Shown here: piece after piece, positions 1 through 64,000 of the stretch
Position numbering within the stretch: position 1 is the stretch's first letter
Layout of the letters: each line of letters begins with the position of its first letter
Virus record (IMG/VR): IMGVR_UViG_3300044957_001482
Coordinates: 1-64,000 of that record
DNA length: 64,000 nucleotides
DNA from: a virus
Taxonomy: Duplodnaviria; Caudoviricetes
Direction: 5' to 3' (one strand)
Notes under the pieces: model-generated
The model's database searches: none
Seen by the model: the letters and a program-made list of their open reading frames with translations, nothing else
What the model was told of the DNA's origin: nothing
Translations under genes and position numbers: made by a program

Positions 1-375
1 AGCTGCGCTCAGTGTACCACCTGTGGCCAGGTTGCCACCGGTCACGGTACTGGCTGCTGACACTGTACCAGCTGTGCTTACGTTAGCACCAGTGATGTTA
101 CCAGCTGCTGATACTGTACCAGCTGTGGCCAAGTTGCCACCGGTTACGGTACTGACTGCTGAAACTATGCCATTGCTTAACAGGTTACCGGCTGTGACGT
201 TGCCAGTAAATGTCTGTGAGCCGATACTGGCCAGAACCTGCACGTTACCAGAGGCGTCCTTGAAGAACAGTTTGCCATCGGCAGTGTTAATCGCGAGTTC
301 CCCTGACGACAGCACATTGGCCGTCGGTGCAACATTGGGTGTTTCACTGCGTTTAATAAGAATAGTATTAGCCAT
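1..375 (-). CDS. Tail fibre-like protein, N-terminal part (runs off window)
   Basis: Own translation from ATG at 375: MANTILIKRSETPNVAPTANVLSSGELAINTADGKLFFKD, then G-N-x-x-T beta-repeats; open to position 1. Confidence 0.7.
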   Translation of the reverse strand, partial: MANTILIKRSETPNVAPTANVLSSGELAINTADGKLFFKDASGNVQVLASIGSQTFTGNVTAGNLLSNGIVSAVSTVTGGNLATAGTVSAAGNITGANVSTAGTVSAASTVTGGNLATGGTLSAA

Positions 376-414
376 CTCAAAATCCCTTTTGGTTATAGTA
401 GTTACTGCTTGTGA

Positions 415-1071
415 TTAAAACTGGCCACCATTGACAATTTGTGAATCATTGATGACCTTGTACCAAGGCGTCCAGAGATCGCTCCAGTAACTGCGATTGA
501 ACTGGACTGTGACATCGGCCTGCTGTTCACCCGGAAAAAACATCTGGGTTATTCCAGTCTCTGTACCGTTGGTGCTGTGCAAAACTTCCAAAATTCCAAC
601 AAATATCAAGCTGTCCGTCGGTGCACCGGTAACACCTGCCCACGATGTGCGGTCCACGGTATAAACTCCCATCAGGGTGAGATCGTCCCAATTGTTTGAA
701 TCTGCACCTCGATCAGCTAATACACCCTCGCTGAGATTCACCTGATAGCCATCTCCTACAGCAATCAATTGTCCATCTATGTCGGACAATGTCAGGGAGC
801 CAAGGTGTATGTTGTTGCCGGAAACATAGAGTTCTTTCCAGCCATATTCAGATGATCCTAGACTGTAAACATTGTTGGTCGACGGTATTAGGTTACCAGA
901 AATAACAGGATAAACACCGGCATAGGGAAGACTGTTCCATGCCGTGACACCGTCACCGTATTTAATCAGATTGGTATCGGTTTCTAGTCCGGGTTCGGCC
1001 AAGGCCAGAACTGGATTAGCCGTGGTCCAGTTCGCTGCGGTGTCGCGTCTAAGCTGTATTCTTGACGGCAT
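415..1071 (-). CDS. Tail fibre protein with Mtd-N/hyaluronidase-like N-terminal domain
   Basis: RIQLRRDTAANW...NPVLALAEPGLETDTNLIKYGDGVTAWNSLPY motif; knob-like C-terminus ending WTPWYKV. Confidence 0.7.
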   Translation of the reverse strand: MPSRIQLRRDTAANWTTANPVLALAEPGLETDTNLIKYGDGVTAWNSLPYAGVYPVISGNLIPSTNNVYSLGSSEYGWKELYVSGNNIHLGSLTLSDIDGQLIAVGDGYQVNLSEGVLADRGADSNNWDDLTLMGVYTVDRTSWAGVTGAPTDSLIFVGILEVLHSTNGTETGITQMFFPGEQQADVTVQFNRSYWSDLWTPWYKVINDSQIVNGGQF

Positions 1072-1145
1072 GGTTGTTCCTTTATGTTAACCCTGATATT
1101 TATCAGACAGGCAAATTTTTGTCTGTTGTGTATTTGTTTCGAAGG

Positions 1146-1664
1146 TCAAAAAGAATTGGCGTTGCCGCCGTCAATGAAACCGTTGAATCCGGCAGCGGTT
1201 ATCTCCCCAACTACCGAGATCGACCCGGATGCCATGACATTTGCGGCGGAGACTGTGCCTGATGCTGATACCGTGGCTCCTGTTACGGCACCTGCTGTTA
1301 CGACATTTCCTGCAGAAATGTTGCCTGTGACCGAAAGTGTGGATGTCTGTACGTTGCCCACAAAAAAAGCAGCATACACTGTGTCGAATCTCCGGGTAGG
1401 AGACCCAATGTCATGCACTCGATCGATGTTGGGTTGGATGGAACTGTTGCTCTGCACATTGCCTATGCCATTGCCGGCCAGTACCAAGTTGTTGTTGGTT
1501 CCTGTGACACCAATGGTATTACCGGTGATCACTACCTGCGAGTCTGCCAGTCCTGTGGCATAGATTTCGGCAAAATTGGCGTTGATCGCGACAAATGCCT
1601 CTTTCAGCGATTCCCCACTGCCATCGTTGATTACATTTCCGGTATTGATAATCTGCTGTGACAT
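1146..1664 (-). CDS. Baseplate/fibre protein with gp9/gp10-like N-terminal motif
   Basis: QQIINTGNVINDGSGESLKEAFVAINANFAEIY motif; start moved to ATG 1664. Confidence 0.6.
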   Translation of the reverse strand: MSQQIINTGNVINDGSGESLKEAFVAINANFAEIYATGLADSQVVITGNTIGVTGTNNNLVLAGNGIGNVQSNSSIQPNIDRVHDIGSPTRRFDTVYAAFFVGNVQTSTLSVTGNISAGNVVTAGAVTGATVSASGTVSAANVMASGSISVVGEITAAGFNGFIDGGNANSF

Positions 1665-1791
1665 TGGTTTAATTCTTTTGTAATATTTTAAAGAGACACA
1701 CAATATATATCCATATTTCTTTTCCTGGCTGATAAAATCGATAATAGGCCACGGTAGCCAACTGTGTCGGCATCGTCAATCACAACAAGGA

Positions 1792-2178
1792 CTATCTAGG
1801 GTATCCGCAGAACGGTTTGAGAGGACTTTGCGCATTGACCAAGGCGGGTTCATTGCTGGTAGAAGAACTCCCCGGGCGTCGGCCGCCCGGGGTCTTGGTC
1901 ATGCTGAGTGCCTGGTCGATCACTTGCTCGATGCCTGCATCCATGCCCACTACTACGCTATGCTTACCGAACGCAGGTTCGGGTGACCACACAGGACGAT
2001 AAGGGTTAACATCATCGTCGATGTAATCTGACCTAGCACGGGCAATGGCCACTCCAAATCTATAGTGTTGGTAAGTATTATCGGTACTCAATCCCGGCAG
2101 TACATAGGTATAGCTCAGCGGTCCGTCTATCTCGGGCGGTAACTCTCGATGTTCTCGGATAAATTCGCGTGCTCTCAT
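1792..2178 (-). CDS. Putative internal head protein (MRAREFIRE), paralog of 2175-2549
   Basis: Shares N-terminus and a SP(L/V)xxFxGY C-terminus with its neighbour. Confidence 0.55.
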   Translation of the reverse strand: MRAREFIREHRELPPEIDGPLSYTYVLPGLSTDNTYQHYRFGVAIARARSDYIDDDVNPYRPVWSPEPAFGKHSVVVGMDAGIEQVIDQALSMTKTPGGRRPGSSSTSNEPALVNAQSPLKPFCGYPR

Positions 2179-2549
2179 CGCGTATAACCCTTGAACCCCA
2201 CCACAGGACTACGTGTGTTGGTATCCGGTACCTCCTCGGACTCCATGTCACCGTGATTGAGGTCATACCAATCAGCACCAGCGGCCCGGAAAGCCATCTT
2301 GAGTATGTCTTGTTCCTCGCGGGTATACGGATGTGCAGATTTGTGTTTGCCTATCCAGGATTTTTTGTCCATGTCCGGTACAAAAGTGCCATCAGTGGCC
2401 GCAGCGGCCATCATCACACGATTCAGCGTGTAGTCTGTGTTCCACCGTTCGCGATCGCGAAAGAGATTGAGACCGCGCGTGGCATATCGTTTGCGCTTGC
2501 CGATGGGTGCGTTTCCGGCTACTTCCGCGATGAATTCTCTTGCACGCAC
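2175..2549 (-). CDS. Putative internal head protein (MRAREFIAE)
   Basis: GTG start; N-terminus resembles the T4 capsid targeting sequence MKTYQEFIAE. Confidence 0.55.
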   Translation of the reverse strand: MRAREFIAEVAGNAPIGKRKRYATRGLNLFRDRERWNTDYTLNRVMMAAAATDGTFVPDMDKKSWIGKHKSAHPYTREEQDILKMAFRAAGADWYDLNHGDMESEEVPDTNTRSPVVGFKGYTR

Positions 2550-2554
2550 GAGAA

Positions 2555-2854
2555 TCAGTGCCCAGTACCTGTGTTTGCGATCACTCCGGCCTGTGCAGAT
2601 GTTCTGGTGCCAAGTTCAGTCGCAGTCCAGTTGGCACCGGTCACTGTGACCCGATTTCCCACGCCCACATAGACCTGGTTAATCGAACTAGCCGGTAGCT
2701 GCACCGGAGCTGAATAAAGATTTCCAACCGCTGGTTGGCTGCCCAATGCAGTGGCATAGACCTGATAAGTCACTGCGGTGGTCGAAGTGGCAATTTCAAG
2801 TTTATCTGTATAGACCACTGCGTTGGCCAGAGCAGTATAGACGTTTGCAACCAT
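2555..2854 (-). CDS. Hypothetical virion protein
   Basis: 99-aa Thr/Ala/Val-rich ORF in a tightly packed minus-strand operon. Confidence 0.6.
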   Translation of the reverse strand: MVANVYTALANAVVYTDKLEIATSTTAVTYQVYATALGSQPAVGNLYSAPVQLPASSINQVYVGVGNRVTVTGANWTATELGTRTSAQAGVIANTGTGH

Positions 2855-3027
2855 TATTTGTTGTCCTTGGCGTCACGACCGGTGTAGGGCCGATAAAGAT
2901 TACGAGTTTGATTGAGCACTCCGGGAATTTCTACATAAGGTTGTGGAACTGCAACAGGTTGCGGCATAGTACGCATGAGATCCTCCGGGGTTTGAGATTG
3001 AGCAACGGTGGTGTATACTTTTAGCAT
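2854..3027 (-). CDS. Small hypothetical protein (57 aa)
   Basis: Own translation MLKVYTTVAQ...DAKDNK; fills the gap, TAATG stop/start overlap with next gene. Confidence 0.55.
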   Translation of the reverse strand: MLKVYTTVAQSQTPEDLMRTMPQPVAVPQPYVEIPGVLNQTRNLYRPYTGRDAKDNK

Positions 3028-3036
3028 TTTATTTTT

Positions 3037-4581
3037 CTACCATTTACGACACGACCAATACCTAGCCGAAGTTCTATCTTTTGCAGTGTCGCAATTGTGA
3101 CGAGCGCGAAAACTTCTTCGGCGCGCGGGATTTGATTTTTTGATACGCATGTTAGGGTCGCCAAAGTTCACTTTCTTGACATTGCCTGTTTTAGGATCTT
3201 TGACATAAACCTTGAACTTTTTGACATCGCCTTGCATGGGCTTGCCCAAGGCCACTTCGCGTCCCTGATATTCGGCTTCGTCGATGCCCATTTCTTTTTG
3301 GCGTGTAGCAAATTCACGACGGTGTAGATCAGCAGCCTGTTCGAGATCTTGTAACGAAGCCTGCCAGTCACGGCTCTTGCTGGGCAAAAAACGCTCTTGT
3401 TTTCTAAAAACTGCCGGACGGTCGATCTTGTCGCGACTGGCACGCGCTGCTGCCACGTCGTATTCTGCAGCCTCGTCGAGTCCTTCTTCTGCAGCTCCCT
3501 TGCACCAGCCATCTTCCCACTCCATGGCTTTACTGGGATCAGTGTCTTGGAATGGGTTTGAACTACGGCTCTTGTGGTACAATGCAGCAGCACGATGGCC
3601 CATTTCGTAAGCATTGCCGGTTGGTTTATCGTCGCTGACGTTCCCCAGACGATCTAGTACTTCTCTCATGTATACGCATGATCCTTCCATGCTGGCGATA
3701 GGCCGGACCGGAGCATCAGCGATGTCTTTTTCCCGTTGCGAAATGTCGCCCTCAGCTAGACCTGCTCTACGGCGCATTTCGTCCAACTCATATGCTTCCG
3801 TGGCCTTGACTATGTCTCGGTACTTGGCCATCCAGGCATCCTTGGTCACACGGTATGCCGTAAAAAACTCCCTCGGCGACATCCGTTTCCAATCTTGGTA
3901 TTGGATCGCGATGGCTTTCATGGCACCTTCTTCTACCCAATCTTCTTCGACACCCATGAAGCCCGGAATATCGTTTTGTTCTTGCATACGACGTTGTGCT
4001 CTCTCAAGGCCGCATTCTCTGCGATCGGCCTCGCGTTCGTGCTCCTGTGCCTGCCAGTCCTCCGGGCCGTGCACATGACGCCGAGTCTTGGCTGCTGCTG
4101 CATGACGGGCCATGTCGCGCTGTGCTGCTTGCATGTAGCGTTCTACGCGGCCTGAGCTGAGTTCGTCCACACGGTCTGACCCTTCGAGGCCCTGGCGTAC
4201 TAAGTTGACAAATGCTGACACATCCGACGTACCAATTTCGTCAAGATCGCCGTTGCCATAATAATCCGCTGCATCATCGATGGCAGCCAGCACACGGTCG
4301 ATTCCGTGGCGGCTCAGTAGATCCATGTGATGGCTCATAATTCTGCGCGAGATAGCACTGCGTATTGCATCGCGACTGTCTTTGGACAGCATGCCATAAC
4401 TTTCCAGGATTTCCATGAACCGATCATCGGCTTCTAATATCACACTGTCTTCGACAACATCTACGATGGCAGTTTCCAGCAGGCATTCTTCTCGTATGTT
4501 GATCGAAAAGTGATCGCCCGACGCCGGATGATCCTGTGTGGATTCGGTTTCTGTTATGTAATCGCGCAGATTTTTTGTCAT
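3037..4581 (-). CDS. Head-associated protein with DUF6321-like basic C-terminal domain
   Basis: C-terminal KKFKVYVKDPKTGNVKKVNFGDPNM...SFRARHNC...ARYWSCRKW; many LDE/VEE motifs. Confidence 0.6.
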   Translation of the reverse strand: MTKNLRDYITETESTQDHPASGDHFSINIREECLLETAIVDVVEDSVILEADDRFMEILESYGMLSKDSRDAIRSAISRRIMSHHMDLLSRHGIDRVLAAIDDAADYYGNGDLDEIGTSDVSAFVNLVRQGLEGSDRVDELSSGRVERYMQAAQRDMARHAAAAKTRRHVHGPEDWQAQEHEREADRRECGLERAQRRMQEQNDIPGFMGVEEDWVEEGAMKAIAIQYQDWKRMSPREFFTAYRVTKDAWMAKYRDIVKATEAYELDEMRRRAGLAEGDISQREKDIADAPVRPIASMEGSCVYMREVLDRLGNVSDDKPTGNAYEMGHRAAALYHKSRSSNPFQDTDPSKAMEWEDGWCKGAAEEGLDEAAEYDVAAARASRDKIDRPAVFRKQERFLPSKSRDWQASLQDLEQAADLHRREFATRQKEMGIDEAEYQGREVALGKPMQGDVKKFKVYVKDPKTGNVKKVNFGDPNMRIKKSNPARRRSFRARHNCDTAKDRTSARYWSCRKW

Positions 4582-4585
4582 GTTG

Positions 4586-6571
4586 TCAGGCCTTGTATGC
4601 TTTCCACAGTTGACTCATGGCAAGAATGCTTTCTTGGACTTCTTTGTTGCCTTTGTGCTTTTCTGCCGCTGCCTTTTTCATGGATTCCTTGCGATCACCG
4701 TCGTTGTCCAAATCGATGTAGTCTGGCTTTGCTGCTTCTACGATGCCTGCCATTTCGCGCAGTCGATCCAGGTCATCATCATCGTCGTCCGACTCTATGC
4801 GATCCATCTGGCTGGCCACGATAGGTGCTGTGGTTTGGCCAGTTGACTTGGGCTTGTTGAGGCCACCTGCGTATTGCAGAGCATCATTGGATGTTTCAGT
4901 GTTGGTAGGCCAATCAGGTTGATTTTCATCTACCTGCTCAGCACAAACACAGGGCTCCTGACTGCAGGTAGGGCAAGCATGCGAATCTGCACCCATGGTG
5001 CCCACGCCGGCCATCTTTAGGAGTTTGATCAGCTTCACAGCATCTTGATCGGTAGCTTCGACTGTGACACTGGGTTGATTTTCTGTGCTGTATTCCATGC
5101 TGACTGCCATGCTTTCGGCGATAAGGTTTTCTACTTCGCGGTTGAACGAATCATAGATTCCTTTGCCAAGCTGCATGCTACCTTTGCCTTTAGTCGGTGC
5201 GTCAGCGGTAGGTGCCACTGATCCTGCTACCGTAGTTTCTTTTACTGGCTTTTCCTTTTTGTTTCCTTCGCTTTCTCGTTTGGTGCATTCGCGATGTTTG
5301 GCAAAAACTTTTTCGTTGTGTTCTTTGCCGGAAGGCACAGATCGACGAGCATCTGCTTGACCCGTGTCACCTTCTCGGACTTTCTCGGGTAGACCTTTTT
5401 CCTTGGTCTTGGCAAATTTCTTCAGTTCACCGGTAGGCATCTCGGCCATGGCCTTTGATGCGCCACGCAGTTCGCTACGTGGAATGTAGCCTTTTTGTGC
5501 TGCACGAGCGATGCCTGCGGCCCTGCGTTGAGCTTGACTCACTGCCTTTTCGGCTACCATTTCGTCTTCGGGACGATTGGCCTTGAGATAGTCGCGGGCC
5601 GAATCTATGTATTCCTGAGCCAAGGTAATTTTCTTCTGTACCCATTCGGGCAGGTTTTCATTGTCTGCCAGCATGTCTCGAAGATCCATGGCTGCGTCGG
5701 CAATGGTATAACTCTGACTCTTGGCCATTTCACCTTCTTTGTCGTATTCGTCGCGGTCGTAATCTTCGTCCATGTCGGATTCGCCAATGGCATCTTTCTT
5801 GAGCAGTTTGCTGCGACCTGTGGGTCCCGTGGCGCCAATGGCGCGCTTGGTGCCTGTGGGACGACCCATGGTCTTGAGCTTGTCATCGTCATCGTCCGCA
5901 ACTTCGCGTTCTTGTTCTGCTCGGCGGCGATGTGTCATCCCCGAGAGTGTTTTGGTAATGGTACCCTTGGCACCACGATAGGTATCCCCGGGCTGCGCCC
6001 GGAGATCAAACTTTTCTTTGGTATCAAATTCGCGTTCGTCTAGTTCGGCTTCTGTGACCTTGTAGATTTTGCCGTCGACTTTGAACGTGGACGATCCGGT
6101 CTCACGAGCCTTGGCCAGTGCACCCGAGAATTCGTTGCCTTCGTCCATGTCGGCTTCTTCTACCGATTCTTTAGCACGCAGTTTGGCCAGCACAGCACCT
6201 GCGACTTTTCCTCCGCGTTCTTCGCTGCCGTGGCGTTCCGACGCAGACTTGGCAATCTTGGCAAAGTTCTTGCTGGGTTTGCCAATGTCTTTGCCGGCAC
6301 GTGCTGCCCTGGCAGAATAAGAGACCTCTTCCATGCGACCGCAGGAACCTTCCTCCACAGCTTTGAGTTCTTTTTGGGTGGCGCCGGCACGTCGAGCAGC
6401 CGCAGCATCTTGGAGATCTCGAGTCTTGTGGTACTTGGCCGTCGACTCTTTGCGTGAACCCCCCTGACTTTTGGGATTGTAGTCAGTGGCACTGACACCT
6501 TCGTTTAGGGTTTCTTTTGGTGCAGCCAGTTCGTTGAGTCTGCGATTTAGATCGTAAAAAAATGTGCTCAC
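4586..6571 (-). CDS. Large charged internal head/prohead core protein
   Basis: 661 aa, GTG start with SD GGAG; repeated (L/V/M)xE motifs typical of gp21 substrates. Confidence 0.6.
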   Translation of the reverse strand: MSTFFYDLNRRLNELAAPKETLNEGVSATDYNPKSQGGSRKESTAKYHKTRDLQDAAAARRAGATQKELKAVEEGSCGRMEEVSYSARAARAGKDIGKPSKNFAKIAKSASERHGSEERGGKVAGAVLAKLRAKESVEEADMDEGNEFSGALAKARETGSSTFKVDGKIYKVTEAELDEREFDTKEKFDLRAQPGDTYRGAKGTITKTLSGMTHRRRAEQEREVADDDDDKLKTMGRPTGTKRAIGATGPTGRSKLLKKDAIGESDMDEDYDRDEYDKEGEMAKSQSYTIADAAMDLRDMLADNENLPEWVQKKITLAQEYIDSARDYLKANRPEDEMVAEKAVSQAQRRAAGIARAAQKGYIPRSELRGASKAMAEMPTGELKKFAKTKEKGLPEKVREGDTGQADARRSVPSGKEHNEKVFAKHRECTKRESEGNKKEKPVKETTVAGSVAPTADAPTKGKGSMQLGKGIYDSFNREVENLIAESMAVSMEYSTENQPSVTVEATDQDAVKLIKLLKMAGVGTMGADSHACPTCSQEPCVCAEQVDENQPDWPTNTETSNDALQYAGGLNKPKSTGQTTAPIVASQMDRIESDDDDDDLDRLREMAGIVEAAKPDYIDLDNDGDRKESMKKAAAEKHKGNKEVQESILAMSQLWKAYKA

Positions 6572-6639
6572 ATTGGACTCCTTGACATTATAAATTATTT
6601 ATGAACGTATGCGATTGTTTATCTGATGAATACTGATGC

Positions 6640-6834
6640 TCAAAAGTCGCCTTGAGCATAATGTAAATCATAGTGTTCCTGTAGTGTCACTGCTATCAAG
6701 TTGGATGGATCATTGTTGACATGGTCTCTATCTTTATGATGTATTTCGTAACTTCTACCACTGGGTTCTTTTGGAATTGATCCAAAATGTTTCTCATAGA
6801 TTTTACGATAATTAACACGTGAATAAGTACTCAT
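6640..6834 (-). pseudogene. Truncated HNH homing endonuclease
   Basis: YEIHHKDRDHVNNDPSNL...EHYDLH HNH motif; ends after 64 aa with no DNA-binding tail. Confidence 0.65.
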
Positions 6835-6902
6835 GCGGACGCTCCTCTATAGCGTTAGAGCAGTTAGGGGCGGCAATCCCGTGAACTACATTTTTGTTTA
6901 CC

Positions 6903-7511
6903 CTATCCCCGGGGCTGTGCGCCGGTGGGCGGCTTGGGCGGACGTTTGATACGGCTCATGGGACTGTTAGTTCCCATGGGCAATTCATTTGTGGTCTTGG
7001 CCAGGGCAGTGCGTCCGCCGGCCACGGTGAAGTCGGTGCGGTATGCGTTTTTGAGCACCACGTGATCATGTGGTTCGGCACTGTAGTCTTTTTTGAGCTC
7101 GCGCTGCTCTGCATCTGGTGCAGGATAGTCGGTATCTGTGAGCAGACCCTTGTTTTCCGACTCGATGTCTTGCATTTCCTGAGTCATGCTGTTGTCCCAG
7201 GTCACTGTGTGCATGACAATACGGTTGGGATCAAGGTGCAACAACTGTGCCAACTGCTTGATCTGCGGTTCGATAGCCGGGTAACGAAAGCTCACATCAA
7301 ACATGGTCACGGCGTCGTTGCGGAAGTTGGGAAAGTCTGTGAGCACTGACTGGATGGGAGTGGTCTTGACATCGCCCATGCGCACTGGGTCAAATTGGTC
7401 AAACTTTGATTTGAGTTTTTTTACGAACTCACTGGGCACGCGACCACAAATTTTGATGCGATAATCATAGGTGCGTTCACTTTCGGCTAGGTATTTGGCG
7501 AATGATTTCAT
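6903..7511 (-). CDS. Conserved hypothetical head protein (MKSFAKYLAE)
   Basis: 202-aa ORF downstream of a TAAATA motif; CTS-like N-terminus. Confidence 0.6.
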   Translation of the reverse strand: MKSFAKYLAESERTYDYRIKICGRVPSEFVKKLKSKFDQFDPVRMGDVKTTPIQSVLTDFPNFRNDAVTMFDVSFRYPAIEPQIKQLAQLLHLDPNRIVMHTVTWDNSMTQEMQDIESENKGLLTDTDYPAPDAEQRELKKDYSAEPHDHVVLKNAYRTDFTVAGGRTALAKTTNELPMGTNSPMSRIKRPPKPPTGAQPRG

Positions 7512-7532
7512 TTGAGATATCCTGTTGTATAT

Positions 7533-8012
7533 TTATTCTTTGTTGTCATTTTGTTTGGTACCTAAAATGCGCCCCAACAAATCATTACGGCTCAGTACTA
7601 CACCAGTTCCCTGCGCCGTGGGGTGCGACGCCAACTCGGGCTGATTTTGATCCAGACGCATCTTCTTGAGTTGTAGATCGACCATTTTGAGCTTTTTATC
7701 TAATTTGGCTGTTTTTGCGGTGATCGCATGACCCAACATGTTTGAAGCTACAGAAAAGATATCACTGGCAAATCTTGAATCTACCTGCATACCAAGATCC
7801 ATGAGGTCTCGATAACTAGCTGCGGCCATCTCTGCCAGATCGTCCATTTCTTTGTCCGATGCATCCAGACCACGTACCTGTGGCAAGGCCGTGTCAATCT
7901 TGTCTATGGTCGCATCTATGGATATGATCTGATCATGCAGATTTTCCATGGGTCCGGAATCAAAATTTGTGCTGCGTGGCAGGTCAAAAAGTTCTTCCAA
8001 TTTTTTTGTCAT
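7533..8012 (-). CDS. Probable terminase small subunit (gp16-like)
   Basis: Helical 159 aa with VVLSRNDLL C-terminal motif; position after gp4. Confidence 0.5.
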   Translation of the reverse strand: MTKKLEELFDLPRSTNFDSGPMENLHDQIISIDATIDKIDTALPQVRGLDASDKEMDDLAEMAAASYRDLMDLGMQVDSRFASDIFSVASNMLGHAITAKTAKLDKKLKMVDLQLKKMRLDQNQPELASHPTAQGTGVVLSRNDLLGRILGTKQNDNKE

Positions 8013-8026
8013 GCCGTATTTACCGG

Positions 8027-8458
8027 CTAACGGGATCCTGTGTGAAACATGTCAGATTCAGTGATTACCCGAAAGGTCATGCCATGTCGTTTGGCCCACT
8101 TGGTAGCACAATCCCATTTGGCATAGTTTACTGCCACTATCGCACGATCTCTGTTACTCATCTTTGATTCAACCACACTTTGTTTTTTGGGTTTGATTTC
8201 GATCAATTCGGCACGCACTGTGTTGTCGCGATTGCGATACACTATGATGAAGTCGGGCACATAGTTAGTGATCTTGCCGGTCAGCGGATGGCGATAGGGT
8301 ATGGTCACGCTTTCGCTGGCCCATTGCAGCACATGATCGTTGGTATCACAGAATTGCATGAAACTGTGCTCCCAACCCGACCGATAACGAGGTCTATGCT
8401 TGCCTACGTATTTTTGAGGATTCAGTACTTCATAGATGCCTTGCGCCCACCGTTTCAT
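8027..8458 (-). CDS. Head completion nuclease gp4-like (TnsA-N fold)
   Basis: YRSGWE...WASE...IPY...YVPDF...LIEIKP...NYAKW motifs. Confidence 0.85.
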   Translation of the reverse strand: MKRWAQGIYEVLNPQKYVGKHRPRYRSGWEHSFMQFCDTNDHVLQWASESVTIPYRHPLTGKITNYVPDFIIVYRNRDNTVRAELIEIKPKKQSVVESKMSNRDRAIVAVNYAKWDCATKWAKRHGMTFRVITESDMFHTGSR

Positions 8459-8820
8459 TGCAGCACATTGCGAGCAGCATAAAAGTTAGGAACCACTGGT
8501 ACCCCTAGACCCAACAAGGCAGCACGGCTACGCAGTTGATTGAGGTAGTAGGTCAAACTGGCCGACAACTCGATACCGTTGAGGCCTTGAAACTCGTTCA
8601 ACAAGGTCAGTGGTTCTATTCCAGACTGTTCGGCTACCTGGAACAGTGCCACGGTAAAATAGTCAGCTGTAATGGGACTGGTCATGACACTGCGGAAATA
8701 TGAGTTGATCACATCATATTCTGCAGCAGGCACGAATCGCTCAAACCCGTAGAATTGATCAAAAATCCTCACGGTCTGATCGATGTTGAAATTGACGTTG
8801 TTGATGGATCCAGTTGTCAT
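8455..8820 (-). CDS. Hypothetical virion protein
   Basis: 121-aa ORF overlapping the gp4 start (ATGA). Confidence 0.6.
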   Translation of the reverse strand: MTTGSINNVNFNIDQTVRIFDQFYGFERFVPAAEYDVINSYFRSVMTSPITADYFTVALFQVAEQSGIEPLTLLNEFQGLNGIELSASLTYYLNQLRSRAALLGLGVPVVPNFYAARNVLQ

Positions 8821-8837
8821 GGGGTTATCTACTAGAT

Positions 8838-9980
8838 CTATTTTGGTACAAAAACGCCGCTTGACGAATTGACGAGAGATCGTGTTGCGCCGGGCAACGA
8901 CTGCCGGATCTGATTGCGTGCAATGATCTGTGCTTCATTGGCTATGGTAGCCTTGAGATTGGGGTTGTTGGACAGAGTCTGTGCTGCTCGTCCGGCAGTT
9001 TGCACTGCACCAATGAGACCGGCTCTGCCACCGGACTGTAGATCATTGATGATTCCAATGCCGGCATCCAACAAACCACCTTGGCCAAATATGGTTTGAT
9101 TGGCGCCGGGTCTCGCAATGGGACTGGGCCTGGTATCATAATGGCTGGGGTCTGCAAATCCCTGTACATTGGTGTCGGGTCTGCTGGAGCCAATGGCACC
9201 TTCGTAGTATTTCACGGTTTCATAGACTATGGTCATGGAATGCTGCATGATTCCAGTACCTTCGCTGTAGTTGTAGGTGTCGTGGTTCCAGGCAGATATA
9301 ATTGGGTTGATCAACACATATTCAGCAAATTTTCTCTGGTCCATGCCATAGATACGTATGTCTCGGAAAAACGGTGGTTTGCCCGATGTGGCACTGGTGC
9401 CGTCGGTCCAGGTTTCCCCGATGTATCCCCAGTCCTTGACCTGCATTTCGTTGTCATAGATATCTGCAGCGTTGTACCCAAATCCAGACTGGCGGTTGGC
9501 GCTGGAACCAGCAGATCCATTGGTCACGTTGGGTGTGAGATAGGGCTGTGTGGCATCTTTGTAGTAGTAGGTATAGTAGTAATACCACAGCCTGCGAGCA
9601 TTGTCTCCACCGTCGTCATGGAAGGCAAGATTCACCGGACTATAGTTGATGCGTTTCTGTATCAATCGTTTGCGATTGTATTGATTCATTACCTCGGTGT
9701 CGATGGTATACTTTGGCAGATCTACGTTCTTTACAATGAGGCTGAGTTCTTGTATGTCGCTGTTTGAAAATGCACCGCGCAGATAGGGTATTTCCGCGGT
9801 GTTGATGGTAAAACTCACATGGAATAGAAACTTGAAGCGAGGTTTGAGTTCGTAGCTGTTGGTTGCGAAAACACGACTTGCGTGAGTGTAATCACGCAAG
9901 GTGCTGTTGCCTAAAAACCCTCCTAGCGCCCGACCTAGGATGGAATTGCCGATCCCAAACGGGCCGCCGCCGTTGGACAC
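8838..9980 (-). CDS. Tail tube-like baseplate/tube initiator (gp54-like)
   Basis: VDLPKYTIDTEVMNQYNRKR...YSPVNLAFHDD tube-fold motif; adjacent to tube gene. Confidence 0.6.
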   Translation of the reverse strand: MSNGGGPFGIGNSILGRALGGFLGNSTLRDYTHASRVFATNSYELKPRFKFLFHVSFTINTAEIPYLRGAFSNSDIQELSLIVKNVDLPKYTIDTEVMNQYNRKRLIQKRINYSPVNLAFHDDGGDNARRLWYYYYTYYYKDATQPYLTPNVTNGSAGSSANRQSGFGYNAADIYDNEMQVKDWGYIGETWTDGTSATSGKPPFFRDIRIYGMDQRKFAEYVLINPIISAWNHDTYNYSEGTGIMQHSMTIVYETVKYYEGAIGSSRPDTNVQGFADPSHYDTRPSPIARPGANQTIFGQGGLLDAGIGIINDLQSGGRAGLIGAVQTAGRAAQTLSNNPNLKATIANEAQIIARNQIRQSLPGATRSLVNSSSGVFVPK

Positions 9981-9990
9981 AGGCTAACCT

Positions 9991-10617
9991 TTAAATGCCA
10001 ACGCCGGTGACAATGTCGCCGACAGTTCTACCAATTTCGGTGCCGATACCAGTGCCTTCGGGAACTTGGTTGGCGTTGTCGTAGCGTATGGTCAGTGAGA
10101 TGGTTGCTGGTTCATTGGTACCATAGGCCATGGCACCATAGTCTGCGGCCTGCAGATAGCAACCATAGAGCTCCCAGGTTTCCAATACCACAGGTTCGGC
10201 AGCGCCGTTGCCACCGTCCAGCACTTCAAACTTGGTCAGGAATTTGTAGTCAATGCCTGATGCAGCCGATGCCATTTCCAGGAAATCCATCTGCTTCTGC
10301 ATTTGCTCGCCGACCAGTCTGCTGACCGCGCCCGACGCATCGTCGCGTATTTCGCAGGAAACATCGGCCCACGAGTGCTTGCCGGCCAACTTCAATACGC
10401 TGTTGTACACAGGCAGATCGATATTTTCAAACGTAAGATTGGGGCGGTTAAACGACACCACTTGTTTGGTCAATTCTGTAGTGGGTTTTGATATGCCAAA
10501 GTTTTCAAACATTACCCTGAAGCGATAACGCAGCTTGGGCATCAACAGACCTTGAGTGGACGATGACTGATCGCTGGCCAAGGGCACTGTCATTTTTTGT
10601 AGTGATGAGACTGCCAT
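9991..10617 (-). CDS. Tail tube protein (gp19-like)
   Basis: PKLRYRFRV...LAGKHSW...WELYGCY...LTIRYDNA; directly follows the sheath. Confidence 0.8.
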   Translation of the reverse strand: MAVSSLQKMTVPLASDQSSSTQGLLMPKLRYRFRVMFENFGISKPTTELTKQVVSFNRPNLTFENIDLPVYNSVLKLAGKHSWADVSCEIRDDASGAVSRLVGEQMQKQMDFLEMASAASGIDYKFLTKFEVLDGGNGAAEPVVLETWELYGCYLQAADYGAMAYGTNEPATISLTIRYDNANQVPEGTGIGTEIGRTVGDIVTGVGI

Positions 10618-10644
10618 TTTCTATCTCCTATATACTTTATTTAC

Positions 10645-10676
10645 CTTGGGCAGAGACTGCGAAATCTCTACCCAAG
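10645..10676 (-). other. 12-bp hairpin between sheath and tube genes
   Basis: CUUGGGUAGAGA/UCUCUGCCCAAG, no U-tract, followed directly by GTAAATA. Confidence 0.5.
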
Positions 10677-10683
10677 ATGCCCG

Positions 10684-13600
10684 TTACTGCTGTCCTGAAA
10701 TCTCACCGGTGTTCTTGATACGCAGCGGTATGTAGATAAATTCCACGGCTTTGACCGGCTCGATGGCGATGTCTACCCACAGTTCGTTGCGATCAATTCT
10801 GGCCGGAGTGTTGTTTGACAGATCGCACACAATCAGATAGTCGTAGATAGCTCGCTTGGCTATCAGGTCGATCATGAGGCTGTTGCACACACTGGCGATT
10901 TCATCACGCGTGATCTGGTCGTTGGGTTCGAACAAGAACAATTTACCGATTTCTGCCAAGCGTTCGCGCAGGAACGAAACCAATCGTGCAACGTTGATAC
11001 GGTCCAGTGCAGTGGTCACTGCGGCCGAAGTCTTGTTACCAAAGTTGGTGATACCCACTCCTGGAATAAAGGTTATAGGGTTAACGTTGCGTTCGTACAG
11101 TTTGTCTCTCAGCGATTCTCTCACGGCCAGAGTTTCAAACTCGCCGGTCTCGGCATTGATGTAGCCGATCGCACGAGCATTGTCCACCACACCGCGACGT
11201 GTGCCTGCAGGAGCCAACCACGGATAACTCACAGCATCGCTACGCAGTATGGTGCGTATCATCATGTGGCTGGGCGGTGCTACCACGGTGTTGCCCGAAA
11301 GATCCGTGGTCTGGCAACTTGGATAGAACGTGGCAGCGTAGTTGCTGGTTGCCACCTGTCCGTCTTCGTTGGGCAGTCCCAGTCCATTGTTATTGGTGGC
11401 CCAGGCGACCAAATCGTTGCCCGAAGGACTCAGGCGCACAGGAGTGTCCCCCACAACAAACAAGGTGTTGTTGCGTTCGTTGCTGAGTGCAATCATGTCC
11501 GCGATCAGTTCGGGATATCCCGGAGTGGCAATGATGTTGAACTGATTTTGCTCTTCTCTTGCGGCTTCGCTTGTGGTAATACCTGCACGCAGAGCTTTGA
11601 TAATGATCTGTCGTTGTGCCAATCGTCCGGCGAACATGGATCCGTTGGTCTTGTTACCACTGGCTGTGAGCCAGGTATTGGTCACCGTAGGCACTGTGTC
11701 ATCTGGGAATCGCTGAGCATTAAAATAGTTGACCTGGAAGCTCTTGATGTTGTATCCTGATCGACGGGTGTTGAACAGCAGCATGCCCTGTGGATACAAG
11801 GCAGGGTCCGGTGCATCCAGATCCAGGTAGTTGCTGATCAGCAGACTTTCGATGGTCGGTTCCGGATCTGTGATGGGATCTGTGGTTCCATTCGGGGCCC
11901 AACGAGCATCTGCAAACAGGATACCGTTTTCCGTGGTCTGGTCCGTGGTATCAATCAACACCCACTGGTCCAGGCCATTGACCTGTTGCCAACGATACAA
12001 TTGCGGATAATTTTCAAGATCGCTGGTATCAATCCAAAGATCACCGTATTGCAGTGGGCTTTCGGCTAGATCGTTTTGAGTGAGAGGTTCAGTGGCCGAC
12101 ACAATCGGCCCCGACGCATTGGTCAGGGTAAGGTCGAATCCTCGCACATCGTTGGACACATTTTGATAACCTTGCCAAACACCGTTGTCCTGTATCATGA
12201 TGTCCACATCGCTCACAGAACTGTAATACCACAGGCGTCCGTTGTCAGGATTCTGTTGTGGTGCCTCTGCACTGGGAATGTAGGTGAAGATAGGAGCAGT
12301 TACCCAATTACTCAAAACTAGTCGTTGAGACGCTCCAATTCCCAGTCTGCAGAAAGGAGTGTTTACTGTGAATCCTGCGGTTACAACTGCTGTCCCGACA
12401 GTATCAAGTAACCGTATTACGCCACCTTGGCTGTGAGTAAAAACTATATTTCCCGCTGAATTGACCGTCGCGCTAACAAAAGGAATGTCGGACGCACTCA
12501 CTGCTGCAATAAAGTCGGCCACAGTTCCGGTACCGCCGATAGTAACAGTGCCGTTATTTAAATCGGCAGATCCAGCCGCGGATCCACTGATAGAAAAGGT
12601 GTCACCGACTCTGAAACTGGTAGGAACCGTGGTGCCTGTGACTTCGGTCGCTCCAAATCGTGCTCGTTCCAATATCTGAAAGATAAAGGTATTGTCACCA
12701 TTTTGAAACTCAGTGTAGAAAGTGCCTACCGGAATATTTCTGCCACCGCCGGCAGGGTCCAATGCTAGATTGGCGCTCTGGTCTGTCAGATGTGTGGGAG
12801 CATTCTGAGCTACCCATTCGCCCAAGGTCGACGACCAAACTTTGATTTTCAGAGATGTACCGTTGTTAACTGCGCTGACGTTGTTCCATACCGAACCGGT
12901 GGGGCTGGCATTGATTCCGTCGGTGGTCCTCCAGCGAGGAATTTGATAGCTATAGGCCTGCAAGAACGCAGTAACTTGATATTCGCTTGACACAATACCG
13001 AGAGCTGCCAACAAGGCTGTCCCTCCGTTTGGACCGGGATCAACAGCGATAATGCCACCGAGGGAAGTACTACCATCATTGCTTGCTGTAGAGTCACCAT
13101 AGATATTGAGACGTCCGTTGACCGCCTCAGCAGTGATCCCGGTAATTGCAGCATTATTGATGGCCTGGGCAAATCCTGCCACAGTCAATGCCGTCGATCC
13201 GGCGCCAACCGTGATCAAAGTGTCATTGATAAACATGTTGGAGCCACTGGACAACGACGAAGGACTGGCCGCGCCGACTATGGTAGGCCAAGATCTTTTC
13301 CATGCATCTGAGCCCAGCTCAACCCAAGCATTGTCAGTATTTTTGTACCAACCACTATTGAGTAGATCCAATGTGACTACCGCATAGTCTCCGATGCTAC
13401 CCACGGTAGACAACGGTGTATAATCATCGTCCTCGGCATCTACTACCAGGGCTGTGTCTGTGATCTGGATGGGTGTTTTTACCGAAAATTTTCCGGTGGC
13501 TAGATTCCATTCCTGTATGCCCCATGTGGTAGTAGAAGTATCTAACCAATAGGTACCATTGGCTGGCTCCCCGCGTGGGCGGCTTAAACTAGCTGTCAAC

Positions 13601-13953
13601 TCTGGTAGATCAACATCAACTCGTTGTACATAAGCACGATTAGTGACTCCCAAGGCCGAATACGCTGCCAGAAGACCATATTCATTGAGTTCGTAACCAT
13701 TGATGGGTGTACCAGTAGTAGTACGGTAGAAGAACGGCACACCAAATGTGGCCACCAAGTCACGCTGACTACTAATCAAAAAAGTGCGATTTGCGTTGGC
13801 AGCAGTGGTGCCGGCGGCGACGGTAACACCGTCGCCGGAAACTTTGTTTTGTGCAGTGGCGACCAAGAAGTACGGAACTGTGTTGACAGCCGATGGAATG
13901 TATTGACTTTCGTCAATCACTACTACTTCTACACCCGGGGAAATTTGAGCCAT
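10684..13953 (-). CDS. Tail sheath protein (gp18-like), 1089 aa
   Basis: SPGVEVVVIDES N-terminus; YPWLAPAGTRRG, ALDRINVARL, FEPND, PVKAVEFIYI C-terminal motifs. Confidence 0.92.
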   Translation of the reverse strand: MAQISPGVEVVVIDESQYIPSAVNTVPYFLVATAQNKVSGDGVTVAAGTTAANANRTFLISSQRDLVATFGVPFFYRTTTGTPINGYELNEYGLLAAYSALGVTNRAYVQRVDVDLPELTASLSRPRGEPANGTYWLDTSTTTWGIQEWNLATGKFSVKTPIQITDTALVVDAEDDDYTPLSTVGSIGDYAVVTLDLLNSGWYKNTDNAWVELGSDAWKRSWPTIVGAASPSSLSSGSNMFINDTLITVGAGSTALTVAGFAQAINNAAITGITAEAVNGRLNIYGDSTASNDGSTSLGGIIAVDPGPNGGTALLAALGIVSSEYQVTAFLQAYSYQIPRWRTTDGINASPTGSVWNNVSAVNNGTSLKIKVWSSTLGEWVAQNAPTHLTDQSANLALDPAGGGRNIPVGTFYTEFQNGDNTFIFQILERARFGATEVTGTTVPTSFRVGDTFSISGSAAGSADLNNGTVTIGGTGTVADFIAAVSASDIPFVSATVNSAGNIVFTHSQGGVIRLLDTVGTAVVTAGFTVNTPFCRLGIGASQRLVLSNWVTAPIFTYIPSAEAPQQNPDNGRLWYYSSVSDVDIMIQDNGVWQGYQNVSNDVRGFDLTLTNASGPIVSATEPLTQNDLAESPLQYGDLWIDTSDLENYPQLYRWQQVNGLDQWVLIDTTDQTTENGILFADARWAPNGTTDPITDPEPTIESLLISNYLDLDAPDPALYPQGMLLFNTRRSGYNIKSFQVNYFNAQRFPDDTVPTVTNTWLTASGNKTNGSMFAGRLAQRQIIIKALRAGITTSEAAREEQNQFNIIATPGYPELIADMIALSNERNNTLFVVGDTPVRLSPSGNDLVAWATNNNGLGLPNEDGQVATSNYAATFYPSCQTTDLSGNTVVAPPSHMMIRTILRSDAVSYPWLAPAGTRRGVVDNARAIGYINAETGEFETLAVRESLRDKLYERNVNPITFIPGVGITNFGNKTSAAVTTALDRINVARLVSFLRERLAEIGKLFLFEPNDQITRDEIASVCNSLMIDLIAKRAIYDYLIVCDLSNNTPARIDRNELWVDIAIEPVKAVEFIYIPLRIKNTGEISGQQ

Positions 13954-14048
13954 GGTTGGTTCCTTTTGTTAAGTTGCAAATATTTACCGGCAACTATAAA
14001 AAAAGAGTTCTATATATCCCTTTCCAAAAGGTCCTTGTAAATATAGAT

Positions 14049-14396
14049 ATGGAACGCCCTATCTGCCAGGCTTGCTATCAGCGACCTTGTGCAATAAATT
14101 ACTATCGCAACGGAGCCGCAAGATATCGCAGCCGCTGTGAAAGTTGTATGCGCCGAGGTCGTGGCCTAAGGTCTCGCACACCACGATGGAAGTCTGCTGG
14201 TTTTAAAAAAAAATCGCGATGCGATCGCTGCGGATTCCGTGCTAAATTCAGTGCACAGATAATAGTATATCACATCGACGGACGCTTGGACAATGTCGAT
14301 ATCAAAAATCTACGTTGTATATGTAGAAATTGCGAAACAGAAATTGCTAGGAGTGATTTACCGTGGCGTCCCGGGGACCTTGAACCAGATCGTTGA
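14049..14396 (+). CDS. Zn-finger/HNH-like protein
   Basis: Four CxxC pairs and HIDGRLDN...NLRCICRNC; ATG 5 nt after TAAATA. Confidence 0.6.
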   Translation: MERPICQACYQRPCAINYYRNGAARYRSRCESCMRRGRGLRSRTPRWKSAGFKKKSRCDRCGFRAKFSAQIIVYHIDGRLDNVDIKNLRCICRNCETEIARSDLPWRPGDLEPDR

Positions 14397-15057
14397 CTTG
14401 CCGATATAGGTTGTCTAGTGCTCCGTTGTTGTCTATTACACTGTCAAACCTGGTGCCAATCCAAGCAGTTTCGCTGGCATGAATATGATATTTTTCCAAA
14501 CAAGTTTTGCTCAACTCCCACTCAGTATTGCAATCGGGGCCACGATTTACACTTAAAGCTGCATTGTACCACTTGGGTTCCGGGCCACGAACAACACGGA
14601 TTACAATGCCACCGGCACGCCGGATACTTGAAATTTCGTTAGGAAATCTGCAGTCCGAAATTACCACATCATCATTGGTTTTTCTAAGTTTATTTTCTAG
14701 AGATGCAATCCAAATGTCATCGTGAAAGCTCTTACGGGCAACTTCGGTCCCCCATATCTGTAGTACATGTCTAGGTGTTAAATTAGGCATGTCAAGACGT
14801 TCTGCCCACCACGAATCTACTTGCTCACGCCAATGCCTGGACTCTTTGGTTCGTCCTTCCATCAATTCCCGATCCCAACCAAATATCTGTGCTACAGCAT
14901 CTTTGAGAGTATGGGCAAAACTTTCACGTCTAAATTGATGTATGTTTTGCAAGTAATCAGCGATGGTATCCTTTCCACTTCCAATCAGTCCCACCACTCC
15001 AATAATAATAGGTTTTTTACTTGTTGTGTTTACATCTGTCACCGTGCCATCTCCCAT
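14347..15057 (-). CDS. Deoxynucleoside monophosphate kinase (gp1-like)
   Basis: P-loop GLIGSGKDT, SFAHTLKD, VISDCRFPNE, HASE motifs. Confidence 0.88.
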   Translation of the reverse strand: MGDGTVTDVNTTSKKPIIIGVVGLIGSGKDTIADYLQNIHQFRRESFAHTLKDAVAQIFGWDRELMEGRTKESRHWREQVDSWWAERLDMPNLTPRHVLQIWGTEVARKSFHDDIWIASLENKLRKTNDDVVISDCRFPNEISSIRRAGGIVIRVVRGPEPKWYNAALSVNRGPDCNTEWELSKTCLEKYHIHASETAWIGTRFDSVIDNNGALDNLYRQVNDLVQGPRDATVNHS

Positions 15058-15080
15058 AGTTCATAGCGTCTACTGCTTTT

Positions 15081-15791
15081 TTACAATAATAACATATTTT
15101 TTTTGGTCGTGTAAGTTTTTCTTTTCTCTTTTTTGTCGTTGTTCTTCTGTGTGTTTCTTGTGATACATTGAGCGTAGGCTTCATGTGCATCACGTCTATA
15201 GTGAGCTATCATTCGTTGAAACCTATGTTTGTTGCAAAAATCAATCCAAGCAAGATCAACCACGTGATCTACATCGATAAGAGAGCTTTTTTTTACTCGG
15301 CGGTACTCTTCACCTAACACAAACCCAAATTGATAAGGTATATTGCGATTTTTTAGATAGGTTTGTAGCACTACCATTTGTGCAATATTAAAGTTGTCAA
15401 ACCAGGTGTTATTGAATTGTTTTAAATAAACACTGCGAGCAATGTTGAATATTAAGCCTGGAATGCCATTGAGATTGCTCTCGACAACCGCATTTCCGCT
15501 GTTGATACAAAACCACTCGTGTTCAACGCCTTGATCTTTGTAGAAAGGTATCTGAAGTTCGATACGATCAAAGTGAGTCCACTGAACATATACAAAATCA
15601 TAATTGTTTTTGTCAAGTTCTAAAATTGTTCTACGGCATATCGAATCATTGCTAGATGCAGCCATAGAAATATTAACCACACTGTCCCAATCATTGATTA
15701 AGTTTGGCCAAGTCATTGTTCTTGCAACTTCGTCGATGTCATTCAATTCAGTGCCGGCTATATGACTGCATCCGTTGACCAATACTTTCAC
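15081..15791 (-). CDS. Hypothetical SGNH-hydrolase-like protein, AT-rich
   Basis: NGCSH...TWPN...NISMAASSN...VQWT...R pattern. Confidence 0.5.
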   Translation of the reverse strand: MKVLVNGCSHIAGTELNDIDEVARTMTWPNLINDWDSVVNISMAASSNDSICRRTILELDKNNYDFVYVQWTHFDRIELQIPFYKDQGVEHEWFCINSGNAVVESNLNGIPGLIFNIARSVYLKQFNNTWFDNFNIAQMVVLQTYLKNRNIPYQFGFVLGEEYRRVKKSSLIDVDHVVDLAWIDFCNKHRFQRMIAHYRRDAHEAYAQCITRNTQKNNDKKEKRKTYTTKKNMLLL

Positions 15792-15896
15792 TTGATTTAC
15801 CTCACGGTTAAATGTTTTAAAGTTTCTCGAAGCATGTCAATATGTCTATAGCAATCTTCTAATGTATGCATGATGACTGGTTGGAAAATTAACCAA

Positions 15897-16664
15897 TTAT
15901 CCGATTACCCAGGTCAGCGGTTGGCCAGCATCCACATACAGCTTGAGTTCTTCGACCTTGGTATCCATGATGGCCTGTGCTTCGGCTTTCATAGCCGCAC
16001 CGTTCAGAGACGTACCGCCCTGCGGACCGGCGATGGCAGCAAATTTTTCACGAGCTTCGCCAATGATCATTTTGGCCGCACCAACCATGTAGTCCATGAT
16101 CCATTGCGAGATCTGCATGTCCGACAGCAATTGGATCTCAGGCTTGAGCTGATAGGTCCACAGCAGCACTGCTTCCCCTGTGCCGCGAGGATCACGTACA
16201 ATCTGCAATTTTTTAGTCACAGGGTTGAATGTGTAGTTGATATATCCACCGAACATACGAGACGCGAGTTCCACATACTGACTGTAGAAATCATAGGTGG
16301 CCAAGCCACCGGCCACGTTGAAATTCATGAGGTACACATTGAGGCTGGCCTGGGCAAACGGATCAAAATTGGATGCAAAAGGTCCTGTGGCATCACCAAA
16401 TGTTCTACGGAAAATCTGACGCACACTCATCACTTCTTGCGGCAAGGTATAGATATTTTCGTCCTTGACCAGATACATGAATATGTAGGCTTCTTCATAT
16501 GCATTTTGTGCACGTTGGCGATAGGTACCTATGGTTTTTTGATAGGCTGCTTGATAGTGTGCAGGATCTAATTCAAGATCGATGATCTGATCGCCCAGTT
16601 GAAGCCTCACATATTCAATGAGATTTTGCTTAAGTTCTGACAGCGAGTCTTGCTGTTGTTCCAT
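15897..16664 (-). CDS. Neck protein (gp13-like)
   Basis: LIEYVRLQLG, YTLPQEV, GEAREKF...GPQGGTSLNG motifs; start ATG 16664 after TAAATA and GGAG. Confidence 0.75.
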   Translation of the reverse strand: MEQQQDSLSELKQNLIEYVRLQLGDQIIDLELDPAHYQAAYQKTIGTYRQRAQNAYEEAYIFMYLVKDENIYTLPQEVMSVRQIFRRTFGDATGPFASNFDPFAQASLNVYLMNFNVAGGLATYDFYSQYVELASRMFGGYINYTFNPVTKKLQIVRDPRGTGEAVLLWTYQLKPEIQLLSDMQISQWIMDYMVGAAKMIIGEAREKFAAIAGPQGGTSLNGAAMKAEAQAIMDTKVEELKLYVDAGQPLTWVIG

Positions 16665-16684
16665 GGCGGGCTCCGGTGTGGTAT

Positions 16685-17572
16685 TTATTGCCTGTAACCT
16701 TTGCGTACCGGTGCAATTTTTATTGCGTGTTTGACCACTGGACAGAATTTGCATTGGGCAATGGGATTTTCCAGTGACTGCAGAAATTCTCCGCAATAGT
16801 CCTCAAAGTTGTCAGGAGTCAAGGGGCGATAGCTGTGTAGCAATTCCCGATCTTGGTCGGATATGTCAAAAGGATATTGCAAATCAAATTCGGGCATGAG
16901 TGCAGCAGGACCGCACTTGTAGAGTTTGCCTGCGATGAAATGATAACTTTTGTATTTTACAAACGAACACCCTTGATGTGCGTCTGCCGGGTTGCTGTCA
17001 AACAAAGTATAAACACCGTCTGCAGATCGTTGCACACTGGCAGTCCAAAATGTGTTTTGATAGTAGACATTGACCATTACCCCGTTGCGATCCACATATT
17101 GATGATCGCAACCCCATTGTTCGGGTTTTTGTGTCATCTGGGTAATAGGGCCCTGGAGGAACTGGCAGATGTCGCTTTCTACTTCGGCTAGATCATTGAG
17201 ATTGTGCAGACTTACTGCGATGGAATTGCGGCACCCTGATTTGGGTTTGGCAAATGCAATAGCTTCGTAGAGTCCGCGTGGCGCCTGACAAAATCTCGTG
17301 CCGTTGGTCAGTATCTGTACTTCGATACCAAAAACATCATTAATTCCGTGTACCCAATCCACGATGGTGGGATTGAGAAGGGGCTCTCCGCCCATGATGC
17401 TGCAGGCCTTAAGATCTATCAGCTCTGACCAACGGCGATATTCTGCTTCATAGTCGCTCCACCGTTGCCATCCACGAAAATTGTAGTTGTTAAATCGGTT
17501 GCACTGCTCGCAAGTGAGATTGCAAGTATTGGTAATGTAAAATTCTATCTTGCTGAAATATGGTTTGGTCAT
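16685..17572 (-). CDS. Radical SAM protein
   Basis: CNLTCEQC motif, GGEPLL, C-terminal CKFCP. Confidence 0.85.
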   Translation of the reverse strand: MTKPYFSKIEFYITNTCNLTCEQCNRFNNYNFRGWQRWSDYEAEYRRWSELIDLKACSIMGGEPLLNPTIVDWVHGINDVFGIEVQILTNGTRFCQAPRGLYEAIAFAKPKSGCRNSIAVSLHNLNDLAEVESDICQFLQGPITQMTQKPEQWGCDHQYVDRNGVMVNVYYQNTFWTASVQRSADGVYTLFDSNPADAHQGCSFVKYKSYHFIAGKLYKCGPAALMPEFDLQYPFDISDQDRELLHSYRPLTPDNFEDYCGEFLQSLENPIAQCKFCPVVKHAIKIAPVRKGYRQ

Positions 17573-17583
17573 TAGACCAATAC

Positions 17584-18726
17584 TTAGCAGGTTTTGAGGA
17601 TCACGACATGTTCGTTGCCGCGGCCGTTGAATTGGGTTCCGGTCGTGGTAAGTTCTGCAAAAATCTTGCGGGCAGCAGGTTTGCCTGCTGCTGCAATCGC
17701 CTTGACTATTTCTGCCGGCTTGCGTAGAGTTTTTTGTAGGGTATCAGCCGGGCTGATACCAATCAACATGTTGTTTTTGATGGTAAATCGCCCCACGTGC
17801 CTGTCGGCTACCACATGGATCAGCTTGCGTTTCTTGACATCATACAACCATGCTTCCGAGCAATCGACCAGTCCAGTGGCCGGTAGACCCTTGACTCCAA
17901 ACTCCTCGATTTCTGTAGCACAACGAAACTTACGAGCACGTTGTTCGGGAGAAACTTTCTTGGCGCGGCGCGGTTTGGTTTCGATTTTCTTGATCTGCAC
18001 ATAGGCGCTGCAATTGTTGATCACAGACTCGCAGAATTTCTCAATTGACCGCAACTGAGCTTTGCTATAGTTGCTCCAGCCCTCGGTCAGCTGATCATCC
18101 TGGCCGCCCAGGACCTGTACGATTTCTTGCAGTCGCGCTTGCCACAGCGTGGCGATTTCTGCCACTAGATTTGGGGCTACATTTTTGCTTCTCAGCAGGT
18201 TCACGGGCTTGTGTTCCGCGGTGATCCGAGCACCACCCAGAAGGAAATCATCGAACATGCCTTCGATTTCGCCAGCACATTCGATCATTTTTTCGCGCAG
18301 ACGTTCCTGGATGTTGGGTTTGTCCACGACGGTCTGTGGTTCTTGTGTCACGGCCGCTTGGTTCATGGTTGTTTTCAACATACAGTCGATGCGATCTTGT
18401 AACTGTTGTTGCTCTTGCTCGGTCAACACCAGACCCAGCATGCTCATGCGGCAGAGCCAGGCCGCGGTAAGGTTGACATCGTTGTCGCCCACTTTGCGGA
18501 AATTCTTGACATCGTCCTTGCGTTCTTGATGTTCGAGATAAGCCGTGATGATGTCTCGCGCCTCTTTGCGTCCGTAGTGGTAGTTATACCAACTGAATGC
18601 TTTGGTGAGACGGCTCACTTGATCGCCGTATTGAGATTGTTGCTCCCAGCAAGGCTCGATGCCAGTGTACTTGACATCTGCGGTACCGGGATTCATTGGC
18701 TTCAATTTTGCAACTGTGGTGATCAT
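17584..18726 (-). CDS. Conserved hypothetical phage protein
   Basis: 380-aa ORF with SD AGGAAGG; KTLRKP...NGR C-terminal motif. Confidence 0.6.
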   Translation of the reverse strand: MITTVAKLKPMNPGTADVKYTGIEPCWEQQSQYGDQVSRLTKAFSWYNYHYGRKEARDIITAYLEHQERKDDVKNFRKVGDNDVNLTAAWLCRMSMLGLVLTEQEQQQLQDRIDCMLKTTMNQAAVTQEPQTVVDKPNIQERLREKMIECAGEIEGMFDDFLLGGARITAEHKPVNLLRSKNVAPNLVAEIATLWQARLQEIVQVLGGQDDQLTEGWSNYSKAQLRSIEKFCESVINNCSAYVQIKKIETKPRRAKKVSPEQRARKFRCATEIEEFGVKGLPATGLVDCSEAWLYDVKKRKLIHVVADRHVGRFTIKNNMLIGISPADTLQKTLRKPAEIVKAIAAAGKPAARKIFAELTTTGTQFNGRGNEHVVILKTC

Positions 18727-18807
18727 TGTGGTCCCTTCCTATCAACAGTATGGTAATTATACTCAGAGTGATGTTTCTGGTCAAGTGCCGACTCGGTAAA
18801 TAGTGTT

Positions 18808-20202
18808 ATGCCAAGGCTCAGTCTCTATCGCTCCAATCGCACTCGCGACTATCAATTTCTCGATCGCACCATTTCAGAAATGTACACAGTGGGCGGAGCA
18901 GATGTTTATGTGCACAAATTTCTTGGACCTGACACCAGTGGCGAAGATTCTGCCCTGTCAAGCAAAGGTGATGCCACTCAGCCAATCTATGACACGCTGT
19001 CGCCCTTGCACATACAGGATCTGCTGCTGTTGGAAAACCGTGATCGGCGCTACGACAACGACATCTACGTCATGCGCGGAGTATTCAATACCTCGGACGT
19101 GGATTTTGACCTTACCCAGTTTGGGCTGTTTCTCAACAACGACACACTGTTTATCACATTCCACTTCAACGACATGCTCGACACCTTTGGCCGCAAACTC
19201 ATGACCGGTGACGTGTTAGAAATACCATCGTTGCTGGATTATTACCCTCTCAATGCCAATATTGCCCAGCCGCTGCCCAAATACTACGTGATACAAGATG
19301 CTGCATATGCATCGGAAGGATTCAGCCAGACCTGGTTACCGCACCTATGGAGAGTCAAAGCCACGCCTTTGACCAACGCGCAGGAATACGCTGACATACT
19401 CAAAAAACCCGTGGTTTCTCAACAGATCTGGGATCCAGGTAATTTTTATCCCGGCGGGTCCATCGTAAACTACGGAAACACCTACTATCAGGCCAGTCAA
19501 AATGTTCCGGCCGGAACCGACATCACCAACAATACTTTCTGGCAGATCTATGTTCCTCCAATGCAGAGCGACCAATTCAGTACCCGACCCAAGGATCAAG
19601 AAATCAACGATGCCATACTGACTCAGGCCGATGTTGAAGTTCCATTGTCAGGCTATGATGTATCCAAATATTATGTGTTGGCTACCCGGGCCAATGGTCA
19701 ACCTGCAGATCCCGCAGGTCTCACGGCCGACAGCGGGATCACAGTGGACGATCAGCAGGACGGGCTGGGAGTCAGCCCGCGTGCCGACGGATACACTGTT
19801 GGATATCTCACCGGAGACGGAATTCCTCCCAATGGACTGCCTGTGAGCACTGGTGTGACTTTCCCCCCAAATGCCAGCAGCGGAGATTTTTGCCTACGTC
19901 TAGACTATTTCCCCAACAGGCTGTTCCGTTTCAATGGTAACCGCTGGGTCAAAATCGAAGACAAAGTGCGCACCAACCTCAACAACCGCCCAGACAACAA
20001 CACACTGCGCAGCAGTTTTGTCAACAATGACTACACAGTGCCCACTACTGATCAAGGAAACATTCCCAGTCGCCAGAGCCTGAGTGAACTGTTGAGACCT
20101 CGTGCGGACAATGGCAATGACAACGGCAACAAGCCCACACGGCTGCGGCCTGGCACCCAGCCCGGGCAGCCCAATGTGAAGTATCCACCATTTAGCGAGT
20201 AG
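18808..20202 (+). CDS. Neck/head-closure protein (gp14-like) with carbohydrate-binding-like insert
   Basis: IQDLLLLENRDRRYD, LTQFGL, GDVLEIP; insert WDPGNFYPGGSIVNYGNTYYQA...W. Confidence 0.65.
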   Translation: MPRLSLYRSNRTRDYQFLDRTISEMYTVGGADVYVHKFLGPDTSGEDSALSSKGDATQPIYDTLSPLHIQDLLLLENRDRRYDNDIYVMRGVFNTSDVDFDLTQFGLFLNNDTLFITFHFNDMLDTFGRKLMTGDVLEIPSLLDYYPLNANIAQPLPKYYVIQDAAYASEGFSQTWLPHLWRVKATPLTNAQEYADILKKPVVSQQIWDPGNFYPGGSIVNYGNTYYQASQNVPAGTDITNNTFWQIYVPPMQSDQFSTRPKDQEINDAILTQADVEVPLSGYDVSKYYVLATRANGQPADPAGLTADSGITVDDQQDGLGVSPRADGYTVGYLTGDGIPPNGLPVSTGVTFPPNASSGDFCLRLDYFPNRLFRFNGNRWVKIEDKVRTNLNNRPDNNTLRSSFVNNDYTVPTTDQGNIPSRQSLSELLRPRADNGNDNGNKPTRLRPGTQPGQPNVKYPPFSE

Positions 20203-20206
20203 GATT

Positions 20207-20764
20207 ATGCACATTTATAAGATTACTAACAAGATCAATAACAAAGTGTACATTGGACAAACGGTTCAAAAAAATCCTAAGATAAGATGGTATGCCCATT
20301 GTGATTACATGCATAAAGGACGCAAAAGCTATCTTTATGATAGCGTGAGAAAATATGGCATCGAAAATTTTTTGTGGAAAGTGATAGATGCCGCCAACAA
20401 TATCAACAAGCTAAACGAAAAAGAACAGGCCTGGTTGGAACATTATCAAAAAATTGCTGTTGTTTATAACAATAGAGAAGCCGGTGGCAACAAATTACAT
20501 AACCCAAAAAGCATAGAAAAAATGCGAGAATCACAAAGAAAGGCTCATGCACGTCGGCGCGCGTTAGGTACCGATACCCGGACAAGACGAGATGGTGGTG
20601 CTATGAAGGGTAAAGCTCATACTGGAAGAGGAATAAAAGGACGATGGTCTATGCCAGATTGTGCTAAAGAAAAAATTAGACAAATCCAATTAGAACGCAG
20701 TGGTACTCGTGGTAAAACTTGGAAAATTGTAGATGGCAAAAGAATTTATATGGAAAAAGAATAA
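20207..20764 (+). mobile_element. Free-standing GIY-YIG (Seg-like) homing endonuclease gene
   Basis: HIYKITNKINNKVYIGQT...R...H...E...YN; AT-rich insert between gp14 and gp15. Confidence 0.85.
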
Positions 20765-22170
20765 TGGTATCTCAATTTTTCTACGACGAACAAATACGCA
20801 GATTTCTCCTTCAGTTCACTCGCATTGTCAGCAACTTTCAGGTCGAATATGGCAGAGATGAAGATGGCAATGCTGCTGCGTTGATACGTGTGCCTGTGCG
20901 CTACGGGGATGCCAGCCGCCAGGCCCAGACCATACTGCAGGAAAACAGCAAAAATTCCATGCCTGCTACGCCTATGATGACCTTTTACATCGCAGCACTG
21001 AACTATGATCGGCCGCGCATGCAAGAACCCTATCATGTAAGCAAGGTATCGGTAAGACAGCGGACCTACGATACCTCCACTGAAACCTACGAAACCACAC
21101 AAGGCAATGCATTTACCATAGAACGACTGATGCCGGTTCCGTATCAATTAACTATCAATCTTGACATCTGGACCTCCAACACCAATCAGAAACTACAACT
21201 GTTGGAACAGATGTTGACACTGTTCAATCCCAGTCTCGAAATCCAGAGCACAGACAACTTTATCGACTGGACCAGTCTTACTGTGCTGGAACTGGAATCG
21301 GTTAACTGGTCCAGTCGTGTGATTCCCGTAGGCACTGAAAATCCCATCGACATCGCAACCGTGAAATTCAACCTGCCGATCTGGTTGTCACCCCCGGCCA
21401 AGGTAAAAAAACTGGGCGTGGTAGAACGCATAATCATAAGCATGCATGATGCCCAGGGCGATCTAGCCGAGGCCGTGATCAACAATGATCTATTGTTGGG
21501 TACCAGAGTGGTTGTGACTCCGTTTAACTATGCGCTGGTAGTGCTTGGCAATCGAATACAATGTCTTGAGCAGCAGGATCTCAGCCGAGAGCCCGACAAC
21601 GACGCGTTGGTCGATCCTGAGCCACTGCTAACTTCAACCCTACAATGGCCTGCTGTGATCAACATGTATGGAACTCTGCGTCCAGGAATCAGCCAGATTC
21701 GACTGGAACAGCCCGATGGCACCGACGTGATTGGTACCATTGTGGTTGATCCCAACGATGATATCTTTGTGATCTACGACGTAGACATCGATACTATTCC
21801 GCAAAACACCTTGCCCCCAGTTGATGCTGTGGTTGATCCATTAATCAGCGGACCCGGCGACAGGCTGCCTCCCACACAACCTGGGCAAAGATATCTGCTT
21901 ACCGAAGCCACTGGAAATTTTGACAACCAAAGCAATCCCACAGCCTGGATCGGGCACAACGGACGGTCTTTGATCGCCGAAGCCAATGATATCATCGAGT
22001 ACGATGACGATTACGGTTACTGGCGTGTGCTGTTTCATGCTGCGCAGGAAACTGCCATACAATATATTACCAACATTACCAGTGGTATCCAGTATCGATG
22101 GACCGGGGAGATGTGGGTCAAAAGTTATCAAGGAACATATGTGGGGGGCAAATGGAGACTGGTGTTGTAA
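20764..22170 (+). CDS. Tail terminator/sheath stabiliser (gp15-like)
   Basis: FFYDEQIRRFLLQF, VPVRYG, PVPYQL, QLLEQMLTLFNP motifs. Confidence 0.8.
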   Translation: MVSQFFYDEQIRRFLLQFTRIVSNFQVEYGRDEDGNAAALIRVPVRYGDASRQAQTILQENSKNSMPATPMMTFYIAALNYDRPRMQEPYHVSKVSVRQRTYDTSTETYETTQGNAFTIERLMPVPYQLTINLDIWTSNTNQKLQLLEQMLTLFNPSLEIQSTDNFIDWTSLTVLELESVNWSSRVIPVGTENPIDIATVKFNLPIWLSPPAKVKKLGVVERIIISMHDAQGDLAEAVINNDLLLGTRVVVTPFNYALVVLGNRIQCLEQQDLSREPDNDALVDPEPLLTSTLQWPAVINMYGTLRPGISQIRLEQPDGTDVIGTIVVDPNDDIFVIYDVDIDTIPQNTLPPVDAVVDPLISGPGDRLPPTQPGQRYLLTEATGNFDNQSNPTAWIGHNGRSLIAEANDIIEYDDDYGYWRVLFHAAQETAIQYITNITSGIQYRWTGEMWVKSYQGTYVGGKWRLVL

Positions 22171-22571
22171 AGGCAGTGGGTGTATGGTTCAGGAGTGCTG
22201 CCACTGAGCGGTATCTCTACTTGCTAAGAAATGATTGTAAAAATCCCGGAACTTGGGGATTGCCCGGTGGAAAAATTGAGCCTGGGGAAACCCTGCTACA
22301 AGGCATGCAAAGAGAATGCAGCGAAGAATTGGGGCATTTTCCGACCTATCGTCGGTTGGTTCCATTGGAAAAGTTCACCACAGCCGACGGTAGATTTGAA
22401 TACAACACCTGGATCTGTGTGATCAAGGACGAGTTCCAACCGCGACTGAACACCGAGCACCTGGGATATGCCTGGATCGACCCAGGTCAATGGCCTCGGC
22501 CCATGCACCCTGGACTATGGAATACCGTGAACATAGAGTCTGTATTACAAAAACTCGACTCGGTGACCTAG
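22152..22571 (+). CDS. NUDIX hydrolase
   Basis: Nudix box GGKIEPGETLLQGMQRECSEELG. Confidence 0.9.
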   Translation: METGVVKAVGVWFRSAATERYLYLLRNDCKNPGTWGLPGGKIEPGETLLQGMQRECSEELGHFPTYRRLVPLEKFTTADGRFEYNTWICVIKDEFQPRLNTEHLGYAWIDPGQWPRPMHPGLWNTVNIESVLQKLDSVT

Positions 22572-22593
22572 GCAGTACTGTCCAGGTCTGACA

Positions 22594-25185
22594 TCACAGG
22601 CGGCCCACTATTATTTCGATAGTGCCGTGGATTCCATCGAAATCCTCGAGACTTTTGCCAATCACGGTACCAATCGCAGGTGCGGTGCAGGACTGTGCGC
22701 GGCCGTTACCAGCTGCTACCATCATGTCTCCTTTGCGTACTGGGCCAATCACATTGGTAGGAACGCGACCGGCCAATGCCAATGCTACTGGATATTGTGC
22801 CTGGATAGTTGTGTTCATGATATAGGCCGGATTGGCCGACACTACTCCGGCCACTCGTTGATCGTTGGCATGATTAGATAATGTTACTTCGTGGGTTCCG
22901 CCCATGGACAATACTGTGCCCGTTTCGTAGTGACTGTCTGCTGCATACATTTCGGCCAAGTCCGCGTATTGCGCAGACGTAGCCTTGGCAAACACTGTAT
23001 CGAAATACAACGAAGCACTGCCGATATTGCCTACTCCGTTGCCGTTGGCATTTACGATATTGCCAAGGGTAACTGTGCCAAGCCCGGCCGACAAGTTACC
23101 GCCTGACACATTGCCAGTGGCCGAAATCAGGCCTGCGGTTAGGACATTACCACCAACAATGTTACCGGTGGCCGTGGCCGTGGTTGTATTGATCGCACCG
23201 TTGCCGTCCAGTGTGAGACTGTTGCCTGTAGCATTGCCAATGTTGGGTGTGACTAGGTTGGCTCCAGATTTAACTACTACCACATCGGCCACGATGGCCG
23301 TGGTAGTGTTGTCAATATTAACACTGAATGTGGTGCCAGTCAGTGTCAGCCCATCGCCGGCTTGATAGGCCTTGCTGGCTGAAAATTGTGTGAACACCAG
23401 ATTGTTGTAGCCTATGATCAGTGGACCCACTGGTAAGGTCATCACATAGCTTTCGCCCTCGCCGGTGTCACCTTGTTGTACAAAAAAATAATCACCGGCG
23501 TCCAAGGCGTTGATGTCGTCTGGTGCATATGTATCTGTGTCGGAAGACCTGGTCATGACCCAGGCCACAGTGGCATTGCCCACGTTGCTCACTGTGTATA
23601 CACCATTGTGAGCAGCATTGGCCTGAGTATACACTAATACCCGATCGTTGGCTGCCAGTGTGATACCATCGATTATCAATGCAGCATTGTCCCCGGCATT
23701 GGTCAGGGTGGCACCGACACCTGAATTCACACGCACCGATTGAGTCATCCCCGACGCCGATGTGATATTGCTGACCGGCAAACCATTGTAGGTAGTGGTC
23801 AACACCGCTGCGCTGGTGTTGGGTGCGGACACCACGAAATAAGCGTTGTTGGCTGTGATACCTTGGAAAGAATTGGCAAACCACAACTGGTCGTTGACCT
23901 GCAGGTTGGCCGCGGTGCTGAACACCACGGTGTTGCCGTCTATGGTATCGGTCACCGTGAACACATTTCCCCCCGGTGCATACGTGGCAGTCAGAGCTGT
24001 GGGCGACTCCACACGAACCGGGGTGTGTATGATGATTCCGGTGGACACCGAATCGTCTACATATTGTTTGGTAGCTGCATCACTGCCTTGTATGGGAGAG
24101 TTTACATTGTTGATATAACTGGTGCCTAGATTTACATTGCCTGACAGCGCAAAGGTCACATTTGCTGCTGTCATGGTAAGGTTGCTGGACACAATGTTGC
24201 TGGAAATCAGGTTGCCACCAGTGACGTTACCGGTCACAGAAACTGCGGTTCCGGTATACGTGGTGGCATTGACCGTGTCCCCGACCAACACATTGCCTGC
24301 GGTGACATTGCCGGTTGCTGATATCTGATCAGCGGTATTGACGTTGCCAGCCACGACGTTGCCTGTGACTGTGGCCGTACCTGCCACAGTCAGAGTATTA
24401 CCGGCCGAGTCAAAGGTAAATGCACTTGATGCCGCTGCATTGTCCTGATTGTTGAAAATGATCTGTGTGTTGGATCCGGGCACTGTTAAATTTCCAGTGA
24501 TGTTGCCTGAAAAATTACCAACAAAGGTTCCTGCAGTAACGATATTACCAGTGGCAGTGATTGTTCCTGCAGTGATGAAATTGCCGCCAGTGACGTTGCC
24601 CAGTGCTGCTACTGAGTTAGCAAAGATACAACTGTCAATGGCATCCACGATCAAGCTGGAATCGTCAGCAAACACACTGCCAATCAGGTCACCACGGAAC
24701 TGCGTGGCAATTACATTGCCTTGAGAGGACACATTGCCCGATGTCAGCAGGTTGCCGCCAGTGACATCGCCTGTGGCCGAGATCTGATCAGCGGTACGCA
24801 CATTGCCTGCATCGATATTTCCGGTCACGCTGAGAGTGGGTATCACGCCAAGATCCGTGGCTACCACCCCGATCAACTGACTGCCGTTGCCTAGAAAGTA
24901 GTTGCCTGCAATGTTGCCAGACACCGACAGCGTCGATGACGAAAACACCGCTACGTTGCTGGTTCCGTCCACTGACACCGCGACATTGCCGCCCGGAACA
25001 GGTATTTCCACGCTGGAATTACCATAAAAAATACGATCAGCATTGATATTACCAACCAATGTGGCATTGCCCTGCACTGTTAGATCGCCGGTGATCACAG
25101 TGTTGACAGCGTCCACAGTGACTGTGTCCGTGTGATTTAGAGTTTTGATAGTATAATTGCCATTGATGCGCTTGAAAGTGGCCAT
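22594..25185 (-). CDS. Tail fibre with C-terminal autoproteolytic chaperone-like domain
   Basis: GNVTGGN repeats, DAATKQYVD, AQYADLAEMY...VALAGRVP...KGDMM C-terminus. Confidence 0.75.
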   Translation of the reverse strand: MATFKRINGNYTIKTLNHTDTVTVDAVNTVITGDLTVQGNATLVGNINADRIFYGNSSVEIPVPGGNVAVSVDGTSNVAVFSSSTLSVSGNIAGNYFLGNGSQLIGVVATDLGVIPTLSVTGNIDAGNVRTADQISATGDVTGGNLLTSGNVSSQGNVIATQFRGDLIGSVFADDSSLIVDAIDSCIFANSVAALGNVTGGNFITAGTITATGNIVTAGTFVGNFSGNITGNLTVPGSNTQIIFNNQDNAAASSAFTFDSAGNTLTVAGTATVTGNVVAGNVNTADQISATGNVTAGNVLVGDTVNATTYTGTAVSVTGNVTGGNLISSNIVSSNLTMTAANVTFALSGNVNLGTSYINNVNSPIQGSDAATKQYVDDSVSTGIIIHTPVRVESPTALTATYAPGGNVFTVTDTIDGNTVVFSTAANLQVNDQLWFANSFQGITANNAYFVVSAPNTSAAVLTTTYNGLPVSNITSASGMTQSVRVNSGVGATLTNAGDNAALIIDGITLAANDRVLVYTQANAAHNGVYTVSNVGNATVAWVMTRSSDTDTYAPDDINALDAGDYFFVQQGDTGEGESYVMTLPVGPLIIGYNNLVFTQFSASKAYQAGDGLTLTGTTFSVNIDNTTTAIVADVVVVKSGANLVTPNIGNATGNSLTLDGNGAINTTTATATGNIVGGNVLTAGLISATGNVSGGNLSAGLGTVTLGNIVNANGNGVGNIGSASLYFDTVFAKATSAQYADLAEMYAADSHYETGTVLSMGGTHEVTLSNHANDQRVAGVVSANPAYIMNTTIQAQYPVALALAGRVPTNVIGPVRKGDMMVAAGNGRAQSCTAPAIGTVIGKSLEDFDGIHGTIEIIVGRL

Positions 25186-25773
25186 TTATAGATCCTTTAG
25201 ATTATTTATACGGTCTAAAAATTCCGTTATTGGCATGACACAGTGATTGTGATGTGTTTGGAATTCCGCAACAGGAGCAGTGGTATCTCCGGCTACTCTG
25301 ACAAAACTCACTCGCTGAAAGGTTTTCATTATCTGACAGATTTGCCGGACCCAGTTACCAGTAAAGGTGGGACTGGCCGAGCTTTTTTTATAAAATTCTG
25401 TGTCAACATAGACATTGTTGAATTTGCCCAAGGCATCTGGACCAAGGTCAAATCCCAGGAGATACAGCACACAATGGCCGTCCAGTGCGGCCTGTGCCAT
25501 TGCGATTGGCCCTGAACTGAATCCATAGTATTCTTGAGGTACCGGCAAAGCCCCCCATTGAGCCATGGGCTTGCGGGTATACATGCGATTTTTAAGCGCA
25601 TATCCTTCCTGCTGTATGCGCTCACTGATAGGTCGATCTGTGCTGATCAATGTGTCAGGAACAAATTCCCTATAGAGAGCATTGCATCCATAGATAGGCC
25701 CGCGAAGTTTTAATTCGTGGAGATTCACTGCTAGACGACTGCGTCCATTACCTAACACAAATGCTGCGGGCAT
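25186..25773 (-). CDS. DUF115/MAF-like nucleotide-sugar-related protein
   Basis: FVLGNGRSR, YGCNALYR, SSGPIA, YLLGFDL motifs. Confidence 0.55.
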   Translation of the reverse strand: MPAAFVLGNGRSRLAVNLHELKLRGPIYGCNALYREFVPDTLISTDRPISERIQQEGYALKNRMYTRKPMAQWGALPVPQEYYGFSSGPIAMAQAALDGHCVLYLLGFDLGPDALGKFNNVYVDTEFYKKSSASPTFTGNWVRQICQIMKTFQRVSFVRVAGDTTAPVAEFQTHHNHCVMPITEFLDRINNLKDL

Positions 25774-25805
25774 AAAAAGTCCTTCCAGTATGTATCTGGA
25801 AGGAC
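25774..25805 (-). terminator. Hairpin plus U-tract that also covers the RBS of the downstream gene
   Basis: GUCCUUCCAG-7nt-CUGGAAGGAC followed by UUUUU then AUG. Confidence 0.6.
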
Positions 25806-25822
25806 CGGATATCACAACACTT

Positions 25823-26572
25823 TTATGAGGTGACGTTGTCTACTATGGCCAGTTCCACAGCGGTTTGCGGTGTGCCTGACTTGATCACTGTGCCTTCGTC
25901 GGTGAAGAAGTTGGCCGCATAGCGTTGATTATTGACCACACTGGTAGCAGCATAATCACTGCCGCCGGCCCAGTTCAACAACCACTTGTTGGTTAATTTG
26001 CTGATGGTAGTGGCCGTGGAGTCGCCCAGGGTATAGGTAATGGCCATCAATCCTGCAGCAGGTGTGGTATCGTCATCCAGCACGCAGACTCCCACTAGGT
26101 TACAGGTACCATTGCCGTTGTTGGAACCTTCTGCAGTGGCTGTAAACACTGTGCCCACTGCATAGCCAGCTGGTGCGCCAAACAGTGTCCAGTCAGTGCT
26201 GCCCACTGTGGCAATGATGTAGGAATTTCCAGTCACGATGCCTTCGTCCTGGACGGTAGTGGTTGATCCTACCAGGTACTTGTGGGCACCTTTTTGGCGG
26301 ATGATGTAACCAGTGGCCACACCTTGACCCGATCCTGATGTCAGCTGTATGTTGACAATCACTCTCACTCGAGGAAATGTGGTGCTGGGGGTATCTGTGG
26401 GGTTGGCTCCACCAACCACACCCAGAAACTGTGTGCTGTTGAGGGTGTCAGCGGTGTTGTAGACCGGATTGGTCAGGCTTCCAAAGTTAGGAAAGCCAAG
26501 ATCCACACCGACTGACTCTCCGCTGTTGCCCGAGCCGGTGGAAAGTTTTTGAATTTTGAGAGGACGTCCCAT
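25823..26572 (-). CDS. Virion structural protein (MGRPLK N-terminus)
   Basis: Strong SD AAGGAG; GYIIRQKGAHKYLV motif; Thr/Gly-rich. Confidence 0.6.
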   Translation of the reverse strand: MGRPLKIQKLSTGSGNSGESVGVDLGFPNFGSLTNPVYNTADTLNSTQFLGVVGGANPTDTPSTTFPRVRVIVNIQLTSGSGQGVATGYIIRQKGAHKYLVGSTTTVQDEGIVTGNSYIIATVGSTDWTLFGAPAGYAVGTVFTATAEGSNNGNGTCNLVGVCVLDDDTTPAAGLMAITYTLGDSTATTISKLTNKWLLNWAGGSDYAATSVVNNQRYAANFFTDEGTVIKSGTPQTAVELAIVDNVTS

Positions 26573-26578
26573 TTGTTT

Positions 26579-26662
26579 TCTCCTTTAAAGAAGTCCGATG
26601 TGGGTTCTAGCCACTACGCGGTGGTTTCCGCATAAAACGCCGTTTGCGTTGACAAGTATTTA
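26579..26662 (-). promoter_or_regulatory. TAAATA late promoter plus four-hairpin 5' leader
   Basis: Stems AACGC/GCGUU, UAUGCGG/CCGCGUA, GUGG/CCAC, CUUCU/AGGAG. Confidence 0.5.
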
Positions 26663-26706
26663 CCAATAATCTACAATCAATTATCTAGCGTGAGTAAATA
26701 TCTTCC

Positions 26707-27855
26707 ATGCAAACCCAAGAACTCATTGTAATCGGCAATCAACACAGAGAACAGCGTCAGTACGAGCAGGCACTGACCTGTTATGCACAGGCCTTTGCAC
26801 AGGATCGCAGATCAGCTGCGGCCTTTAACAACTACGGCAACGTGCTGCGAGAAATAGGGGAGCCAGGATCAGCCGTACCTTTTTTACAGCAGGCTCTGAC
26901 GCTGGAACCCAACAATGTCACTGCACAGTTCAATCTGGCTGTCACTCATCTTCTCATGGGCAATCTGCGCCAGGGATGGCCGGCCTACGAGGCCCGATGG
27001 AACTACGAACATCTAGCCGGAACCGAACCCAAGTTTGCACAGCCGCGATGGCGTGGTGAAGACCTCCAGGGCAAGACTGTGCTAATCGTAGGCGAGCAAG
27101 GCCACGGAGACAACATACAGTTTTCTCGTTTTGCCTACAATCTGCATGTCATGGGTGCACGAATAAAATTGCAGGTCACCGCGGGCCTGGTGCCCATGTT
27201 CCAAGGCAGTGCTGTGGTTGCCTGGGCTGGTACCTACACCGATGACCCGGGCGAGTTTGATGTTTGGGTGCCTGTCATGAGCATTCCCGGAATATTGGGT
27301 GTGACCTACGACAATCTGCCGCGGCCAGTCAGTTACATGTCTGCGGACCGTGAGTTGACCCAGAGATGGCAGGAGCGCCTGGGACCAAAAACTCGCATGC
27401 GTGTGGGTTTTTCCTGGTCCGGCCGTAGAGATTCCTGGCTGAACCAGCACAAGGGCATGCCTTTCCGAGTCATGCTAGATCTAATTGAGAAAAATCCTCA
27501 GTATGAGTGGACCAATCTACAGATCGACGCCACCGAAGAGGAAAGTGCTGCTCTGGCTGCAGCCGGTGTGAAACTGTATCCCGGTACCATACGCGGATTC
27601 CACGACACCGCTGCCTTGATCGCTCATCAAGATGTCATACTCAGTGTGGACACTGCGATCGCACACCTCGGTGGTGCGTTGGGTCGTCCCACCTGGGTGA
27701 TGTTGCAAAAGTTTGGAGTGGACTGGCGCTGGCTGTTGGATCGCGATGATTCGCCGTGGTATTCCGCCGCGAGACTGTTTCGGCAATCGGCATTTGATGA
27801 CTGGGCGTCAGTGACCAATCGGGTGCATCAGTACCTGTCGTGGTTCAAGATCTAG
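26707..27855 (+). CDS. TPR-repeat plus glycosyltransferase family 9-like protein
   Basis: N-terminal TPRs; EQGHGDNIQF, DVILSVDTAIAHLGGALGRP, DWRW...SPWY motifs. Confidence 0.85.
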   Translation: MQTQELIVIGNQHREQRQYEQALTCYAQAFAQDRRSAAAFNNYGNVLREIGEPGSAVPFLQQALTLEPNNVTAQFNLAVTHLLMGNLRQGWPAYEARWNYEHLAGTEPKFAQPRWRGEDLQGKTVLIVGEQGHGDNIQFSRFAYNLHVMGARIKLQVTAGLVPMFQGSAVVAWAGTYTDDPGEFDVWVPVMSIPGILGVTYDNLPRPVSYMSADRELTQRWQERLGPKTRMRVGFSWSGRRDSWLNQHKGMPFRVMLDLIEKNPQYEWTNLQIDATEEESAALAAAGVKLYPGTIRGFHDTAALIAHQDVILSVDTAIAHLGGALGRPTWVMLQKFGVDWRWLLDRDDSPWYSAARLFRQSAFDDWASVTNRVHQYLSWFKI

Positions 27856-28302
27856 TTACCGGCACCAGCTCTGTTTGGTTTCGCCGTGGTACTCACGCGC
27901 CAGCCCTTGTTCGATTAGCATGGCACGCAGGCTGCGACCGTCCAACATGATGTCGCCCAGCACGCGTCCACCAAACTTGTCCCAACCATAGAGTACCACT
28001 CGTCGCTCCGTGCTCTGGGCCACGGCCTGTGTGGTAAACTTGGTAGCCAGTTGCCCACGTTGATCTTCGCTTGGGCACTGCGCACGGTGGCCTTTTTCCG
28101 GAGTGTCCACTCCGTAGATGCGAACTGCGAGTTCTGGCTTGAGTGGTGCTGGCAGGAATGGTGCTGAGATAATGATGGTATCGCCGTCAATCACACGCAG
28201 GACCTGTGCGTCATTTGTGGCTGAATTTTTGGGCTGCTTCTGCGCATAGGCTGAGCCCATCATTGCGAATACTGTAAACACTGTTGCTAAGATTGTTTTC
28301 AT
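27856..28302 (-). CDS. Thermonuclease (SNase-like) with signal peptide
   Basis: RVIDGDT, VRIYGVDTPE, DKFGGRVLG, GLA motifs. Confidence 0.88.
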   Translation of the reverse strand: MKTILATVFTVFAMMGSAYAQKQPKNSATNDAQVLRVIDGDTIIISAPFLPAPLKPELAVRIYGVDTPEKGHRAQCPSEDQRGQLATKFTTQAVAQSTERRVVLYGWDKFGGRVLGDIMLDGRSLRAMLIEQGLAREYHGETKQSWCR

Positions 28303-28445
28303 TTTGATTCCGTCTGGTTTGTGGGTTCTTCCCAGCCCAGTTTATATAACAAGTCACTGTTGGTACCGGTATAGGACACTGCCAGGGTCAAGGTGATGTT
28401 GCGCAGATATCAAGGGGTTACTTCAGTAGGTTTGGGTTTGACCAT
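28299..28445 (-). pseudogene. Probable remnant of a phage gene with in-frame TGA
   Basis: MVKPKPTEVTP*YLRNITLTLAVSY...LLYKLGWEE; internal TGA at 28410-28412; ATGA overlap with the SNase gene. Confidence 0.35.
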
Positions 28446-28703
28446 GCGTTATCTCGGTGTTCTACGAAATTATTTATGAATTTTTGCAGACTCGCCCAGC
28501 TGATCGGTCAGGTCAAGCACACAAACACCTGTCCCGATTGCCGGTAGTAAGCCGCGCCAATGCCAATACCGGCCGCGTCGCCCATCTCGTCCGTTCTCGG
28601 CAGTTACCGTGCCTCTATGGATCGCCCCGATGGCAAACTGAGCATCGCCCACCGGACTTACTTGTTTTTCTCACATCGGGAGGCGCCAACCGGCAGGAGC
28701 GGC

Positions 28704-29072
28704 TTACTCGAACGACTTGACCTTGGTCGGAAATGCGCCGTCAGATCGACCCTTGAGGTAAGAGTAGAGCGCATCGATTTTTTCGGCACCGAGCGCGTCG
28801 TGCGGGGGCATGCCCCTTTCCGGCCGGCCTTTGGCGATCGTGGTCATCACCTCGTCCTTGGTCATCTTTTTGAGCGAATCAATCAGGGCTGGACCGACCA
28901 GGCCCTCCTGGTTGGCACCGTGGCAACGCTCGCAGGCCGCCGAGCGCCACGTTTGGAAACCCTTGAAGGTCTTGCTATCGACCAGCCCGTCCTTGACCGT
29001 GTAGGGGGCATCGTCGGCCAGGACCGGAGCGGCAAAGCCCAACAGCAGGGCAGTCAGAACAACGCGCTTCAT
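28704..29072 (-). CDS. Exported monoheme c-type cytochrome
   Basis: Sec signal (MKRVVLTALLLGFAAPVLA), CERCH heme motif, GMP axial Met; SD AAGGAG; GC-rich. Confidence 0.9.
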   Translation of the reverse strand: MKRVVLTALLLGFAAPVLADDAPYTVKDGLVDSKTFKGFQTWRSAACERCHGANQEGLVGPALIDSLKKMTKDEVMTTIAKGRPERGMPPHDALGAEKIDALYSYLKGRSDGAFPTKVKSFE

Positions 29073-29196
29073 CTAAACATCTCCTTCTTGACAATTTGGG
29101 TCGCTGAACAACATCGGAAGTTTAGATTGTGTCGGCACCCTTGTATACAACGCTGTCACTCAGAACCCGTTTAGCGGGCCACTGCCAAATTTACCA

Positions 29197-29334
29197 CTAT
29201 TCTCCGGGTCGAGCATTACCGTTGTAGTTGGCAATGGTTTCCCGCGCATTGTCTTTCATCACAGCGCGGCTGATACCAGTGATGTTGTCGTAGGGTGGTT
29301 TGGTGCCACCAAACCACCTTTCCTTATACTTCAT
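29197..29334 (-). pseudogene. Probable disrupted phage gene remnant
   Basis: 45-aa ORF with PPYDNITGISRAVMKDNARETIANYNGNARPGE; 5' end built from a palindrome and tandem repeat. Confidence 0.3.
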
Positions 29335-29351
29335 CTTTCCTTATACTTCAT
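29294..29351. repeat. 12-bp perfect inverted repeat plus 17-bp tandem direct repeat
   Basis: GGTGGTTTGGTG-C-CACCAAACCACC, then (CTTTCCTTATACTTCAT)x2. Confidence 0.9.
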
Positions 29352-29364
29352 ACAGCAATACCTA

Positions 29365-30567
29365 CTATCTATATTTATATTTTGTCGCCTCTTCACTACC
29401 ACCTGTGGCATTACCTTTGGAGTAACTGTGGGCGCCAACACCGGCCAACACACCATCTTTGACCACTAAGTACTCATTGCGAATAGGGCGGTGTTCAAAA
29501 TAACATTCCAATACTTCTCGCACACCTGCCGCATAACGAGTCTGAGCACTCAAACTGGTTCCAGAAATATGTGGAGTCATGCCATGATTTGGCATAGTGC
29601 GCCATGGATGGTTTTGGGGTGCTGGTTGTGGAAACCAGACATCTCCTGCGTATCCTGCTAAATGACCACTTTCTAAAGCTCGGGCGATCGCATCACGATC
29701 ACAGATTTTACCTCGGGCAGTATTGACAATGTAACTGCCTCGTTTCATTTTTGCTATCATTTCTTCATCGAACAAGTGTTCTGTTTCTGGATGCAACGGA
29801 CAATTGATCGTAACAATGTCGACTGCCTCGACCAGACTTTCTACACTATCATGCCAGGTCAAGCTCAATTCTTGTTCTACCCGTGTCGGCAAACGATGAC
29901 GATCAAAATAATGTAAATGCACATCAAATGCTTTTAATAACTTCAATGCTCTTAATCCAATACGACCTGCGGCAACAGTGCCCACATGCATACCTTCAAT
30001 ATCATAGCTTTTGACAACACAATCTGCGATATTCCATCCGCCCTCGATGACTTGTTTGTAACTAGGAATATAATTACGCACTAAACTCAACATCTGCATT
30101 ACAATATGTTCAGCTACCGAATTACTATTACAGTAGGTGATTTCTGCCACTGTGATGCCACGCTCCATCGCAGCTTGTAGATCTACGTGATCGGATCCAA
30201 TACCTGCTGTAAGAGCCATTTTAAGTTTTGGCGCACTAGCGATCCGTTCGGCAGTTAAATATGCCGGCCAAAAAGGTTGGCTGATTACTATTTCTGCATC
30301 TGGCAAATGTCGATCAAATTCTGAATCTGCACCGTCTTTGTCTGATGTGACAACCAACTCATGTCCCATACTTTCTAAAAATTTTCTTAGACCCAATTCG
30401 CCAGTTACGCTGCCTAATAATGTGCCAGCCTGAAAATCCACTTGATGTGGATTAGGAACTGTTTGTCCATCTGGATAATGCGTTATTCTAGGAATATTAT
30501 TTCTTGCATAGCTGGTTGGATAGCCGTTTACAGGATCATCATATAAAACACAAAGCACTTTTGACAT
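29365..30567 (-). CDS. fdh: NAD-dependent formate dehydrogenase (EC 1.17.1.9)
   Basis: KVLCVLYDDP, ISQPFWPAY, AGIGSDH, SVAEH, AAGRIG, DRH, NTARG (Arg), WFPQP (Gln), TPHISGT (His); Pseudomonas sp. 101-type FDH. Confidence 0.96.
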   Translation of the reverse strand: MSKVLCVLYDDPVNGYPTSYARNNIPRITHYPDGQTVPNPHQVDFQAGTLLGSVTGELGLRKFLESMGHELVVTSDKDGADSEFDRHLPDAEIVISQPFWPAYLTAERIASAPKLKMALTAGIGSDHVDLQAAMERGITVAEITYCNSNSVAEHIVMQMLSLVRNYIPSYKQVIEGGWNIADCVVKSYDIEGMHVGTVAAGRIGLRALKLLKAFDVHLHYFDRHRLPTRVEQELSLTWHDSVESLVEAVDIVTINCPLHPETEHLFDEEMIAKMKRGSYIVNTARGKICDRDAIARALESGHLAGYAGDVWFPQPAPQNHPWRTMPNHGMTPHISGTSLSAQTRYAAGVREVLECYFEHRPIRNEYLVVKDGVLAGVGAHSYSKGNATGGSEEATKYKYR

Positions 30568-30611
30568 ATAAATTTCTCTCCTAGGTATATGTAATATATC
30601 TGCTGCCCAAA

Positions 30612-30654
30612 TAAGACTTTATCTCTTGCGAGATGCGCTTTCACACAGGTCTCA
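30612..30654 (-). promoter_or_regulatory. Candidate cis-regulatory RNA (three-way junction) in the fdh leader
   Basis: P1 UGAGAC/GUCUUA; P2 GUGU-GAAA-GCGC; P3 AUCUC-GCAA-GAGAU. Confidence 0.45.
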
Positions 30655-30659
30655 AGTAT

Positions 30660-30688
30660 ATTTTACATTATTTGTTAACAGGATGCAA
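30660..30688 (-). promoter_or_regulatory. Sigma70-type promoter for fdh
   Basis: TTGCAT-17 nt-TAAAAT on the minus strand. Confidence 0.55.
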
Positions 30689-30689
30689 A

Positions 30690-31008
30690 TTAAACTGAAA
30701 AACTACTGCCACATCCGCATGTTGTTTTTTTCATTTGAATTTGAACTTGAACTAACAAATTGTGAGCCTTGTAGTTTATCTGTTTTGTAATCTATAGTTG
30801 CTCTATCAAAATACTGCATACTTAATGAATCTACTAGTAATTTATTGATAATAAAATCATCTTCATTCTTTTCATCTTCAATGGTAAATACATGGTTAAA
30901 TCCTGCACACCCGCCGCCAGAAATAAATGCTCTTACATATCTTGTGGTGGGTTCATCAAGTAAAATTTCTTTAATTTTTTTCTGTGCATCTTGGATTATT
31001 GTTAACAT
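30690..31008 (-). pseudogene. iscA: A-type Fe-S carrier IscA/ErpA (HesB), frameshifted before CGCG
   Basis: GGGCAG, LLVDSLSMQY, GSQFV; KTTCGCGSSFSV* lies in another frame after an A7 run (30725-30731). Confidence 0.8.
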
Positions 31009-31017
31009 ATTTAGTTC

Positions 31018-31329
31018 CTAACTACAAACACATTTTAAATGATAGTCTTTGACTGCTGCCTTAATTGTATCTTCGGCAAGAATACTGCAATGTATTTTTA
31101 CAGGCGGCAATGATAACTCTTCCGCAATGTGAGTATTCTTTATGCTGACAGCTTCATTGAGTGTTTTACCTTTAATTCATCTGATTACAAGACTTGAACT
31201 GGCAATAGCACTACTGCAGCTGTAAGTCTTGAATTTTGTATCTTCAATAATACCTTGATCGTTAACTTTAATTTGTAGTTTCATTACATCGCCGCAGGCA
31301 GGTGCACCTACCATACCTGTTCCTACAGT
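31018..31329 (-). pseudogene. iscU: Fe-S scaffold IscU, 5'-truncated with in-frame stop
   Basis: VGTGMVGAPACGDVMKLQIKV...LPPVKIHCSILAED; TGA at 31177-31179; YGCGSA motif reads YSCSSA. Confidence 0.85.
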
Positions 31330-31342
31330 TATTTTACCCAAC

Positions 31343-31368
31343 AAAAAAGCACCCGAAGGTGCTTTTTT
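31343..31368 (-). terminator. Rho-independent terminator after the major capsid gene
   Basis: AAAAAAGCACC-UUCG-GGUGCUUUUUU with C(UUCG)G loop. Confidence 0.9.
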
Positions 31369-31394
31369 GATACTTCGTAAAACTGATTTTTTGA

Positions 31395-32591
31395 TCAGCT
31401 GAACGAGAGATTGCTCACTGCGATTTCTCCCACATAGTCGCCAGCATTGCCGAACGACGAAGCAGTGTTGGTCAGTTCGATGTAGCCATAGCGAGTCATG
31501 AAGCTCACGACCGGTTCAAACGTGGTTGGATCCAGCACAACACCCGAGCTCATCAGCGGGATGTACGGGCAGTAGAACGCAGGAGCGTCTGCTTCCGACG
31601 AACCCTTGTAGCCGACCAGAACCGGAGTGGTGTCTGCGGCATACGAGTCAACGAACACACGCATAGCGCCATTGAGCGTACCAACGAACTTGGTGTTAGT
31701 CGGGGCTTCAAAGACGCCTTCGGTGGTGCGAGCAAAGGCCGAGGTTGTAGCCGATTGCAGCACGGTGAGAGCAGCACTTGAAACCACTGCATAGTTACCA
31801 GCACCGCGACGTGTGCGCTGAGCGATCAAGTTGGCAACACGGTTGATCAACACAGCCAGAGCAGCATGTTCGTCGCCAACGAATGTGGCAGTGCCCGAAA
31901 CAGTGGCTTGGTTGTAAGTGAACTCGGTGCTGGCCAGGCTGCGCAGACTCAAGAGGATTTCTTGGTCGATTTCAGCGGTGATTTCTTGGGCCAGAGCAGC
32001 CATGATTTCGGCTTCAACGTCGATGCCGTGCATGGCTTGAGCATCTTGGGCCGATTCAAATGTCCAACGTGCCTGCAGTTTGCGAGTTTTGGCTTCAACT
32101 GCTTGCTTGAGGATTTGAACCGAAATCTGCTTACCACCAGTGCCTTCCATGGTCGCTGTGTTGCCACCGGTATAGGCAGTGGCAGTGCTCACGTCCTTGG
32201 GCACTGTTGAGTATGCCGTGGCAATGGTGAACGGGCTCAGTGCTTCCTGGCCTGCTGTTACCGAAGTGGCAGCAGCCGACGAGTCAGTTAACGATTGAGC
32301 ATAACGCACACGCAGAGTATGTATCTGACCAACCGGGCCGGTCATGGGCTGCACACCAACCAATTCATTGGCGATCACAGTGGGCATGACCCGACGGATC
32401 ACTGGCAGGATCACACGATTGAGTGTGGCGATGTTGCCAGAAGCGGTTGAACCAGACGAGGCATTTTCTTTGAGGTACTTGCGAGTATTCTCAAGGATAA
32501 CCTTCATGCTGTTGCGCCGGGTTCCGTTCAGACCTTCAAGAAGGGCCTCTTTGGTCTCTTCCCACCGGCTTTCTAATAATTCTTGTGACAT
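31395..32591 (-). CDS. Major capsid protein (gp23-like)
   Basis: VGVQPMTGPVG, AKTRKLQARWTFE, EITAEIDQE, FYCPYIPL, FMTRYG. Confidence 0.96.
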   Translation of the reverse strand: MSQELLESRWEETKEALLEGLNGTRRNSMKVILENTRKYLKENASSGSTASGNIATLNRVILPVIRRVMPTVIANELVGVQPMTGPVGQIHTLRVRYAQSLTDSSAAATSVTAGQEALSPFTIATAYSTVPKDVSTATAYTGGNTATMEGTGGKQISVQILKQAVEAKTRKLQARWTFESAQDAQAMHGIDVEAEIMAALAQEITAEIDQEILLSLRSLASTEFTYNQATVSGTATFVGDEHAALAVLINRVANLIAQRTRRGAGNYAVVSSAALTVLQSATTSAFARTTEGVFEAPTNTKFVGTLNGAMRVFVDSYAADTTPVLVGYKGSSEADAPAFYCPYIPLMSSGVVLDPTTFEPVVSFMTRYGYIELTNTASSFGNAGDYVGEIAVSNLSFS

Positions 32592-32614
32592 TTAAGTCTC
32601 CTGTTTTTAAAAAA

Positions 32615-33709
32615 TTAAAGCCCGGCCAGACGTTTGAGATCGATAACGTTGCTGGCTGCATTGCTATCTTCGGGCTGGATCGGAACTTCCTTATCACCAG
32701 TCACTGCTGTGATAGATTCTGTGATCACCCGACTAGCTTTCGCAGAACGATCTTCCAACACTGCTGGTAGATACTTTTCAAACGCGCTCTTCAAACGTGA
32801 AGTTTGCACGCTTTCTAGCAAATTACGCATGACTTCGGCTTTTTCACGGTTGAGCGGAGCCAGTAACTCGGCCATGAGATCACGGCGTTCGTTGTGTTCG
32901 CTTATCATGCGTATTTCGCGGTCTTTTGACTCAACAAGGACTTTGGCCTTCTCGCTGAGTTCGATGGCTTCTGCCAATCTGCGATTCTTGTCCGACAGCA
33001 GCGAGTTCAGGCGGCGCACTTCTGCATTCTCATTGAGGTGAGTGGCACCGAATTCTGCTGCGTATGCTTCAAAAATCCTACGTCCAAAGTTGTTCTCGCG
33101 AGCAACACGGATGTCTTCTTGCAGTTGGGTCAGTTCGGCCGTGAGATGACGGCTGACTGCTTGGCTCATCTTTTTAGCACTTTCCTTGACGAAACGTGCC
33201 TTGAGATCCTGCAACTTGCCGCGTGCTTCGCGTATCAAGCGAACCTTGGTTTCGACTACATCACGCTTGTCGGCAGCAAATTCTTGTATCTCACGAGCCA
33301 ATGCATGTACCACGAAGTTTTCCAGCTTCTGGACACCTTCGGTGTGCATGCGGCGGTCTTGGCGCAGTTCGGTGATTTCTTCGGCCAATTTTTTCACTAG
33401 GAAGTCATTGAACTTGGTCGCCGACTCCATCATCTTGGTTTGGAAACGCACACGGTCTTGGGCCAGCGCACGACGTTCGTCGGCGACGGCTTGTACTTCT
33501 GCTTGCAGACCTTCAGTAACCATACGATCTAGGGCTTCAACCATCACTGTCTTGTCATGCTCGTAGCGTTGTGCGAATTCCTCACGGAGCTCGCTGCGTA
33601 CCTGTTCACGGGTCTCGTTGAGCTTGGATTCCCAGGCCTCATTGATTTCCCGACCGATTTCTTCGGTGATCAGGTTACTGTCAAGCAATGGTTTAATAGC
33701 ATCAAACAT
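32615..33709 (-). CDS. Prohead core scaffold (gp22-like)
   Basis: Coiled coil, FGRRIFEAY motif; lies between protease and capsid genes. Confidence 0.8.
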   Translation of the reverse strand: MFDAIKPLLDSNLITEEIGREINEAWESKLNETREQVRSELREEFAQRYEHDKTVMVEALDRMVTEGLQAEVQAVADERRALAQDRVRFQTKMMESATKFNDFLVKKLAEEITELRQDRRMHTEGVQKLENFVVHALAREIQEFAADKRDVVETKVRLIREARGKLQDLKARFVKESAKKMSQAVSRHLTAELTQLQEDIRVARENNFGRRIFEAYAAEFGATHLNENAEVRRLNSLLSDKNRRLAEAIELSEKAKVLVESKDREIRMISEHNERRDLMAELLAPLNREKAEVMRNLLESVQTSRLKSAFEKYLPAVLEDRSAKASRVITESITAVTGDKEVPIQPEDSNAASNVIDLKRLAGL

Positions 33710-33721
33710 GCCTGCTTCTCC

Positions 33722-34366
33722 TTAGATTTTGAGATCTCTGATGAGGCGCTTTAGTTCCTCGGCCAGATATCTCCGTACCTTGTCGCCCTCACCTGCTTCC
33801 TGTGCCATCTCAAGTATGCGATGTCCGTGTCTCATGTTGATGAGACCTTCGTAGATCGCTTGAGGATAGGCATTGGGAGCACTGGGTTGTGCGACCACAT
33901 CTATAGTGACTATTTCAAAGTCACTTACATGTCCTGTTCTATCGTCAACGTTGCCCGACCCGCGGCTGCTAACACCAAGTTTTACCCCTGACTGCAACAG
34001 TGTGCGTATCAGTTCACCCATGGGTGTGGGCAGTATCTTGAGTTTGCCACAACCGGCATTGCCGTCCATCCACATGCCTTCTACCGAGTGACACACACGA
34101 TCTAGGTTGATCTTGAGGTCATCAGGGTGATCCACTTCGCCCAGCACCGAGTTGCCATCGCGTATCTGTTCATTGATGGTTTCTACAGCCTTGAGTATTT
34201 CGTGGCGCGGGTAGATGCGTTCGTTGGCGTTGCGCTTGTCACCTTCGATACAGATGCCCTTGAGATAAAGGTTTTTTCCGCCTTTACCCGTGGCATCATC
34301 TTCGGTGATTACCTCGATCCGGGCCTGGTTAAAGGTTAGATCTTCTCTGAGGTATCGTGCGCTCAT
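33722..34366 (-). CDS. Prohead protease (gp21-like)
   Basis: NANERIYP, LGEVDHP, LGVSSRGSG, DVVAQPSAP. Confidence 0.93.
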   Translation of the reverse strand: MSARYLREDLTFNQARIEVITEDDATGKGGKNLYLKGICIEGDKRNANERIYPRHEILKAVETINEQIRDGNSVLGEVDHPDDLKINLDRVCHSVEGMWMDGNAGCGKLKILPTPMGELIRTLLQSGVKLGVSSRGSGNVDDRTGHVSDFEIVTIDVVAQPSAPNAYPQAIYEGLINMRHGHRILEMAQEAGEGDKVRRYLAEELKRLIRDLKI

Positions 34367-34372
34367 TGCTGA

Positions 34373-35176
34373 TTAGCCTCTGGTACCACCGGGCAGCGGG
34401 CTCTTGACGTTGACGCCAGTGGCCTGATCCAGATGTGGTTTGACTGCTGGGCTGGGCTTCTGTGTGCCCTGTGCAGGTGTATTACCAACCTTGCCAATGA
34501 GATCCTTGGTGGTAGGGGCCGGACGACCTTGTGCAGTGTCGCCAGTCATCCTGACCGGATCTGCTATGGCACCACGCGCACCCGAATTGTTGGCGTTTGT
34601 GCTCTTCTTGTTGACCGAGCCTTCCTCCGAAGTAACAGGCTTGGGTGCGGCCTTGAGGCTGACTGCTTCCATGGCTGGCTTGGGTTCCATGTTCATTTCT
34701 TTGGTTTCGTCGGCGTCGCCACCTTTGTCGGGGTCCATCATGTCTTCGTTGCCTTGGTTGTTGCCCATGAGTTCTTCAAACTCGGCCATGAGCTCTTCCA
34801 GTTTGTCTTCCAGATCCATGACTCGGTCTTCGAGTTCTTCGTCACTGCCCATGTCATCGTGATGATCTACATCATCTTCGCCCATTTCAAACTCTTCTTC
34901 TTCTTCTTCTTCTTCTTCCTCGTCTACGCATGAGGCTTCGTCTACGCATGAGGCTTCCATGTGCATGTCGTTTTCTTCGTCCATTTCGACATCGTCGATC
35001 AGGTCGTCAGCAGCATCACCGCCCATGGCTTCGTCCAGTTCTTCTTCGGCTTCTTCAGCCATGATATTTTCATAAATCTCGCGGCTCTTTTCTACCACGA
35101 TGTCGTGGAAAAGTTCGCGAGCCTTTTGTTCTTCATCGTTGATCACGTACTCGATCAACTGTTCAAATCTGTTCAT
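34373..35176 (-). CDS. Acidic prohead core protein (gp67/68 position)
   Basis: Very Glu/Asp-rich; between portal and protease. Confidence 0.6.
   Translation of the reverse strand: MNRFEQLIEYVINDEEQKARELFHDIVVEKSREIYENIMAEEAEEELDEAMGGDAADDLIDDVEMDEENDMHMEASCVDEASCVDEEEEEEEEEEFEMGEDDVDHHDDMGSDEELEDRVMDLEDKLEELMAEFEELMGNNQGNEDMMDPDKGGDADETKEMNMEPKPAMEAVSLKAAPKPVTSEEGSVNKKSTNANNSGARGAIADPVRMTGDTAQGRPAPTTKDLIGKVGNTPAQGTQKPSPAVKPHLDQATGVNVKSPLPGGTRG
34893..34956. repeat. (TTC)n tract plus 18-bp tandem duplication
   Basis: CGTCTACGCATGAGGCTT x2 (EASCVD x2) next to poly-Glu codons. Confidence 0.85.
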
Positions 35177-35280
35177 GATAGAGGCTCCTATAGGAAAGTG
35201 TGTTTTTATTTACATAACTTGTTGAAACTCATTGTAGTTGACGTGGAAAATGGTGAAAATTGCAGATTTATTGCAATGAG

Positions 35281-35499
35281 TTAGATCGCAGACGCTGCTG
35301 GCGGTGCGTACTGGGTACGAATTTTTTTGAGTTTTTCGCTGTGTTCAAACTTGCGTACATCGTTCATGCGACGCAGTTTGGTTAACTGACGCAGAGTGAG
35401 TCGAGTTTTTCTTAGGTCATGTTTGGTAATCTGGCTGTTGTCTTGGCCAAGGTCTTGATATGATTCCGGCTCACGGTTCCAGATTTCAGTTAGCAACAT
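35281..35499 (-). CDS. Small basic head protein
   Basis: RKTRLTLRQLTKLRRM motif; TAAATA 5 nt upstream. Confidence 0.6.
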   Translation of the reverse strand: MLLTEIWNREPESYQDLGQDNSQITKHDLRKTRLTLRQLTKLRRMNDVRKFEHSEKLKKIRTQYAPPAASAI

Positions 35500-35507
35500 G
35501 CGATTAT

Positions 35508-37304
35508 TTATCCGCCTGTCGGGATCGTCGGTGTGGACGCTGCCGGGAGTACTCCGCCCGGTGCACCTGGTGCAGCCGGCGAGCCTGGCACTTCACCGGC
35601 TCCACCTTCGATTCCGGCCAATTCTTCACCTGCAGCGATATCGCTTTCGATGCCGCCCGGTGTAATTCCGATGGTGCGCAGATCTTTCCCGGCTGCGGCT
35701 GCCAGTTCGGCCTGATCGCGTTCTTCTTGCCACAGTCGCTCGTTTTCGGAGATTTCGTCCTTGCTGAGACCCAGGAATCGTTCTAACAGAAATCGCTTGG
35801 ACAGATAAGGAAACGGGTCGAGTCTTGAAAATGCATCTATGCGTGTGATATCCAGTTCGGCCTGCCGATAACTGGCGAAATTCTGTGGCGGACAAAATGC
35901 CAGGGTAAACAGTCCCGAATCGATGTTGAATCCACGCCATTTCAAGAACATCTTGAATTCGTCGTCCAGTTTTTGTGCAATTGCTGTCTGCAGGCGTTCG
36001 CAATATTGGTTGAATCGATATTCCTGTATCAGCGCAGTGCCCACACGTCCATCGTTAAGTGCGCGGTCAGATTCGTCGGGTCCTGTGGGTAAATAGCTGC
36101 TGGGCACTCTGAGCCCGCGAGCCATTTTGTTGTTGAAGTATCTGAGGTCGTCAATTTCTCCTAGATTCTGACCGCCAGGCAAGGTTTCCACCGATGACCC
36201 GCGACCGTCTTGTCCCTGTGGGAAAAAGTAATCTTCGTTGATCGAAAGTGGATTGTAACTGGCATCCATCATGTTGGCACCGCCGCCGGTTACCGTGGGT
36301 ATGCGACGTTGATGCATTTCGTTTTTCACCCGTTCCACAAACTGCATGGCCAGGTGACTGGGCATGTTGCCCACGTCAATCTTGAAAATCCTGCGCTCGG
36401 GTGCACGGCTTACGCGATAGATCAGTATGGCGTCTTCCAGCAGCTCTTTCTGCTTGAATACTTTGTAGATGTTTTCCAAGATCGAACGGCCAAAGGGCCA
36501 GAACACATCCAATCCCTCATTGAGACTGAGGTGCACCACGTGCTTGGCATCGATGCAGGTTTCATTCATGGCCGTCATGAAGCGTGCATTGCCCACACCT
36601 CCGCCCACACCACCACTGGGCATGGTATAGTTGGCCGATCCCGATATGGTCCCTGTCACCGGATTGGTCATGTAGTCCGTGGTGGTCTTTTGTGCGATGG
36701 ACAGACTTTGAAAATTGGGGTTGATGTCGCGAATCACATACTGCTCAGGACGTTTGCCTTCGCTTTCGTTGACAATGATACGCATGACCTTTGATGTGTC
36801 CACCCAATACATTTCAAAGGTCTCAGGATCTCGCACAAAAACCTGGTCGCCGTACTTGATGGTATTGCGGAACAGTTTGAAGATACGTTGGTCAAACTGA
36901 TTGAGCTTGGTCCATTGTTGTAGTTGTTTGCGAATGATCTGAATTTCGTGATCAGTGGGATCGTCGCGAAACCTGATTTCAAACGGCGTGTCGTTGTCTT
37001 TGTTGGTCTGTGTAGAAAACTCTGCAACAATGTCCAGACATGCATTGATCTCGGAATCCATGTCCATGTTTTCGTACTGATTGTATCGTTCGATACGATT
37101 GGGGTGACCCGAATACACTTCGGGCAATCTGGATGCATAGTTTCGAAACACAAAATCCGCAGGCATGCCCATGCTGCCATCGTTGCGTCTGTAGTTGGGC
37201 AATCCGTATTGATTGTGTCCAGATATCGGACTTATCACACCCGATGTATCTGCGACTTTGAAATACTTACGCCATGACTTGGATTGATTTTCTCGATTAG
37301 CCAT
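35508..37304 (-). CDS. Portal vertex protein (gp20-like)
   Basis: LLEDAILIYRVSRAPERRIFKIDVGNMP, EDYFFP...GRGSSVETLPGGQNLGEIDD. Confidence 0.95.
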   Translation of the reverse strand: MANRENQSKSWRKYFKVADTSGVISPISGHNQYGLPNYRRNDGSMGMPADFVFRNYASRLPEVYSGHPNRIERYNQYENMDMDSEINACLDIVAEFSTQTNKDNDTPFEIRFRDDPTDHEIQIIRKQLQQWTKLNQFDQRIFKLFRNTIKYGDQVFVRDPETFEMYWVDTSKVMRIIVNESEGKRPEQYVIRDINPNFQSLSIAQKTTTDYMTNPVTGTISGSANYTMPSGGVGGGVGNARFMTAMNETCIDAKHVVHLSLNEGLDVFWPFGRSILENIYKVFKQKELLEDAILIYRVSRAPERRIFKIDVGNMPSHLAMQFVERVKNEMHQRRIPTVTGGGANMMDASYNPLSINEDYFFPQGQDGRGSSVETLPGGQNLGEIDDLRYFNNKMARGLRVPSSYLPTGPDESDRALNDGRVGTALIQEYRFNQYCERLQTAIAQKLDDEFKMFLKWRGFNIDSGLFTLAFCPPQNFASYRQAELDITRIDAFSRLDPFPYLSKRFLLERFLGLSKDEISENERLWQEERDQAELAAAAGKDLRTIGITPGGIESDIAAGEELAGIEGGAGEVPGSPAAPGAPGGVLPAASTPTIPTGG

Positions 37305-37812
37305 TATCTTGCTCCATCAATTTTGCTGCTTTTTTTGCGGCAAAATATTTTTTTAATGTGTCAGAAATTTTTTTGGCTCGAAACGGATCGTAAGGTCTTC
37401 CAAGATTGGCTAGTCTGACTTTTTCTCTATGGTCTGCAGTCACAGTTCCTTTATAATTCTTTAGCTGCTCGGGGGTTCGTTTTTTTCCTTTGTTTCCTTC
37501 AGAAATCTTTCTTTTAGTTTCTTCAGAATGCTTCCAACCAACTGCGCACGCCCATTGATTGATTTTGATGTTATCTAGCAAGCCGCCATCAATTTTTCTT
37601 TTATACCTAGAAATTAACTCGCCCTCGAGTTTTTTTGCCTCATCGTTTGTTAATCCGTCCTGAACAATTACCCTGCGTTCAAGAGGAAGTAGTTGGGTTC
37701 GTGTGTGCGGTCGATGCAACCGTCTGCCAAATCCTTTTCCAATGTAGTACGGTTGACTGTCTTCATTTGCATATTGATATACATAGAATGTACGAGAATC
37801 GTGTTCTGCCAT
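37297..37812 (-). mobile_element. Free-standing GIY-YIG homing endonuclease with NUMOD3 repeats
   Basis: FYVYQY...PYYIGKG...R; KHSEETKRKISEGNKGKK. Confidence 0.85.
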
Positions 37813-37828
37813 GGTAGTTTATTTAACC

Positions 37829-40800
37829 CTAGTTTGCTGCTGCTTGGGCCATTTTCTGGTTGGCATCAGCGGTTCTGCTTTGACTTGTTGCTATCATCTG
37901 CAGTGTTTCCAGTATACGCCGCTGTGTCCCATCGTCTTTGTTTTGCAATGAATTGACCACTTGTTGCAGGGTAGATTTGAATTCTTGTGTTACCTGTTGT
38001 ATGGCTGCGGATTGATCAACATTGGATTGTTGTATGACATCCTTGATAGCAGTGCCCAGTATTTCACCTATGTCAGGGCCAAACATTTTGCTACCGGCCT
38101 GAACACCGGCAAAGTCAAAATTCATCAACATGCCCGACTTGACAATCTCTTTCCAGGTGTTAGGGTCGGTAATAGTCTGTGTGGCGGAATCGTAGGCTCC
38201 CAGCTGCCCGGCAATTTTCTTCAGGGCTTCTATGTCGGTGGTGATTGGACCCTGGTTGAACCCGGTATAGTCGTCATACTGCCCGAGCAGTCTAGCCTGG
38301 TCGACGACCAGGCCCGGGTCGATCAAACCATTTTGCTGATTGAATCCAAATGCATTGGCAGCAACATAGTCGTCCAGGCTACGAGAGTAGCGGGAGATCA
38401 AACCATTTTGCTGATTGAATCCAAATGCATTGGCAGCAACATAGTCGTCCAGGCTACGAGAGTAGCGGGAGATCAAACCATTTTGCTGATTGAATCCAAA
38501 TGCATTTCTGTCCGCTGCAGCAGCATAGGCAGCAACATAGTCGTCCAGGCTACGAGAGTAACGGGAGATTGCTGCGAGATCTGTGCTTATAGTACCAGTG
38601 TCATTCACATTCCGAATGAGTTTGACTTTGACGTTATCATCGGTGCCCCGACGAGTGATATTTGAATTAACCATGCTTCGGAGGTCATGCAAGGTCTTTT
38701 CCAGCTTCGGCGAAAGACTGACCGGAATAGTGTCGCCATCGGGCAGTGGAACCACTGCCTCAGGGCCGGCTTCGCCAGCAATGGCTATGCCATCGGTCAC
38801 ACCGCCTTTGGCCATAGCAGGTATTTCCACATGAAAGTGACCGCCGGTGGAGTGGCGACTGGGGTTGGTATATTCATCGCGAACATATGACGCACCATTG
38901 CTTTTTAGCCACTCGACGATTTTCTCTGACTGTTCCGGAGTGGGAGGTTTTTGCAAAACAAAATCCAAGGCCGCACCTTTGTTGTGTGCACTCCCTGGGA
39001 CTTCTTTTTGATGGTAGTGATCGAAAAAGCCAGAAAAATACCCAAAACCTGGCACCCCTTCCTGGATGTTTTGGGCCAAATTGATCAATCGCCGATCCAG
39101 CTGAGCCCCGGCCTGTTGGACATCACCGCGCTTGACACGCAGACCGAAATTTTGGAGATCGCCCACTGTGAAGCTTTGTTTTTGCGCGGGTCCCAGTGGA
39201 GCAGCAGTGCTTTTGTTGGCGGCTGCGGCTGCCGCAGGTGCAGCACCAGGTGCTGCACCAGGTGCTGCACCTCCAAACATCGAAGTCGGAGCAGGTAGAA
39301 TATCAGCAGGTGCCACGTAACCCCCTGGGCCAGCGCCTGGCACTCGCACACTTTGGCTAGAACTCTGCCATTGTTTACGGAAATCGTCTTCGATCTTACG
39401 CTTCTGGTCCAGGCTCAGTTCAACATCTTTCTTGAACAGTTTGCCAATTACCCCGTAGGCCCGGGTATTGGCTTCGGCCTGTGCATCACCGACAGCACTG
39501 CGCAGACCCGATTCGTACATTTCTTGTGCTTGTTTGATACCACGCAGTTTCTGCTCTTCGTCAAAGAGGGTTTGTTCTAATTTGCGTTCATTCGCAGTCT
39601 TTCCTATGCCCAGGATCCGACCAAGCAAATTGGCCTGGCTCTTGTTACGCTCGTCTTGCAGCTGTTTTCTAAGATTATCGACTTTGCTCCGGGCCGCTGC
39701 TTCTTGTTCGCTCTTGGGTTCTGTCTCGGTAACTCCAAACATCTCGTTGAGCTTTTTTGTGCTAATGGCCACCGCCTCGGCAAAGGCCAGCGATGCCGCA
39801 GTGGCTGCAGGAAGACCTTTGGCTGACACGAAGCGTTCTACAGCTTCGTTGGCACGGATCTGCGTGGCACGCAGTTTGGCTTGATCGGTCAACATCTTGT
39901 CGGCTTTTTGACCCTCGGCCTCGGCCGATTTCTTGCGGTCAGCCTCGATTTTTTCTAGGATCTCGACAATGTCTTTCTCGGCCAGCCCGGCCAATTTCAA
40001 ATCACCGGCCAGATCGCCAAAGACCTGATTGTAAGTACCGATCATGCCCATGGTAGTGCCCAGGCTGCGTGCAGTTTGGCCGTGGGCACGTGCGATGCGT
40101 TGTGCTCCTTCGGCAGCACTTATCTGACCAGCTATGATCTGTTGTGCCACGCGCATGCTTTCACCATTCGTGCCCATCAATGACTTTTGTGCTTTTTCGG
40201 TCTGTATGTAGCCGGTCTGTATGTCAGCAAAGCCCTGAGCTGCTTCGGCATTCAGACTCTGCAGTATCAGGAATGTGTCTTCCAAGGCCTTGGCCTCTTT
40301 GAATTTCCCTTGCTGGCGCAGGCTTTCCAACTGTGCAGCAAAGCGTTCCTGGCTGCGCACCTGTTCGCGTGCTTTTTCCTGTTCTTGGCGTGACAGGCCA
40401 GTGAGTTTGGTCAGTGCATCCTGTTCTTCGAGATATCGTCGAGCCCCCTGGGCCAGGCGGTTGAGATCATCAGCACTGCGCTCAGCACTGCGCACAGTGT
40501 AGTCACCGGCCACGCGTTGCTGTTTGACATAGTTGGCCATGATCTCGGCGACGTCGGTCATGTCGTAACCTAGTCTGAAAAAATATTCTCGCGATCCTGC
40601 CAGAGCCAGGCTCATCTTGGCCAACTGTTGTCGTCCGGTGACCACGCCGCCGCCAAACAGTGTGAGTTCAGTGGCATTCCGTGTTATGACCGATATCAGG
40701 CCTTCCAGTTCACTTGATTGCGCTGACACTGCGATACCAAACCGCTTGGCATCATCAAACACTCCAGTCAGGCCGTCACTGGCAGCAGCACCCGATTGGG

Positions 40801-41308
40801 CCAGGTCCGAATATCCTTTGTACAGTCTATCGGACTGCTCGTTGGCTGCTTTCATCAGATCCGTAAAGCCCTGGGCAGCCAAGGCCGCGCCGGCAACGCC
40901 CGCGGTCATGGCCACTGCTCCGACATTGACCTTGGCCACATTGATTCCCAATGCACTCAACACTCCGCCCAGAGGTTTCAAAGCACGTCCCAGGGGAATC
41001 AACAGTCCTAGCACTGTGATCATACCAATGATACCGGTTGCGGCTTGATCTATGGAGTCATTGAATGCAGCAGCGCCCTTGGCACCGTTATTCATGGCCG
41101 TGGCCGCGGTGAGCACTGACCCTGCGAGATCCAACAGTGCATTCACGGCTTTTGCACCGGCTATTTCCAGCTGCTTGGATGTCTGTGTGCTGCCCACACT
41201 GAGAGCGCGTGCAGTCTGATCGGTCACATAGCCCAGTGTGCGCAGTTCTTCATTGATCTGTGCCAGCAGTCTTGCACTTTCTTCCAGCTCTTGATTTGGA
41301 TCGGCCAT
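37829..41308 (-). CDS. Tape measure/baseplate hub protein with LAS (M15-like) peptidase motif
   Basis: 1159-aa Ala-rich helical protein; SAHNKGAALD...HFHVE; AGEAGPEAVVPL. Confidence 0.7.
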   Translation of the reverse strand: MADPNQELEESARLLAQINEELRTLGYVTDQTARALSVGSTQTSKQLEIAGAKAVNALLDLAGSVLTAATAMNNGAKGAAAFNDSIDQAATGIIGMITVLGLLIPLGRALKPLGGVLSALGINVAKVNVGAVAMTAGVAGAALAAQGFTDLMKAANEQSDRLYKGYSDLAQSGAAASDGLTGVFDDAKRFGIAVSAQSSELEGLISVITRNATELTLFGGGVVTGRQQLAKMSLALAGSREYFFRLGYDMTDVAEIMANYVKQQRVAGDYTVRSAERSADDLNRLAQGARRYLEEQDALTKLTGLSRQEQEKAREQVRSQERFAAQLESLRQQGKFKEAKALEDTFLILQSLNAEAAQGFADIQTGYIQTEKAQKSLMGTNGESMRVAQQIIAGQISAAEGAQRIARAHGQTARSLGTTMGMIGTYNQVFGDLAGDLKLAGLAEKDIVEILEKIEADRKKSAEAEGQKADKMLTDQAKLRATQIRANEAVERFVSAKGLPAATAASLAFAEAVAISTKKLNEMFGVTETEPKSEQEAAARSKVDNLRKQLQDERNKSQANLLGRILGIGKTANERKLEQTLFDEEQKLRGIKQAQEMYESGLRSAVGDAQAEANTRAYGVIGKLFKKDVELSLDQKRKIEDDFRKQWQSSSQSVRVPGAGPGGYVAPADILPAPTSMFGGAAPGAAPGAAPAAAAAANKSTAAPLGPAQKQSFTVGDLQNFGLRVKRGDVQQAGAQLDRRLINLAQNIQEGVPGFGYFSGFFDHYHQKEVPGSAHNKGAALDFVLQKPPTPEQSEKIVEWLKSNGASYVRDEYTNPSRHSTGGHFHVEIPAMAKGGVTDGIAIAGEAGPEAVVPLPDGDTIPVSLSPKLEKTLHDLRSMVNSNITRRGTDDNVKVKLIRNVNDTGTISTDLAAISRYSRSLDDYVAAYAAAADRNAFGFNQQNGLISRYSRSLDDYVAANAFGFNQQNGLISRYSRSLDDYVAANAFGFNQQNGLIDPGLVVDQARLLGQYDDYTGFNQGPITTDIEALKKIAGQLGAYDSATQTITDPNTWKEIVKSGMLMNFDFAGVQAGSKMFGPDIGEILGTAIKDVIQQSNVDQSAAIQQVTQEFKSTLQQVVNSLQNKDDGTQRRILETLQMIATSQSRTADANQKMAQAAAN
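38321..38569. repeat. 75-bp in-frame tandem repeat, three copies
   Basis: Units start at 38321, 38396, 38471 (ISRYSRSLDDYVAANAFGFNQQNGL); one copy carries an extra insert. Confidence 0.92.
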
Positions 41309-41316
41309 AAAAACAT

Positions 41317-41349
41317 CCTATAAATAAACTACTACTGCATATTTATAGG
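41317..41349. promoter_or_regulatory. Face-to-face TATAAATA late promoters forming an inverted repeat
   Basis: CCTATAAATA...TATTTATAGG between divergent genes. Confidence 0.75.
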
Positions 41350-41355
41350 TGCCCA

Positions 41356-42198
41356 ATGACCATGACTACCAACCCATTACAACAGTTTTTCCGGCAGCCT
41401 GCGATCTATCTACGCCTGCCCAGCGGTGGCCAATTCTGGCCACCGGGCAGTGTTGACATCCCGCAGACCGGAGAACTACCGGTGTTTCCCATGACTGCTG
41501 CCGACGAGATAACCTATCGTACGCCCGACGCACTGTTCAACGGGCAGGCTGTGGTCGACGTGGTGCAGAGCTGCATACCCGCGATCAAAAATGCCTGGGC
41601 CATACCCAGCATCGATCTCAATCCCATCCTGGTGGCCATACGCATCGCCAGCTATGGACACGAAATGGAGATTGGAACCACTTGTCCTGCCTGCAGCACC
41701 AATGCTGAATTTTCGCTGGACCTGAGATCAGTGCTGGATCAGATGCGAGCACCAGACTACACCACAGCTCTGCGCCAAGGAGACCTTGAAATCGCATTCC
41801 ACCCCATGAGCTATCAGCAGCAGAATGCCAGCAATCTCGAACAGTTTGAAAGCCAGCAGATCATGCGTTCGGTGCCCGACAGCGGACTGCCTGAGCGTGA
41901 AAAAGTGCAACAGATGTCAGAACTGATAAAGACCATAACACGTCTCACCATACGAGCACTCACTGCCAGCATTGCCAGCGTGCGCACTCCGCACGCCCTG
42001 GTCACTGATCCTGCACACATCCAGGAATGGCTGGAAAACTGCGACCGAGCACTGTTCACTGAGATACGCAATCATGCGATCAAACTGCGCACTGACACCG
42101 AACTGCGGCCCATGGATCTCACTTGTCGTGACTGCGGACATCGATACGAGCAAGGACTGACTCTGGACATGGCAAGTTTTTTCGAACTCGCCTCCTGA
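41356..42198 (+). CDS. Baseplate hub assembly protein (gp26-like)
   Basis: NPLQQFFRQP, PMTAADEI, AIRIASYG, CPAC and CRDC zinc motifs. Confidence 0.75.
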   Translation: MTMTTNPLQQFFRQPAIYLRLPSGGQFWPPGSVDIPQTGELPVFPMTAADEITYRTPDALFNGQAVVDVVQSCIPAIKNAWAIPSIDLNPILVAIRIASYGHEMEIGTTCPACSTNAEFSLDLRSVLDQMRAPDYTTALRQGDLEIAFHPMSYQQQNASNLEQFESQQIMRSVPDSGLPEREKVQQMSELIKTITRLTIRALTASIASVRTPHALVTDPAHIQEWLENCDRALFTEIRNHAIKLRTDTELRPMDLTCRDCGHRYEQGLTLDMASFFELAS

Positions 42199-42200
42199 TC

Positions 42201-42413
42201 TTGAGCAATGACGAGATCTCTAAATATGTGGAACAACTGGATCAGGAGGCCAAAAACATACGCGCAGACAGCATGCGTCTGGCCTGGCACATGCGCGGCG
42301 GCGCTAGCTACGCACAGGTCATGATGATGAGTGCCGACGAGCGCAGGGCCATTTCTGAACTGATCAAAGAAAACATAGAAACCACGAAAAAATCTCGTTT
42401 ACCCTGGTTCTGA
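42201..42413 (+). CDS. gp51-like hub assembly chaperone (possibly a -1 frameshift extension of gp26)
   Basis: WHMRGGASY...MSADER motif; TTG start with no clear SD. Confidence 0.6.
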   Translation: MSNDEISKYVEQLDQEAKNIRADSMRLAWHMRGGASYAQVMMMSADERRAISELIKENIETTKKSRLPWF

Positions 42414-42416
42414 CCC

Positions 42417-42920
42417 GTGAACATCGACACTGTCACACAACAACTCATTCAATGGCTGGAAACATTTGTCGAAAAGCCACACCCGGCTCTGGGCGGCTGG
42501 TCGCCCTGTCCCTATGCACGGCAGGCTCGCATGACCGGTCAGATAAAAATCGTCCCGGGCACCGAGCTCGTAGACAATGCCCGTCAGGCCGCTGCACAGG
42601 GACTATGGCAGAGAGAAGTGGTGATATATTGCTATCCCACTGATCGTTGGTCTGGCCGGGAGTTTGCCGATCAGGTCAGTCAAATAAACCAATTTTTACG
42701 ACCACAGGGCATGTTTGCTCTGGATGATCACCCAGACAATGCCGAAATAGTCAATGGCATCAGTTTCAATTTTGGCGAGTGTGCGCTGATGATACTGCAA
42801 CTCACTGACAAACTTGACACAGCAGCACGCGCCTTGGCAGCCAAAGGCTACTACGATGGCTGGCCCGAAGAGTATCTAGCGCAGTTGTTTCACGGACGCA
42901 CGGATCCTAGGAAAATATAA
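42417..42920 (+). CDS. DUF1415-like protein
   Basis: WLETFVE...PCPYA...DHP motifs. Confidence 0.5.
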   Translation: MNIDTVTQQLIQWLETFVEKPHPALGGWSPCPYARQARMTGQIKIVPGTELVDNARQAAAQGLWQREVVIYCYPTDRWSGREFADQVSQINQFLRPQGMFALDDHPDNAEIVNGISFNFGECALMILQLTDKLDTAARALAAKGYYDGWPEEYLAQLFHGRTDPRKI

Positions 42921-42922
42921 TC

Positions 42923-44155
42923 ATGTACAGTGTGTATCAACCATGGGATCCGTTGAAAATCTGCGTGGTAGGACGCAGCTATCCTCCCGAGTTTTACAGT
43001 TTCATCGACAACCCTCGCTTGCGAGCACTGTTTGAAAAAATCGCAATCGAAACCGAAGAGGACTACCAAAAACTCATAGTCACATTAACCAATCTAGGAG
43101 TCAGAGTCATACGCCCAAACGTTCCCAGTGTGTGTGCAGATGATTTTGTAAGCAATTATCAACGGATCCCTGGCCCAATCAGCATGGTGCCCAGAGACCA
43201 GATGATCATGGTCGGAGAGAAATTTTTCGTATTTCCATACGACAGGATTTCGGTCAAATCGTCAGGCAGAAATATCCCCCGCGGGAACTGGACCGAGGAT
43301 CTCTATCACAGGATCAAGGGGCCCGATTGGCCACAAGCATTTACACCCTATGAAAAATTACCATTGTGGATACAGGATGAATGTCATACGATTCTCAAAA
43401 TTGATGTCTGCCCTGGGGAAGATTTTGAAAATTTCGTCAAGGTTTCCAGCGGGTATCATTGGTGGTCTCCGATTACCAGTCTGGTCCAAGCAGCCGGCAA
43501 TCCTGTGATCCAAAATCAGCACCATGCCGCGCTCAATTGTATTCCTGCAAACGGCGTTACCCAGATTGGAAAAGATTTATATTTTGGAATATCAAACAAT
43601 CATGGAGAAAATACCGACATAAAAAATCTCATCGATGATTTTTTTCAGGATTATCGATGCCACTTGATAACATCCGGCGGTCATATCGATGGATGTTTCA
43701 ATCCAGTGATTCCGGGTCTAATCATAAGCACACGCGATATCTCTACCTATCAATCCACGTTTCCTGGGTGGCAAGTGGTTTTTTTACCAGGGGAAAGTTA
43801 TGGAAAATTACAGCCGTTCCTGGACCTCAAAAAAAAGAATCAAGGAAAATGGTGGATCAAGGGCAGTGAGTACGATCACGAGTTGATCGATTATGTAGAA
43901 ACCTGGCTAGGCGACTGGGTAGGATATGTCGAAGAAAGTGTGTTTGACGTCAACTGCCTGACCGTTGACACAAAAAATGTCATAGTTTCTTCTTATAACA
44001 GCTCAGTGTTTGATACGTTCGATCAGCACGGAATCACTGCACACATTTGTCCGTTGAGACACAGATATTTCTGGGACGGTGGAATACACTGCGTGACCCT
44101 GGACATAGATCGCGACGGCTATCAACAGGACTGGTTCCCAGACAGATCAAGATGA
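42923..44155 (+). CDS. Amidinotransferase (pentein family)
   Basis: WDPLKICVVG, PRD, GHIDG, GGIHCVT catalytic motifs. Confidence 0.85.
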   Translation: MYSVYQPWDPLKICVVGRSYPPEFYSFIDNPRLRALFEKIAIETEEDYQKLIVTLTNLGVRVIRPNVPSVCADDFVSNYQRIPGPISMVPRDQMIMVGEKFFVFPYDRISVKSSGRNIPRGNWTEDLYHRIKGPDWPQAFTPYEKLPLWIQDECHTILKIDVCPGEDFENFVKVSSGYHWWSPITSLVQAAGNPVIQNQHHAALNCIPANGVTQIGKDLYFGISNNHGENTDIKNLIDDFFQDYRCHLITSGGHIDGCFNPVIPGLIISTRDISTYQSTFPGWQVVFLPGESYGKLQPFLDLKKKNQGKWWIKGSEYDHELIDYVETWLGDWVGYVEESVFDVNCLTVDTKNVIVSSYNSSVFDTFDQHGITAHICPLRHRYFWDGGIHCVTLDIDRDGYQQDWFPDRSR

Positions 44156-44595
44156 CCTACCAATTTGCTCGCATAGATCTCAACAAGACATCTTACCAGG
44201 CCACAGTGGACTGGCAATATATCACGGATCGCGATGACCCGACACTGACCAAATTAAATAATATCTACCGCACCTACTGTATCTACAAACGCTTTGCCTC
44301 GGTCATGCCCGTGTTTCCAAGTAGATACCGTGACTCCATGTCCGATGTCATTGGCTATTATGACCAGGGTGAATTGGTGGCCTGGAGCCTGATACGAAGA
44401 TTTGACTCTCACAATGCATTGTGTGATCAATTTGCCTGGACTTATCATCGACCAGGCATGAGACTGGGAATCGAAAGCATGAAGACCGAATGCGCCATCT
44501 ATCGAGCACGAGGTTTTCACTATCTCTACCTTGAGCAAGCGCATTTGTACAAGCAAGAGATCGACGGATTTGAATTACTAGGACCTATGACATAA
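44152..44595 (+). CDS. GNAT-fold protein resembling the Arg-tRNA-protein transferase C-domain
   Basis: YYDQGELVAWS...LG...GFHYLYLE...YK pattern; ATGA overlap. Confidence 0.45.
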   Translation: MTYQFARIDLNKTSYQATVDWQYITDRDDPTLTKLNNIYRTYCIYKRFASVMPVFPSRYRDSMSDVIGYYDQGELVAWSLIRRFDSHNALCDQFAWTYHRPGMRLGIESMKTECAIYRARGFHYLYLEQAHLYKQEIDGFELLGPMT

Positions 44596-44927
44596 TGGAT
44601 TTATACACTATCTGGGCCGACAAGGACGGCGACATTTCGGATGTAGAGTGGGTAGCAGGAATGAAGCAATTTTTTGATCATCTGGTTACCGAGGGCAAGA
44701 TGCAGGGCTACAGAATCACACGTTGCAAAATGGGATTTCGTAGCATCTCAGACATGCCCGAATGGATGATCATCATGGAATTCCGGGACATGGCACAGAT
44801 GGATCAGGCATTCCGCCGTGTGGCTCGCAAAGAAGGCGAACTGGAGGATGCTCATAGATCGTTCAATCAGTTTGTGGCAGGCAACATACAACATGCACTG
44901 TTCCGAGACTGGCCAGATGACATCTAA
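44595..44927 (+). CDS. DUF6614-like protein
   Basis: YRITRCKMGFRS...EWMIIMEF...HALFRDWPD. Confidence 0.55.
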   Translation: MDLYTIWADKDGDISDVEWVAGMKQFFDHLVTEGKMQGYRITRCKMGFRSISDMPEWMIIMEFRDMAQMDQAFRRVARKEGELEDAHRSFNQFVAGNIQHALFRDWPDDI

Positions 44928-45337
44928 GATGTGCTTCGCACATCTGTTCTTCGCTTGCGCTCGAACTGTTTGTCTGTACTAAGTATCATCCAGATTTAGT
45001 GGTCATACTTGCCCGTTGCCGGGCAAGTAATGGTCGCATCATCCGAGTTTACGCAGCCATTTTGCACGAGAAGATTTGTACTTGATGAACAGACAATTCT
45101 GTCGAGAACTGTCGGTCTAATACGTACAACGGAGGTGGTTGTGCTGTACCCCCTACTTCAGCCTTGACTCACAACGGAACGTGTGTGACCCTGTGCAAAC
45201 AAAGTCGACCACGCCAAGGTTGTGTCTTTTTCACAGAGCCTTGATCATTTCAGCCTTAGTTAGCTGTTGCCTTTGACACCCAAGATCCGCCGGTAAACTA
45301 ATACAAGCTCAATGGGGACCAGTCCTGTTCACTGGTC
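44927..45337 (-). ncRNA. Candidate large structured non-coding element (ncRNA or origin)
   Basis: ~400 nt with no ORF of 60 aa or more; at least five hairpins, with GNRA/GAA loops on the minus strand. Confidence 0.4.
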
Positions 45338-46364
45338 ACAGAGTCTTTGAAAGTTGCCTTACGAAAGTGTGATATGTGTTTGGTTCTAACAGTTGATGTA
45401 ATTGTTGTGTGTTGGTAAATTTTTTGAGGCCATACGATCTAAGATTGAGATTATGATGATATAGTAAATGATGTTGAATAGCTGCTTCACGCATAAGGTC
45501 GAGGTCAAATCGGTCAAGCGCAAGATTCTGTCCGTTGAGTATGGCCTGTATGATGCGGTCAAATGCCCAGACAAATCGCATACGGTCATAGTGAATCCTG
45601 GACCAAACTCGATAGAGGCTCAACCAGGACGACCATCTATCTTCGACCAACTCAACACCAACATGCTTCAAAAGATCGGGCATTGCTTGATCTAGACAGA
45701 ACCAATTTTCTGTGGCTTCTAGACCATAGTAATTACAATGATCGAATCGCTCGTCGCTGAATCCTGGCTGTGCAGGGGGCATGTTGAGAGCCAGGAATTC
45801 TCGCAGATCCCAGATTTGATCGAGTCCTTGTGATTTCCATATCGCATAATCCCGGCCAAAGAAAAATTCAATGAAATCGTGATTTTGTTGGTCCGCGGTC
45901 TGGTTGACAGCCGAAGCATCTTGCCATTTTTTTCTCAGTTTCCGAGGTTCCCATTTTGTATGGTACCGATGATACTGGCTGGACAACCGCACACGTATCA
46001 TGTAGTCGCTGTGTGTACATGCTAGATCCACGGTTTTTTGATCTAGCACAGGGTCAAATGGCCATTTATTGTCCGAGTCGATGTCAATTTGACCACGTTC
46101 AAAATTGTGAAGATACACTATCTGTGTGGTTGATTGGGACAATGGCCGTAGCGTGTCAACACACTGTTGAAGTTCGTTGAGGCTGGTAGCATGATTCACA
46201 GCAAACTGGTGAGCATTTCGCTCAGTCAATGGGTTGTCTCCGACTTCACAGGTGCTGTTGGATTTTACATGGTAGTGATGATCCTGGCCAGACAGCCTCA
46301 GGATGCTCCAGGCCAAAAAGGTGCCTCCGACTGCAGGATCTGTGATTAGAGAAATCAACGGCAT
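45336..46364 (-). CDS. Hypothetical protein, possibly sulfotransferase-like
   Basis: N-terminal LITDPAVGGTFLAW loop. Confidence 0.45.
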   Translation of the reverse strand: MPLISLITDPAVGGTFLAWSILRLSGQDHHYHVKSNSTCEVGDNPLTERNAHQFAVNHATSLNELQQCVDTLRPLSQSTTQIVYLHNFERGQIDIDSDNKWPFDPVLDQKTVDLACTHSDYMIRVRLSSQYHRYHTKWEPRKLRKKWQDASAVNQTADQQNHDFIEFFFGRDYAIWKSQGLDQIWDLREFLALNMPPAQPGFSDERFDHCNYYGLEATENWFCLDQAMPDLLKHVGVELVEDRWSSWLSLYRVWSRIHYDRMRFVWAFDRIIQAILNGQNLALDRFDLDLMREAAIQHHLLYHHNLNLRSYGLKKFTNTQQLHQLLEPNTYHTFVRQLSKTL

Positions 46365-46870
46365 AAATCACGCACGGTATTGGCATTGAGTTCCCAGAAC
46401 AGCTCATGGTCCATGATGATCCACTGGCCACGAAGCCCGGCGGCATAATTGAAATGTCTGGTATAGATCAATGAAGTCTGATTGGGCTGCAACTGAACAG
46501 CCACATACGTGCCTTTGCGATTGAACTTCATAAAAATAATGTTGAAATCGCCGAGATCAGACACAGCCATGCATTGATCGATCCAGTCGTCCAAAATTTT
46601 GACCGATCCTGAAAAAAGCTGATGAAAAGGAAAGTTCTGGTAATTTTTGCATTCTGCGTTGAGCCTGGAAAACGATTCGCCGGGTATGATGTCGCCCTTG
46701 AATGTGCGTATCTGTCCTTCGTGCAACAACTGTTTGCGATGGGTGTTTTTTCCACCTATGTACGCGCCCGACCCCGGCGCTCGCATGAATCGCTCACCGT
46801 AGAGTTCGGTGAGAAAATCCGCGATGTAACGCTCAAAGGAGTTGCCTTTGGTTTTGCTGGGACTGGGCAT
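46355..46870 (-). CDS. Holliday junction resolvase (PD-(D/E)xK)
   Basis: KTKGNSFER, RAPGSGA, GDII, ECK. Confidence 0.75.
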   Translation of the reverse strand: MPSPSKTKGNSFERYIADFLTELYGERFMRAPGSGAYIGGKNTHRKQLLHEGQIRTFKGDIIPGESFSRLNAECKNYQNFPFHQLFSGSVKILDDWIDQCMAVSDLGDFNIIFMKFNRKGTYVAVQLQPNQTSLIYTRHFNYAAGLRGQWIIMDHELFWELNANTVRDLCR

Positions 46871-46874
46871 GGTG

Positions 46875-47453
46875 TTATTGTTTATGATCTAGATTGACCC
46901 AGGCAGTAATTTCCTCTATACAGGTGTTACTTTGCATGGCAAGACACAGCGTTATCATGTCAATGATATCAGTTAGAGAATGGCCAAGGTCTGTGGGTTC
47001 TGCGAGTGCCCGACTCGTTGGCTTCGCCAATTGATCGACATTGAGCAACGTTGTCCTGAATCTCACATGGTTTTGCTTAAAGGCTCTGCTCCATTGATGA
47101 CTGTGATATCGCAAAACTGCTTTGTTGGCAGCATAGAGATCATGGTCCAACACAGGCGGAATTTCCGAGACACTGGCCACTCCACCTATATTAATAATGT
47201 AGCCGGATTTATCACACTGCTTCCAGGTTGTAGCAAGTTGGTTGAGTAATTTGGTTTGGCAAAAATCACCGTTGATTTCGCCATATACCCCATCATATGC
47301 ATTGTTTATAAAAATATCATGGTCAAGACTTGCCTGTACTAGATCATTGATATTATTTCGTAGATCGTGCCCGGTACTGCGGCTAACACTGCTTCCCTTA
47401 AAATGTTGACAAATGGCCAGGCCCAGGCCTTGATTTCCGCCGGTTATCAACAT
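46875..47453 (-). CDS. Short-chain dehydrogenase/reductase
   Basis: TGGNQGLG, NNA, YAANK. Confidence 0.8.
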   Translation of the reverse strand: MLITGGNQGLGLAICQHFKGSSVSRSTGHDLRNNINDLVQASLDHDIFINNAYDGVYGEINGDFCQTKLLNQLATTWKQCDKSGYIINIGGVASVSEIPPVLDHDLYAANKAVLRYHSHQWSRAFKQNHVRFRTTLLNVDQLAKPTSRALAEPTDLGHSLTDIIDMITLCLAMQSNTCIEEITAWVNLDHKQ

Positions 47454-49213
47454 TTGACTTCTATGTCGGAACTATAATTGGTAAATCCGCCTTCTTTGAC
47501 CACACGCAAGATATTGTTCACACGCCCGACCAATTCGTCTCGATGACTTACTAGCCAAATTGATTTTTTACGATCTCGGCTTATCTTTTTCAATAACGAT
47601 AGAGAATTTTCCATGCCTGCAGTGTCCATGCCCGAATCAATTAATTCATCAATAAACAGGAGATTGATGGAGGAATACAAACTTTCCCACACATCACGGA
47701 ATGCCCAGCTCATTGACAGTATCAATCGATTGCGCTCGCCGCGACTCAAGTTATCAAAATCAAGATCGCGCCCTAGCTCTGAGATCTCGACTGTGAGATC
47801 GTTCTGGAATATGACCCGATGAGGCAATCCAATGCGGTCAAGATAATAAGTGAGACGAGAATTTAGATAGGAAAGATTTTGTTCGATGATTTTTTTGCGT
47901 ATGAACGAATCTTTGTTGGTGAGAAGCTTGAGCAAGAAGTCCTGGTGATCTTGCAGCCGAACAAGTTCGTTTAGCGAGTCATAGTCTACCACTTGCAGAG
48001 CCTGTTTCTGCATCTCTACGATTTGCTCACCGTAGGGATCAATTTCCCCTTGCCGCAGCGCAAGGTCTCGACGCAACTGATCTAGGCTGCTGCGATGATT
48101 CAGCGCCTGTTCTAGATCATCATAGAACACTGCGGGCATTGGACCAGCGATGCCCAGCCGAGCCAAGGCATCGGTATGTTCTGTTCGTTGGGTCTGATTT
48201 GCAAGTAGTTGCGCGACAGTGTCTTTGAGCTCGATCTGCTTGTTTTGTAGCAAGTCGTCCTGGTGATGGTCGTGCAGTTCGTGCCCGCAGGCGTGACACC
48301 GGCGTTCCTGTAATTTTTGTATATCCTTCCTGAGAGCAGCCTCGGCCTTGACAAGACGTGCCAGATCAAGGTCTATGCTGACAATCCATTTTTGTGCGTC
48401 CACACGCGCTGTAACAGCGCGGTTGTATTCGTCTAATGCACGGTGCGATCTGATTTCCTGATCGATATCGATATGCTCCAGTTGGTCTATAGCAGTCTGC
48501 AGTGCAACACAATCTTCTTGTTGCTTTTTGATCCACAGTGTCTGGCGCGTTTTAAGACTTTCGATCTGTTGTTCGATTCTACGATTGGCTTCCTGCAACG
48601 CTCGGATACGTAACTCTTCGGCAACAATGGTTTCCCTGGTAGAACGATTCAGCTCCTTGATACGTTCTGCTCGCTCGCTCAGCTGTGTAATGCCCAACAG
48701 TTGTTCGATGATTGCTCTCTGATCATTGGATTTGAGACTAAGAAACGGTTCGGTATAGGTATTTAGAGCTACAATGTGTCGGAACATGTCGTGGCTCATT
48801 CCTAGCAATGTGTCGATGGCAACCTGTGTTTCTCTGCTATCGCCTTGGCTGTCATCGGTTACCACTTGTTCCTGGTGGTTAACATAAAATCTGAGTACAT
48901 TGGGTTTGCGACCTCGTTCCACTCGGTATTCCTGTCCGTTGACAGAAAAATCAAGACTGACCAACATGTTCTTACCGTTGGTTTTGTTGATGAGATTGTC
49001 TCGACGGATGTTGGTCAGGGCCTGACCATACAGCGCGTAACTCAGTGCATTGATAATAGTGGTTTTACCGGTTCCGTTTCTCGATCCATCGCCACCGAGG
49101 TCTAGATTTTCTCCCAGCACCAACGTAAGATCCTGTCGGTCAAAATTAACAGTCTGCGATGCGTTGCCCACACTCATGAAATTTCGCACAATAAGATGTT
49201 TTATCTGAATCAT
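47447..49213 (-). CDS. Recombination ATPase gp46 (Rad50/SbcC)
   Basis: NGTGKTT Walker A, CHACG zinc hook, LSRGE signature, LFIDE, VSH. Confidence 0.93.
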   Translation of the reverse strand: MIQIKHLIVRNFMSVGNASQTVNFDRQDLTLVLGENLDLGGDGSRNGTGKTTIINALSYALYGQALTNIRRDNLINKTNGKNMLVSLDFSVNGQEYRVERGRKPNVLRFYVNHQEQVVTDDSQGDSRETQVAIDTLLGMSHDMFRHIVALNTYTEPFLSLKSNDQRAIIEQLLGITQLSERAERIKELNRSTRETIVAEELRIRALQEANRRIEQQIESLKTRQTLWIKKQQEDCVALQTAIDQLEHIDIDQEIRSHRALDEYNRAVTARVDAQKWIVSIDLDLARLVKAEAALRKDIQKLQERRCHACGHELHDHHQDDLLQNKQIELKDTVAQLLANQTQRTEHTDALARLGIAGPMPAVFYDDLEQALNHRSSLDQLRRDLALRQGEIDPYGEQIVEMQKQALQVVDYDSLNELVRLQDHQDFLLKLLTNKDSFIRKKIIEQNLSYLNSRLTYYLDRIGLPHRVIFQNDLTVEISELGRDLDFDNLSRGERNRLILSMSWAFRDVWESLYSSINLLFIDELIDSGMDTAGMENSLSLLKKISRDRKKSIWLVSHRDELVGRVNNILRVVKEGGFTNYSSDIEVKC

Positions 49214-49306
49214 TCTATTTTTATAGATTCCTATAGTGATAATACAAAAGTTCGATAACTGATTGTGATGTTCGCCGGGGGGGTCGTCGACAAAAATACA
49301 TTGCAA

Positions 49307-50824
49307 TTATACTTGATATCCCATTGCAGATGCAATTTCTCGATGAGTATCGGCAAACGTTTCATGTCTTCGTTGGTCAAGCATTGACATGTATTCCACG
49401 AATTCCTGACCGTTGCTACCGGCACTGGCTGATATTCTTTTTGCCAAATTTGAAAGTTCTTTGATATTGTGATTTTTATACTTGGAAACCACCAATTCCT
49501 TTGCTAAATCGGTCATGTAATCGACACAAAGATATGTTGGCTGGTCTAGATAGTTAAGAGTGATATTTAGATCTTGTTCGCTGGCCCAAAAAAACAATGA
49601 CTCGAGATACAAAACATTCTGTATGTTAACTGTTGGCATTATGTAAATGCGTAGTTGGCTGTCGGCCCAACTTTTTAACTTGTTGATATTGTCTTGTATT
49701 TCTTTCCAAGATCCGCCACGTTGCAATTCAAATCTTTGGTTGGTGTCATCGATGCTGACAGCTATGTCTACCGATTGAAATTTTTTTAACAATGGCATGA
49801 ATTTTTCTGGATAAACAGAACCATTGGTATTGATGTGTAGACGTATGTGATCACTGTCTCCGGACTGGATAGCCAGTTCTAAAAACAAATATATGTTTTT
49901 GAGCAACAACGGCTCGCCACCGTAAAAATCGATATTGATAAGGTTGGGCAACAGATTGATCAGTTGTTCGAGAAAATCTTTGTTGTGGTCAAACCATCTG
50001 CCCTGGTACAGTAAAGACAAAATTTCAGTTTTATCATCGTGTGCGGAGTATCTCAACTTTTCAACAGCGATACTCGAGCTGGAGGCCGGGGAACATATCC
50101 TGCATTTGAAATTGCAAATATTACCGGCCTTGATGTCAATGGATTGCAGCGTTGGATTGTCAATGAGCTCACTCAACAAATGTTGTCGATACAGACTCAA
50201 ATGATTTTGTCGATTGCTGGTCAGCCCATTTTTTTCAAGATTCCAGCAATGACTGCATCCAACCGGCTGCTTGCCGTCAGACAATTCTCGACGCAGAGCG
50301 GTAAGGCTGGTGCCGTGAAATATATTTTGCATGGTATCCGTGGATACCGAACCAATTTTGCCTTGATAAACACAACACGGTGCATAATGTCCGGTATTGC
50401 TAACAGCCAGGTGCATCCAGGGCATGGGGCAAAGGGTCTGTTCGTTGATCAAAAAATTGTCAGGCAATATTTTACCGGAATCTATGTCGTGAATTTCACA
50501 AACAATGGGCGACGAATCTGCATCACCGTATACTCGGTGGCTGAGATCAAACAGATGCTGAGTTGGCTCGCCGCAAAAAATCAATATAAAAAAATTGCTG
50601 ATATCTACAAGTTTGGCTGCCCGTTGTATATGATCGGCCAATTGCTGGCTTGGCGCATGTTGACAATAAAAAACAATACGTTCATTGTGTTGATACTCAA
50701 ATCGATGCAGGCTTGTTAATTTTCTATAGATAGACCCGGTGGACTGATTGATTGTAGACAGATCGATCGACTCGATGACCAAATATCTCGTTCCGATGTA
50801 ATCCGATACTCCTCTATTCATCAT
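49307..50824 (-). CDS. Radical SAM protein with SPASM/twitch domain, AT-rich
   Basis: CPMPW...PCC...CSHC; CNFKCRIC; FYGGEP. Confidence 0.85.
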   Translation of the reverse strand: MMNRGVSDYIGTRYLVIESIDLSTINQSTGSIYRKLTSLHRFEYQHNERIVFYCQHAPSQQLADHIQRAAKLVDISNFFILIFCGEPTQHLFDLSHRVYGDADSSPIVCEIHDIDSGKILPDNFLINEQTLCPMPWMHLAVSNTGHYAPCCVYQGKIGSVSTDTMQNIFHGTSLTALRRELSDGKQPVGCSHCWNLEKNGLTSNRQNHLSLYRQHLLSELIDNPTLQSIDIKAGNICNFKCRICSPASSSSIAVEKLRYSAHDDKTEILSLLYQGRWFDHNKDFLEQLINLLPNLINIDFYGGEPLLLKNIYLFLELAIQSGDSDHIRLHINTNGSVYPEKFMPLLKKFQSVDIAVSIDDTNQRFELQRGGSWKEIQDNINKLKSWADSQLRIYIMPTVNIQNVLYLESLFFWASEQDLNITLNYLDQPTYLCVDYMTDLAKELVVSKYKNHNIKELSNLAKRISASAGSNGQEFVEYMSMLDQRRHETFADTHREIASAMGYQV

Positions 50825-51837
50825 AGTGTGCGATAGATGTTCATTAGCAATTTTGGATCGTAAAATTCCGATTCAAGCCGGGCAATCTGATCGATCACAA
50901 TCTGATCCACGGATTCAAACTTTACATCACCGGGCGCCATATCTTCTTCCAGTGCAGATTGTTTGTTGGGCATAAGTGCTATCTCTTGCAATGCATATTT
51001 GCCAGCAAATGTTTCTTTAATATAATTGGCTTCCTCATAAGAAATTTCAATATCTAGCTGGACTCGGACATGCATCTTGGGTTTCAGTATTTGATCCCCG
51101 CGATCAATTAAGGTTGACAAGTCAAATACATTGTAAAGAGGCTGATCGGGCCAGGCATGATATTCGGGCTCCGCACCCCAAGGCAATATCATGCAACCAC
51201 GTTGGTCATCGCCGGCATCGGCAAAGTTATGGGGGAAACAGTTTCCAATGTAATTGATGTTGTTCTTGTGCTGACGTAGATGAAAATGTCCAGAAAAGAC
51301 TTTTCCAAACCCTCGAAAGTGCTCGGCCTTGATCTCACCATGATCGGGCATTTCGACCATGGCATTCATTTTAAAATGTGGTAATTCAAAATGACCAAAC
51401 ATATACTGACCGGACATTTTTTGGATTCGCTTGTGATCATCTCCTACCAGCCACGGCGCGATCACAACATCACCTTCGCGGAACCAATCATTGCATATGT
51501 GTATGTTGGGCAGGTGCTGTGCCCAGGAAGCTCCGTGTATGTCGCGCCGATCTCGATAGTAGAGATCGTGGTTGCCGGGAATGAAGAAAAATTGCGAAAA
51601 TGCCGATGACAATTTTTCTAGGCTCCTGAGGCTGAAATCCAGAGTATGCAAATTGATAGATGCTCGGTGATGATGCCAGTCGCCTAGAAATAGTCCGGTT
51701 TCGCATTCATGTTCTTGAGCCATTTCGATGACCCAATCAACAAATCGTTCACAGTCTTGATTGTGAACCACACTGTTTGATTTCAACCCAAAATGAATGT
51801 CAGTGAATGCGATTGCCTTACAAAACAAGTTTGCCAT
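50821..51837 (-). CDS. Recombination nuclease gp47 (Mre11/SbcD)
   Basis: FTDIHFG, LGDW, GNHD, SGHFH. Confidence 0.93.
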   Translation of the reverse strand: MANLFCKAIAFTDIHFGLKSNSVVHNQDCERFVDWVIEMAQEHECETGLFLGDWHHHRASINLHTLDFSLRSLEKLSSAFSQFFFIPGNHDLYYRDRRDIHGASWAQHLPNIHICNDWFREGDVVIAPWLVGDDHKRIQKMSGQYMFGHFELPHFKMNAMVEMPDHGEIKAEHFRGFGKVFSGHFHLRQHKNNINYIGNCFPHNFADAGDDQRGCMILPWGAEPEYHAWPDQPLYNVFDLSTLIDRGDQILKPKMHVRVQLDIEISYEEANYIKETFAGKYALQEIALMPNKQSALEEDMAPGDVKFESVDQIVIDQIARLESEFYDPKLLMNIYRTL

Positions 51838-51849
51838 GAGACGATTTCT

Positions 51850-52743
51850 TTATTCCTCTGAGGTGGTCACAGTCACAGCGCCTCTTCCAAACGGGTACTT
51901 CCCGGAGTTTTGTCGTGTCCAAGAAGGATTCAGTCCATTCATTTCCAAGATATCATCTCGGATGTTTTGATTTTTCTTTTCGATGTTGAGTATGCGAGTA
52001 AATGAATTGGTTATGGCCGCAGTATAGTAGGCAAAAGGATTTTGGCTCTTGGATTCGTCAAACTGCAGACCAATCTGACTGAGTTGCAGCAGCGCCTGAC
52101 CTCGCATTTCTTCGTTGTAGGTATAGCCACGCCAGTTCGATCTAGTGGCATAGCGTTCGCACAGTTTTATGAACATCTCGGCCAAGCGTCGCGTCATGGC
52201 GCCGTGATCCTTGGAAAATTCGCCGGTGTCTAGATCCCCGCGCCAGTGGCTTTTGCCCACGATGCAAGGCACGCGATCCTCGCGAATACGATAGTGCCAG
52301 AACGGAGGGAAATTCAAACGTATGTGTGTGGGATCCAATGTCGGCATGTCTGCTAACTCGGTCAGTGAATCATCCTCGAGGTCCTCGAGCTCCAGGATAT
52401 CCTCCACTGTGCGTTTTTTTGCCTGCGCCTTGGCGACTTTTTTGGCGGCCATGGGTATGTGATCCCACACCGTGACGCGAAACACAAGATCGGTATTGGC
52501 AATGCGTTTGGGATCTACGACTTCTCCGGTCTCGCGGCGGATGCGATCTGCTCGATTGCGTCGAGCCTCGGCCACAGTGCGTTGATTGATGCGATCCGCA
52601 GACGCCAGTATGATATCATATTGGTGATCCTGTGCTGGGTCTAGGAAGCTGCAGTAGGTATTTTTGCTGAGATGTATTTCTTTTAGTAGGTCACGGTTGT
52701 TGAGGTAGTTGACCTTGGGCCAAGGCCGAGTGTAATAAGTCAT
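51850..52743 (-). CDS. Late transcription sigma factor (gp55-like)
   Basis: NYLNNRDLL, NWRGYTY.EEM, FDESKSQNPFAYYT...F...IEKK; upstream of gp47/46. Confidence 0.8.
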   Translation of the reverse strand: MTYYTRPWPKVNYLNNRDLLKEIHLSKNTYCSFLDPAQDHQYDIILASADRINQRTVAEARRNRADRIRRETGEVVDPKRIANTDLVFRVTVWDHIPMAAKKVAKAQAKKRTVEDILELEDLEDDSLTELADMPTLDPTHIRLNFPPFWHYRIREDRVPCIVGKSHWRGDLDTGEFSKDHGAMTRRLAEMFIKLCERYATRSNWRGYTYNEEMRGQALLQLSQIGLQFDESKSQNPFAYYTAAITNSFTRILNIEKKNQNIRDDILEMNGLNPSWTRQNSGKYPFGRGAVTVTTSEE

Positions 52744-52855
52744 TGGTAGATGATCTCCAGAACATATACTTATTGTAACAGGTTTTGACAGTAGAACAAT
52801 AATTCTTAAACTGGGTATTTTACCAAAAGGTTAAATACATAATAGGAAAAATGTC

Positions 52856-53932
52856 ATGGCCGAAGAATCAGATTTTTTTTCAAAATTCCGTACCCGTAAA
52901 TCACCACGGCCTGTAAATACTGCCACAGATCCGGTGTTTGTAAGCCGAGCCCCCGAGGTCACGGTGACCGCGAGCGGTACTACTACCAGGTTTGATCAGC
53001 CAGATGCAGGCAGTACAACCACTGTAACAGAACCTGGTGTCCCCAGGTTGGTTGGTGGACCAGACCCGGAAGCACAACAGGCAGCCGAGGATAGGTCTGG
53101 CACGGCAAACGCACAACAACAGGCCGGCAACCAGCAAGGGCTCAACCAGACCACACAACGTGATTGGCGGGTCAGAATAGAGCTGGCGCCAGGGTCGGAT
53201 TATCTCTATCGCGCCGAAGATGCTGGTTCTGGTATCCTAAAGCCTCTGATAGCTACCAACGGCGTAATCTTTCCGTATGTTCCTGCCATTGCCACCAATT
53301 ACACCGCCAACTACGAAAAATATGAACTCACACACAGCAACATACGTGGCTATTTTTATAAAAATAGCCACGTAGGCGATATCACAGTGGCCGGCACATT
53401 CACTGCTCAGAACACGCAGGAGGCACAGTATCTCCTGGCAGTGATACATTTCTTTAGATCCGTGACCAAGATGTTCTACGGTCAGGATTCGAAGCGCGGA
53501 ACTCCACCACCCTTGGTGTATCTCAGCGGGTTCGGCGAATATCAGTACAACAATCATTCTTGCCTGGTCAGTAACTTCAACTACAATCTACCCAACACAG
53601 TTGATTACATACGAGTGAGTCCCAATAATCTTGGGTTGAGCCTGGCCGCTCGCAGACCGACCACAAGTTCAAATCCGTTTACCATCAACAGCATCGTGAG
53701 CCGTCTGCGGAATGCCACTCCAGGAGGATTACCACCGGGTGCCGAGCCCGGGCCTGTAAACTTTGGCATCGTGGAGCAAACACAATCGGGCACTGCAGAC
53801 ACTACCTATGTGCCCACGCGTATTGACATCACTGTGACCTTGCTGCCGTTACAGACTCGCAGCCAGGTCAGCCAGCAGTTCAGCTTGCGAAACTTTGCCA
53901 ACGGCAACGCCCTGCGTGGAGGATTCTGGTAA
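52856..53932 (+). CDS. Baseplate tube-cap protein (gp48-like)
   Basis: GVIFPYVP, HFFRSVTKMFYG, GTPPPLVYLSGFG, YVPT. Confidence 0.6.
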   Translation: MAEESDFFSKFRTRKSPRPVNTATDPVFVSRAPEVTVTASGTTTRFDQPDAGSTTTVTEPGVPRLVGGPDPEAQQAAEDRSGTANAQQQAGNQQGLNQTTQRDWRVRIELAPGSDYLYRAEDAGSGILKPLIATNGVIFPYVPAIATNYTANYEKYELTHSNIRGYFYKNSHVGDITVAGTFTAQNTQEAQYLLAVIHFFRSVTKMFYGQDSKRGTPPPLVYLSGFGEYQYNNHSCLVSNFNYNLPNTVDYIRVSPNNLGLSLAARRPTTSSNPFTINSIVSRLRNATPGGLPPGAEPGPVNFGIVEQTQSGTADTTYVPTRIDITVTLLPLQTRSQVSQQFSLRNFANGNALRGGFW

Positions 53933-54231
53933 TGGCTACCTATGATGCCACCAGTCCATACTATCTCACTTCGTACAGCCAATTTTTCTTGGATGTCATG
54001 GACAATCGTCCCATACCCAAGCAGAACGATGACATTCTGTTTTCCATCAACTTGACCTACCAATATCGTCCTGATCTCTTGGCCTTTGATCTCTACGGAA
54101 CACCAACACTATGGTGGGTATTTTACCAACGCAATCCCGACACACTCACTGCGCCTCCGTTGGATTTTGCTGTGGGCACAAGCATCTATCTGCCCAAACT
54201 CGGTACATTGAAATCGATCCTGGGGTTCTAG
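53932..54231 (+). CDS. Baseplate wedge protein (gp53-like, LysM-type)
   Basis: YRPDLLAFDLYG...LWWVF...N...IYLP. Confidence 0.8.
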   Translation: MATYDATSPYYLTSYSQFFLDVMDNRPIPKQNDDILFSINLTYQYRPDLLAFDLYGTPTLWWVFYQRNPDTLTAPPLDFAVGTSIYLPKLGTLKSILGF

Positions 54232-54234
54232 TCG

Positions 54235-56934
54235 ATGGCTCTTCCTGTTGTTCCCCAAACCCAAGACAACGGTAATCTAGACACAGGAACCAATCCACCG
54301 ATCACTCCACTGTTTGTAAGCCAAACCCCCGAGGTCACGGTGACCGCGAGCGGTACTACTACCAGGTTTGATCAGCCAGGTGCAGGCAGTACACGCACTG
54401 AATTTGTCAACGAGGCCGGTGAGGTAACTGCTGTCACCACGTCTTTCCCGGTGACTCGTACGGACGAGACTGTTACCAATCGTGACCAACAGACCGAGCG
54501 CATAGATCCTCAACCCAATGTACTCAGTAGATTTAGCAGCTATACCTATGCTGCATCGGTATATCTCTTGACTCCCCAGCAGTTTGAAGTGTATCAAGAG
54601 CAAAAAAAGAAAAATGTCAATGGCTACTATTTGCTGTTCCAGAGCGGCGGTGCGCCGCCCAATGTGCAAGGTCCCCAGACCAGCACGCAACGCTCGGCAC
54701 AGACCAACATCAATGGTGCGATCTCCGGCGGGCAGATCGAACCAGCCACCATCCAGCCCGACGGTCGCAATCCATATTTCGCTGACGATTTTTACATAGA
54801 CACTATCACCATTGAGAATTTTCTGCCAGGCCGGGCCACACGAAGCGCACACTCAGTGTCGACGTTGAAGTTCACGGTGATCGAACCCAACAATATCACT
54901 TTGATCGATCGACTGTATCTGGCAGTGAAAAATTCAGCACCACTAAACCCTGCGGGCATAGTAAACTATAGCGCGGCTGTGTATCTCATGGTCATTAGAT
55001 TCTACGGGTACGATGCCAACGGCAACATGCAGATCGTGGGCGCAGCTGATGCCCAGACCGGGCTCACTGATCCCAGTGCTGTGATTGAAAAATTCATACC
55101 ATTCAGGATCACCCAAATCAACTGGGAGATCGGCAGCAATCTGGTCACATATGAATTAAACTGCGTAGCCCTCGGTCTGCAGGTGGCCGGTGGAACTCGC
55201 CGCGGCACCATACCGGCTGATGTTGAACTGTCCGGGTCGACCGTGGAAAGTCTCCTCCGAGGCGAAGTGATCTACAGCACTGCGCAGGCCCCGACTGCTG
55301 CACCGGGCGGAACTACCACTGCGGCACGCACCAATCAAGCAGCCAATGGCAGCATTGGCGGTGGCCGGCCTGTGAACACTCCACCGGCCCCGCTCAAGGC
55401 CGATGCAGCGCCCACTCCACGTCGGGTCATACGCCAGGGCTTGATCGCGGCCATGAACGAACTGCAACAGCAGTATGTTCGCGAAGGCAAGGTTACCTAC
55501 GCGGATGAGTACGAACTCGTGTTTGCCAATGGGGCCGAGACCATTGCCGCGGCCACCATAGCCAAGCCCGGTCGCAAGGTCAACAAATCAGCCACGGCCA
55601 CGCCTCGGGGCACACAGGACACCCAAGTCAACAGTCCTGACAAACAAAACGTAGACATGACCACACGCAACTGGCCGATCACAGCCGGCATGCAACTGCT
55701 ACAGGCCATAGAAAAGATCATTCGAAACAGCAACTATATCACAGACCAAGCCGAGCAAGTACGCACAGAAAGCACCGGCACTACCGAACCCAACCCCAAG
55801 AGTGCCAGCGAAACCTTTAGCTGGTTTAACATCTTGACCACGGCCACTCAGCTGCAATTTGATCCCTTGCGAAACGATTATGCCTATCGGGTAAAATACA
55901 CCGTGGTACCCTATCGTGTGACCGATTTCCGGAGTGTGTATTTTTCCGAGACCAAATTTCTGGGCGTGCACAAACGCTATCCCTGGTGGTTCACTGGGCT
56001 CAACACCGAAGTTCGAGAATACCGAGCCAAATTCAACTCTCTCTACCATGAAACGGTGACGCTCGGCAATCTCGCCGGCAATGGCCTACAGGCTTATCGA
56101 GAAAAATTTTCAAACAGTGGAGTGGTCATACCGTTTCTACAGGTACAGGCTCGCAGCACGGAATCGCAGCAAGGTGCCGAAGGCGGAGCCAACGAATTGG
56201 CAGCATCGGCAGCTGAGTATCTCTATTCAGCGTCAGACAATGGCAACGTGAGTCTGCGCATACTGGGCGACCCGGCCTGGATTCTACAGGGCAGCGTGAC
56301 CGGGGCGGTGGATGAGGGCAGCATCAACTATTCGCCATTCGAGCCCGATGGTAGCATCAATTTTGAAACCAATGATGTGTTGTTTGAGATTGTGTGGCAA
56401 CGTCCTGAAGATTACGACCTACAGACCGGACTGGCTGATCCTTACAGCCGCACTTCGCGACAGTTTGGCACTCGATTGCCTCTGCAGAGTGTGATATATC
56501 GAGCCACGAAAACCAACAGCGAATTTCGGCGCGGCAGTTTTGAAACTGTGGTCGAAGGTACCTTGTATCAATATCCAGTGCCCGATAGTGCTGCAGCCAC
56601 GGTGTCAGGACGAGCCACCAGGGCCGCTGCTGGAGCACAAGACCGTGCACGCCAGAGTGTCTCTTCCGTTGACAATGCAGGTTCAGAATCCTCCAACGTA
56701 GTTTTGCGATCCGCAGTGTTGAGCAGCAACGGAGCAGGTCCAGTGGTAGCACCCGCGTCGCCGGGAGCCCAGACCGACGCAAGACCATCCACCGGGCAGC
56801 TCGATCAGTCGGGCACAGATTTCTACGATAGAGTTCGGGAAGCACCCGCGTCGCCGGGAGCCCAGACCGGCGCAAGACCATCCACCGGGCAGCTCGATCA
56901 GCCGGGCACAGGTTTCTACGATAGATTTCGGTAG
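54235..56934 (+). CDS. Baseplate hub protein (gp27-like)
   Basis: NVLSRFSSYTY, FTVIEP, LRILGDPAW; position between gp53 and gp5. Confidence 0.55.
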   Translation: MALPVVPQTQDNGNLDTGTNPPITPLFVSQTPEVTVTASGTTTRFDQPGAGSTRTEFVNEAGEVTAVTTSFPVTRTDETVTNRDQQTERIDPQPNVLSRFSSYTYAASVYLLTPQQFEVYQEQKKKNVNGYYLLFQSGGAPPNVQGPQTSTQRSAQTNINGAISGGQIEPATIQPDGRNPYFADDFYIDTITIENFLPGRATRSAHSVSTLKFTVIEPNNITLIDRLYLAVKNSAPLNPAGIVNYSAAVYLMVIRFYGYDANGNMQIVGAADAQTGLTDPSAVIEKFIPFRITQINWEIGSNLVTYELNCVALGLQVAGGTRRGTIPADVELSGSTVESLLRGEVIYSTAQAPTAAPGGTTTAARTNQAANGSIGGGRPVNTPPAPLKADAAPTPRRVIRQGLIAAMNELQQQYVREGKVTYADEYELVFANGAETIAAATIAKPGRKVNKSATATPRGTQDTQVNSPDKQNVDMTTRNWPITAGMQLLQAIEKIIRNSNYITDQAEQVRTESTGTTEPNPKSASETFSWFNILTTATQLQFDPLRNDYAYRVKYTVVPYRVTDFRSVYFSETKFLGVHKRYPWWFTGLNTEVREYRAKFNSLYHETVTLGNLAGNGLQAYREKFSNSGVVIPFLQVQARSTESQQGAEGGANELAASAAEYLYSASDNGNVSLRILGDPAWILQGSVTGAVDEGSINYSPFEPDGSINFETNDVLFEIVWQRPEDYDLQTGLADPYSRTSRQFGTRLPLQSVIYRATKTNSEFRRGSFETVVEGTLYQYPVPDSAAATVSGRATRAAAGAQDRARQSVSSVDNAGSESSNVVLRSAVLSSNGAGPVVAPASPGAQTDARPSTGQLDQSGTDFYDRVREAPASPGAQTGARPSTGQLDQPGTGFYDRFR
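56748..56931. repeat. 93-bp tandem duplication at the 3' end of the hub gene
   Basis: Units start at 56748 and 56841 (APASPGAQTxARPSTGQLDQxGTxFYDR). Confidence 0.9.
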
Positions 56935-56957
56935 ATCTGACCAATGGAGACAATGCC

Positions 56958-57140
56958 ATGCTGCTTGAAGACCCCAAACAGACTGCTGCCAGCAACGGAG
57001 ATATCACTTCCAGAACTGCCATCATCAGTGGTGTTACCGTTGAGGAAGGTGTTGCGGGCGCAGGCCGACTAACATCCTTCCAGAAGGATCAGGTCTATGT
57101 TTCACTAAACTCTCCGCAACGACTAAACAAGGATATGTAA
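56958..57140 (+). CDS. Small ORF, possibly the detached C-terminus of the hub protein
   Basis: -1 frame open from 56925; ends just before gp5. Confidence 0.35.
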   Translation: MLLEDPKQTAASNGDITSRTAIISGVTVEEGVAGAGRLTSFQKDQVYVSLNSPQRLNKDM

Positions 57141-57144
57141 TTGC

Positions 57145-58647
57145 ATGCCTGAAGAAATACAACGCAGCCGAGGTCGGCCTTCTAACTATCGTCAGGATCG
57201 CGGCGGCGTGCCTGCCGAATATGGTCCGTTTGTTGGTGTGGTCATGAACAATGTTGATGTCACACGCAACGGTCGCTTGCAGGTCTTTATCGAAGTGTTT
57301 GCTGCCGGAGACATGAACGATGATTCAAAATGGACCACGGTAAGTTATCTTCCGCATTTTTACGGAGCCACACCACCGGGCAACACCGGAACAGCCAACG
57401 ACGGTCAATATCCCGGCAACCAGAATTCCTATGGCATGTGGTTCACACCGCCCGATCTCGGAGTCAAAGTCATTTGTATTTTTGCCAACGGTGATCGTAG
57501 CCAGGGCTATTACATTGGTGTGATACCGGAAAACAGTCTCAACCACATGATTCCGGCCATTGGTGCCGAGGGCAACTATATTCCCGGCAATGAGAACCAG
57601 ACCGTGTATTTTAAAAACGCACCGTTGATGCCGGTCACAGAGATCAACACTGCCAACGAGCGCTTGGACAATGCCGGACGATTCTTTGAGCAGGCCAAGC
57701 CCATACAGTCAGTGGTGGCCAGTGCCATGTTCCAGCAGGGTCTGGCACGAGACATCGAACGTGGGCCCATACGCAGCAGCGCCCAACGCGAAAGCCCCAG
57801 TGCCTGCTTTGGTTTCAGCACACCCGGGGTAGCCATCTATCAGGGCGGGCTGACTCCACGAGAAATACGAGCACAACTCAACAGTGGTACAGTGCAACCC
57901 GCTGACCTACGAGTGATTGGTCGCATGGGCGGACACACCCTGGTCATGGACGACGGTGACATCGACGGCACCAACAGCCTGTTTAGATTGCGCACAGCCA
58001 AGGGCCATCAGATAACCATGAATGATTCGGGAAATTTCCTGTACATCATACATGCCAACGGACAGACCTGGATCGAACTGGGAGTAGAAGGCACAGTGGA
58101 CATATTTTCCACCAATTCGGTCAATGTGCGCACTCAAGGCGATGTCAATCTGCATGCAGATCGAGACATCAACATGTGGGCCGGGCGAGATTTCAATGTC
58201 AAGGCCGTGGGCAACGTGATCATGGAGGCCGGAGTCAACTGCAACATCACTGCTACCGATGATTTCAAAATCTACAGCAAAGCCACGCTGGGAGTTCGTG
58301 CCGACGGTACTCTGGCATTGCAGAGCAAGGGCGGTTCCTGGAACGCTGGTCCCAGCATGAAAGTCACAGCGGGCATGATCGATCTCAACGGCCCTCGGGC
58401 GCCCACGGTGGAACGACCAGTTCCTCTCAAGAAGACCAAGCTGGACGAAACCGAATTCAACGCAGCCACGGGGTGGGAAGTCAAGACTGAAAAACTCGAA
58501 AGCATCGTACCGCGGGCGCCCACGCACGAACCCTGGCCCTATCACAATCAAGGGGTAGATGTGGATGTAAGTCTGCAACAAAGTGGCAACCAGGCTCCTC
58601 CGGGCTCGTCGCCGATACCAGCCGGTGTAAACATTTCTAGATCATGA
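57145..58647 (+). CDS. Baseplate central spike (gp5/VgrG-like OB fold plus beta-helix)
   Basis: GRLQVFI, SYGMWFTPPDLG, RTAKGHQITMND, HEPWPYH. Confidence 0.75.
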   Translation: MPEEIQRSRGRPSNYRQDRGGVPAEYGPFVGVVMNNVDVTRNGRLQVFIEVFAAGDMNDDSKWTTVSYLPHFYGATPPGNTGTANDGQYPGNQNSYGMWFTPPDLGVKVICIFANGDRSQGYYIGVIPENSLNHMIPAIGAEGNYIPGNENQTVYFKNAPLMPVTEINTANERLDNAGRFFEQAKPIQSVVASAMFQQGLARDIERGPIRSSAQRESPSACFGFSTPGVAIYQGGLTPREIRAQLNSGTVQPADLRVIGRMGGHTLVMDDGDIDGTNSLFRLRTAKGHQITMNDSGNFLYIIHANGQTWIELGVEGTVDIFSTNSVNVRTQGDVNLHADRDINMWAGRDFNVKAVGNVIMEAGVNCNITATDDFKIYSKATLGVRADGTLALQSKGGSWNAGPSMKVTAGMIDLNGPRAPTVERPVPLKKTKLDETEFNAATGWEVKTEKLESIVPRAPTHEPWPYHNQGVDVDVSLQQSGNQAPPGSSPIPAGVNISRS

Positions 58648-60002
58648 GTCTCTTTTCTTTTATAGATCCTGCCACCGGTGCTCGGTTTCGAGTGGAAGGC
58701 CGTACTGATCTCACCGAAGCACAGGCACGCACTATTTTTGAGCAGCAACGCACAGCTGGCGGTCTGGTAGGCATGCGCGCCGGCGACACTGTTAATTCCT
58801 GGACCCAGGCCATGTCAGGACTCGACTCTGCGCGTGCCGAAGTAGCGCAGAGCGTGGCTCAGGCACCGCGGCCTGGCACAGCAGTGCAAACAGTCAGTCG
58901 TCTCACACAGGCCAGTTTTTCTGGTGTGCCATCGGCGGGTATCTCTGTAGCTGACTATGGTCGACAACTCCCGGCCTTGCGCAGCATAGCCAATCTTGAC
59001 CAATCAGTGGTACGTGGTACAGTGGCCCAGGCAGCAACCCTGTCCGGCCAGACCGTGGACCAGATTTCCAATCTGGGAGGAGTGGGGAAATTTGGTCTAT
59101 CGGCCATGCAACTGGAACGCCAGGGAGTGATCAAGCCAGGCACTGTGGCGAGGTTTCTGGGACCGGGCAGTACCAATACTCTCCAGAGTGTTCTCAAAAG
59201 CCCTGCGGTATGGACCGGCAAGCAAGGCATGTCGGGTTTGTCTGATATGTTGAGCAACGGCCCGGCACAGGACCGCATGCAACAAGACCTTATGAAAACA
59301 GGCCTGAAACAAATCAAATCGTTCGGCATACCAGTTGATTCGCTCAGCGCCCAATCCGTGGCCGGTCTGACCTTGACCTCGGCCAAGAGTGTGGAAGGTG
59401 CAGTGGACTGGGCACAAGGACGGGCCGGCGGCATTGCTTCGGGACTGCAGAGTCAGTTTGACAACATCGCACGCAATGCCAGTTTCGCTGTGGGCTTTAC
59501 CAACACCAAGGTCAGCAATGCCATGAAAGGCATAGAAATACCTCAACCCGCCACTGACACTGTGCAAAGACAAACCGTAGATGCTGCTGCCACCCGTGTG
59601 GTAGGCAACGAAAAAGTGCCACCGGTCAGTTACAATACACAAAAACAAACCGTAGATGCTGCTGCTCTCGATAGCATCCTACTGGAACAAAAGGAAGCGA
59701 TAGATCGGGTAAAAGTGTTGAATGAGCGATGGGGCACCACCCTAGACCAAGAAGATCTCATCGCAGACAATCCAAACATTGCAGTTGATATTGTGAGAGA
59801 ACTTGAAAGCATAGCCTCAGATCTAACCGATACCAAAGCTCAATTCCAGAATATAAAACAGCGCGCCGAAGCATTCAAGCCCCCTCGGACTGTCATATCA
59901 GAACGGGCAGAGCTTTTTATCAGATTGATATTAAGCACCCTTAAAAGTGTGGATCAGAGTGTTGTAAGAGTGCGCCAAAAAGCTGAAGCCGCCCGGCGGT
60001 AA
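58644..60002 (+). CDS. Baseplate-associated hypothetical protein
   Basis: ATGA overlap with gp5; GVGKFG...QLERQGVIKPG...WTGKQG motif; coiled-coil tail. Confidence 0.55.
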   Translation: MSLFSFIDPATGARFRVEGRTDLTEAQARTIFEQQRTAGGLVGMRAGDTVNSWTQAMSGLDSARAEVAQSVAQAPRPGTAVQTVSRLTQASFSGVPSAGISVADYGRQLPALRSIANLDQSVVRGTVAQAATLSGQTVDQISNLGGVGKFGLSAMQLERQGVIKPGTVARFLGPGSTNTLQSVLKSPAVWTGKQGMSGLSDMLSNGPAQDRMQQDLMKTGLKQIKSFGIPVDSLSAQSVAGLTLTSAKSVEGAVDWAQGRAGGIASGLQSQFDNIARNASFAVGFTNTKVSNAMKGIEIPQPATDTVQRQTVDAAATRVVGNEKVPPVSYNTQKQTVDAAALDSILLEQKEAIDRVKVLNERWGTTLDQEDLIADNPNIAVDIVRELESIASDLTDTKAQFQNIKQRAEAFKPPRTVISERAELFIRLILSTLKSVDQSVVRVRQKAEAARR

Positions 60003-60012
60003 ATAATTTGCT

Positions 60013-60387
60013 ATGCCCACATTCATCGGCTTTAATACTATCGGACAGGTAAAGAAGTTTACTTTGACCGATTTTGACCTGATCAAGCGCGATCTGCTCA
60101 ATGCATTCCTCATCCGCCAGGGAGAACTGCCAGGCCGCCCTGGCTACGGCACACAGTTGTGGAACCTCCATTTTGAAAATCAGATCGAGCCCTTGCAGGC
60201 AGCCATAGTCAACGAAATACAGCGAGTGGCCGGCGGCGATCCGCGCATACAGGTCACAGACGTACAGGTATTTCCACAACAGAACGGCATATTGATACAG
60301 TTGCAAATCGTGGTAGTGCCCACTACCACAGCAGAGATACTCAGCATATTTTTCGACCTACAGAAACGCAACGCCAGTTACGTATAA
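60013..60387 (+). CDS. Baseplate wedge subunit (gp25-like)
   Basis: LIKRDLLN...GELPGRPGYGT...DPRI. Confidence 0.88.
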   Translation: MPTFIGFNTIGQVKKFTLTDFDLIKRDLLNAFLIRQGELPGRPGYGTQLWNLHFENQIEPLQAAIVNEIQRVAGGDPRIQVTDVQVFPQQNGILIQLQIVVVPTTTAEILSIFFDLQKRNASYV

Positions 60388-60442
60388 CTAAGCTGTTTTT
60401 GATAGCTATAAATATCACTACACAACCCAAAGTCGGAATTCA

Positions 60443-63400
60443 ATGGCACAAACTACAAGACAAACAGCGATATTTGGTGTAGAGGACTGGAAACAGATTT
60501 ACCAGACCTATCGCGAAGCAGATTTTCAAAGCTATGACTTTGAAACCCTGCGCAAAAGTTTCATTGACTACCTACGCCTGTATTATCCCGAAACATTCAA
60601 CGACTACATCGAATCATCGGAATTCATCGCCTTGCTGGATGTGATCGCGTTCATGGGACAGGCCATGGCATTCCGAGCCGATCTCAATGCCAGAGAAAAC
60701 TATCTAGACACTGCCGAGCGCAGAGATTCGGTGGTGAGACTGGCAAATCTGGTCAGCTATACCGCCAAGCGCAACACTGCAGCATCGGGTTATCTCAAGG
60801 TATTCAATGTGGTTACCACCGAAAACGTGGTAGACTACAACGGAGTCAATTTGAGCAATGTCACGGTGAACTGGACCGACCCTACCAACCCAGACTGGCA
60901 AGAGCAGTTCACGGCCATAATCAATGCAGCCATGGTCAGCGGACAACGAGTGGGGCGCCCGGGAAATCGCCAGACCATCCTGGGAGTGCGCACCGACGAA
61001 TACGCCATAAATCTTGTTCCTGGCTTCCTGCCCGTGGTCACATATTCGGCCACAGTGGACGGCATCAATATGCCGTTTGAGGCAGTGACTGCTACGTCAC
61101 AAGGCGAACCCTATGTCTATGAACCGCCTCCCAGACCTGGCACACCATTCAATGTTTTATTCCGCAATGATCAACTGGGATTCAGCAGTGCTGACACCGG
61201 TTATTTTTTCCTGTTCAAGCAAGGCACCCTGCAAAATCAAGATTTCAACTTGGCCGAACGCATTTCCAATCGCACAGTCAATGTCAATATCGAAGGCGTC
61301 AACAACCAGGATCGCTGGCTGTTTCAGTTGGACAATGTTGGTACCGTGACCCGCGAGTGGGTTTACGTCGATAATATCTATGCCGCGGCCGGAGAACCCG
61401 GTCTGCGTCCAGTATACTCCACTACCAGTCGTGCCAACGATCAGATTACCCTGGTATTTGGTGATGGTGTGTTTGCCGAGATACCCGTGGGAACTTTCCG
61501 TGCCTACGTGCGCGCCTCCAATGGCCTGCAATACATCATCAATCCCGAAGAAATGCAGAATGTGGTCATACCCATATCCTACATCAGTCGCAGTGGCAAC
61601 CTGGAAACCATAACTTTTACCTGTGGTATCACGCGTCCGATATCCAATGCCCAGACCCGCGAGCGCATTGATTCTATCAAACAACGTGCCCCGGCACGGT
61701 ACTATGCTCAAAATCGCATGGTCAACGGTGAAGACTACAATCTTTTTCCTTTCACTGCATTCAATTCTATCATCAAGAGCAAGGCACTGAACCGCGCATC
61801 CATCGGTACCAGTCGTTATCTTGATCTGGTAGATAACACTGGCAAATATTCCAGCACCAACACTTTTGGTAGCGACGGTGGGATGTGGCAAGAAAATCCA
61901 CTGCCAACCATACTGTTTTCCTGGACCAATCGCAACGAGATCGTAGACATCATTACCAATCAAGTGCAACCACAACTGGGCGAAGCCATCACCAAACAGT
62001 TTTACTATGCCAACTTTCCGAGAAAATTGGTCAACACCGTGGAATTTGTGTGTACGTCGACCAGCTCCACTACCAATGCCATCAGTACCAGTTCGCAGGA
62101 ATTTTTCCAATACGTGAGTGAACTCCTGGGCCAGCAAATCAAGTTTGCCGATACCATTGGTGGCCTGATCGCCGGACTGCCTTACTATGTCAGGACCGTG
62201 GACACAACCAATCTGCGATTCACGGTGAGCGCCACAGTGGGTGGCCCGTCGGTGGCCTTGACCACGGCCACTCAGGGCGCGATGACCGCTCGTGCTGAGC
62301 TGATCACGTTCAACACCACCTGGAATCAGAGTACCACCTTTACCAACGAAACCACTGGTTATTTTAAAAACAACAGCGGCAGCCCGGTGTCGGTGGGGGC
62401 AGATTCCAGCCAGGTACTCAAATACATCGTGCCTAGAGCATTGATACTGTTCCGTGCCCCTGCTGGTTATTATTTTGATCGTAACAATCGCCTCCGGTTA
62501 GGTGAACCCACACGTGCCGACGAAAGAGTCACACTGTGGGCATCGCCATTGCGTGTGGACGGCGATGGATCCAACGGCGGTATCGGCAATTTTTCCAACG
62601 AAACCGGACCGGTGGTACTCAACAACTTTGTCCCCACCGGTGCCATAGTAGACACCGTGATTCCTCAGTTCATAGCTGATTTGCCCAGATCCGTGGAGAA
62701 TCAGGCTCGCGAGCAGATCGAACTGTTTCGCAATTTTGGCCTGGGATATGACAACAGTGGGTCCTTGACTGGAACTCCGAGTACGTGGTATCTCATAAAT
62801 CAGCAAAGCCTAGATATTGATGCTCCTTTTGCCATCACTCCGGGAATCAGCGGTCGTAATACCAACACCGGGCAGGACGCATCGTGGATGGTGCAGTTCG
62901 TGGTAGAAAATCAGAACTACGCTATAACATTCCGCGGTCTTGCCTATTACTTTGGATCGGTGTTGCAGACAAGATTTTTCTTCTACGAAGGGCAACAAGT
63001 GTATGACAGTCGCACTGGTACAATTATCCGCGACTTTGTCAACGTGCTGGCCGTCAACACTCGCCCGGATTCAACCGATCCCTTGCCAGGAGACATACCG
63101 GTGACCATCATAGGACAACCGGTACAAAGCGATGGCTTTGTGGATGATTTCCAGGTCCTGATTGGTTTTCGTGACAGCGACAATGACGGCGTGCCCGACG
63201 ACCCGGATTTCTTTAACGAAATCGTGTCTCCAGCAGTGAATCCCAACCAAAAGCTGGTATTTTTTGAACAAACTGTTGACTTTGATAACCTGCAGCGGTA
63301 TCTACTGGTCCAACCCGGACGAGTGACCAGCGACTATCCTACCCGGGATGCGATTGAGCTGGCCAAATTCGCATGGTCGCCGGGCCAAGTGTTTTATGCA

Positions 63401-64000
63401 TACGACGAACAAACTTTCTACCAACTATCACGCACTGTGACTGGGGTTCTGACGATCGACCCGGTTAGTGGTTGGATCGCCCGCACAGGACGCCAGGCTC
63501 TGTACTATCAATATCGGCACAATTCTCCGCTGACCAATCGCATCGATCCGGGTACCACCAATATCATTGATCTTTACGTGGTCACACTGAGTTACTACAC
63601 TGCCTATCAGAACTGGCTCAAAGACACCACCGAGACCATACCCGAACCTCTGCCGCCCACGATCAATGATCTCAATGTCGAGTATCAACATCTCAACGAT
63701 TTCAAAATGATTTCTGACAACTTGGTGTTGAATTCAGTGTCATTCAAGCCGCTGTTTGGCGCCAAAGCTTCTCCAGAATTACGAGCCACAATCAAAGTCA
63801 TACGAGCACAGAATTCCACAGCCAGCGTCAGCGAAATCAAGAGTTCGGTCCTGGCTGAAATGAACAACTATTTCAGCATTGACAAATGGGACTTTGGATC
63901 TACCTTTTACTTCAGCGAACTGGCAGGGGTCCTGCATCGGCAATTGGGTACCATTATCAGTTCTGTGATCCTGGTACCCCTGGATCCACAAAAATCATTT
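60443..64000 (+). CDS. Baseplate wedge subunit (gp6-like), partial
   Basis: Own translation MAQTTRQ...SYDFETLR...FNDYIESSE...ENYLDTAERR...FGDGVF...QNRMVNGEDY; appears open to window end. Confidence 0.85.
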   Translation, partial: MAQTTRQTAIFGVEDWKQIYQTYREADFQSYDFETLRKSFIDYLRLYYPETFNDYIESSEFIALLDVIAFMGQAMAFRADLNARENYLDTAERRDSVVRLANLVSYTAKRNTAASGYLKVFNVVTTENVVDYNGVNLSNVTVNWTDPTNPDWQEQFTAIINAAMVSGQRVGRPGNRQTILGVRTDEYAINLVPGFLPVVTYSATVDGINMPFEAVTATSQGEPYVYEPPPRPGTPFNVLFRNDQLGFSSADTGYFFLFKQGTLQNQDFNLAERISNRTVNVNIEGVNNQDRWLFQLDNVGTVTREWVYVDNIYAAAGEPGLRPVYSTTSRANDQITLVFGDGVFAEIPVGTFRAYVRASNGLQYIINPEEMQNVVIPISYISRSGNLETITFTCGITRPISNAQTRERIDSIKQRAPARYYAQNRMVNGEDYNLFPFTAFNSIIKSKALNRASIGTSRYLDLVDNTGKYSSTNTFGSDGGMWQENPLPTILFSWTNRNEIVDIITNQVQPQLGEAITKQFYYANFPRKLVNTVEFVCTSTSSTTNAISTSSQEFFQYVSELLGQQIKFADTIGGLIAGLPYYVRTVDTTNLRFTVSATVGGPSVALTTATQGAMTARAELITFNTTWNQSTTFTNETTGYFKNNSGSPVSVGADSSQVLKYIVPRALILFRAPAGYYFDRNNRLRLGEPTRADERVTLWASPLRVDGDGSNGGIGNFSNETGPVVLNNFVPTGAIVDTVIPQFIADLPRSVENQAREQIELFRNFGLGYDNSGSLTGTPSTWYLINQQSLDIDAPFAITPGISGRNTNTGQDASWMVQFVVENQNYAITFRGLAYYFGSVLQTRFFFYEGQQVYDSRTGTIIRDFVNVLAVNTRPDSTDPLPGDIPVTIIGQPVQSDGFVDDFQVLIGFRDSDNDGVPDDPDFFNEIVSPAVNPNQKLVFFEQTVDFDNLQRYLLVQPGRVTSDYPTRDAIELAKFAWSPGQVFYAYDEQTFYQLSRTVTGVLTIDPVSGWIARTGRQALYYQYRHNSPLTNRIDPGTTNIIDLYVVTLSYYTAYQNWLKDTTETIPEPLPPTINDLNVEYQHLNDFKMISDNLVLNSVSFKPLFGAKASPELRATIKVIRAQNSTASVSEIKSSVLAEMNNYFSIDKWDFGSTFYFSELAGVLHRQLGTIISSVILVPLDPQKSF

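Follow-up and report, generated by a model that had tools for sequence, protein, structure and literature searches.

What is a gene for formate dehydrogenase (FDH) doing 0.8 kb from the Gp23-type capsid gene of a phage, and is it there as working cargo, as a passenger or as a product of assembly? The window analysed here covers the first 64 kb of an IMG/VR record that is 98,178 bp long and rated 28% complete; the phage comes from lake water. Formate has a central place in C1 metabolism and, in oligotrophic waters, provides NADH cheaply; metal-free FDHs are the workhorse enzymes of NADH regeneration. In the literature that we searched, FDH is absent from discussions of auxiliary metabolic genes (AMGs), except for one sentence on pelagimyophages, in which it is counted among the genes unique to the deep pelagimyophage ecotype (PMC7029224). 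That gene likewise resides on a T4-type myophage and is read in the passage concerned as an energy-related auxiliary gene, but the case is marine and SAR11-associated, the paper cites the structure of the Mo/Se enzyme FdhH, and the passage names no enzyme type; the gene described here belongs to a freshwater PA5oct-like jumbo phage and to a different FDH clade. A passage of another study reports that host genes for tetrahydrofolate (THF) oxidation, including fdhD, are up-regulated during pelagiphage infection (PMC12753301). An earlier, sequence-only reading of this locus noted that FDH is not known as a recognised phage AMG. The near silence of the literature, with the single sentence in the passage of PMC7029224, agrees with it, but the novelty was overstated, as 83 stretches in IMG/VR carry a confirmed FDH gene. 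The FDH of the window is real, and it is another case of a barely described kind of AMG, little noticed in T4-type phages.

The FDH gene (29365..30567, minus strand) starts with ATG and encodes 400 aa without an internal stop codon. Its product matches the NCBIfam equivalog NF005750 'NAD-dependent formate dehydrogenase' with 693.1 bits (cutoff 329) over positions 1-385 of the 386 in the model; the next-best NCBIfam family, PGDH, scores 171 bits against a cutoff of 454, and all other families stay below their cutoffs. Pfam assigns it to 2-Hacid_dh_C (171 bits) and 2-Hacid_dh (62 bits), with PF02826 (156-335) nested within PF00389 (62-364), i.e. in the two-domain layout in which the Rossmann NAD-binding domain interrupts the catalytic domain. 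A search of the PDB returned the bacterial NAD-dependent FDH 2gsd as the top match (728.5 bits, query residues 1-398), and also 3fn4, 2go1 and 2nac/2nad. The solved bacterial FDHs, from Moraxella sp. C2 (2gsd/3fn4), from Pseudomonas sp. 101 (2nac/2nad) and of the Mycobacterium type (2go1/2gug), are of the same ~400-aa length class, and their N-terminal loop and C-terminal tail are also found in the window FDH, residues 1-398 being aligned without gaps (728.5 and 682 bits); unlike them, it is phage-encoded, has a low GC3 (0.32) and falls into a freshwater environmental clade. The motifs AAGRIG (199-204), D222-R-H, N-T-A-R285-G, P-Q314-P and T-P-H333 are identical to those of 2gsd, and so are P98-F99, I123, D126 and N147; AAGRIG conforms to the dinucleotide fingerprint (A/G)xGxxG. 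Across 17 aligned FDHs (the phage copy, viral contigs and named bacteria), all 12 active-site and cofactor positions checked were invariant. In PseFDH, whose numbering is that of the window protein minus one, Asp221 is the acidic residue that picks NAD+ over NADP+; D222 (Asp221), Q314 (Gln313), I123 (Ile122) and P98-F99 (Pro97/Phe98) of the window protein match known functional sites of FDHs. According to a passage of PMC13440586, Asn146, Arg284 and His332 of PseFDH serve in formate binding and catalysis, and Asp125 in ribose binding. Judged by its sequence, the gene is confirmed as a full-length and intact one, with a predicted metal-free NAD+-dependent FDH (EC 1.17.1.9, D-2-hydroxyacid dehydrogenase superfamily) as its product. 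The sequence-only reading had described just such an intact 400-aa enzyme retaining AAGRIG, DRH, NTARG, PQP and TPH, and the ORF, the NF005750 match and the alignment with PDB entries bear it out.

The neighbourhood of the gene is that of a large myophage. The Gp23-family major capsid protein (MCP; 31395..32591, minus strand; PF07068 323 bits, phrog_138 334 bits) is 66% identical to the MCP of PA5oct, and other virion genes encode a gp20-type portal (phrog_213), a prohead protease (phrog_207) and a contractile sheath (phrog_10581). By MCP, the closest cultured relatives are the PA5oct-like Pseudomonas jumbo phages (Arenbergviridae), with other jumbo phages (350-470 kb) ranking next. Synteny with PA5oct extends through the baseplate hub, portal, protease, scaffold-like gene and MCP, is lost after the MCP and is back at 22098-22571 and 20719-22170, which delimits a variable island of ~9 kb (22594..31394) between conserved structural modules. 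The island comprises genes for an 863-aa protein, TPR-GT9, SNase and cytochrome c, two unknown ORFs, the freshwater-2 RNA and the FDH cassette; sheath, sheath stabiliser and a structural protein lie on one side of it (10.7-22.2 kb), and MCP, protease and portal on the other (31.4-37.3 kb). FDH is 29 kb away from the nearer contig end, with viral hallmark genes on both flanks. The description of the phage as T4-like, given earlier, holds for the T4-type virion module (Gp23 MCP, gp20-type portal, protease, contractile tail), but the nearest relatives are PA5oct-like jumbo phages. Strict T4-like (Straboviridae) membership was rejected, the best MCP matches and the gene order being those of PA5oct-like Arenbergviridae.

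Within the island, FDH forms part of a low-GC IscU-IscA-FDH cassette (29346..31329, minus strand), which in blastn is 94.3% identical in nucleotides to the viral contig L001 over 1,985 bp, the similarity stopping at both edges. The GC content of the cassette is 0.393 and its GC3 is 0.293, against a GC3 of 0.52-0.58 in the phage core genes; since it remains unameliorated (GC3 0.32 in FDH vs about 0.55), its arrival is recent. The IscU remnant (31010..31344, minus strand) has lost its first ~25 codons, carries TGA at 31177-31179 (TCA on the plus strand) in place of a Trp codon in L001, and reads SCSS instead of GCGS; the IscU of L001 is intact (128 aa, PF01592 186 bits), and in a co-occurring variant contig (depth 10.2) the TGG codon is back through T>C at 31177. 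The IscA/ErpA-like gene (30703..31008, minus strand; PF01521 28.5 bits, ErpA model 75 bits, under the cutoff of 117) is frameshifted by a 7-nt insertion that leaves the C-terminal motif CGCGSSFSV out of frame; the insertion is seen with 0 gaps in independent contigs, and the L001 copy is intact (103 aa). The IscA-FDH spacer, which is the FDH leader (30568..30702, minus strand), contains AGGAGA ~9 nt 5' of the ATG and a sigma-70-like site, TTTGCA-18-TAAAAT (30689 to 30660, 9/12 matches), of a type that is not enriched (8 found vs 6.1 expected from shuffles); it differs from L001 at 7 of 122 nt, and an Rfam scan of the window detected no family in the leader, only freshwater-2 elsewhere. At its upstream end the cassette joins the phage sequence just below a terminator-like hairpin followed by a T-run (31343..31367, minus strand; AGCACC-TTCG-GGTGCT, then TTTTTT) directly 3' of gp23, which was read by eye and is absent from the consensus scan. 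The downstream junction (29318..29351, minus strand) consists of a 17-nt tandem duplication (ATGAAGTATAAGGAAAG x2), adjoined by a perfect hairpin (29293-29317). At this point L001, L078 and L007 run on into a permuted tmRNA in a four-way alignment, and in run X4 a loose end at 29335 enters tRNA-like sequence; no tmRNA remnant was found in the window at E<=1.

Viral FDHs beside virion genes were searched for in IMG/VR, a check proposed in the sequence-only reading, and of the 83 stretches 80 loci were kept, 19 of them with FDH inside the T4-type packaging/tail module of marine phages, between TerS and TerL. The marine FDH clade (53 contigs or loci, support 100) includes no named genome, and shows the fixed order TerS-FDH-orf182-TerL in 17 of the 53, plus two partial loci. 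FDHs of marine T4-type contigs (e.g. L059) are 68% identical to the window FDH and are embedded in the packaging/virion block of phages with Gp20 portal, sheath and tube; unlike the window FDH, they form a separate monophyletic clade, in smaller low-GC phages, and show no linkage to Fe-S genes or tmRNA. A Pelagibacter-like FDH is present in a 196.6-kb Gp23-positive record; among the 50 FDH-bearing IMG/VR records searched (50 of the 80 loci), Gp23 was found in two, one being the window's own record. Fe-S assembly genes accompany FDH in L001, L004 and L005, and tmRNA or tRNA arrays do so in other carriers. Two related jumbo phages, G004 and G005 (loci L006 and L009), share ~30 syntenic genes with the window phage at 41-85% identity, including the gene for a ~4,900-aa protein. 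The FDHs of both show 84-85% identity to that of the window and fall within one broad freshwater clade with it, but they occupy another genomic position, beside tRNA arrays, tmRNA and Hsp70, and a different starred subclade (99*). As both locus and subclade differ, the window copy appears to be a separate acquisition or a replacement. In the five genomes G001-G005, which are fragments of 11-22%, Gp23, TerL (phrog_2), portal (phrog_213) and NCLDV capsid were each found in none, and they are called phage because of the genes shared with the window record, the tRNA/tmRNA islands and PHROG hits.

Outside viruses, the sole named genomes in the freshwater clade of the window FDH, which also has 51 unnamed FDHs, are two small Actinomycetota MAGs (86% identical), and the next named relatives are Methylocystis, Methylococcales, Paracoccus, Phyllobacterium and Methylobacter (76-78%). 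Vertical origin in Actinomycetota was considered and rejected: FDH was not found in 150 of the 151 sampled genomes of the order of G050, the single match being G050. Among 50,697 records of deposited phage genomes there was no FDH at >=60% identity, and the two records that cover >=80% of the FDH query are unannotated Staphylococcus 'phage' entries (46-47%), so that an FDH of this kind is not known from any cultured phage.

That the contig is chimeric, or that FDH DNA of a host or another phage was joined to it by the assembler, is most improbable. The island is indeed a compositional mosaic, and both the FDH cassette and the cytochrome c segment recur in other genomes of the same lakes, so that assembly graphs branch there. 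However, the virion genes follow PA5oct order on both sides of the island, the relatives G004 and G005 have FDH too, and junction-specific contigs with 0 differences occur at phage depth in X4, a run not flagged as source, covering 29156-29393 (depth 32.5), 31120-34000 (35.8) and 26000-28620 (38.7), and likewise in X1. In X4, the IscU remnant, the junction and gp23 lie together on one contig of 3,803 nt (depth 35.8, 0 differences), and contigs chained via 30-nt overlaps cover 29156-31149, again with 0 differences. Depth is 33-39 on both flanks of the island, and the FDH unitig is deeper (52.9) because other carriers share the FDH segment, so that linkage across this shared segment is deduced from the arithmetic of depths and from 30-nt overlaps, and not from a single contig that spans it. 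Misassembly, named in the sequence-only reading as grounds for doubt, is unlikely, since independent lake-metagenome assemblies give the same junctions for the cassette, at gp23 and downstream.

With the gene placed in the phage, the question is whether it is kept there for its function. Between the window and L001, FDH shows a dN/dS of 0.083 (dS 0.20), far from the value near 1 that had been put forward beforehand as contrary evidence, with 8 non-synonymous and 44 synonymous codon changes; in the same 2-kb segment the counts are 9:9 plus a stop codon for IscU and 11:5 plus a frameshift for IscA, or 20:14 pooled (Fisher p=4.4e-5 for 8:44 vs 20:14). The five FDH changes assigned to the window lineage are conservative and at variable positions, and other viral FDH pairs with unsaturated dS gave dN/dS of 0.040 (L004-L005) and 0.035 (L006-L007). 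By these codon comparisons, purifying selection maintains FDH in viral genomes, and IscU and IscA have decayed; the signal relative to L001 may come partly from before the transfer or from the L001 branch, as pairwise dN/dS cannot assign a branch. It could be argued on these grounds that FDH is a neutral passenger, which hitch-hiked with a module whose selected cargo was tmRNA or Fe-S genes, has so far escaped inactivation by mutation and owes its low dN/dS to earlier carriers, the more so as the cassette, still unameliorated at a GC3 of 0.29-0.32, is recent and FDH is tightly tied to tmRNA or tRNA arrays in other carriers. We regard this as unlikely: in equal time the neighbours gained a stop codon, a truncation and a frameshift, whereas FDH, three times longer, gained none; the supposed cargo (tmRNA, IscU, IscA) is exactly what the window has lost; and at least three clades of viral FDHs, at different loci, go back to separate fixations of the gene. 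An active FDH might, on the other hand, confer a benefit other than energy, through detoxification or buffering of formate from phage-driven metabolism or through local CO2 or NADH for a particular phage pathway, e.g. for reductive activation of radical-SAM or Fe-S enzymes of the phage. The phage record encodes two radical-SAM proteins, one of them with a SPASM domain, and FDH is coupled to Fe-S assembly genes in L001, L004 and L005, but the Fe-S genes have decayed in the window and hence are dispensable, the marine clade has FDH between terminase genes without Fe-S genes, and a scan of 34 further ORFs in the window detected no enzyme that makes or uses formate, all of which makes such a benefit quite improbable.

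We consider it likely that the gene is a functional phage-borne FDH AMG, which came on a ~2-kb low-GC IscU-IscA-FDH(-tmRNA) module and is the only part of it kept by selection. This module would circulate among freshwater phages of betaproteobacteria, and would have landed in a recombination hot spot just 3' of the capsid gene; after its arrival, selection would have kept FDH alone, with IscU and IscA decaying and the tmRNA being lost at the junction. In the infected cell, FDH would be made from its own ribosome-binding site, possibly from its own promoter, and would form the usual homodimer, converting formate to CO2 and NAD+ to NADH. Its role is probably to turn host formate into CO2 and NADH during infection, and the earlier suggestions, a supply of reducing power or control over the pool of formate, are plausible. 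The passages of PMC7029224 and PMC12753301 cited above fit this reading. The extra NADH would feed respiration (ATP) and the reductive biosynthesis that a phage with so large a virion and genome needs, while formate would be removed; the formate itself could stem from C1/tetrahydrofolate-linked oxidation in the host, from housekeeping reactions or from lake water. Expression, activity, formate source and fitness benefit of FDH are inferred.

More tentatively, we propose that NAD-dependent FDH could be an energy AMG that is widespread in T4-type and jumbo myophages, was acquired convergently and is as yet essentially uncharacterised, and that taps the formate/C1 pool for NADH. It would have arisen in at least three viral lineages (marine terminase-located, Pelagibacter-like and freshwater), the freshwater FDH being swapped among betaproteobacterial jumbo phages in a module with a two-piece tmRNA, with or without IscU/IscA, and small Actinomycetota genomes may hold an allele from the viral pool. 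If phages routinely carry FDH, infected cells would move C1 carbon from assimilation to CO2 and energy. Aquatic C1 and CO2 fluxes would then gain a virus-driven component, and the energy AMGs a further class beside photosynthesis, respiration and Fe-S genes. The window offers an unusually clean natural experiment, in which, of three genes that arrived on one cassette, FDH was kept and the other two decayed. It gives, in addition, an evolutionary handle on the movement of cargo modules between jumbo phages (the hot spot after the capsid gene, the tmRNA/tRNA islands), and the diverse viral FDH clade is a potential enzyme resource.

The sequence-only reading had placed FDH in the context of methanol oxidation, and this framing is not supported: the cytochrome c encoded in the island is far below the cutoffs of methanol-linked families (43 vs 162 bits and 22 vs 148 bits), so that a methanol-linked cytochrome was rejected, and the host is probably an uncultured Rhodocyclaceae-like betaproteobacterium, which is no shown methylotroph. 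The cytochrome gene (ORF 28704-29072) lies in a high-GC segment of 615 bp (28570..29185, minus strand; GC3 0.764) that recurs, nearly identical (~99.5%), in a genome of higher abundance in these lakes. The depth of this segment is 87 vs 33-39 in X4 and 21-30 vs 2-4 in X5/X6, and its contigs continue into unlike sequence on both sides; the segment is a recent host-derived insert. An exact 40-nt search of metagenome contigs with the segment gave 0 matches, and a protein-based scan for the cytochrome c retrieved L162 (82%), which is not the ~99.5% identical donor. In the closest bacterial contig, the cytochrome c gene is located beside a two-component system, not methanol dehydrogenase.

The open reading frame at 29365..30567 (minus strand, ATG start, 400 aa) lies where the sequence-only reading had placed it, and its interpretation as an intact NAD-dependent formate dehydrogenase (FDH) is borne out by family and structure comparisons. 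It has the domain plan of two-domain D-2-hydroxyacid dehydrogenases, matches the NCBIfam NAD-dependent formate dehydrogenase equivalog over its whole length (693 bits vs a cutoff of 329, all paralogous families in this comparison scoring under their own cutoffs), and aligns without gaps with the solved bacterial FDHs 2gsd, 3fn4, 2go1 and 2nac/2nad. The motifs reported earlier are all there (AAGRIG, D-R-H, the Arg of NTARG, the Gln of PQP and the His of TPH), as are Pro-Phe 98-99, Ile123, Asp126 and Asn147, and in an alignment of 17 viral and named bacterial FDHs each of the 12 checked positions is unchanged. For most of these residues we take the roles to be those generally ascribed to them. 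The roles of Asn146, Arg284, His332 and Asp125 (PseFDH numbering, one lower than in the window protein) are documented in PMC13440586. Among bacterial NAD-FDHs the window enzyme is unremarkable. Its gene has a strong Shine-Dalgarno motif (AGGAGA) ~9 nt ahead of the ATG and shares its strand with the late virion genes; a hairpin and T-run that follows gp23 stands upstream of it. A promoter scan of the conserved spacer before FDH found a sigma-70-like site no better than chance.

The gene lies between virion modules. Upstream of the FDH block lie genes for a Gp23-family major capsid protein (MCP), a scaffold-like protein, a prohead protease and a gp20-type portal, and on the other flank those for the tail sheath, a sheath-stabiliser-like protein, a virion structural protein and, further on, the baseplate hub. 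The earlier description of the virus as a T4-like phage holds for the virion module and not for the family, since the MCP has its nearest cultured relatives in PA5oct-like Pseudomonas jumbo phages (66%), followed by other jumbo phages (350-470 kb). A genome of ~350 kb can be estimated for the window phage, whose 98,178-bp record, with the window as its first 64 kb, is rated 28% complete. PA5oct shares with the window the order baseplate hub, portal, protease, scaffold, MCP, but synteny is lost right behind the MCP gene, at a homing endonuclease gene in PA5oct, and picks up again at the NUDIX and sheath-stabiliser genes of the window. FDH therefore belongs to a variable island of ~9 kb, at about 22.6-31.4 kb, flanked on both sides by conserved virion modules. 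The PA5oct gene in the post-MCP spot of the FDH cassette encodes a Hef-like homing endonuclease (L261:10307-11884), and the arrangement suggests a recombination hot spot after the MCP gene common to the whole group.

The gap between gp23 and FDH is filled by IscU-like and IscA-like reading frames. Their intact counterparts (IscU, 128 aa; IscA, 103 aa, ending in CGCGSSFSV) are found in L001, an 8.9-kb viral contig (GC 0.366, with PhoH), whose FDH is 98% identical to that of the window. The two contigs match over 1,985 bp (window 29346-31329) at 94.3% DNA identity, and the likeness ends at both edges. GC3 is 0.29 in the cassette and 0.32 in FDH, far below the 0.52-0.58 of the phage core genes, which indicates that the cassette came in recently from a low-GC source. 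In the window, IscU has lost its first ~25 codons, has TGA at the position of a Trp of L001 and carries two Gly-to-Ser changes next to a cluster-binding Cys, while in IscA a 7-nt insertion shifts the Cys-Gly-Cys tail out of frame. Two radical-SAM proteins, one of them with a SPASM Fe-S domain, are encoded among 34 further window ORFs (one at 49307-50824, minus strand). Such phage proteins are a possible reason why phages of this kind carry Fe-S assembly genes, and in related phages they are possible clients of the phage-carried IscU and IscA.

Such a mosaic could also result from misassembly, which the sequence-only reading had named as a possible refutation. The region 28000-33000 is almost complete in four lake-water metagenome runs and partial in 14 more, and Logan contigs from four runs were compared with window positions 26000-34000. 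In X4, a lake-water run not flagged as a possible source of the record, a single 3,803-nt contig (depth 35.8) runs with 0 differences from the IscU remnant across the upstream junction and the terminator-like hairpin through gp23, a 12.9-kb contig (depth 38.7) covers 26000-28620, and contigs chained via 30-nt overlaps cover 29156-31149, again without differences, with a junction-specific piece (29156-29393) at depth 32.5. This phage population thus really carries both the TGA and the 7-nt insertion. The FDH unitig is deeper (52.9) than the flanking phage contigs because other carriers share it, and linkage across it rests on overlaps and depth, no single spanning molecule having been seen. A variant contig in the same run (depth 10) has 19 differences in IscU, one of them restoring TGG, and loose ends lead from 29335 into a tRNA-like arm and from 30689 and 31317-31329 into other sequence; hence the cassette occurs in several contexts within the same lakes. 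With its junctions reproduced exactly, a chimeric assembly is unlikely.

The decay of its neighbors makes the internal evidence for selection on the window FDH unusually good. In pairwise comparison with L001, in which the window branch is not isolated, FDH has dN 0.017, dS 0.20 and dN/dS 0.083, far from the value near 1 proposed as a refutation, vs 0.20 for the IscU remnant and 0.51 for IscA in the same segment. Non-synonymous and synonymous codon changes number 8:44 in FDH vs 20:14 in IscU and IscA together (Fisher p=4.4e-5). Of the eight amino-acid differences in FDH five are derived in the window, all conservative and at variable positions. Other viral FDH pairs with unsaturated dS give 0.040 (L004-L005) and 0.035 (L006-L007).

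On the other side of FDH, L001, the partial locus L078 (FDH 99%) and the more distant viral locus L007 carry a permuted tmRNA ~30 nt past the FDH stop (L001:8153-8632, L078:494-848, L007:8963-9335), in three different viral contexts. ARAGORN calls these genes, with plausible tags ending in ALAA, and they score 94.9, 93.3 and 136.8 bits, respectively, against RF01850 (beta_tmRNA, gathering score 84), with Rfam matches to RF04321 as well. In all three, the start of the tmRNA gene falls inside the final FDH codons or immediately behind them. At the same point the window has a 17-nt tandem duplication followed by unrelated sequence with a perfect hairpin, and the whole 98-kb record yielded no tRNA or tmRNA genes. 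FDH and tmRNA seem to travel as a pair, and the window has lost its tmRNA at the duplication junction.

Next to FDH, a 615-bp high-GC segment (28570-29185, GC3 0.76) carries a gene for a periplasmic c-type cytochrome. Its depth is 2-3 times that of the phage in X4 and 21-30 in runs with the phage at 2-4, where its contigs continue into unlike sequence, and it is ~99.5% identical to a more abundant genome of the same lakes, of which it must be a very recent copy; it was apparently transferred very recently from host to phage, and may help to identify the host. The named relatives of the cytochrome are betaproteobacterial, in a Betaproteobacteria MAG (74%) and in Methyloversatilis and Burkholderiales (54-65%). 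The closest long contig (L162, 82%) comes from a flagellated bacterium and encodes a sensor kinase 81% identical to its counterpart in a Rhodocyclaceae MAG; in L162 the neighbors of the cytochrome gene are a RisS/RisA-type two-component system, a transporter and PPK2. In the sister contigs, the tmRNAs joined to FDH belong to the two-piece type of Betaproteobacteria. These two independent, indirect hints point to a putative host among Betaproteobacteria. As a methanol-linked cytochrome c the protein scores far under the cutoffs of those families.

Among deposited phage genomes (50,697 records) FDH has no match at 60% identity, and near-full-length matches are limited to two unannotated Staphylococcus 'phage' entries (46-47%). 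In IMG/VR, 91 pattern hits yielded 83 confirmed FDHs, of which 80 loci were kept; 75 entered a tree of 275 sequences, five partial loci being dropped. Three groups of viral loci emerge. A freshwater clade (63 tips, support 98) unites the window and L001-L009 with two Actinomycetota MAG contigs and 51 unnamed proteins. Another 13 loci stand near a Pelagibacteraceae genome; among them is L010, and its 196.6-kb record contains a Gp23 gene as well. The remaining 53 loci, which are marine, form a separate clade (support 100) that includes no named genomes. The nearest named FDHs outside the freshwater clade (76-78%) are from Methylocystis, Methylococcales, Paracoccus, Phyllobacterium and Methylobacter. 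The proposed search for homologs flanked by virion genes found 19 of the 80 loci (17/53 marine and 2/5 partial) with the flanking genes of the marine locus L059, where the order is gp13/14/15-like connector genes, TerS, FDH, a 182-aa ORF, TerL, sheath, tube and portal; the other 36 marine loci have other contexts. In L059:3116-6904 and 18 further loci, FDH is thus inserted together with the conserved 182-aa ORF (no PHROG family) between the terminase genes, which is an unusual site for cargo.

Five IMG/VR records of the freshwater FDH clade (G001-G005) have no Gp23, TerL, portal or NCLDV capsid genes in the 42-84 kb that they cover. Even so, G004 has ~30 syntenic genes in common with the window record (41-85% identity), one of which encodes a protein of ~4,900 aa. 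Several genes are shared by G005 (34-67%), and one paralogous gene family by G001-G003 (25-31%). In G004, FDH is followed ~600 nt downstream by an array of 27 tRNA genes (L006:6226-15165), and in the G005 group by tmRNA, an alpha/beta-hydrolase and Hsp70. Full-length Hsp70/DnaK (867 bits) stands near FDH in jumbo-phage records (L007:10058-11938, L002:12379-14280), beside RimK-type ATP-grasp, glycosyltransferase and amidoligase genes. In an ML tree of 77 sequences the window and L001 group together (support 100) within a 26-tip clade (97), apart from the G004/G005 alleles (99), so FDH has been gained or replaced more than once within this phage lineage. The two Actinomycetota contigs (FDH at L082:6001-7200 and L083:267-1466, nested in the phage-rich freshwater clade) come from small MAGs of 1.3 and 0.9 Mb, look bacterial and are syntenic with each other. 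FDH was found in 0/150 other sampled genomes of that order and so is not an old actinobacterial trait; its presence in the two MAGs may reflect phage-to-cell transfer or a binning issue.

If produced in the infected cell, the enzyme would oxidize formate to CO2 and reduce NAD+, raising NADH for respiration and biosynthesis and drawing down formate; no other formate-linked enzymes were found among 34 further window ORFs. Such a role fits the C1/THF oxidation reported to be switched on in pelagiphage-infected SAR11 (PMC12753301) and a pelagimyophage FDH read by its authors as energy-related (PMC7029224). Other reports in the literature searched concern an Fdn-N beta-subunit-like protein and a methanogen MGE, and a search of that literature for NAD-dependent formate dehydrogenase as a viral auxiliary metabolic gene (AMG) found no paper. 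The earlier remark that FDH is not a recognized phage AMG is fair to that literature, where phage FDH is almost absent, but not to the databases, given the 83 IMG/VR cases. The window FDH is neither unique nor unprecedented; what is new here is a freshwater, jumbo-phage, independently acquired instance of a class that deserves attention because it is uncharacterized and evidently widespread.

Two further features of the record may be mentioned. Inside the variable island, a freshwater-2 RNA motif (26570-26651, minus strand; Rfam 79 bits vs a gathering score of 49.9) lies immediately upstream of a 249-aa ORF of no known function (25823-26572), with a 1-nt insertion variant at 26571 in metagenome run X1, and this orphan motif may be phage-borne. 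At the end of the window, a 1,229-aa ORF is followed by one of ~4,911 aa (60443-64000 and beyond; record 64132-78867), both conserved in G004 at 58-81% identity, and the product of the latter is a giant protein, either virion-associated or of no known role.

Follow-up and report, generated by a model that had tools for sequence, protein, structure and literature searches.

The structured-looking leader of a mobile phage formate dehydrogenase gene: a riboswitch candidate re-examined

Does the short spacer ahead of a formate dehydrogenase gene (fdh) in a T4-like lake phage encode a ligand-sensing RNA, or is it an ordinary leader? The question is raised by a stretch of 64,000 nt (the window, meaning the whole stretch that was analyzed), in which a leader of 121 nt, running from 30688 to 30568 on the minus strand, lies in the spacer between an iscA/erpA-like ORF and fdh. 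A first-pass annotation, made from the letters, had placed a promoter and a riboswitch-like three-way junction here, proposing that the RNA senses a C1 or redox ligand and holding the role of a 5′ stabilizer in reserve. Formate dehydrogenase has also been noted in pelagimyophages, for which the same paper states that a riboswitch scanner found none (PMC7029224). The leader and its gene comprise the following elements.

30688–30683, minus strand: −35-like hexamer TTGCAT, with which the fdh module begins
30665–30660, minus strand: −10-like hexamer TAAAAT, at a 17-nt spacing from the −35-like hexamer
30654–30612, minus strand: proposed three-way junction, 43 nt, with junction strands CU, none, and AAA
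30654–30649 with 30617–30612, minus strand: P1, 6 bp (UGAGAC/GUCUUA)
30646–30635, minus strand: P2 (GUGU-GAAA-GCGC), with a GAAA loop; two of its four pairs are G·U
30634–30621, minus strand: P3 (AUCUC-GCAA-GAGAU), with a GCAA loop
30611–30568, minus strand: rest of the leader (UUUGGGCAGCAG, AU-rich stretch, Shine–Dalgarno sequence (SD), and spacer)
30611–30600, minus strand: UUUGGGCAGCAG, directly 3′ of P1 and followed by the AU-rich stretch
30582–30578, minus strand: SD AGGAG, with a 10-nt spacer to the ATG
30567, minus strand: ATG of fdh
30567–29365, minus strand: NAD-dependent formate dehydrogenase gene, 400 aa, intact (Pfam 2-Hacid_dh_C, NF005750)

The letters were read correctly in the first-pass annotation. 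TTGCAT-17-TAAAAT occurs literally at 30688–30660, the letters and complementarity of P1 and of both GNRA-capped hairpins were confirmed at 30654–30612, and UUUGGGCAGCAG and the SD are both present downstream of the hairpins, all on the minus strand. The downstream gene is indeed an NAD-dependent fdh (2-Hacid_dh_C, 2e-50; NCBIfam NF005750, 693 bits, with the cut-off at 329). Applying the usual 7-nt rule to the hexamers, the transcription start is predicted at approximately 30653 ± 2 on the minus strand, and the first base of P1 (30654) lies within 1–2 nt of it. The promoter-like match is not enriched, with 8 such sites in 4 kb versus 6.8 ± 2.6 in shuffles. Several other identities for the spacer were rejected: reading the sequence revealed no TATAAATA of a T4 late promoter and merely 1–4-codon frames for a leader peptide, ARAGORN detected nothing tRNA-like in the locus around the element (L083), no hammerhead or other small ribozyme was matched in Rfam, and an origin as a duplicate from elsewhere in these phages was set aside after blastn-short gave chance 12–16-mers only.

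The record to which the window belongs is a T4-like phage of 98,178 nt (CheckV, 28% complete) with a GC content of 49–55%, and the 17 runs containing the stretch are all lake-water metagenome DNA. The leader lies in a low-GC island, whose surroundings and contents are listed below, together with a tmRNA gene of the relatives.

37304–35508, minus strand: portal gp20 (PF07230, 4e-102)
34366–33722, minus strand: prohead protease (PF03420)
32591–31395, minus strand: major capsid gp23 (PF07068, 3e-96), with its stop at 31397–31395
31368–31341, minus strand: intrinsic-terminator-like hairpin with T run, 27 nt past the gp23 stop
31329–29346, minus strand: low-GC island (iscU remnant, frameshifted iscA, fdh module, and 14 nt of old downstream sequence)
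31329–31018, minus strand: iscU remnant, 5′-truncated, with an in-frame TGA at 31179–31177
31008–30703, minus strand: iscA/erpA-like gene with a 7-nt insertion that shifts its frame close to the 3′ end
30688–29360, minus strand: fdh module (leader, gene, and 5 nt), 1.33 kb, which in relatives sits between iscA and a permuted tmRNA gene
L081 299–778, minus strand, and L168 2267–2611, plus strand: permuted (two-piece) tmRNA of the Betaproteobacteria type

The GC content is 0.31 in iscA (GC3, 0.235) and 0.32 in the leader, with a GC3 of 0.32 in fdh, as against 0.54–0.58 (GC3, approximately 0.58–0.61) in the genes flanking the island. Two contigs that are of 34–37% GC throughout, L081 and L082, match the window at 94% over 31329–29346 and nowhere outside; both carry, in order, an intact iscU (128 aa, TIGR01999), iscA/erpA (103 aa, NF010147), the leader, and fdh. 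The upstream side of the island lies beyond the hairpin behind gp23, which has a 5-bp GC-rich stem, a TTCG loop, and a T run, and to which the weak Rfam sRNA-like rows at 31337–31412 correspond. Just past the other edge, on the minus strand, a 17-nt unit is perfectly duplicated in tandem (29351–29335 and 29334–29318) and is followed by an 11-bp inverted repeat (29317–29294) with no T run on that strand; these repeats (29294–29351) may have been left as a scar at the junction, or may terminate the convergent plus-strand gene at 28560–29174.

The genes of the island have fared differently. The iscU remnant lacks its first ~25 codons and start region and carries two Gly-to-Ser changes, and its TGA at 31179–31177 is TGG in relatives and a Trp codon in the contigs of all four runs compared (X5, X6, X7, and X11), a comparison that covered 40 of the 188 difference rows. 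In iscA, the 7-nt insertion near 30727 shifts the frame, with loss of the C-terminal Cys motif; the ancestral stop was the TAA at 30692–30690. By contrast with iscU and iscA, which the alignments show to be decaying, fdh has been kept: its 62 differences from L081 fall 49 at third and 13 at first or second positions, and the gene is, by this measure, under purifying selection. Of these differences, 35 lie in a 200-nt patch at 29930–30129 (minus strand), presumably a mosaic segment acquired by recombination with a third fdh allele.

Comparison with fdh-less relatives places the upstream boundary of the module at the first base of the leader. In L168–L170, the next-closest iscA phages (86% aa), homology extends to 30689, one base past the iscA stop, and then diverges, and the contigs of three of the four runs compared (X5, X6, and X11; X7 being the fourth) are likewise unlike the window from 30689. 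The sequence that follows iscA in L168 resumes in L081 five bases past the fdh stop, such that L168–L170 have iscA directly followed by the tmRNA gene, and L081 has iscA, the fdh module, and the same tmRNA gene. The tmRNA was recognized by RF01850 and RF04321 in both L168 (118.3 and 133.5 bits, respectively) and L081 (94.9 and 110.4 bits), with ARAGORN giving the tag ANDEKFALAA, and its type suggests that the low-GC donor lineage may have a betaproteobacterial host. The gene orders thus show 30688–29360 to be a module, evidently inserted between iscA and the tmRNA gene in low-GC lake phages; as the island boundaries further show, the module and a piece of the low-GC backbone were carried later into the T4-like phage, behind the gp23 terminator. 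The island looks like a recent transfer between unrelated lake phages.

Morons are autonomous promoter–gene–terminator insertions between conserved phage genes, and the fdh module shares with them its insertion between genes adjacent in relatives and an upstream region of its own. It differs in that no terminator was found after fdh, the tmRNA of L081 starting 5 nt later, and in that its promoter is a predicted one. The gene itself occurs at 84–90% aa identity in many phage-like contigs (L002–L009, L086–L093, and L110) with differing upstream neighbors (IscU in L004/L005, a tRNA in L087, and small ORFs elsewhere), and the closest cellular fdh genes among the matches listed are at ≤76%, apart from two MAG contigs at 86%. 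It appears that fdh is a widely shuffled auxiliary gene of aquatic phages.

In contrast to the gene, the leader has a very narrow distribution. By eye, among the nine closest viral loci, it was common to L001 alone (98% aa); L002–L009 (84–87% aa) have short leaders and unrelated upstream sequence, and the leader was not found in 13 metagenome loci (76–90% aa, the nine closest being at 84–90%). Another fdh phage contig, L093, has just CCTAGGAGA, at the SD, in common with it. A covariance model of the element (54 positions and 15 pairs) was run over 83 + 80 + 80 + 80 sources, drawn from the fdh relatives in viral contigs (80 of 83 confirmed), metagenome contigs (the best 80 of at least 552 confirmed), and genome contigs (the best 80 of at least 547 confirmed), and from the IscA relatives in viral contigs (the best 80 of 127). 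It matched only the window and two contigs, one listed as L001, L081, and L167 and the other as L082 and L166; all other rows among the 323 sources had E above 1. One copy was found in the whole 98-kb record, one in the 25,413-nt record of L082, and none in the records of L168–L170. The three element-bearing records, lake-phage sequences that are ~94–95% identical here, contrast with ~240 other fdh homologues among the matches listed, including phage genes at 84–90% aa, upstream of which the element is absent.

Wider searches gave the same picture. Exact and degenerate scans of all IMG/VR contigs returned no further homologue: holding P1 and the loops constant but leaving the stems free gave two extra matches, both of them coding sequence without the stems; with GAAA-N4-P3 fixed, the four extra matches were unrelated, one being a terminator hairpin; and a piece of the 3′ leader matched L081 and L082 alone. 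Furthermore, blastn ("distant") of 29300–31100 against the phage GenBank collection gave no match, and no relative of the leader was detected elsewhere in 1.18 Mb of phage and bacterial DNA.

Among the three records, 14 of the 15 base pairs are invariant, one changes from U·G to C-G, and none shows a compensatory change; this pairing-preserving substitution is the sole change in the 43 nt. When the window is compared with L081, there are 7 differences in the 135 nt of the leader and 1 in the 43 nt of the junction, compared with 49 in the 401 third positions of fdh, which nominally indicates conservation of the leader (p = 0.012) and of the junction (p = 0.032). This excess was dropped, the divergence being mosaic: in the 400 nt of fdh adjoining the leader, only 10 of 133 third positions differ. 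Conservation of the junction does not exceed that of the remaining leader sequence (p = 0.28), and the most variable portion of the leader is the promoter-like part: L082 has TTTCAT and TAAAGT as hexamers, four changes in their spacer, and a 1-nt deletion just downstream of the −10-like hexamer.

The claim that the leader folds into the junction survived in part—that is, the fold forms when the element is cut out alone, but is a minority fold in transcript context. Folded in isolation, the 44 nt—a window picked after inspection of the element—gave the junction at −11.7 kcal/mol (z = −2.27, with 9 of 200 shuffles as stable). When the entire spacer was shuffled with dinucleotide composition preserved, its best 44-nt window was equaled in 17 of 200 cases, and its best 40-, 50-, and 60-nt windows in 25, 38, and 45 of 200, respectively. 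In 93-nt and 163-nt contexts, the minimum-free-energy structure is another fold, with z-scores of −0.59 and +0.27. The predicted ensemble probability of the junction is 0.002–0.055 for starts at 30654 or 30656 or with upstream sequence included, and 0.0015–0.02 in the three natural variants with starts at 30654–30652. The fold that competes with P1 and P3 is an extended hairpin built around P2 by pairing between GAGA (from P1) and UCUC (from P3); P2 is the sole piece found in every predicted fold. A start at 30653 or 30652 would reduce P1 to 5 or 4 bp.

Architecturally, the element is uncommon. A descriptor consisting of two GNRA-capped hairpins of ≥4 bp, 0–3 nt apart, within a closing helix of ≥5 bp matched this site alone in the 98,178-nt record, had one or more matches in 30 of 400 Markov-simulated 98-kb sequences (mean, 0.08), and matched once in 1,466,173 nt of natural loci, both strands counted. 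That single other match lies in L042, ~700 nt downstream of the fdh there, and no analogous junction was found upstream of any other fdh. Because the descriptor was composed after the element had been seen, this rarity is merely suggestive as an argument against chance, and the junction exceeds chance expectation only weakly.

The reading favored here, to which a probability of roughly 0.44 is assigned, is that the 121 nt serve as the lineage-specific 5′ leader in a self-contained fdh module made up of sigma-70-like hexamers, the structured leader, the SD, and the gene; the hairpins would at most stabilize the mRNA. Transcription of fdh would start from the leader's promoter-like site, giving an mRNA that begins at approximately 30653 ± 2; this source is the most likely one because fdh, which alone in the island is intact, lies downstream of a terminator and of two defunct genes. 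The first ~40 nt of the mRNA would then fold into compact GNRA-capped hairpins, the base-paired 5′ end of which may hinder 5′-end-dependent decay of the RppH/RNase E type while leaving the SD open. The leader would sense no ligand and carry no switching logic, its effect being generic. The 5′ stabilizer, the fallback of the first-pass annotation, is tentatively the most plausible role left, with the start site a predicted one.

5′-Terminal stem-loops stabilize bacterial mRNAs and slow 5′-end-dependent decay in E. coli, as reportedly described by Emory, Bouvet, and Belasco in 1992, by Bouvet and Belasco in the same year, and by Arnold and colleagues in 1998. With the 5′ UTR stabilizers of E. 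coli ompA and papA, the fdh leader has in common a hairpin near the 5′ end (here a predicted one), an accessible SD, and the lack of a ligand; it differs in having no sequence relationship to them, in that its structure would be small and branched where theirs is a single hairpin, and in that both its start and any stabilizing effect are putative. Nothing in the fdh leader is categorically new.

In favor of this leader model are the 17-nt spacing of the hexamers, the position of P1 at the predicted +1, the open predicted SD, the uncommon architecture (1 occurrence versus 0.08 expected per 98 kb), and the substitution that preserves pairing. Against it are the equal frequency of promoter-like sites in shuffles, the alteration of both hexamers in L082, one of the two relatives, the low probability of the junction and its unremarkable z-scores, a degree of conservation about that of nearby neutral sites, and the short, unstructured leaders of other phage fdh genes.

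The same observations lend themselves to a reading in which the fold is due to chance, and this is nearly as likely as a structured leader. The leader would then be junction sequence that travels with fdh and may or may not hold a promoter, its hairpins being functionless, which is a serious possibility, if somewhat short of an even chance. It accounts readily for the shuffled spacers with an equally stable 44-nt window, for the minority status of the junction in context, for the restriction of the element to three nearly identical records, for conservation indistinguishable from the local synonymous rate, and for the matches of a post hoc descriptor in 30 of 400 random sequences. It accounts less well for the abutment of two GNRA hairpins within a 6-bp helix (0.08 expected per 98 kb, and a single match across 1.47 Mb of natural DNA), for their placement in the sense strand of a spacer that is among the few long ones, with their start at the predicted +1, and for the preservation of pairing by the single substitution.

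A role at the end of the preceding transcript, whereby the hairpins would act not for fdh but on the iscU–iscA mRNA of the native low-GC phages, by ending, pausing, or protecting it, is improbable: the hairpins do lie 36–80 nt past the ancestral iscA stop, and a weak U-containing stretch follows P3, but the terminator scan of the spacer was negative, the stems are short (4–5 bp) with no U run after them, and the hairpins are part of the inserted fdh module and not of the iscA backbone, fdh-less relatives passing straight from iscA to the tmRNA gene. A related comparison is with the PeSLs of T4-like phages, which, according to a published description, are repeated through the genome as composites of a terminator and an early promoter (PMC4122927). 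The fdh leader, also from a T4-like phage, combines a promoter-like site with stem-loops bordering a variable gene module, but its hairpins come after the promoter-like site and not before it, and a PeSL cassette is excluded by its single copy (in both the 98,178-nt record and the 25,413-nt record of L082) and its lack of a terminator.

The least likely reading is the one that raised the question, namely that the junction binds formate, NAD(H), folate, ZTP, or a phage or host protein and so controls fdh translation, as a riboswitch or protein-responsive operator. Speaking for it are the three-way-junction shape with which the leader of this redox/C1 enzyme gene begins, the involvement of the 3′ strand of P1 in the alternative fold, and the rarity of the architecture. 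The purine, TPP, c-di-GMP-I, THF, and ZTP aptamers in Rfam are three-way-junction riboswitches, with which the fdh leader shares a P1/P2/P3 topology in a 5′ leader; in contrast to these, the fdh junction is much smaller (43 nt), matches no model, bears GNRA caps in place of conserved loops and junctions, and has neither an expression platform nor phylogenetic spread or covariation. The statement of the first-pass annotation that no known riboswitch matched holds for Rfam 15 as well: a 3-kb stretch gave no match on the element at E ≤ 10, the only row for 181 nt searched with the laxest filters was one of 15.8 bits on the plus strand (E = 9.3), and nothing on the element reached a gathering score. 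A catalogued candidate cis-regulatory RNA does occur 4 kb from the fdh leader, where the Rfam "freshwater-2 RNA" motif RF02980 is matched at 26570–26651 on the minus strand (79.1 bits; gathering score, 49.9), overlapping the start codon of a 249-aa ORF (25823–26572, minus strand) with no Pfam family.

The means by which ligand binding in the leader could be transduced to fdh expression are also not apparent. In the leader of the window, with 27 nt of coding sequence included, the SD is unpaired with a mean probability of 0.83 when folding is unconstrained and of 0.77 when the junction is enforced, and accessibility is similar in L081 and L082 (~0.8 unpaired). Because formation of the junction leaves the predicted accessibility of the SD unchanged, no expression platform is visible in the modeled leader, and the scan of the spacer found no terminator-like site. 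With five unpaired junction nucleotides and two GNRA caps, there would be little room for a ligand pocket. Moreover, neither the covariance model (323 locus sources, including the window) nor the descriptor (1.47 Mb) found the junction upstream of any other fdh homologue, and covariation is absent. The ligand-sensing claim is not supported, and a lack of conservation and covariation upstream of homologues, which the first-pass annotation had named as an outcome that would refute it, is what was observed. A tiny, lineage-restricted regulatory RNA that binds a metabolite (formate or NAD(H)) or a protein and tunes the translation or decay of the fdh mRNA is highly doubtful.

If it were true, such an RNA would constitute a new ligand-sensing class and a rare case, in lake phages, of an auxiliary metabolic gene under riboswitch-like metabolite control. 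The evidence points away from a riboswitch and toward an ordinary lineage-specific leader, such that the candidate can be removed from riboswitch lists. Overall, a more apt description of the locus is a mobile fdh module, one exchanged between unrelated lake phages and accompanied by isc genes that are decaying, with fdh retained.

Follow-up and report, generated by a model that had tools for sequence, protein, structure and literature searches.

A conserved, strand-specific, multi-pseudoknot element downstream of gp46 in uncultured freshwater T4-related phages: probable member of a large non-coding RNA family

Introduction

What is carried by a stretch of 408 nt that separates two convergent genes of a phage and holds no recognizable gene? 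The question is raised by a viral DNA sequence of 64,000 nt, referred to here as the window, which forms part of a 98-kb IMG/VR record with a CheckV completeness estimate of 28%. At this locus a plus-strand ORF terminates at 44927 and a minus-strand ORF terminates at 45336, and the ORFs within the gap are short, of 45–54 aa each. Between ORFs of 100 aa or more, the next-largest gap noticed measures about 386 nt (31009–31394). An earlier sequence-only reading of the window pointed out several hairpins in the gap and took it for either an unnamed large non-coding RNA or a replication origin. Large, multi-pseudoknot, strongly covarying RNAs are rare, and the few known classes are ribozymes, cores of ribonucleoproteins (RNPs) and unusual self-assembling particles.

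Results

The gap lies among genes of a T4-related phage

The genes on either side of the gap are those of a T4-related phage (Table 1). Domain searches and synteny bear out, in outline, the earlier placement of the gap downstream of a gp55-47-46-resolvase operon. By gp46, the closest cultured phages are those of the PA5oct group of Pseudomonas, where amino-acid identity is about 50% and the gene order is the same: late sigma factor, SbcD, gp46 and baseplate hub. The gap region gave no match to cultured phages by blastn, and nhmmer profiles found nothing at E≤10 at the syntenic place in PA5oct, which is occupied by small ORFs and unannotated gaps, the largest of about 660 nt.

Table 1. Positions of the structural features of the element and of neighboring genes in the window
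Feature	Position	Strand	Evidence
Baseplate hub gene	41356-42198	+	Domain search
Convergent DUF6614 gene, conserved neighbor at the 3′ end of the element	44595-44927	+	PF20319, 3.5e-24; synteny
Whole structured element, ~411 nt, from P1 to terminal hairpin P11	44927-45337	-	Full-length homology, profile, alignments
P11 terminal hairpin, C-GAA-G triloop	44927-44945	-	8/8 pairs double-changed
P10 hairpin: stem, tandem G-A step, 2-bp GC stem, GCAA loop	44946-44966	-	8/8 pairs double-changed
Direct repeat 2, AUGAC .. UCUGGAUGAU, core 44994-44985	44985-45006	-	Variable positions match repeat 1
P9, 10-bp hairpin, GCAA loop, between the direct repeats	45006-45029	-	4/8 pairs double-changed
Direct repeat 1, AUGGC .. 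CUCGGAUGAU, core 45047-45038	45038-45060	-	Variable positions match repeat 2
PK2 pseudoknot: P5 loop UUUGCAC 45199-45193 with GUGCAAA 45067-45061	45061-45199	-	7/7 double-changed; 86.6% and 95.3% paired
P7, GAAG 45159-45156 with CUUC 45073-45070	45070-45159	-	4/5 pairs double-changed
Variable hairpin	45076-45129	-	Inverted repeat and alignments
P6 hairpin GGGGGU/ACCUCC, 11-nt loop	45131-45153	-	99.8% paired; 3/6 pairs double-changed
PK1 pseudoknot: GUUGUG 45175-45170 with CACAAC 45143-45138 in P6 loop	45138-45175	-	99.3% paired; 3/5 double-changed
P5 long G-U-rich hairpin, apical loop in PK2	45179-45214	-	12/12 pairs double-changed; 89.6% paired
P4 hairpin CAAGG..UGUG / CACA..CCUUG	45215-45243	-	5/5 pairs double-changed
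P3, 4-bp hairpin, conserved 8-9-nt loop	45251-45266	-	Stem UUGC/GCAA to CAGC/GCUG to AGGC/GUUU
P2, CCCA 45316-45313 with UGGG 45282-45279	45279-45316	-	Invariant helix
P2a hairpin, enclosed by P2	45308-45289	-	Double changes in 5/7 pairs
P1 hairpin GACCAGU/ACUGGUC, start of the group-A-specific 5′ domain	45317-45337	-	7 pairs, 5 double-changed; 100% paired in 16 sequences
Upstream ORF, 342 aa	45336-46364	-	No family in feature map; virus-only family in neighbor survey
PDDEXK/RusA-like nuclease gene	46355-46870	-	Domain search
SbcC-like gp46	47447-49306	-	Domain search
Radical-SAM gene, between gp47 and gp46	49307-50824	-	Domain search
SbcD-like gp47	50821-51837	-	Synteny with SbcD; weak match to Pfam Metallophos (17 bits; cut-off 21.5)

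Known RNA families were searched for in the window. A cmscan against the 4227 families of Rfam 15 returned only freshwater-2 at 26570–26651 and none in the gap, a permissive Rfam scan (E≤10) of 44600–45700 gave nothing credible in the gap, and ARAGORN found neither tRNA nor tmRNA in the window. As identities of the gap, tmRNA, RNase P, SRP, 6S, group I and II introns, GOLLD and ROOL were set aside, each without an Rfam or ARAGORN match.

The minus strand of the gap folds stably

The minimum free energy (MFE) of the minus strand of the gap was −135.6 kcal/mol, while its shuffles averaged −117.7 (z −3.32), and none of 100 shuffles was as good. For the plus strand z was −1.72, and 5 of 100 shuffles folded equally well. 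Inverted repeats of 7–8 nt are frequent by chance; the repeat search lists 23 pairs of inverted repeats in 700 nt here.

The five stems named in the sequence-only reading all sit where that reading had placed them, as a repeat search and the MFE fold show between them. Three of them are perfect inverted repeats, of 7 nt (45317–45323/45331–45337), of 10 nt around a 4-nt loop (45006–45015/45020–45029) and of 8 nt around a 3-nt loop (44927–44934/44938–44945); the other two, at 45216–45242 and 45131–45153, are present in the minus-strand MFE fold. CAACGGA does occur twice, within the direct-repeat family ACAACGGA at 45126–45133 and 45171–45178. One of the copies is the 5′ strand of the pseudoknot PK1 and the other opens the variable hairpin of the structure described below.

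Related elements are widespread in uncultured phages

As a comparison set, 80 related gp46 loci were retrieved. With the minus strand of the gap as query, blastn and nhmmer detected homologous stretches in over 50 of these loci, invariably on the gp46 strand. Identity to the window gap was 92% in the closest relative (L011), 73% in L020 and about 70% in the others, with matches that extend to as much as the full 408 nt. An iterated profile, with one strand searched, placed the element in 59 of the 80 loci. A 22-base degenerate pattern taken from the most conserved part matched at least 120 viral contigs, and the profile confirmed 117 of the 120 matches listed. After removal of duplicates there are at least 154 distinct element sequences, and the family length is about 400–430 nt. 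No shared ORF was found among 25 homologous stretches, and the indels seen among relatives in the alignment have lengths that are not multiples of three.

Covariation supports ten helices and two pseudoknots

From an alignment of 16 full-length relatives, RNAalifold derived 77 pairs, and compensatory changes were seen in 35. Since it missed an obvious hairpin, the structure was built by eye and with the help of mutual information, and the curated structure was scored on 90 non-redundant sequences (mutual identity below 90%). It comprises ten helices and two pseudoknots. Standard pairs fill 92.1% of its cells compared to 35.7–43.7% in slid controls, and double-sided changes occur in 56 of its 66 pairs compared to 31–38 in the controls. 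The covariation score was 0.463 against 0.065–0.094 for slid controls and was reached by none of 500 shuffles. G-U cells outnumber A-C cells by 569 to 114 in the same 90 sequences, and pairing is 92.1% on this strand versus 84.0% on the opposite one, which assigns the fold to the window's minus strand. Both the homologs and the covariation by which the gap was to be checked were thus found, the covariation being strong.

The core model consists of P4, P5, P6, P7, P9, P10 and P11, with a small extra hairpin in the common subtype. The hairpins of the earlier reading correspond to true helices of the family model, namely P1, P4, P6, P9 and P11. PK1 links the strand that follows CCG with the P6 loop, and compensatory examples such as GUCAU/AUGAC and GUCAG/CUGAC are present in the alignment. 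PK2 links the apical loop of P5 with the segment just ahead of the first direct repeat. P7 closes a junction that encloses P6 and the variable hairpin, which is long in the window and in L011, L020, L026 and L031; most relatives have a short GNRA-capped stem at this place, or nothing. A triloop of the form C-GNA-G is found in 64 of the 90 sequences. A further pairing, between P10 and the extra CUCGCUUCGCUCG segment that the common subtype has, was considered and rejected, as the changes covary inside the segment itself and not with P10.

The 5′ domain of the window subtype (P1, P2, P2a and P3) is 94.8% paired in 16 sequences, against 29–51% in slid controls, with double changes in 11 of 22 pairs. 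The P2 helix is invariant and therefore uninformative either way on pairing. For P3 the covariation count is too low, as the alignment has the window row one column out of register. At the 5′ edge, P1 is overlapped by the stop codon of the upstream ORF. At the other end P11 lies directly against the convergent gene's stop codon and is probably the 3′ limit of the element.

These results describe a conserved, non-coding, strand-specific, multi-pseudoknot fold with at least ten covarying helices. With covarying pairs above controls and no shared reading frame, the element has the marks of a structured non-coding RNA.

Polynucleobacter-1 forms the 5′ domain of most relatives

In a permissive Rfam scan of four related loci, RF01718 (Polynucleobacter-1) was detected with 121 bits in L084 and 113 bits in L161; its covariance model has 141 positions and a cut-off of 37 bits. 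A table published in 2010 gives this motif as likely to be an RNA, perhaps a cis-regulatory one, with Burkholderiales and fresh water or estuary as its sources (Weinberg et al. 2010, PMC2864571), and Rfam files it as an sRNA gene. The RF01718 matches in the related loci sit directly upstream of the stretch homologous to the window core.

A profile of the Polynucleobacter-1 domain was seeded from the match in L084. Among 177 core-bearing loci, not de-duplicated by contig, 125 have a domain of this type on the same strand, 7–15 nt ahead of the core, and in these 125 the profile positions 70–374 of the window element align directly 3′ of the motif. The other 5′ ends in the same set, again not de-duplicated, are 28 P1–P3 domains (the window included), 14 of other kinds and 10 cut by contig ends. 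RF01718 was absent from the window at gathering score, from 44600–45700 at E≤10 and from the whole 98-kb record. The 5′ third of the window element (P1–P3) is a fold different from RF01718, with covariation of its own. The 141-nt Rfam motif thus covers only the 5′ third of an RNA of about 430 nt, and this larger RNA has interchangeable 5′ domains. The core of about 290 nt, with the two pseudoknots, the repeats and P10–P11, matches no Rfam 15 family.

Two direct repeats share their variable bases

P9 is flanked by two direct repeats, CUC-R-GAUGA-N and UCU-R-GAUGA-N. The purine R is the same in both repeats in 134 of 137 sequences, and the base N in 136 of 137 (U/U in 74, A/A in 44 and G/G in 18); two or three bases ahead of each repeat are often identical too. 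The repeats are otherwise near-invariant, with only 2–5 variable positions. By mutual information no third alignment column covaries with the variable positions, and no conserved 7-mer complementary to the repeats was found within 6 kb. This same-base covariation presents a precise structural puzzle, and none of three repeat-repeat registers examined accounts for the identical variable bases. The two 10-nt direct repeats, about 53 nt apart, could be read as iterons, yet they lie inside a covarying single-strand fold.

A possible pairing of one repeat with the other runs U-A, C-G, R-U, G-A, A-G, U-R and G-U. In L040 the tandem G-A is replaced by G-C/C-G in both repeats, and MFE folds pair both repeats in about a third of 88 sequences. 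The two repeats probably pair with each other. The resulting helix would be nearly two-fold symmetric, with the matching positions as symmetry mates, which hints at a symmetric binding partner. Being near-symmetric and having a tandem G-A step, it may act as a binding platform.

The element closes the gp47-gp46 unit, beside variable genes

The element ends a unit composed of gp47, gp46 and variable genes, and in most loci about 10–60 nt separate it from the DUF6614 gene that converges on it. Gene content between gp46 and the element varies among loci, and in a few loci (L003, L009 and L010) a same-strand gene follows the element. A 144-aa SegE-type GIY-YIG protein (PF19835, E 1.4e-32) is a frequent neighbor: its gene ends at most 40 nt upstream of the element in 91 of 117 common-subtype loci and at most 60 nt upstream (33–52 nt observed) in 12 of 21 distinct window-subtype loci. 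The window and its 98-kb record have no GIY-YIG gene. Directly upstream of the window element is the 342-aa ORF, which is missing from the closest relative L011 and found no relatives when used as a query for related loci; this ORF is a movable cargo gene.

A scan upstream of the RNA found no promoter consensus. A scan for intrinsic terminators (GC-rich hairpin and at least 5 U in 8 nt) did not flag P11, which is followed by 2–4 U in relatives; its sole flag was on the plus strand at 45206–45222. Cumulative GC skew has no clear extremum at 45 kb in this record, itself a fragment. The proposal of a replication origin gained no support: a clear skew turning point is absent at 45 kb, and what is conserved is pairing within one strand, two pseudoknots included, and not features of duplex DNA.

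Bacterial relatives precede a minimal tyrosine recombinase

The pattern scan of bacterial genomes gave 120 matches. Ten scored with the profile and 7 were credible, all in Rhodobacteraceae; the others were chance matches. Named strains among the pattern matches are Rhodovulum bhavnagarense DSM 24766 and Nereida ignava CECT 5292. A BLAST search detected the version seen in Rhodobacteraceae in 3 of 401 sampled genomes, with two copies in two of them; it matched neither plasmids nor phages. In Burkholderiales, RF01718 scored above cut-off in 3 of 151 sampled genomes and is followed by a divergent core of the same plan, with repeats of matching R around a hairpin, then P10 and P11.

In all nine bacterial loci with enough DNA, the element is followed by zero to few same-strand cargo genes and then by an Xer-like tyrosine recombinase of about 188 aa that consists of the catalytic domain only. 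It matched integron-integrase models weakly, with 27–29 bits against a cut-off of 265. No homolog of this recombinase was found in the phage loci and no GIY-YIG gene in the bacterial loci. The element does not fit an attC-like folded DNA site of the integron kind, which is a single imperfect hairpin with paired R/L boxes beside an integron integrase: it has ten helices and two pseudoknots, and the recombinase is a poor integrase match and is missing from the phage loci.

Discussion

The minus strand of the window at 44927–45337 is, with a probability of about 0.7, a member of a family of large structured non-coding RNAs of about 400–430 nt in uncultured freshwater T4-related phages. That it is a structured element of a single strand is virtually certain. 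Its action as RNA is very probable, and we see about an even chance that it works in trans, as an RNA or RNP, and is not a 3′ UTR that acts purely in cis. As for the earlier proposal of an unnamed large non-coding RNA, the homologs, the strand-specific covariation and the lack of a conserved ORF uphold the second part of the phrase; the first holds only in part, because most relatives carry Polynucleobacter-1 as their 5′ domain and the family is therefore not wholly unnamed.

The RNA would be transcribed with the gp47-gp46 operon, as its 3′ end. Co-transcription is suggested since there is no upstream promoter consensus and the upstream stop codon touches the element. The RNA is predicted to end at the P10–P11 hairpins and would act as a stable molecule, most likely a scaffold for protein binding. 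The enzymes encoded next to the element, a GIY-YIG nuclease in phages and a tyrosine recombinase in islands, suggest a role in DNA cutting or recombination. Neither can be an obligatory partner encoded alongside, because the record of the window has no GIY-YIG gene and the phage loci have no recombinase.

Several other explanations were weighed against a non-coding RNA. A decayed protein-coding gene, or hairpins that arose by chance, deserves next to no credence. The gap does hold short ORFs, and inverted repeats of 7–8 nt are common by chance; against this, no ORF is conserved among the 25 stretches, indels among the aligned relatives ignore the triplet, compensatory changes occur in 56 of 66 pairs, and the fold energy is matched by none of 100 shuffles. 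The possibility that the element is a cis-acting 3′ UTR only, which stabilizes the upstream mRNA and stops the convergent units, is quite unlikely. It agrees with the position at the end of an operon between convergent genes in most loci, with P10–P11 at the extreme 3′ end beside the convergent stop codon and with the failure to find a promoter motif upstream. One hairpin would suffice for this function, however, whereas ten helices and two pseudoknots are maintained here at about 70% identity, and a terminator or 3′ UTR role accounts for only the last 40 or so of 411 nt. Moreover, the terminator scan leaves P11 unflagged, a same-strand gene follows the element in three phage loci, and the bacterial RNA stands upstream of genes and not at the end of an operon.

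Unlikely as well, if a little less so, is a conserved fold of single-stranded DNA, that is, a recombination or replication site comparable to integron attC or to single-strand origins. The small tyrosine recombinase adjacent to the element would act on it in the islands, and in phages the element would be a hotspot for cargo insertion. Folded single-stranded DNA would give the same covariation and G-T wobble as RNA. The C-GNA-G triloop, present in 64 of 90 sequences, is familiar mainly as a stable mini-hairpin of DNA and less so as a motif of RNA. The bacterial element precedes the catalytic-domain-only recombinase in all 9 loci with enough DNA, the cargo genes immediately next to the element differ from case to case in bacteria and phages alike, and the direct repeats share their variable bases in the manner of partner recombination sites. 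One genome has two Rhodobacteraceae copies at a distance of 38 kb, and between genomes the copies share 96–97% identity, as expected for a mobile island. On the other hand, two pseudoknots, a three-way junction and GNRA-type loops over about 300–400 nt go well beyond the complexity usually described for folded DNA sites, the phage loci have no recombinase homolog, Rfam curators filed the 5′ domain as RNA, and the GC skew of this fragmentary record has no clear origin signal.

Within the reading as a non-coding RNA, a bolder and very improbable version can be formulated. The RNA would be the nucleic-acid subunit of a modular DNA-manipulating system, a scaffold shared by the GIY-YIG nuclease and the tyrosine recombinase that gives site recognition or assembly. 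The two identical repeat segments, single-stranded in such a system, would address two equivalent half-sites, for which reason their variable bases would always match. Such RNA-dependent nucleases and recombinases, if real, would form a new class.

Within a clade of uncultured T4-related phages from fresh water the RNA is common, and it recurs in mobile islands of two bacterial orders beside a minimal tyrosine recombinase. In Rfam 15 and the literature searched there is no counterpart of the full architecture, of the alternative 5′ domain of the window, of the pseudoknot pair, of the matching repeats or of the enzyme neighborhoods. Known already are large structured RNAs of mobile elements as a kind, and one domain of most relatives is catalogued. 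No paper covered by this search describes the larger RNA; supplementary material to the 2010 motif paper, which possibly gives the context of the motif, lay outside it.

Among known systems, Polynucleobacter-1 belongs physically to the same RNA family, the core downstream of the motif being common to the window, and the habitats agree in Burkholderiales and fresh water, with RF01718 in the three Burkholderiales genomes. It differs in that the Rfam model spans 141 nt only and that the window is without this domain. GOLLD and ROOL, in the outline given by a preprint, are likewise large multi-pseudoknot RNAs of phages and mobile elements, known mainly from metagenomes (bioRxiv 10.1101/2024.12.08.627333). 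The present RNA does not match their Rfam models, is smaller (about 400 nt) and is found in a window without tRNA genes. With intrinsic terminators and 3′ stabilizers it has in common that P10–P11 end a transcription unit and abut the convergent gene, but there is no U tract of at least 5, the terminator scan did not flag the hairpin and the likeness covers about 40 of 411 nt.

The bridge RNA of IS110 and the omega RNAs of TnpB and IscB are guide or scaffold RNAs encoded beside minimal DNA enzymes. The RNA described here differs in its enzyme families, in that no complementary target was found within 6 kb and in the absence of both proteins from the window; its candidate guide segments are not hypervariable, since they are nearly invariant with 2–5 variable positions. 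The likeness lies in a structured non-coding RNA adjoining a small catalytic-domain enzyme in mobile DNA, here a 144-aa GIY-YIG protein or a 188-aa recombinase. Two candidate protein partners are now defined, and should the RNA work with the nuclease or the recombinase, it would represent a new kind of RNA-assisted DNA enzyme.

Genes flanking the RNA

In the window, the RNA is preceded by a 342-aa ORF that is a movable cargo gene. Its homologues at loci L020, L080 and L013 are placed 3' of the RNA and on the opposite strand, and the closest relative, L011, lacks the ORF. The family to which it belongs is found in viruses only and has no Pfam match; sulfotransferases provide a weak structural lead.

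The convergent neighbour of the RNA codes for a DUF6614 protein. A preprint (10.1101/2024.04.14.589459) reports that a phage DruSM1 ORF, assigned by prediction to the DUF6614 family, has anti-Druantia type I activity.

In the window, gp47 and gp46 are separated by a radical-SAM/SPASM gene. Radical-SAM genes occupy varied positions elsewhere (L003, L009, L010, L005), including immediately 3' of the RNA on the same strand, and at L005 two of them are present between gp46 and the RNA.

The window also holds a full-length match to the Rfam freshwater-2 RNA motif, which scores 79.1 bits (cut-off 49.9) and lies immediately 5' of an ORF on the same strand.

Coordinates of the features described, in the window and at the compared loci
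Feature	Sequence	Position	Strand
342-aa ORF	window	45336-46364	-
DUF6614 gene (PF20319)	window	44595-44927	+
Radical-SAM/SPASM gene	window	49307-50824	-
Freshwater-2 motif	window	26570-26651	-
ORF 3' of freshwater-2	window	25823-26572	-
144-aa GIY-YIG gene	L005	12503-12937	
Syntenic place	PA5oct (L326, NC_071039.1)	15070-17200	
Bacterial-version copy (L328)	G389:C1	2682503-2682973	
Bacterial-version copy (L332)	G389:C1	2720964-2721432	

The RNA in bacterial islands and the syntenic site in PA5oct

A single Rhodobacteraceae genome (G389) carries the bacterial version, the divergent form of the RNA, in two full-length copies. These share the same orientation and 96% identity, are separated by 38 kb, and possibly represent two tandem islands. 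RNA-carrying bacterial islands (L222, L231, L322, L323) also code for an AAA ATPase, ParE toxins and DUF6641, DUF3768 and DUF6626 proteins. In two bacterial orders, the gene for the DUF6641 protein lies 5' of the RNA.

In Pseudomonas phage PA5oct, the closest cultured relative by gp46, the place syntenic to the RNA holds nothing but tiny hypothetical ORFs and a ~660-nt gap with no annotation, and no sequence similarity to the RNA family was found within this locus.

A GIY-YIG gene beside the RNA in most relatives

A 144-aa SegE-type GIY-YIG protein is encoded at L005 and at about 100 other loci, and in most relatives its gene ends just upstream of the RNA. Protein identity is 74-77% across the ten group-A loci (the subtype of the window) listed. 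In PHROGs its family, phrog_447, is labelled 'NAD synthetase', apparently in error. The 144-aa GIY-YIG gene behaves like a conserved gene, unlike a sporadic homing endonuclease.
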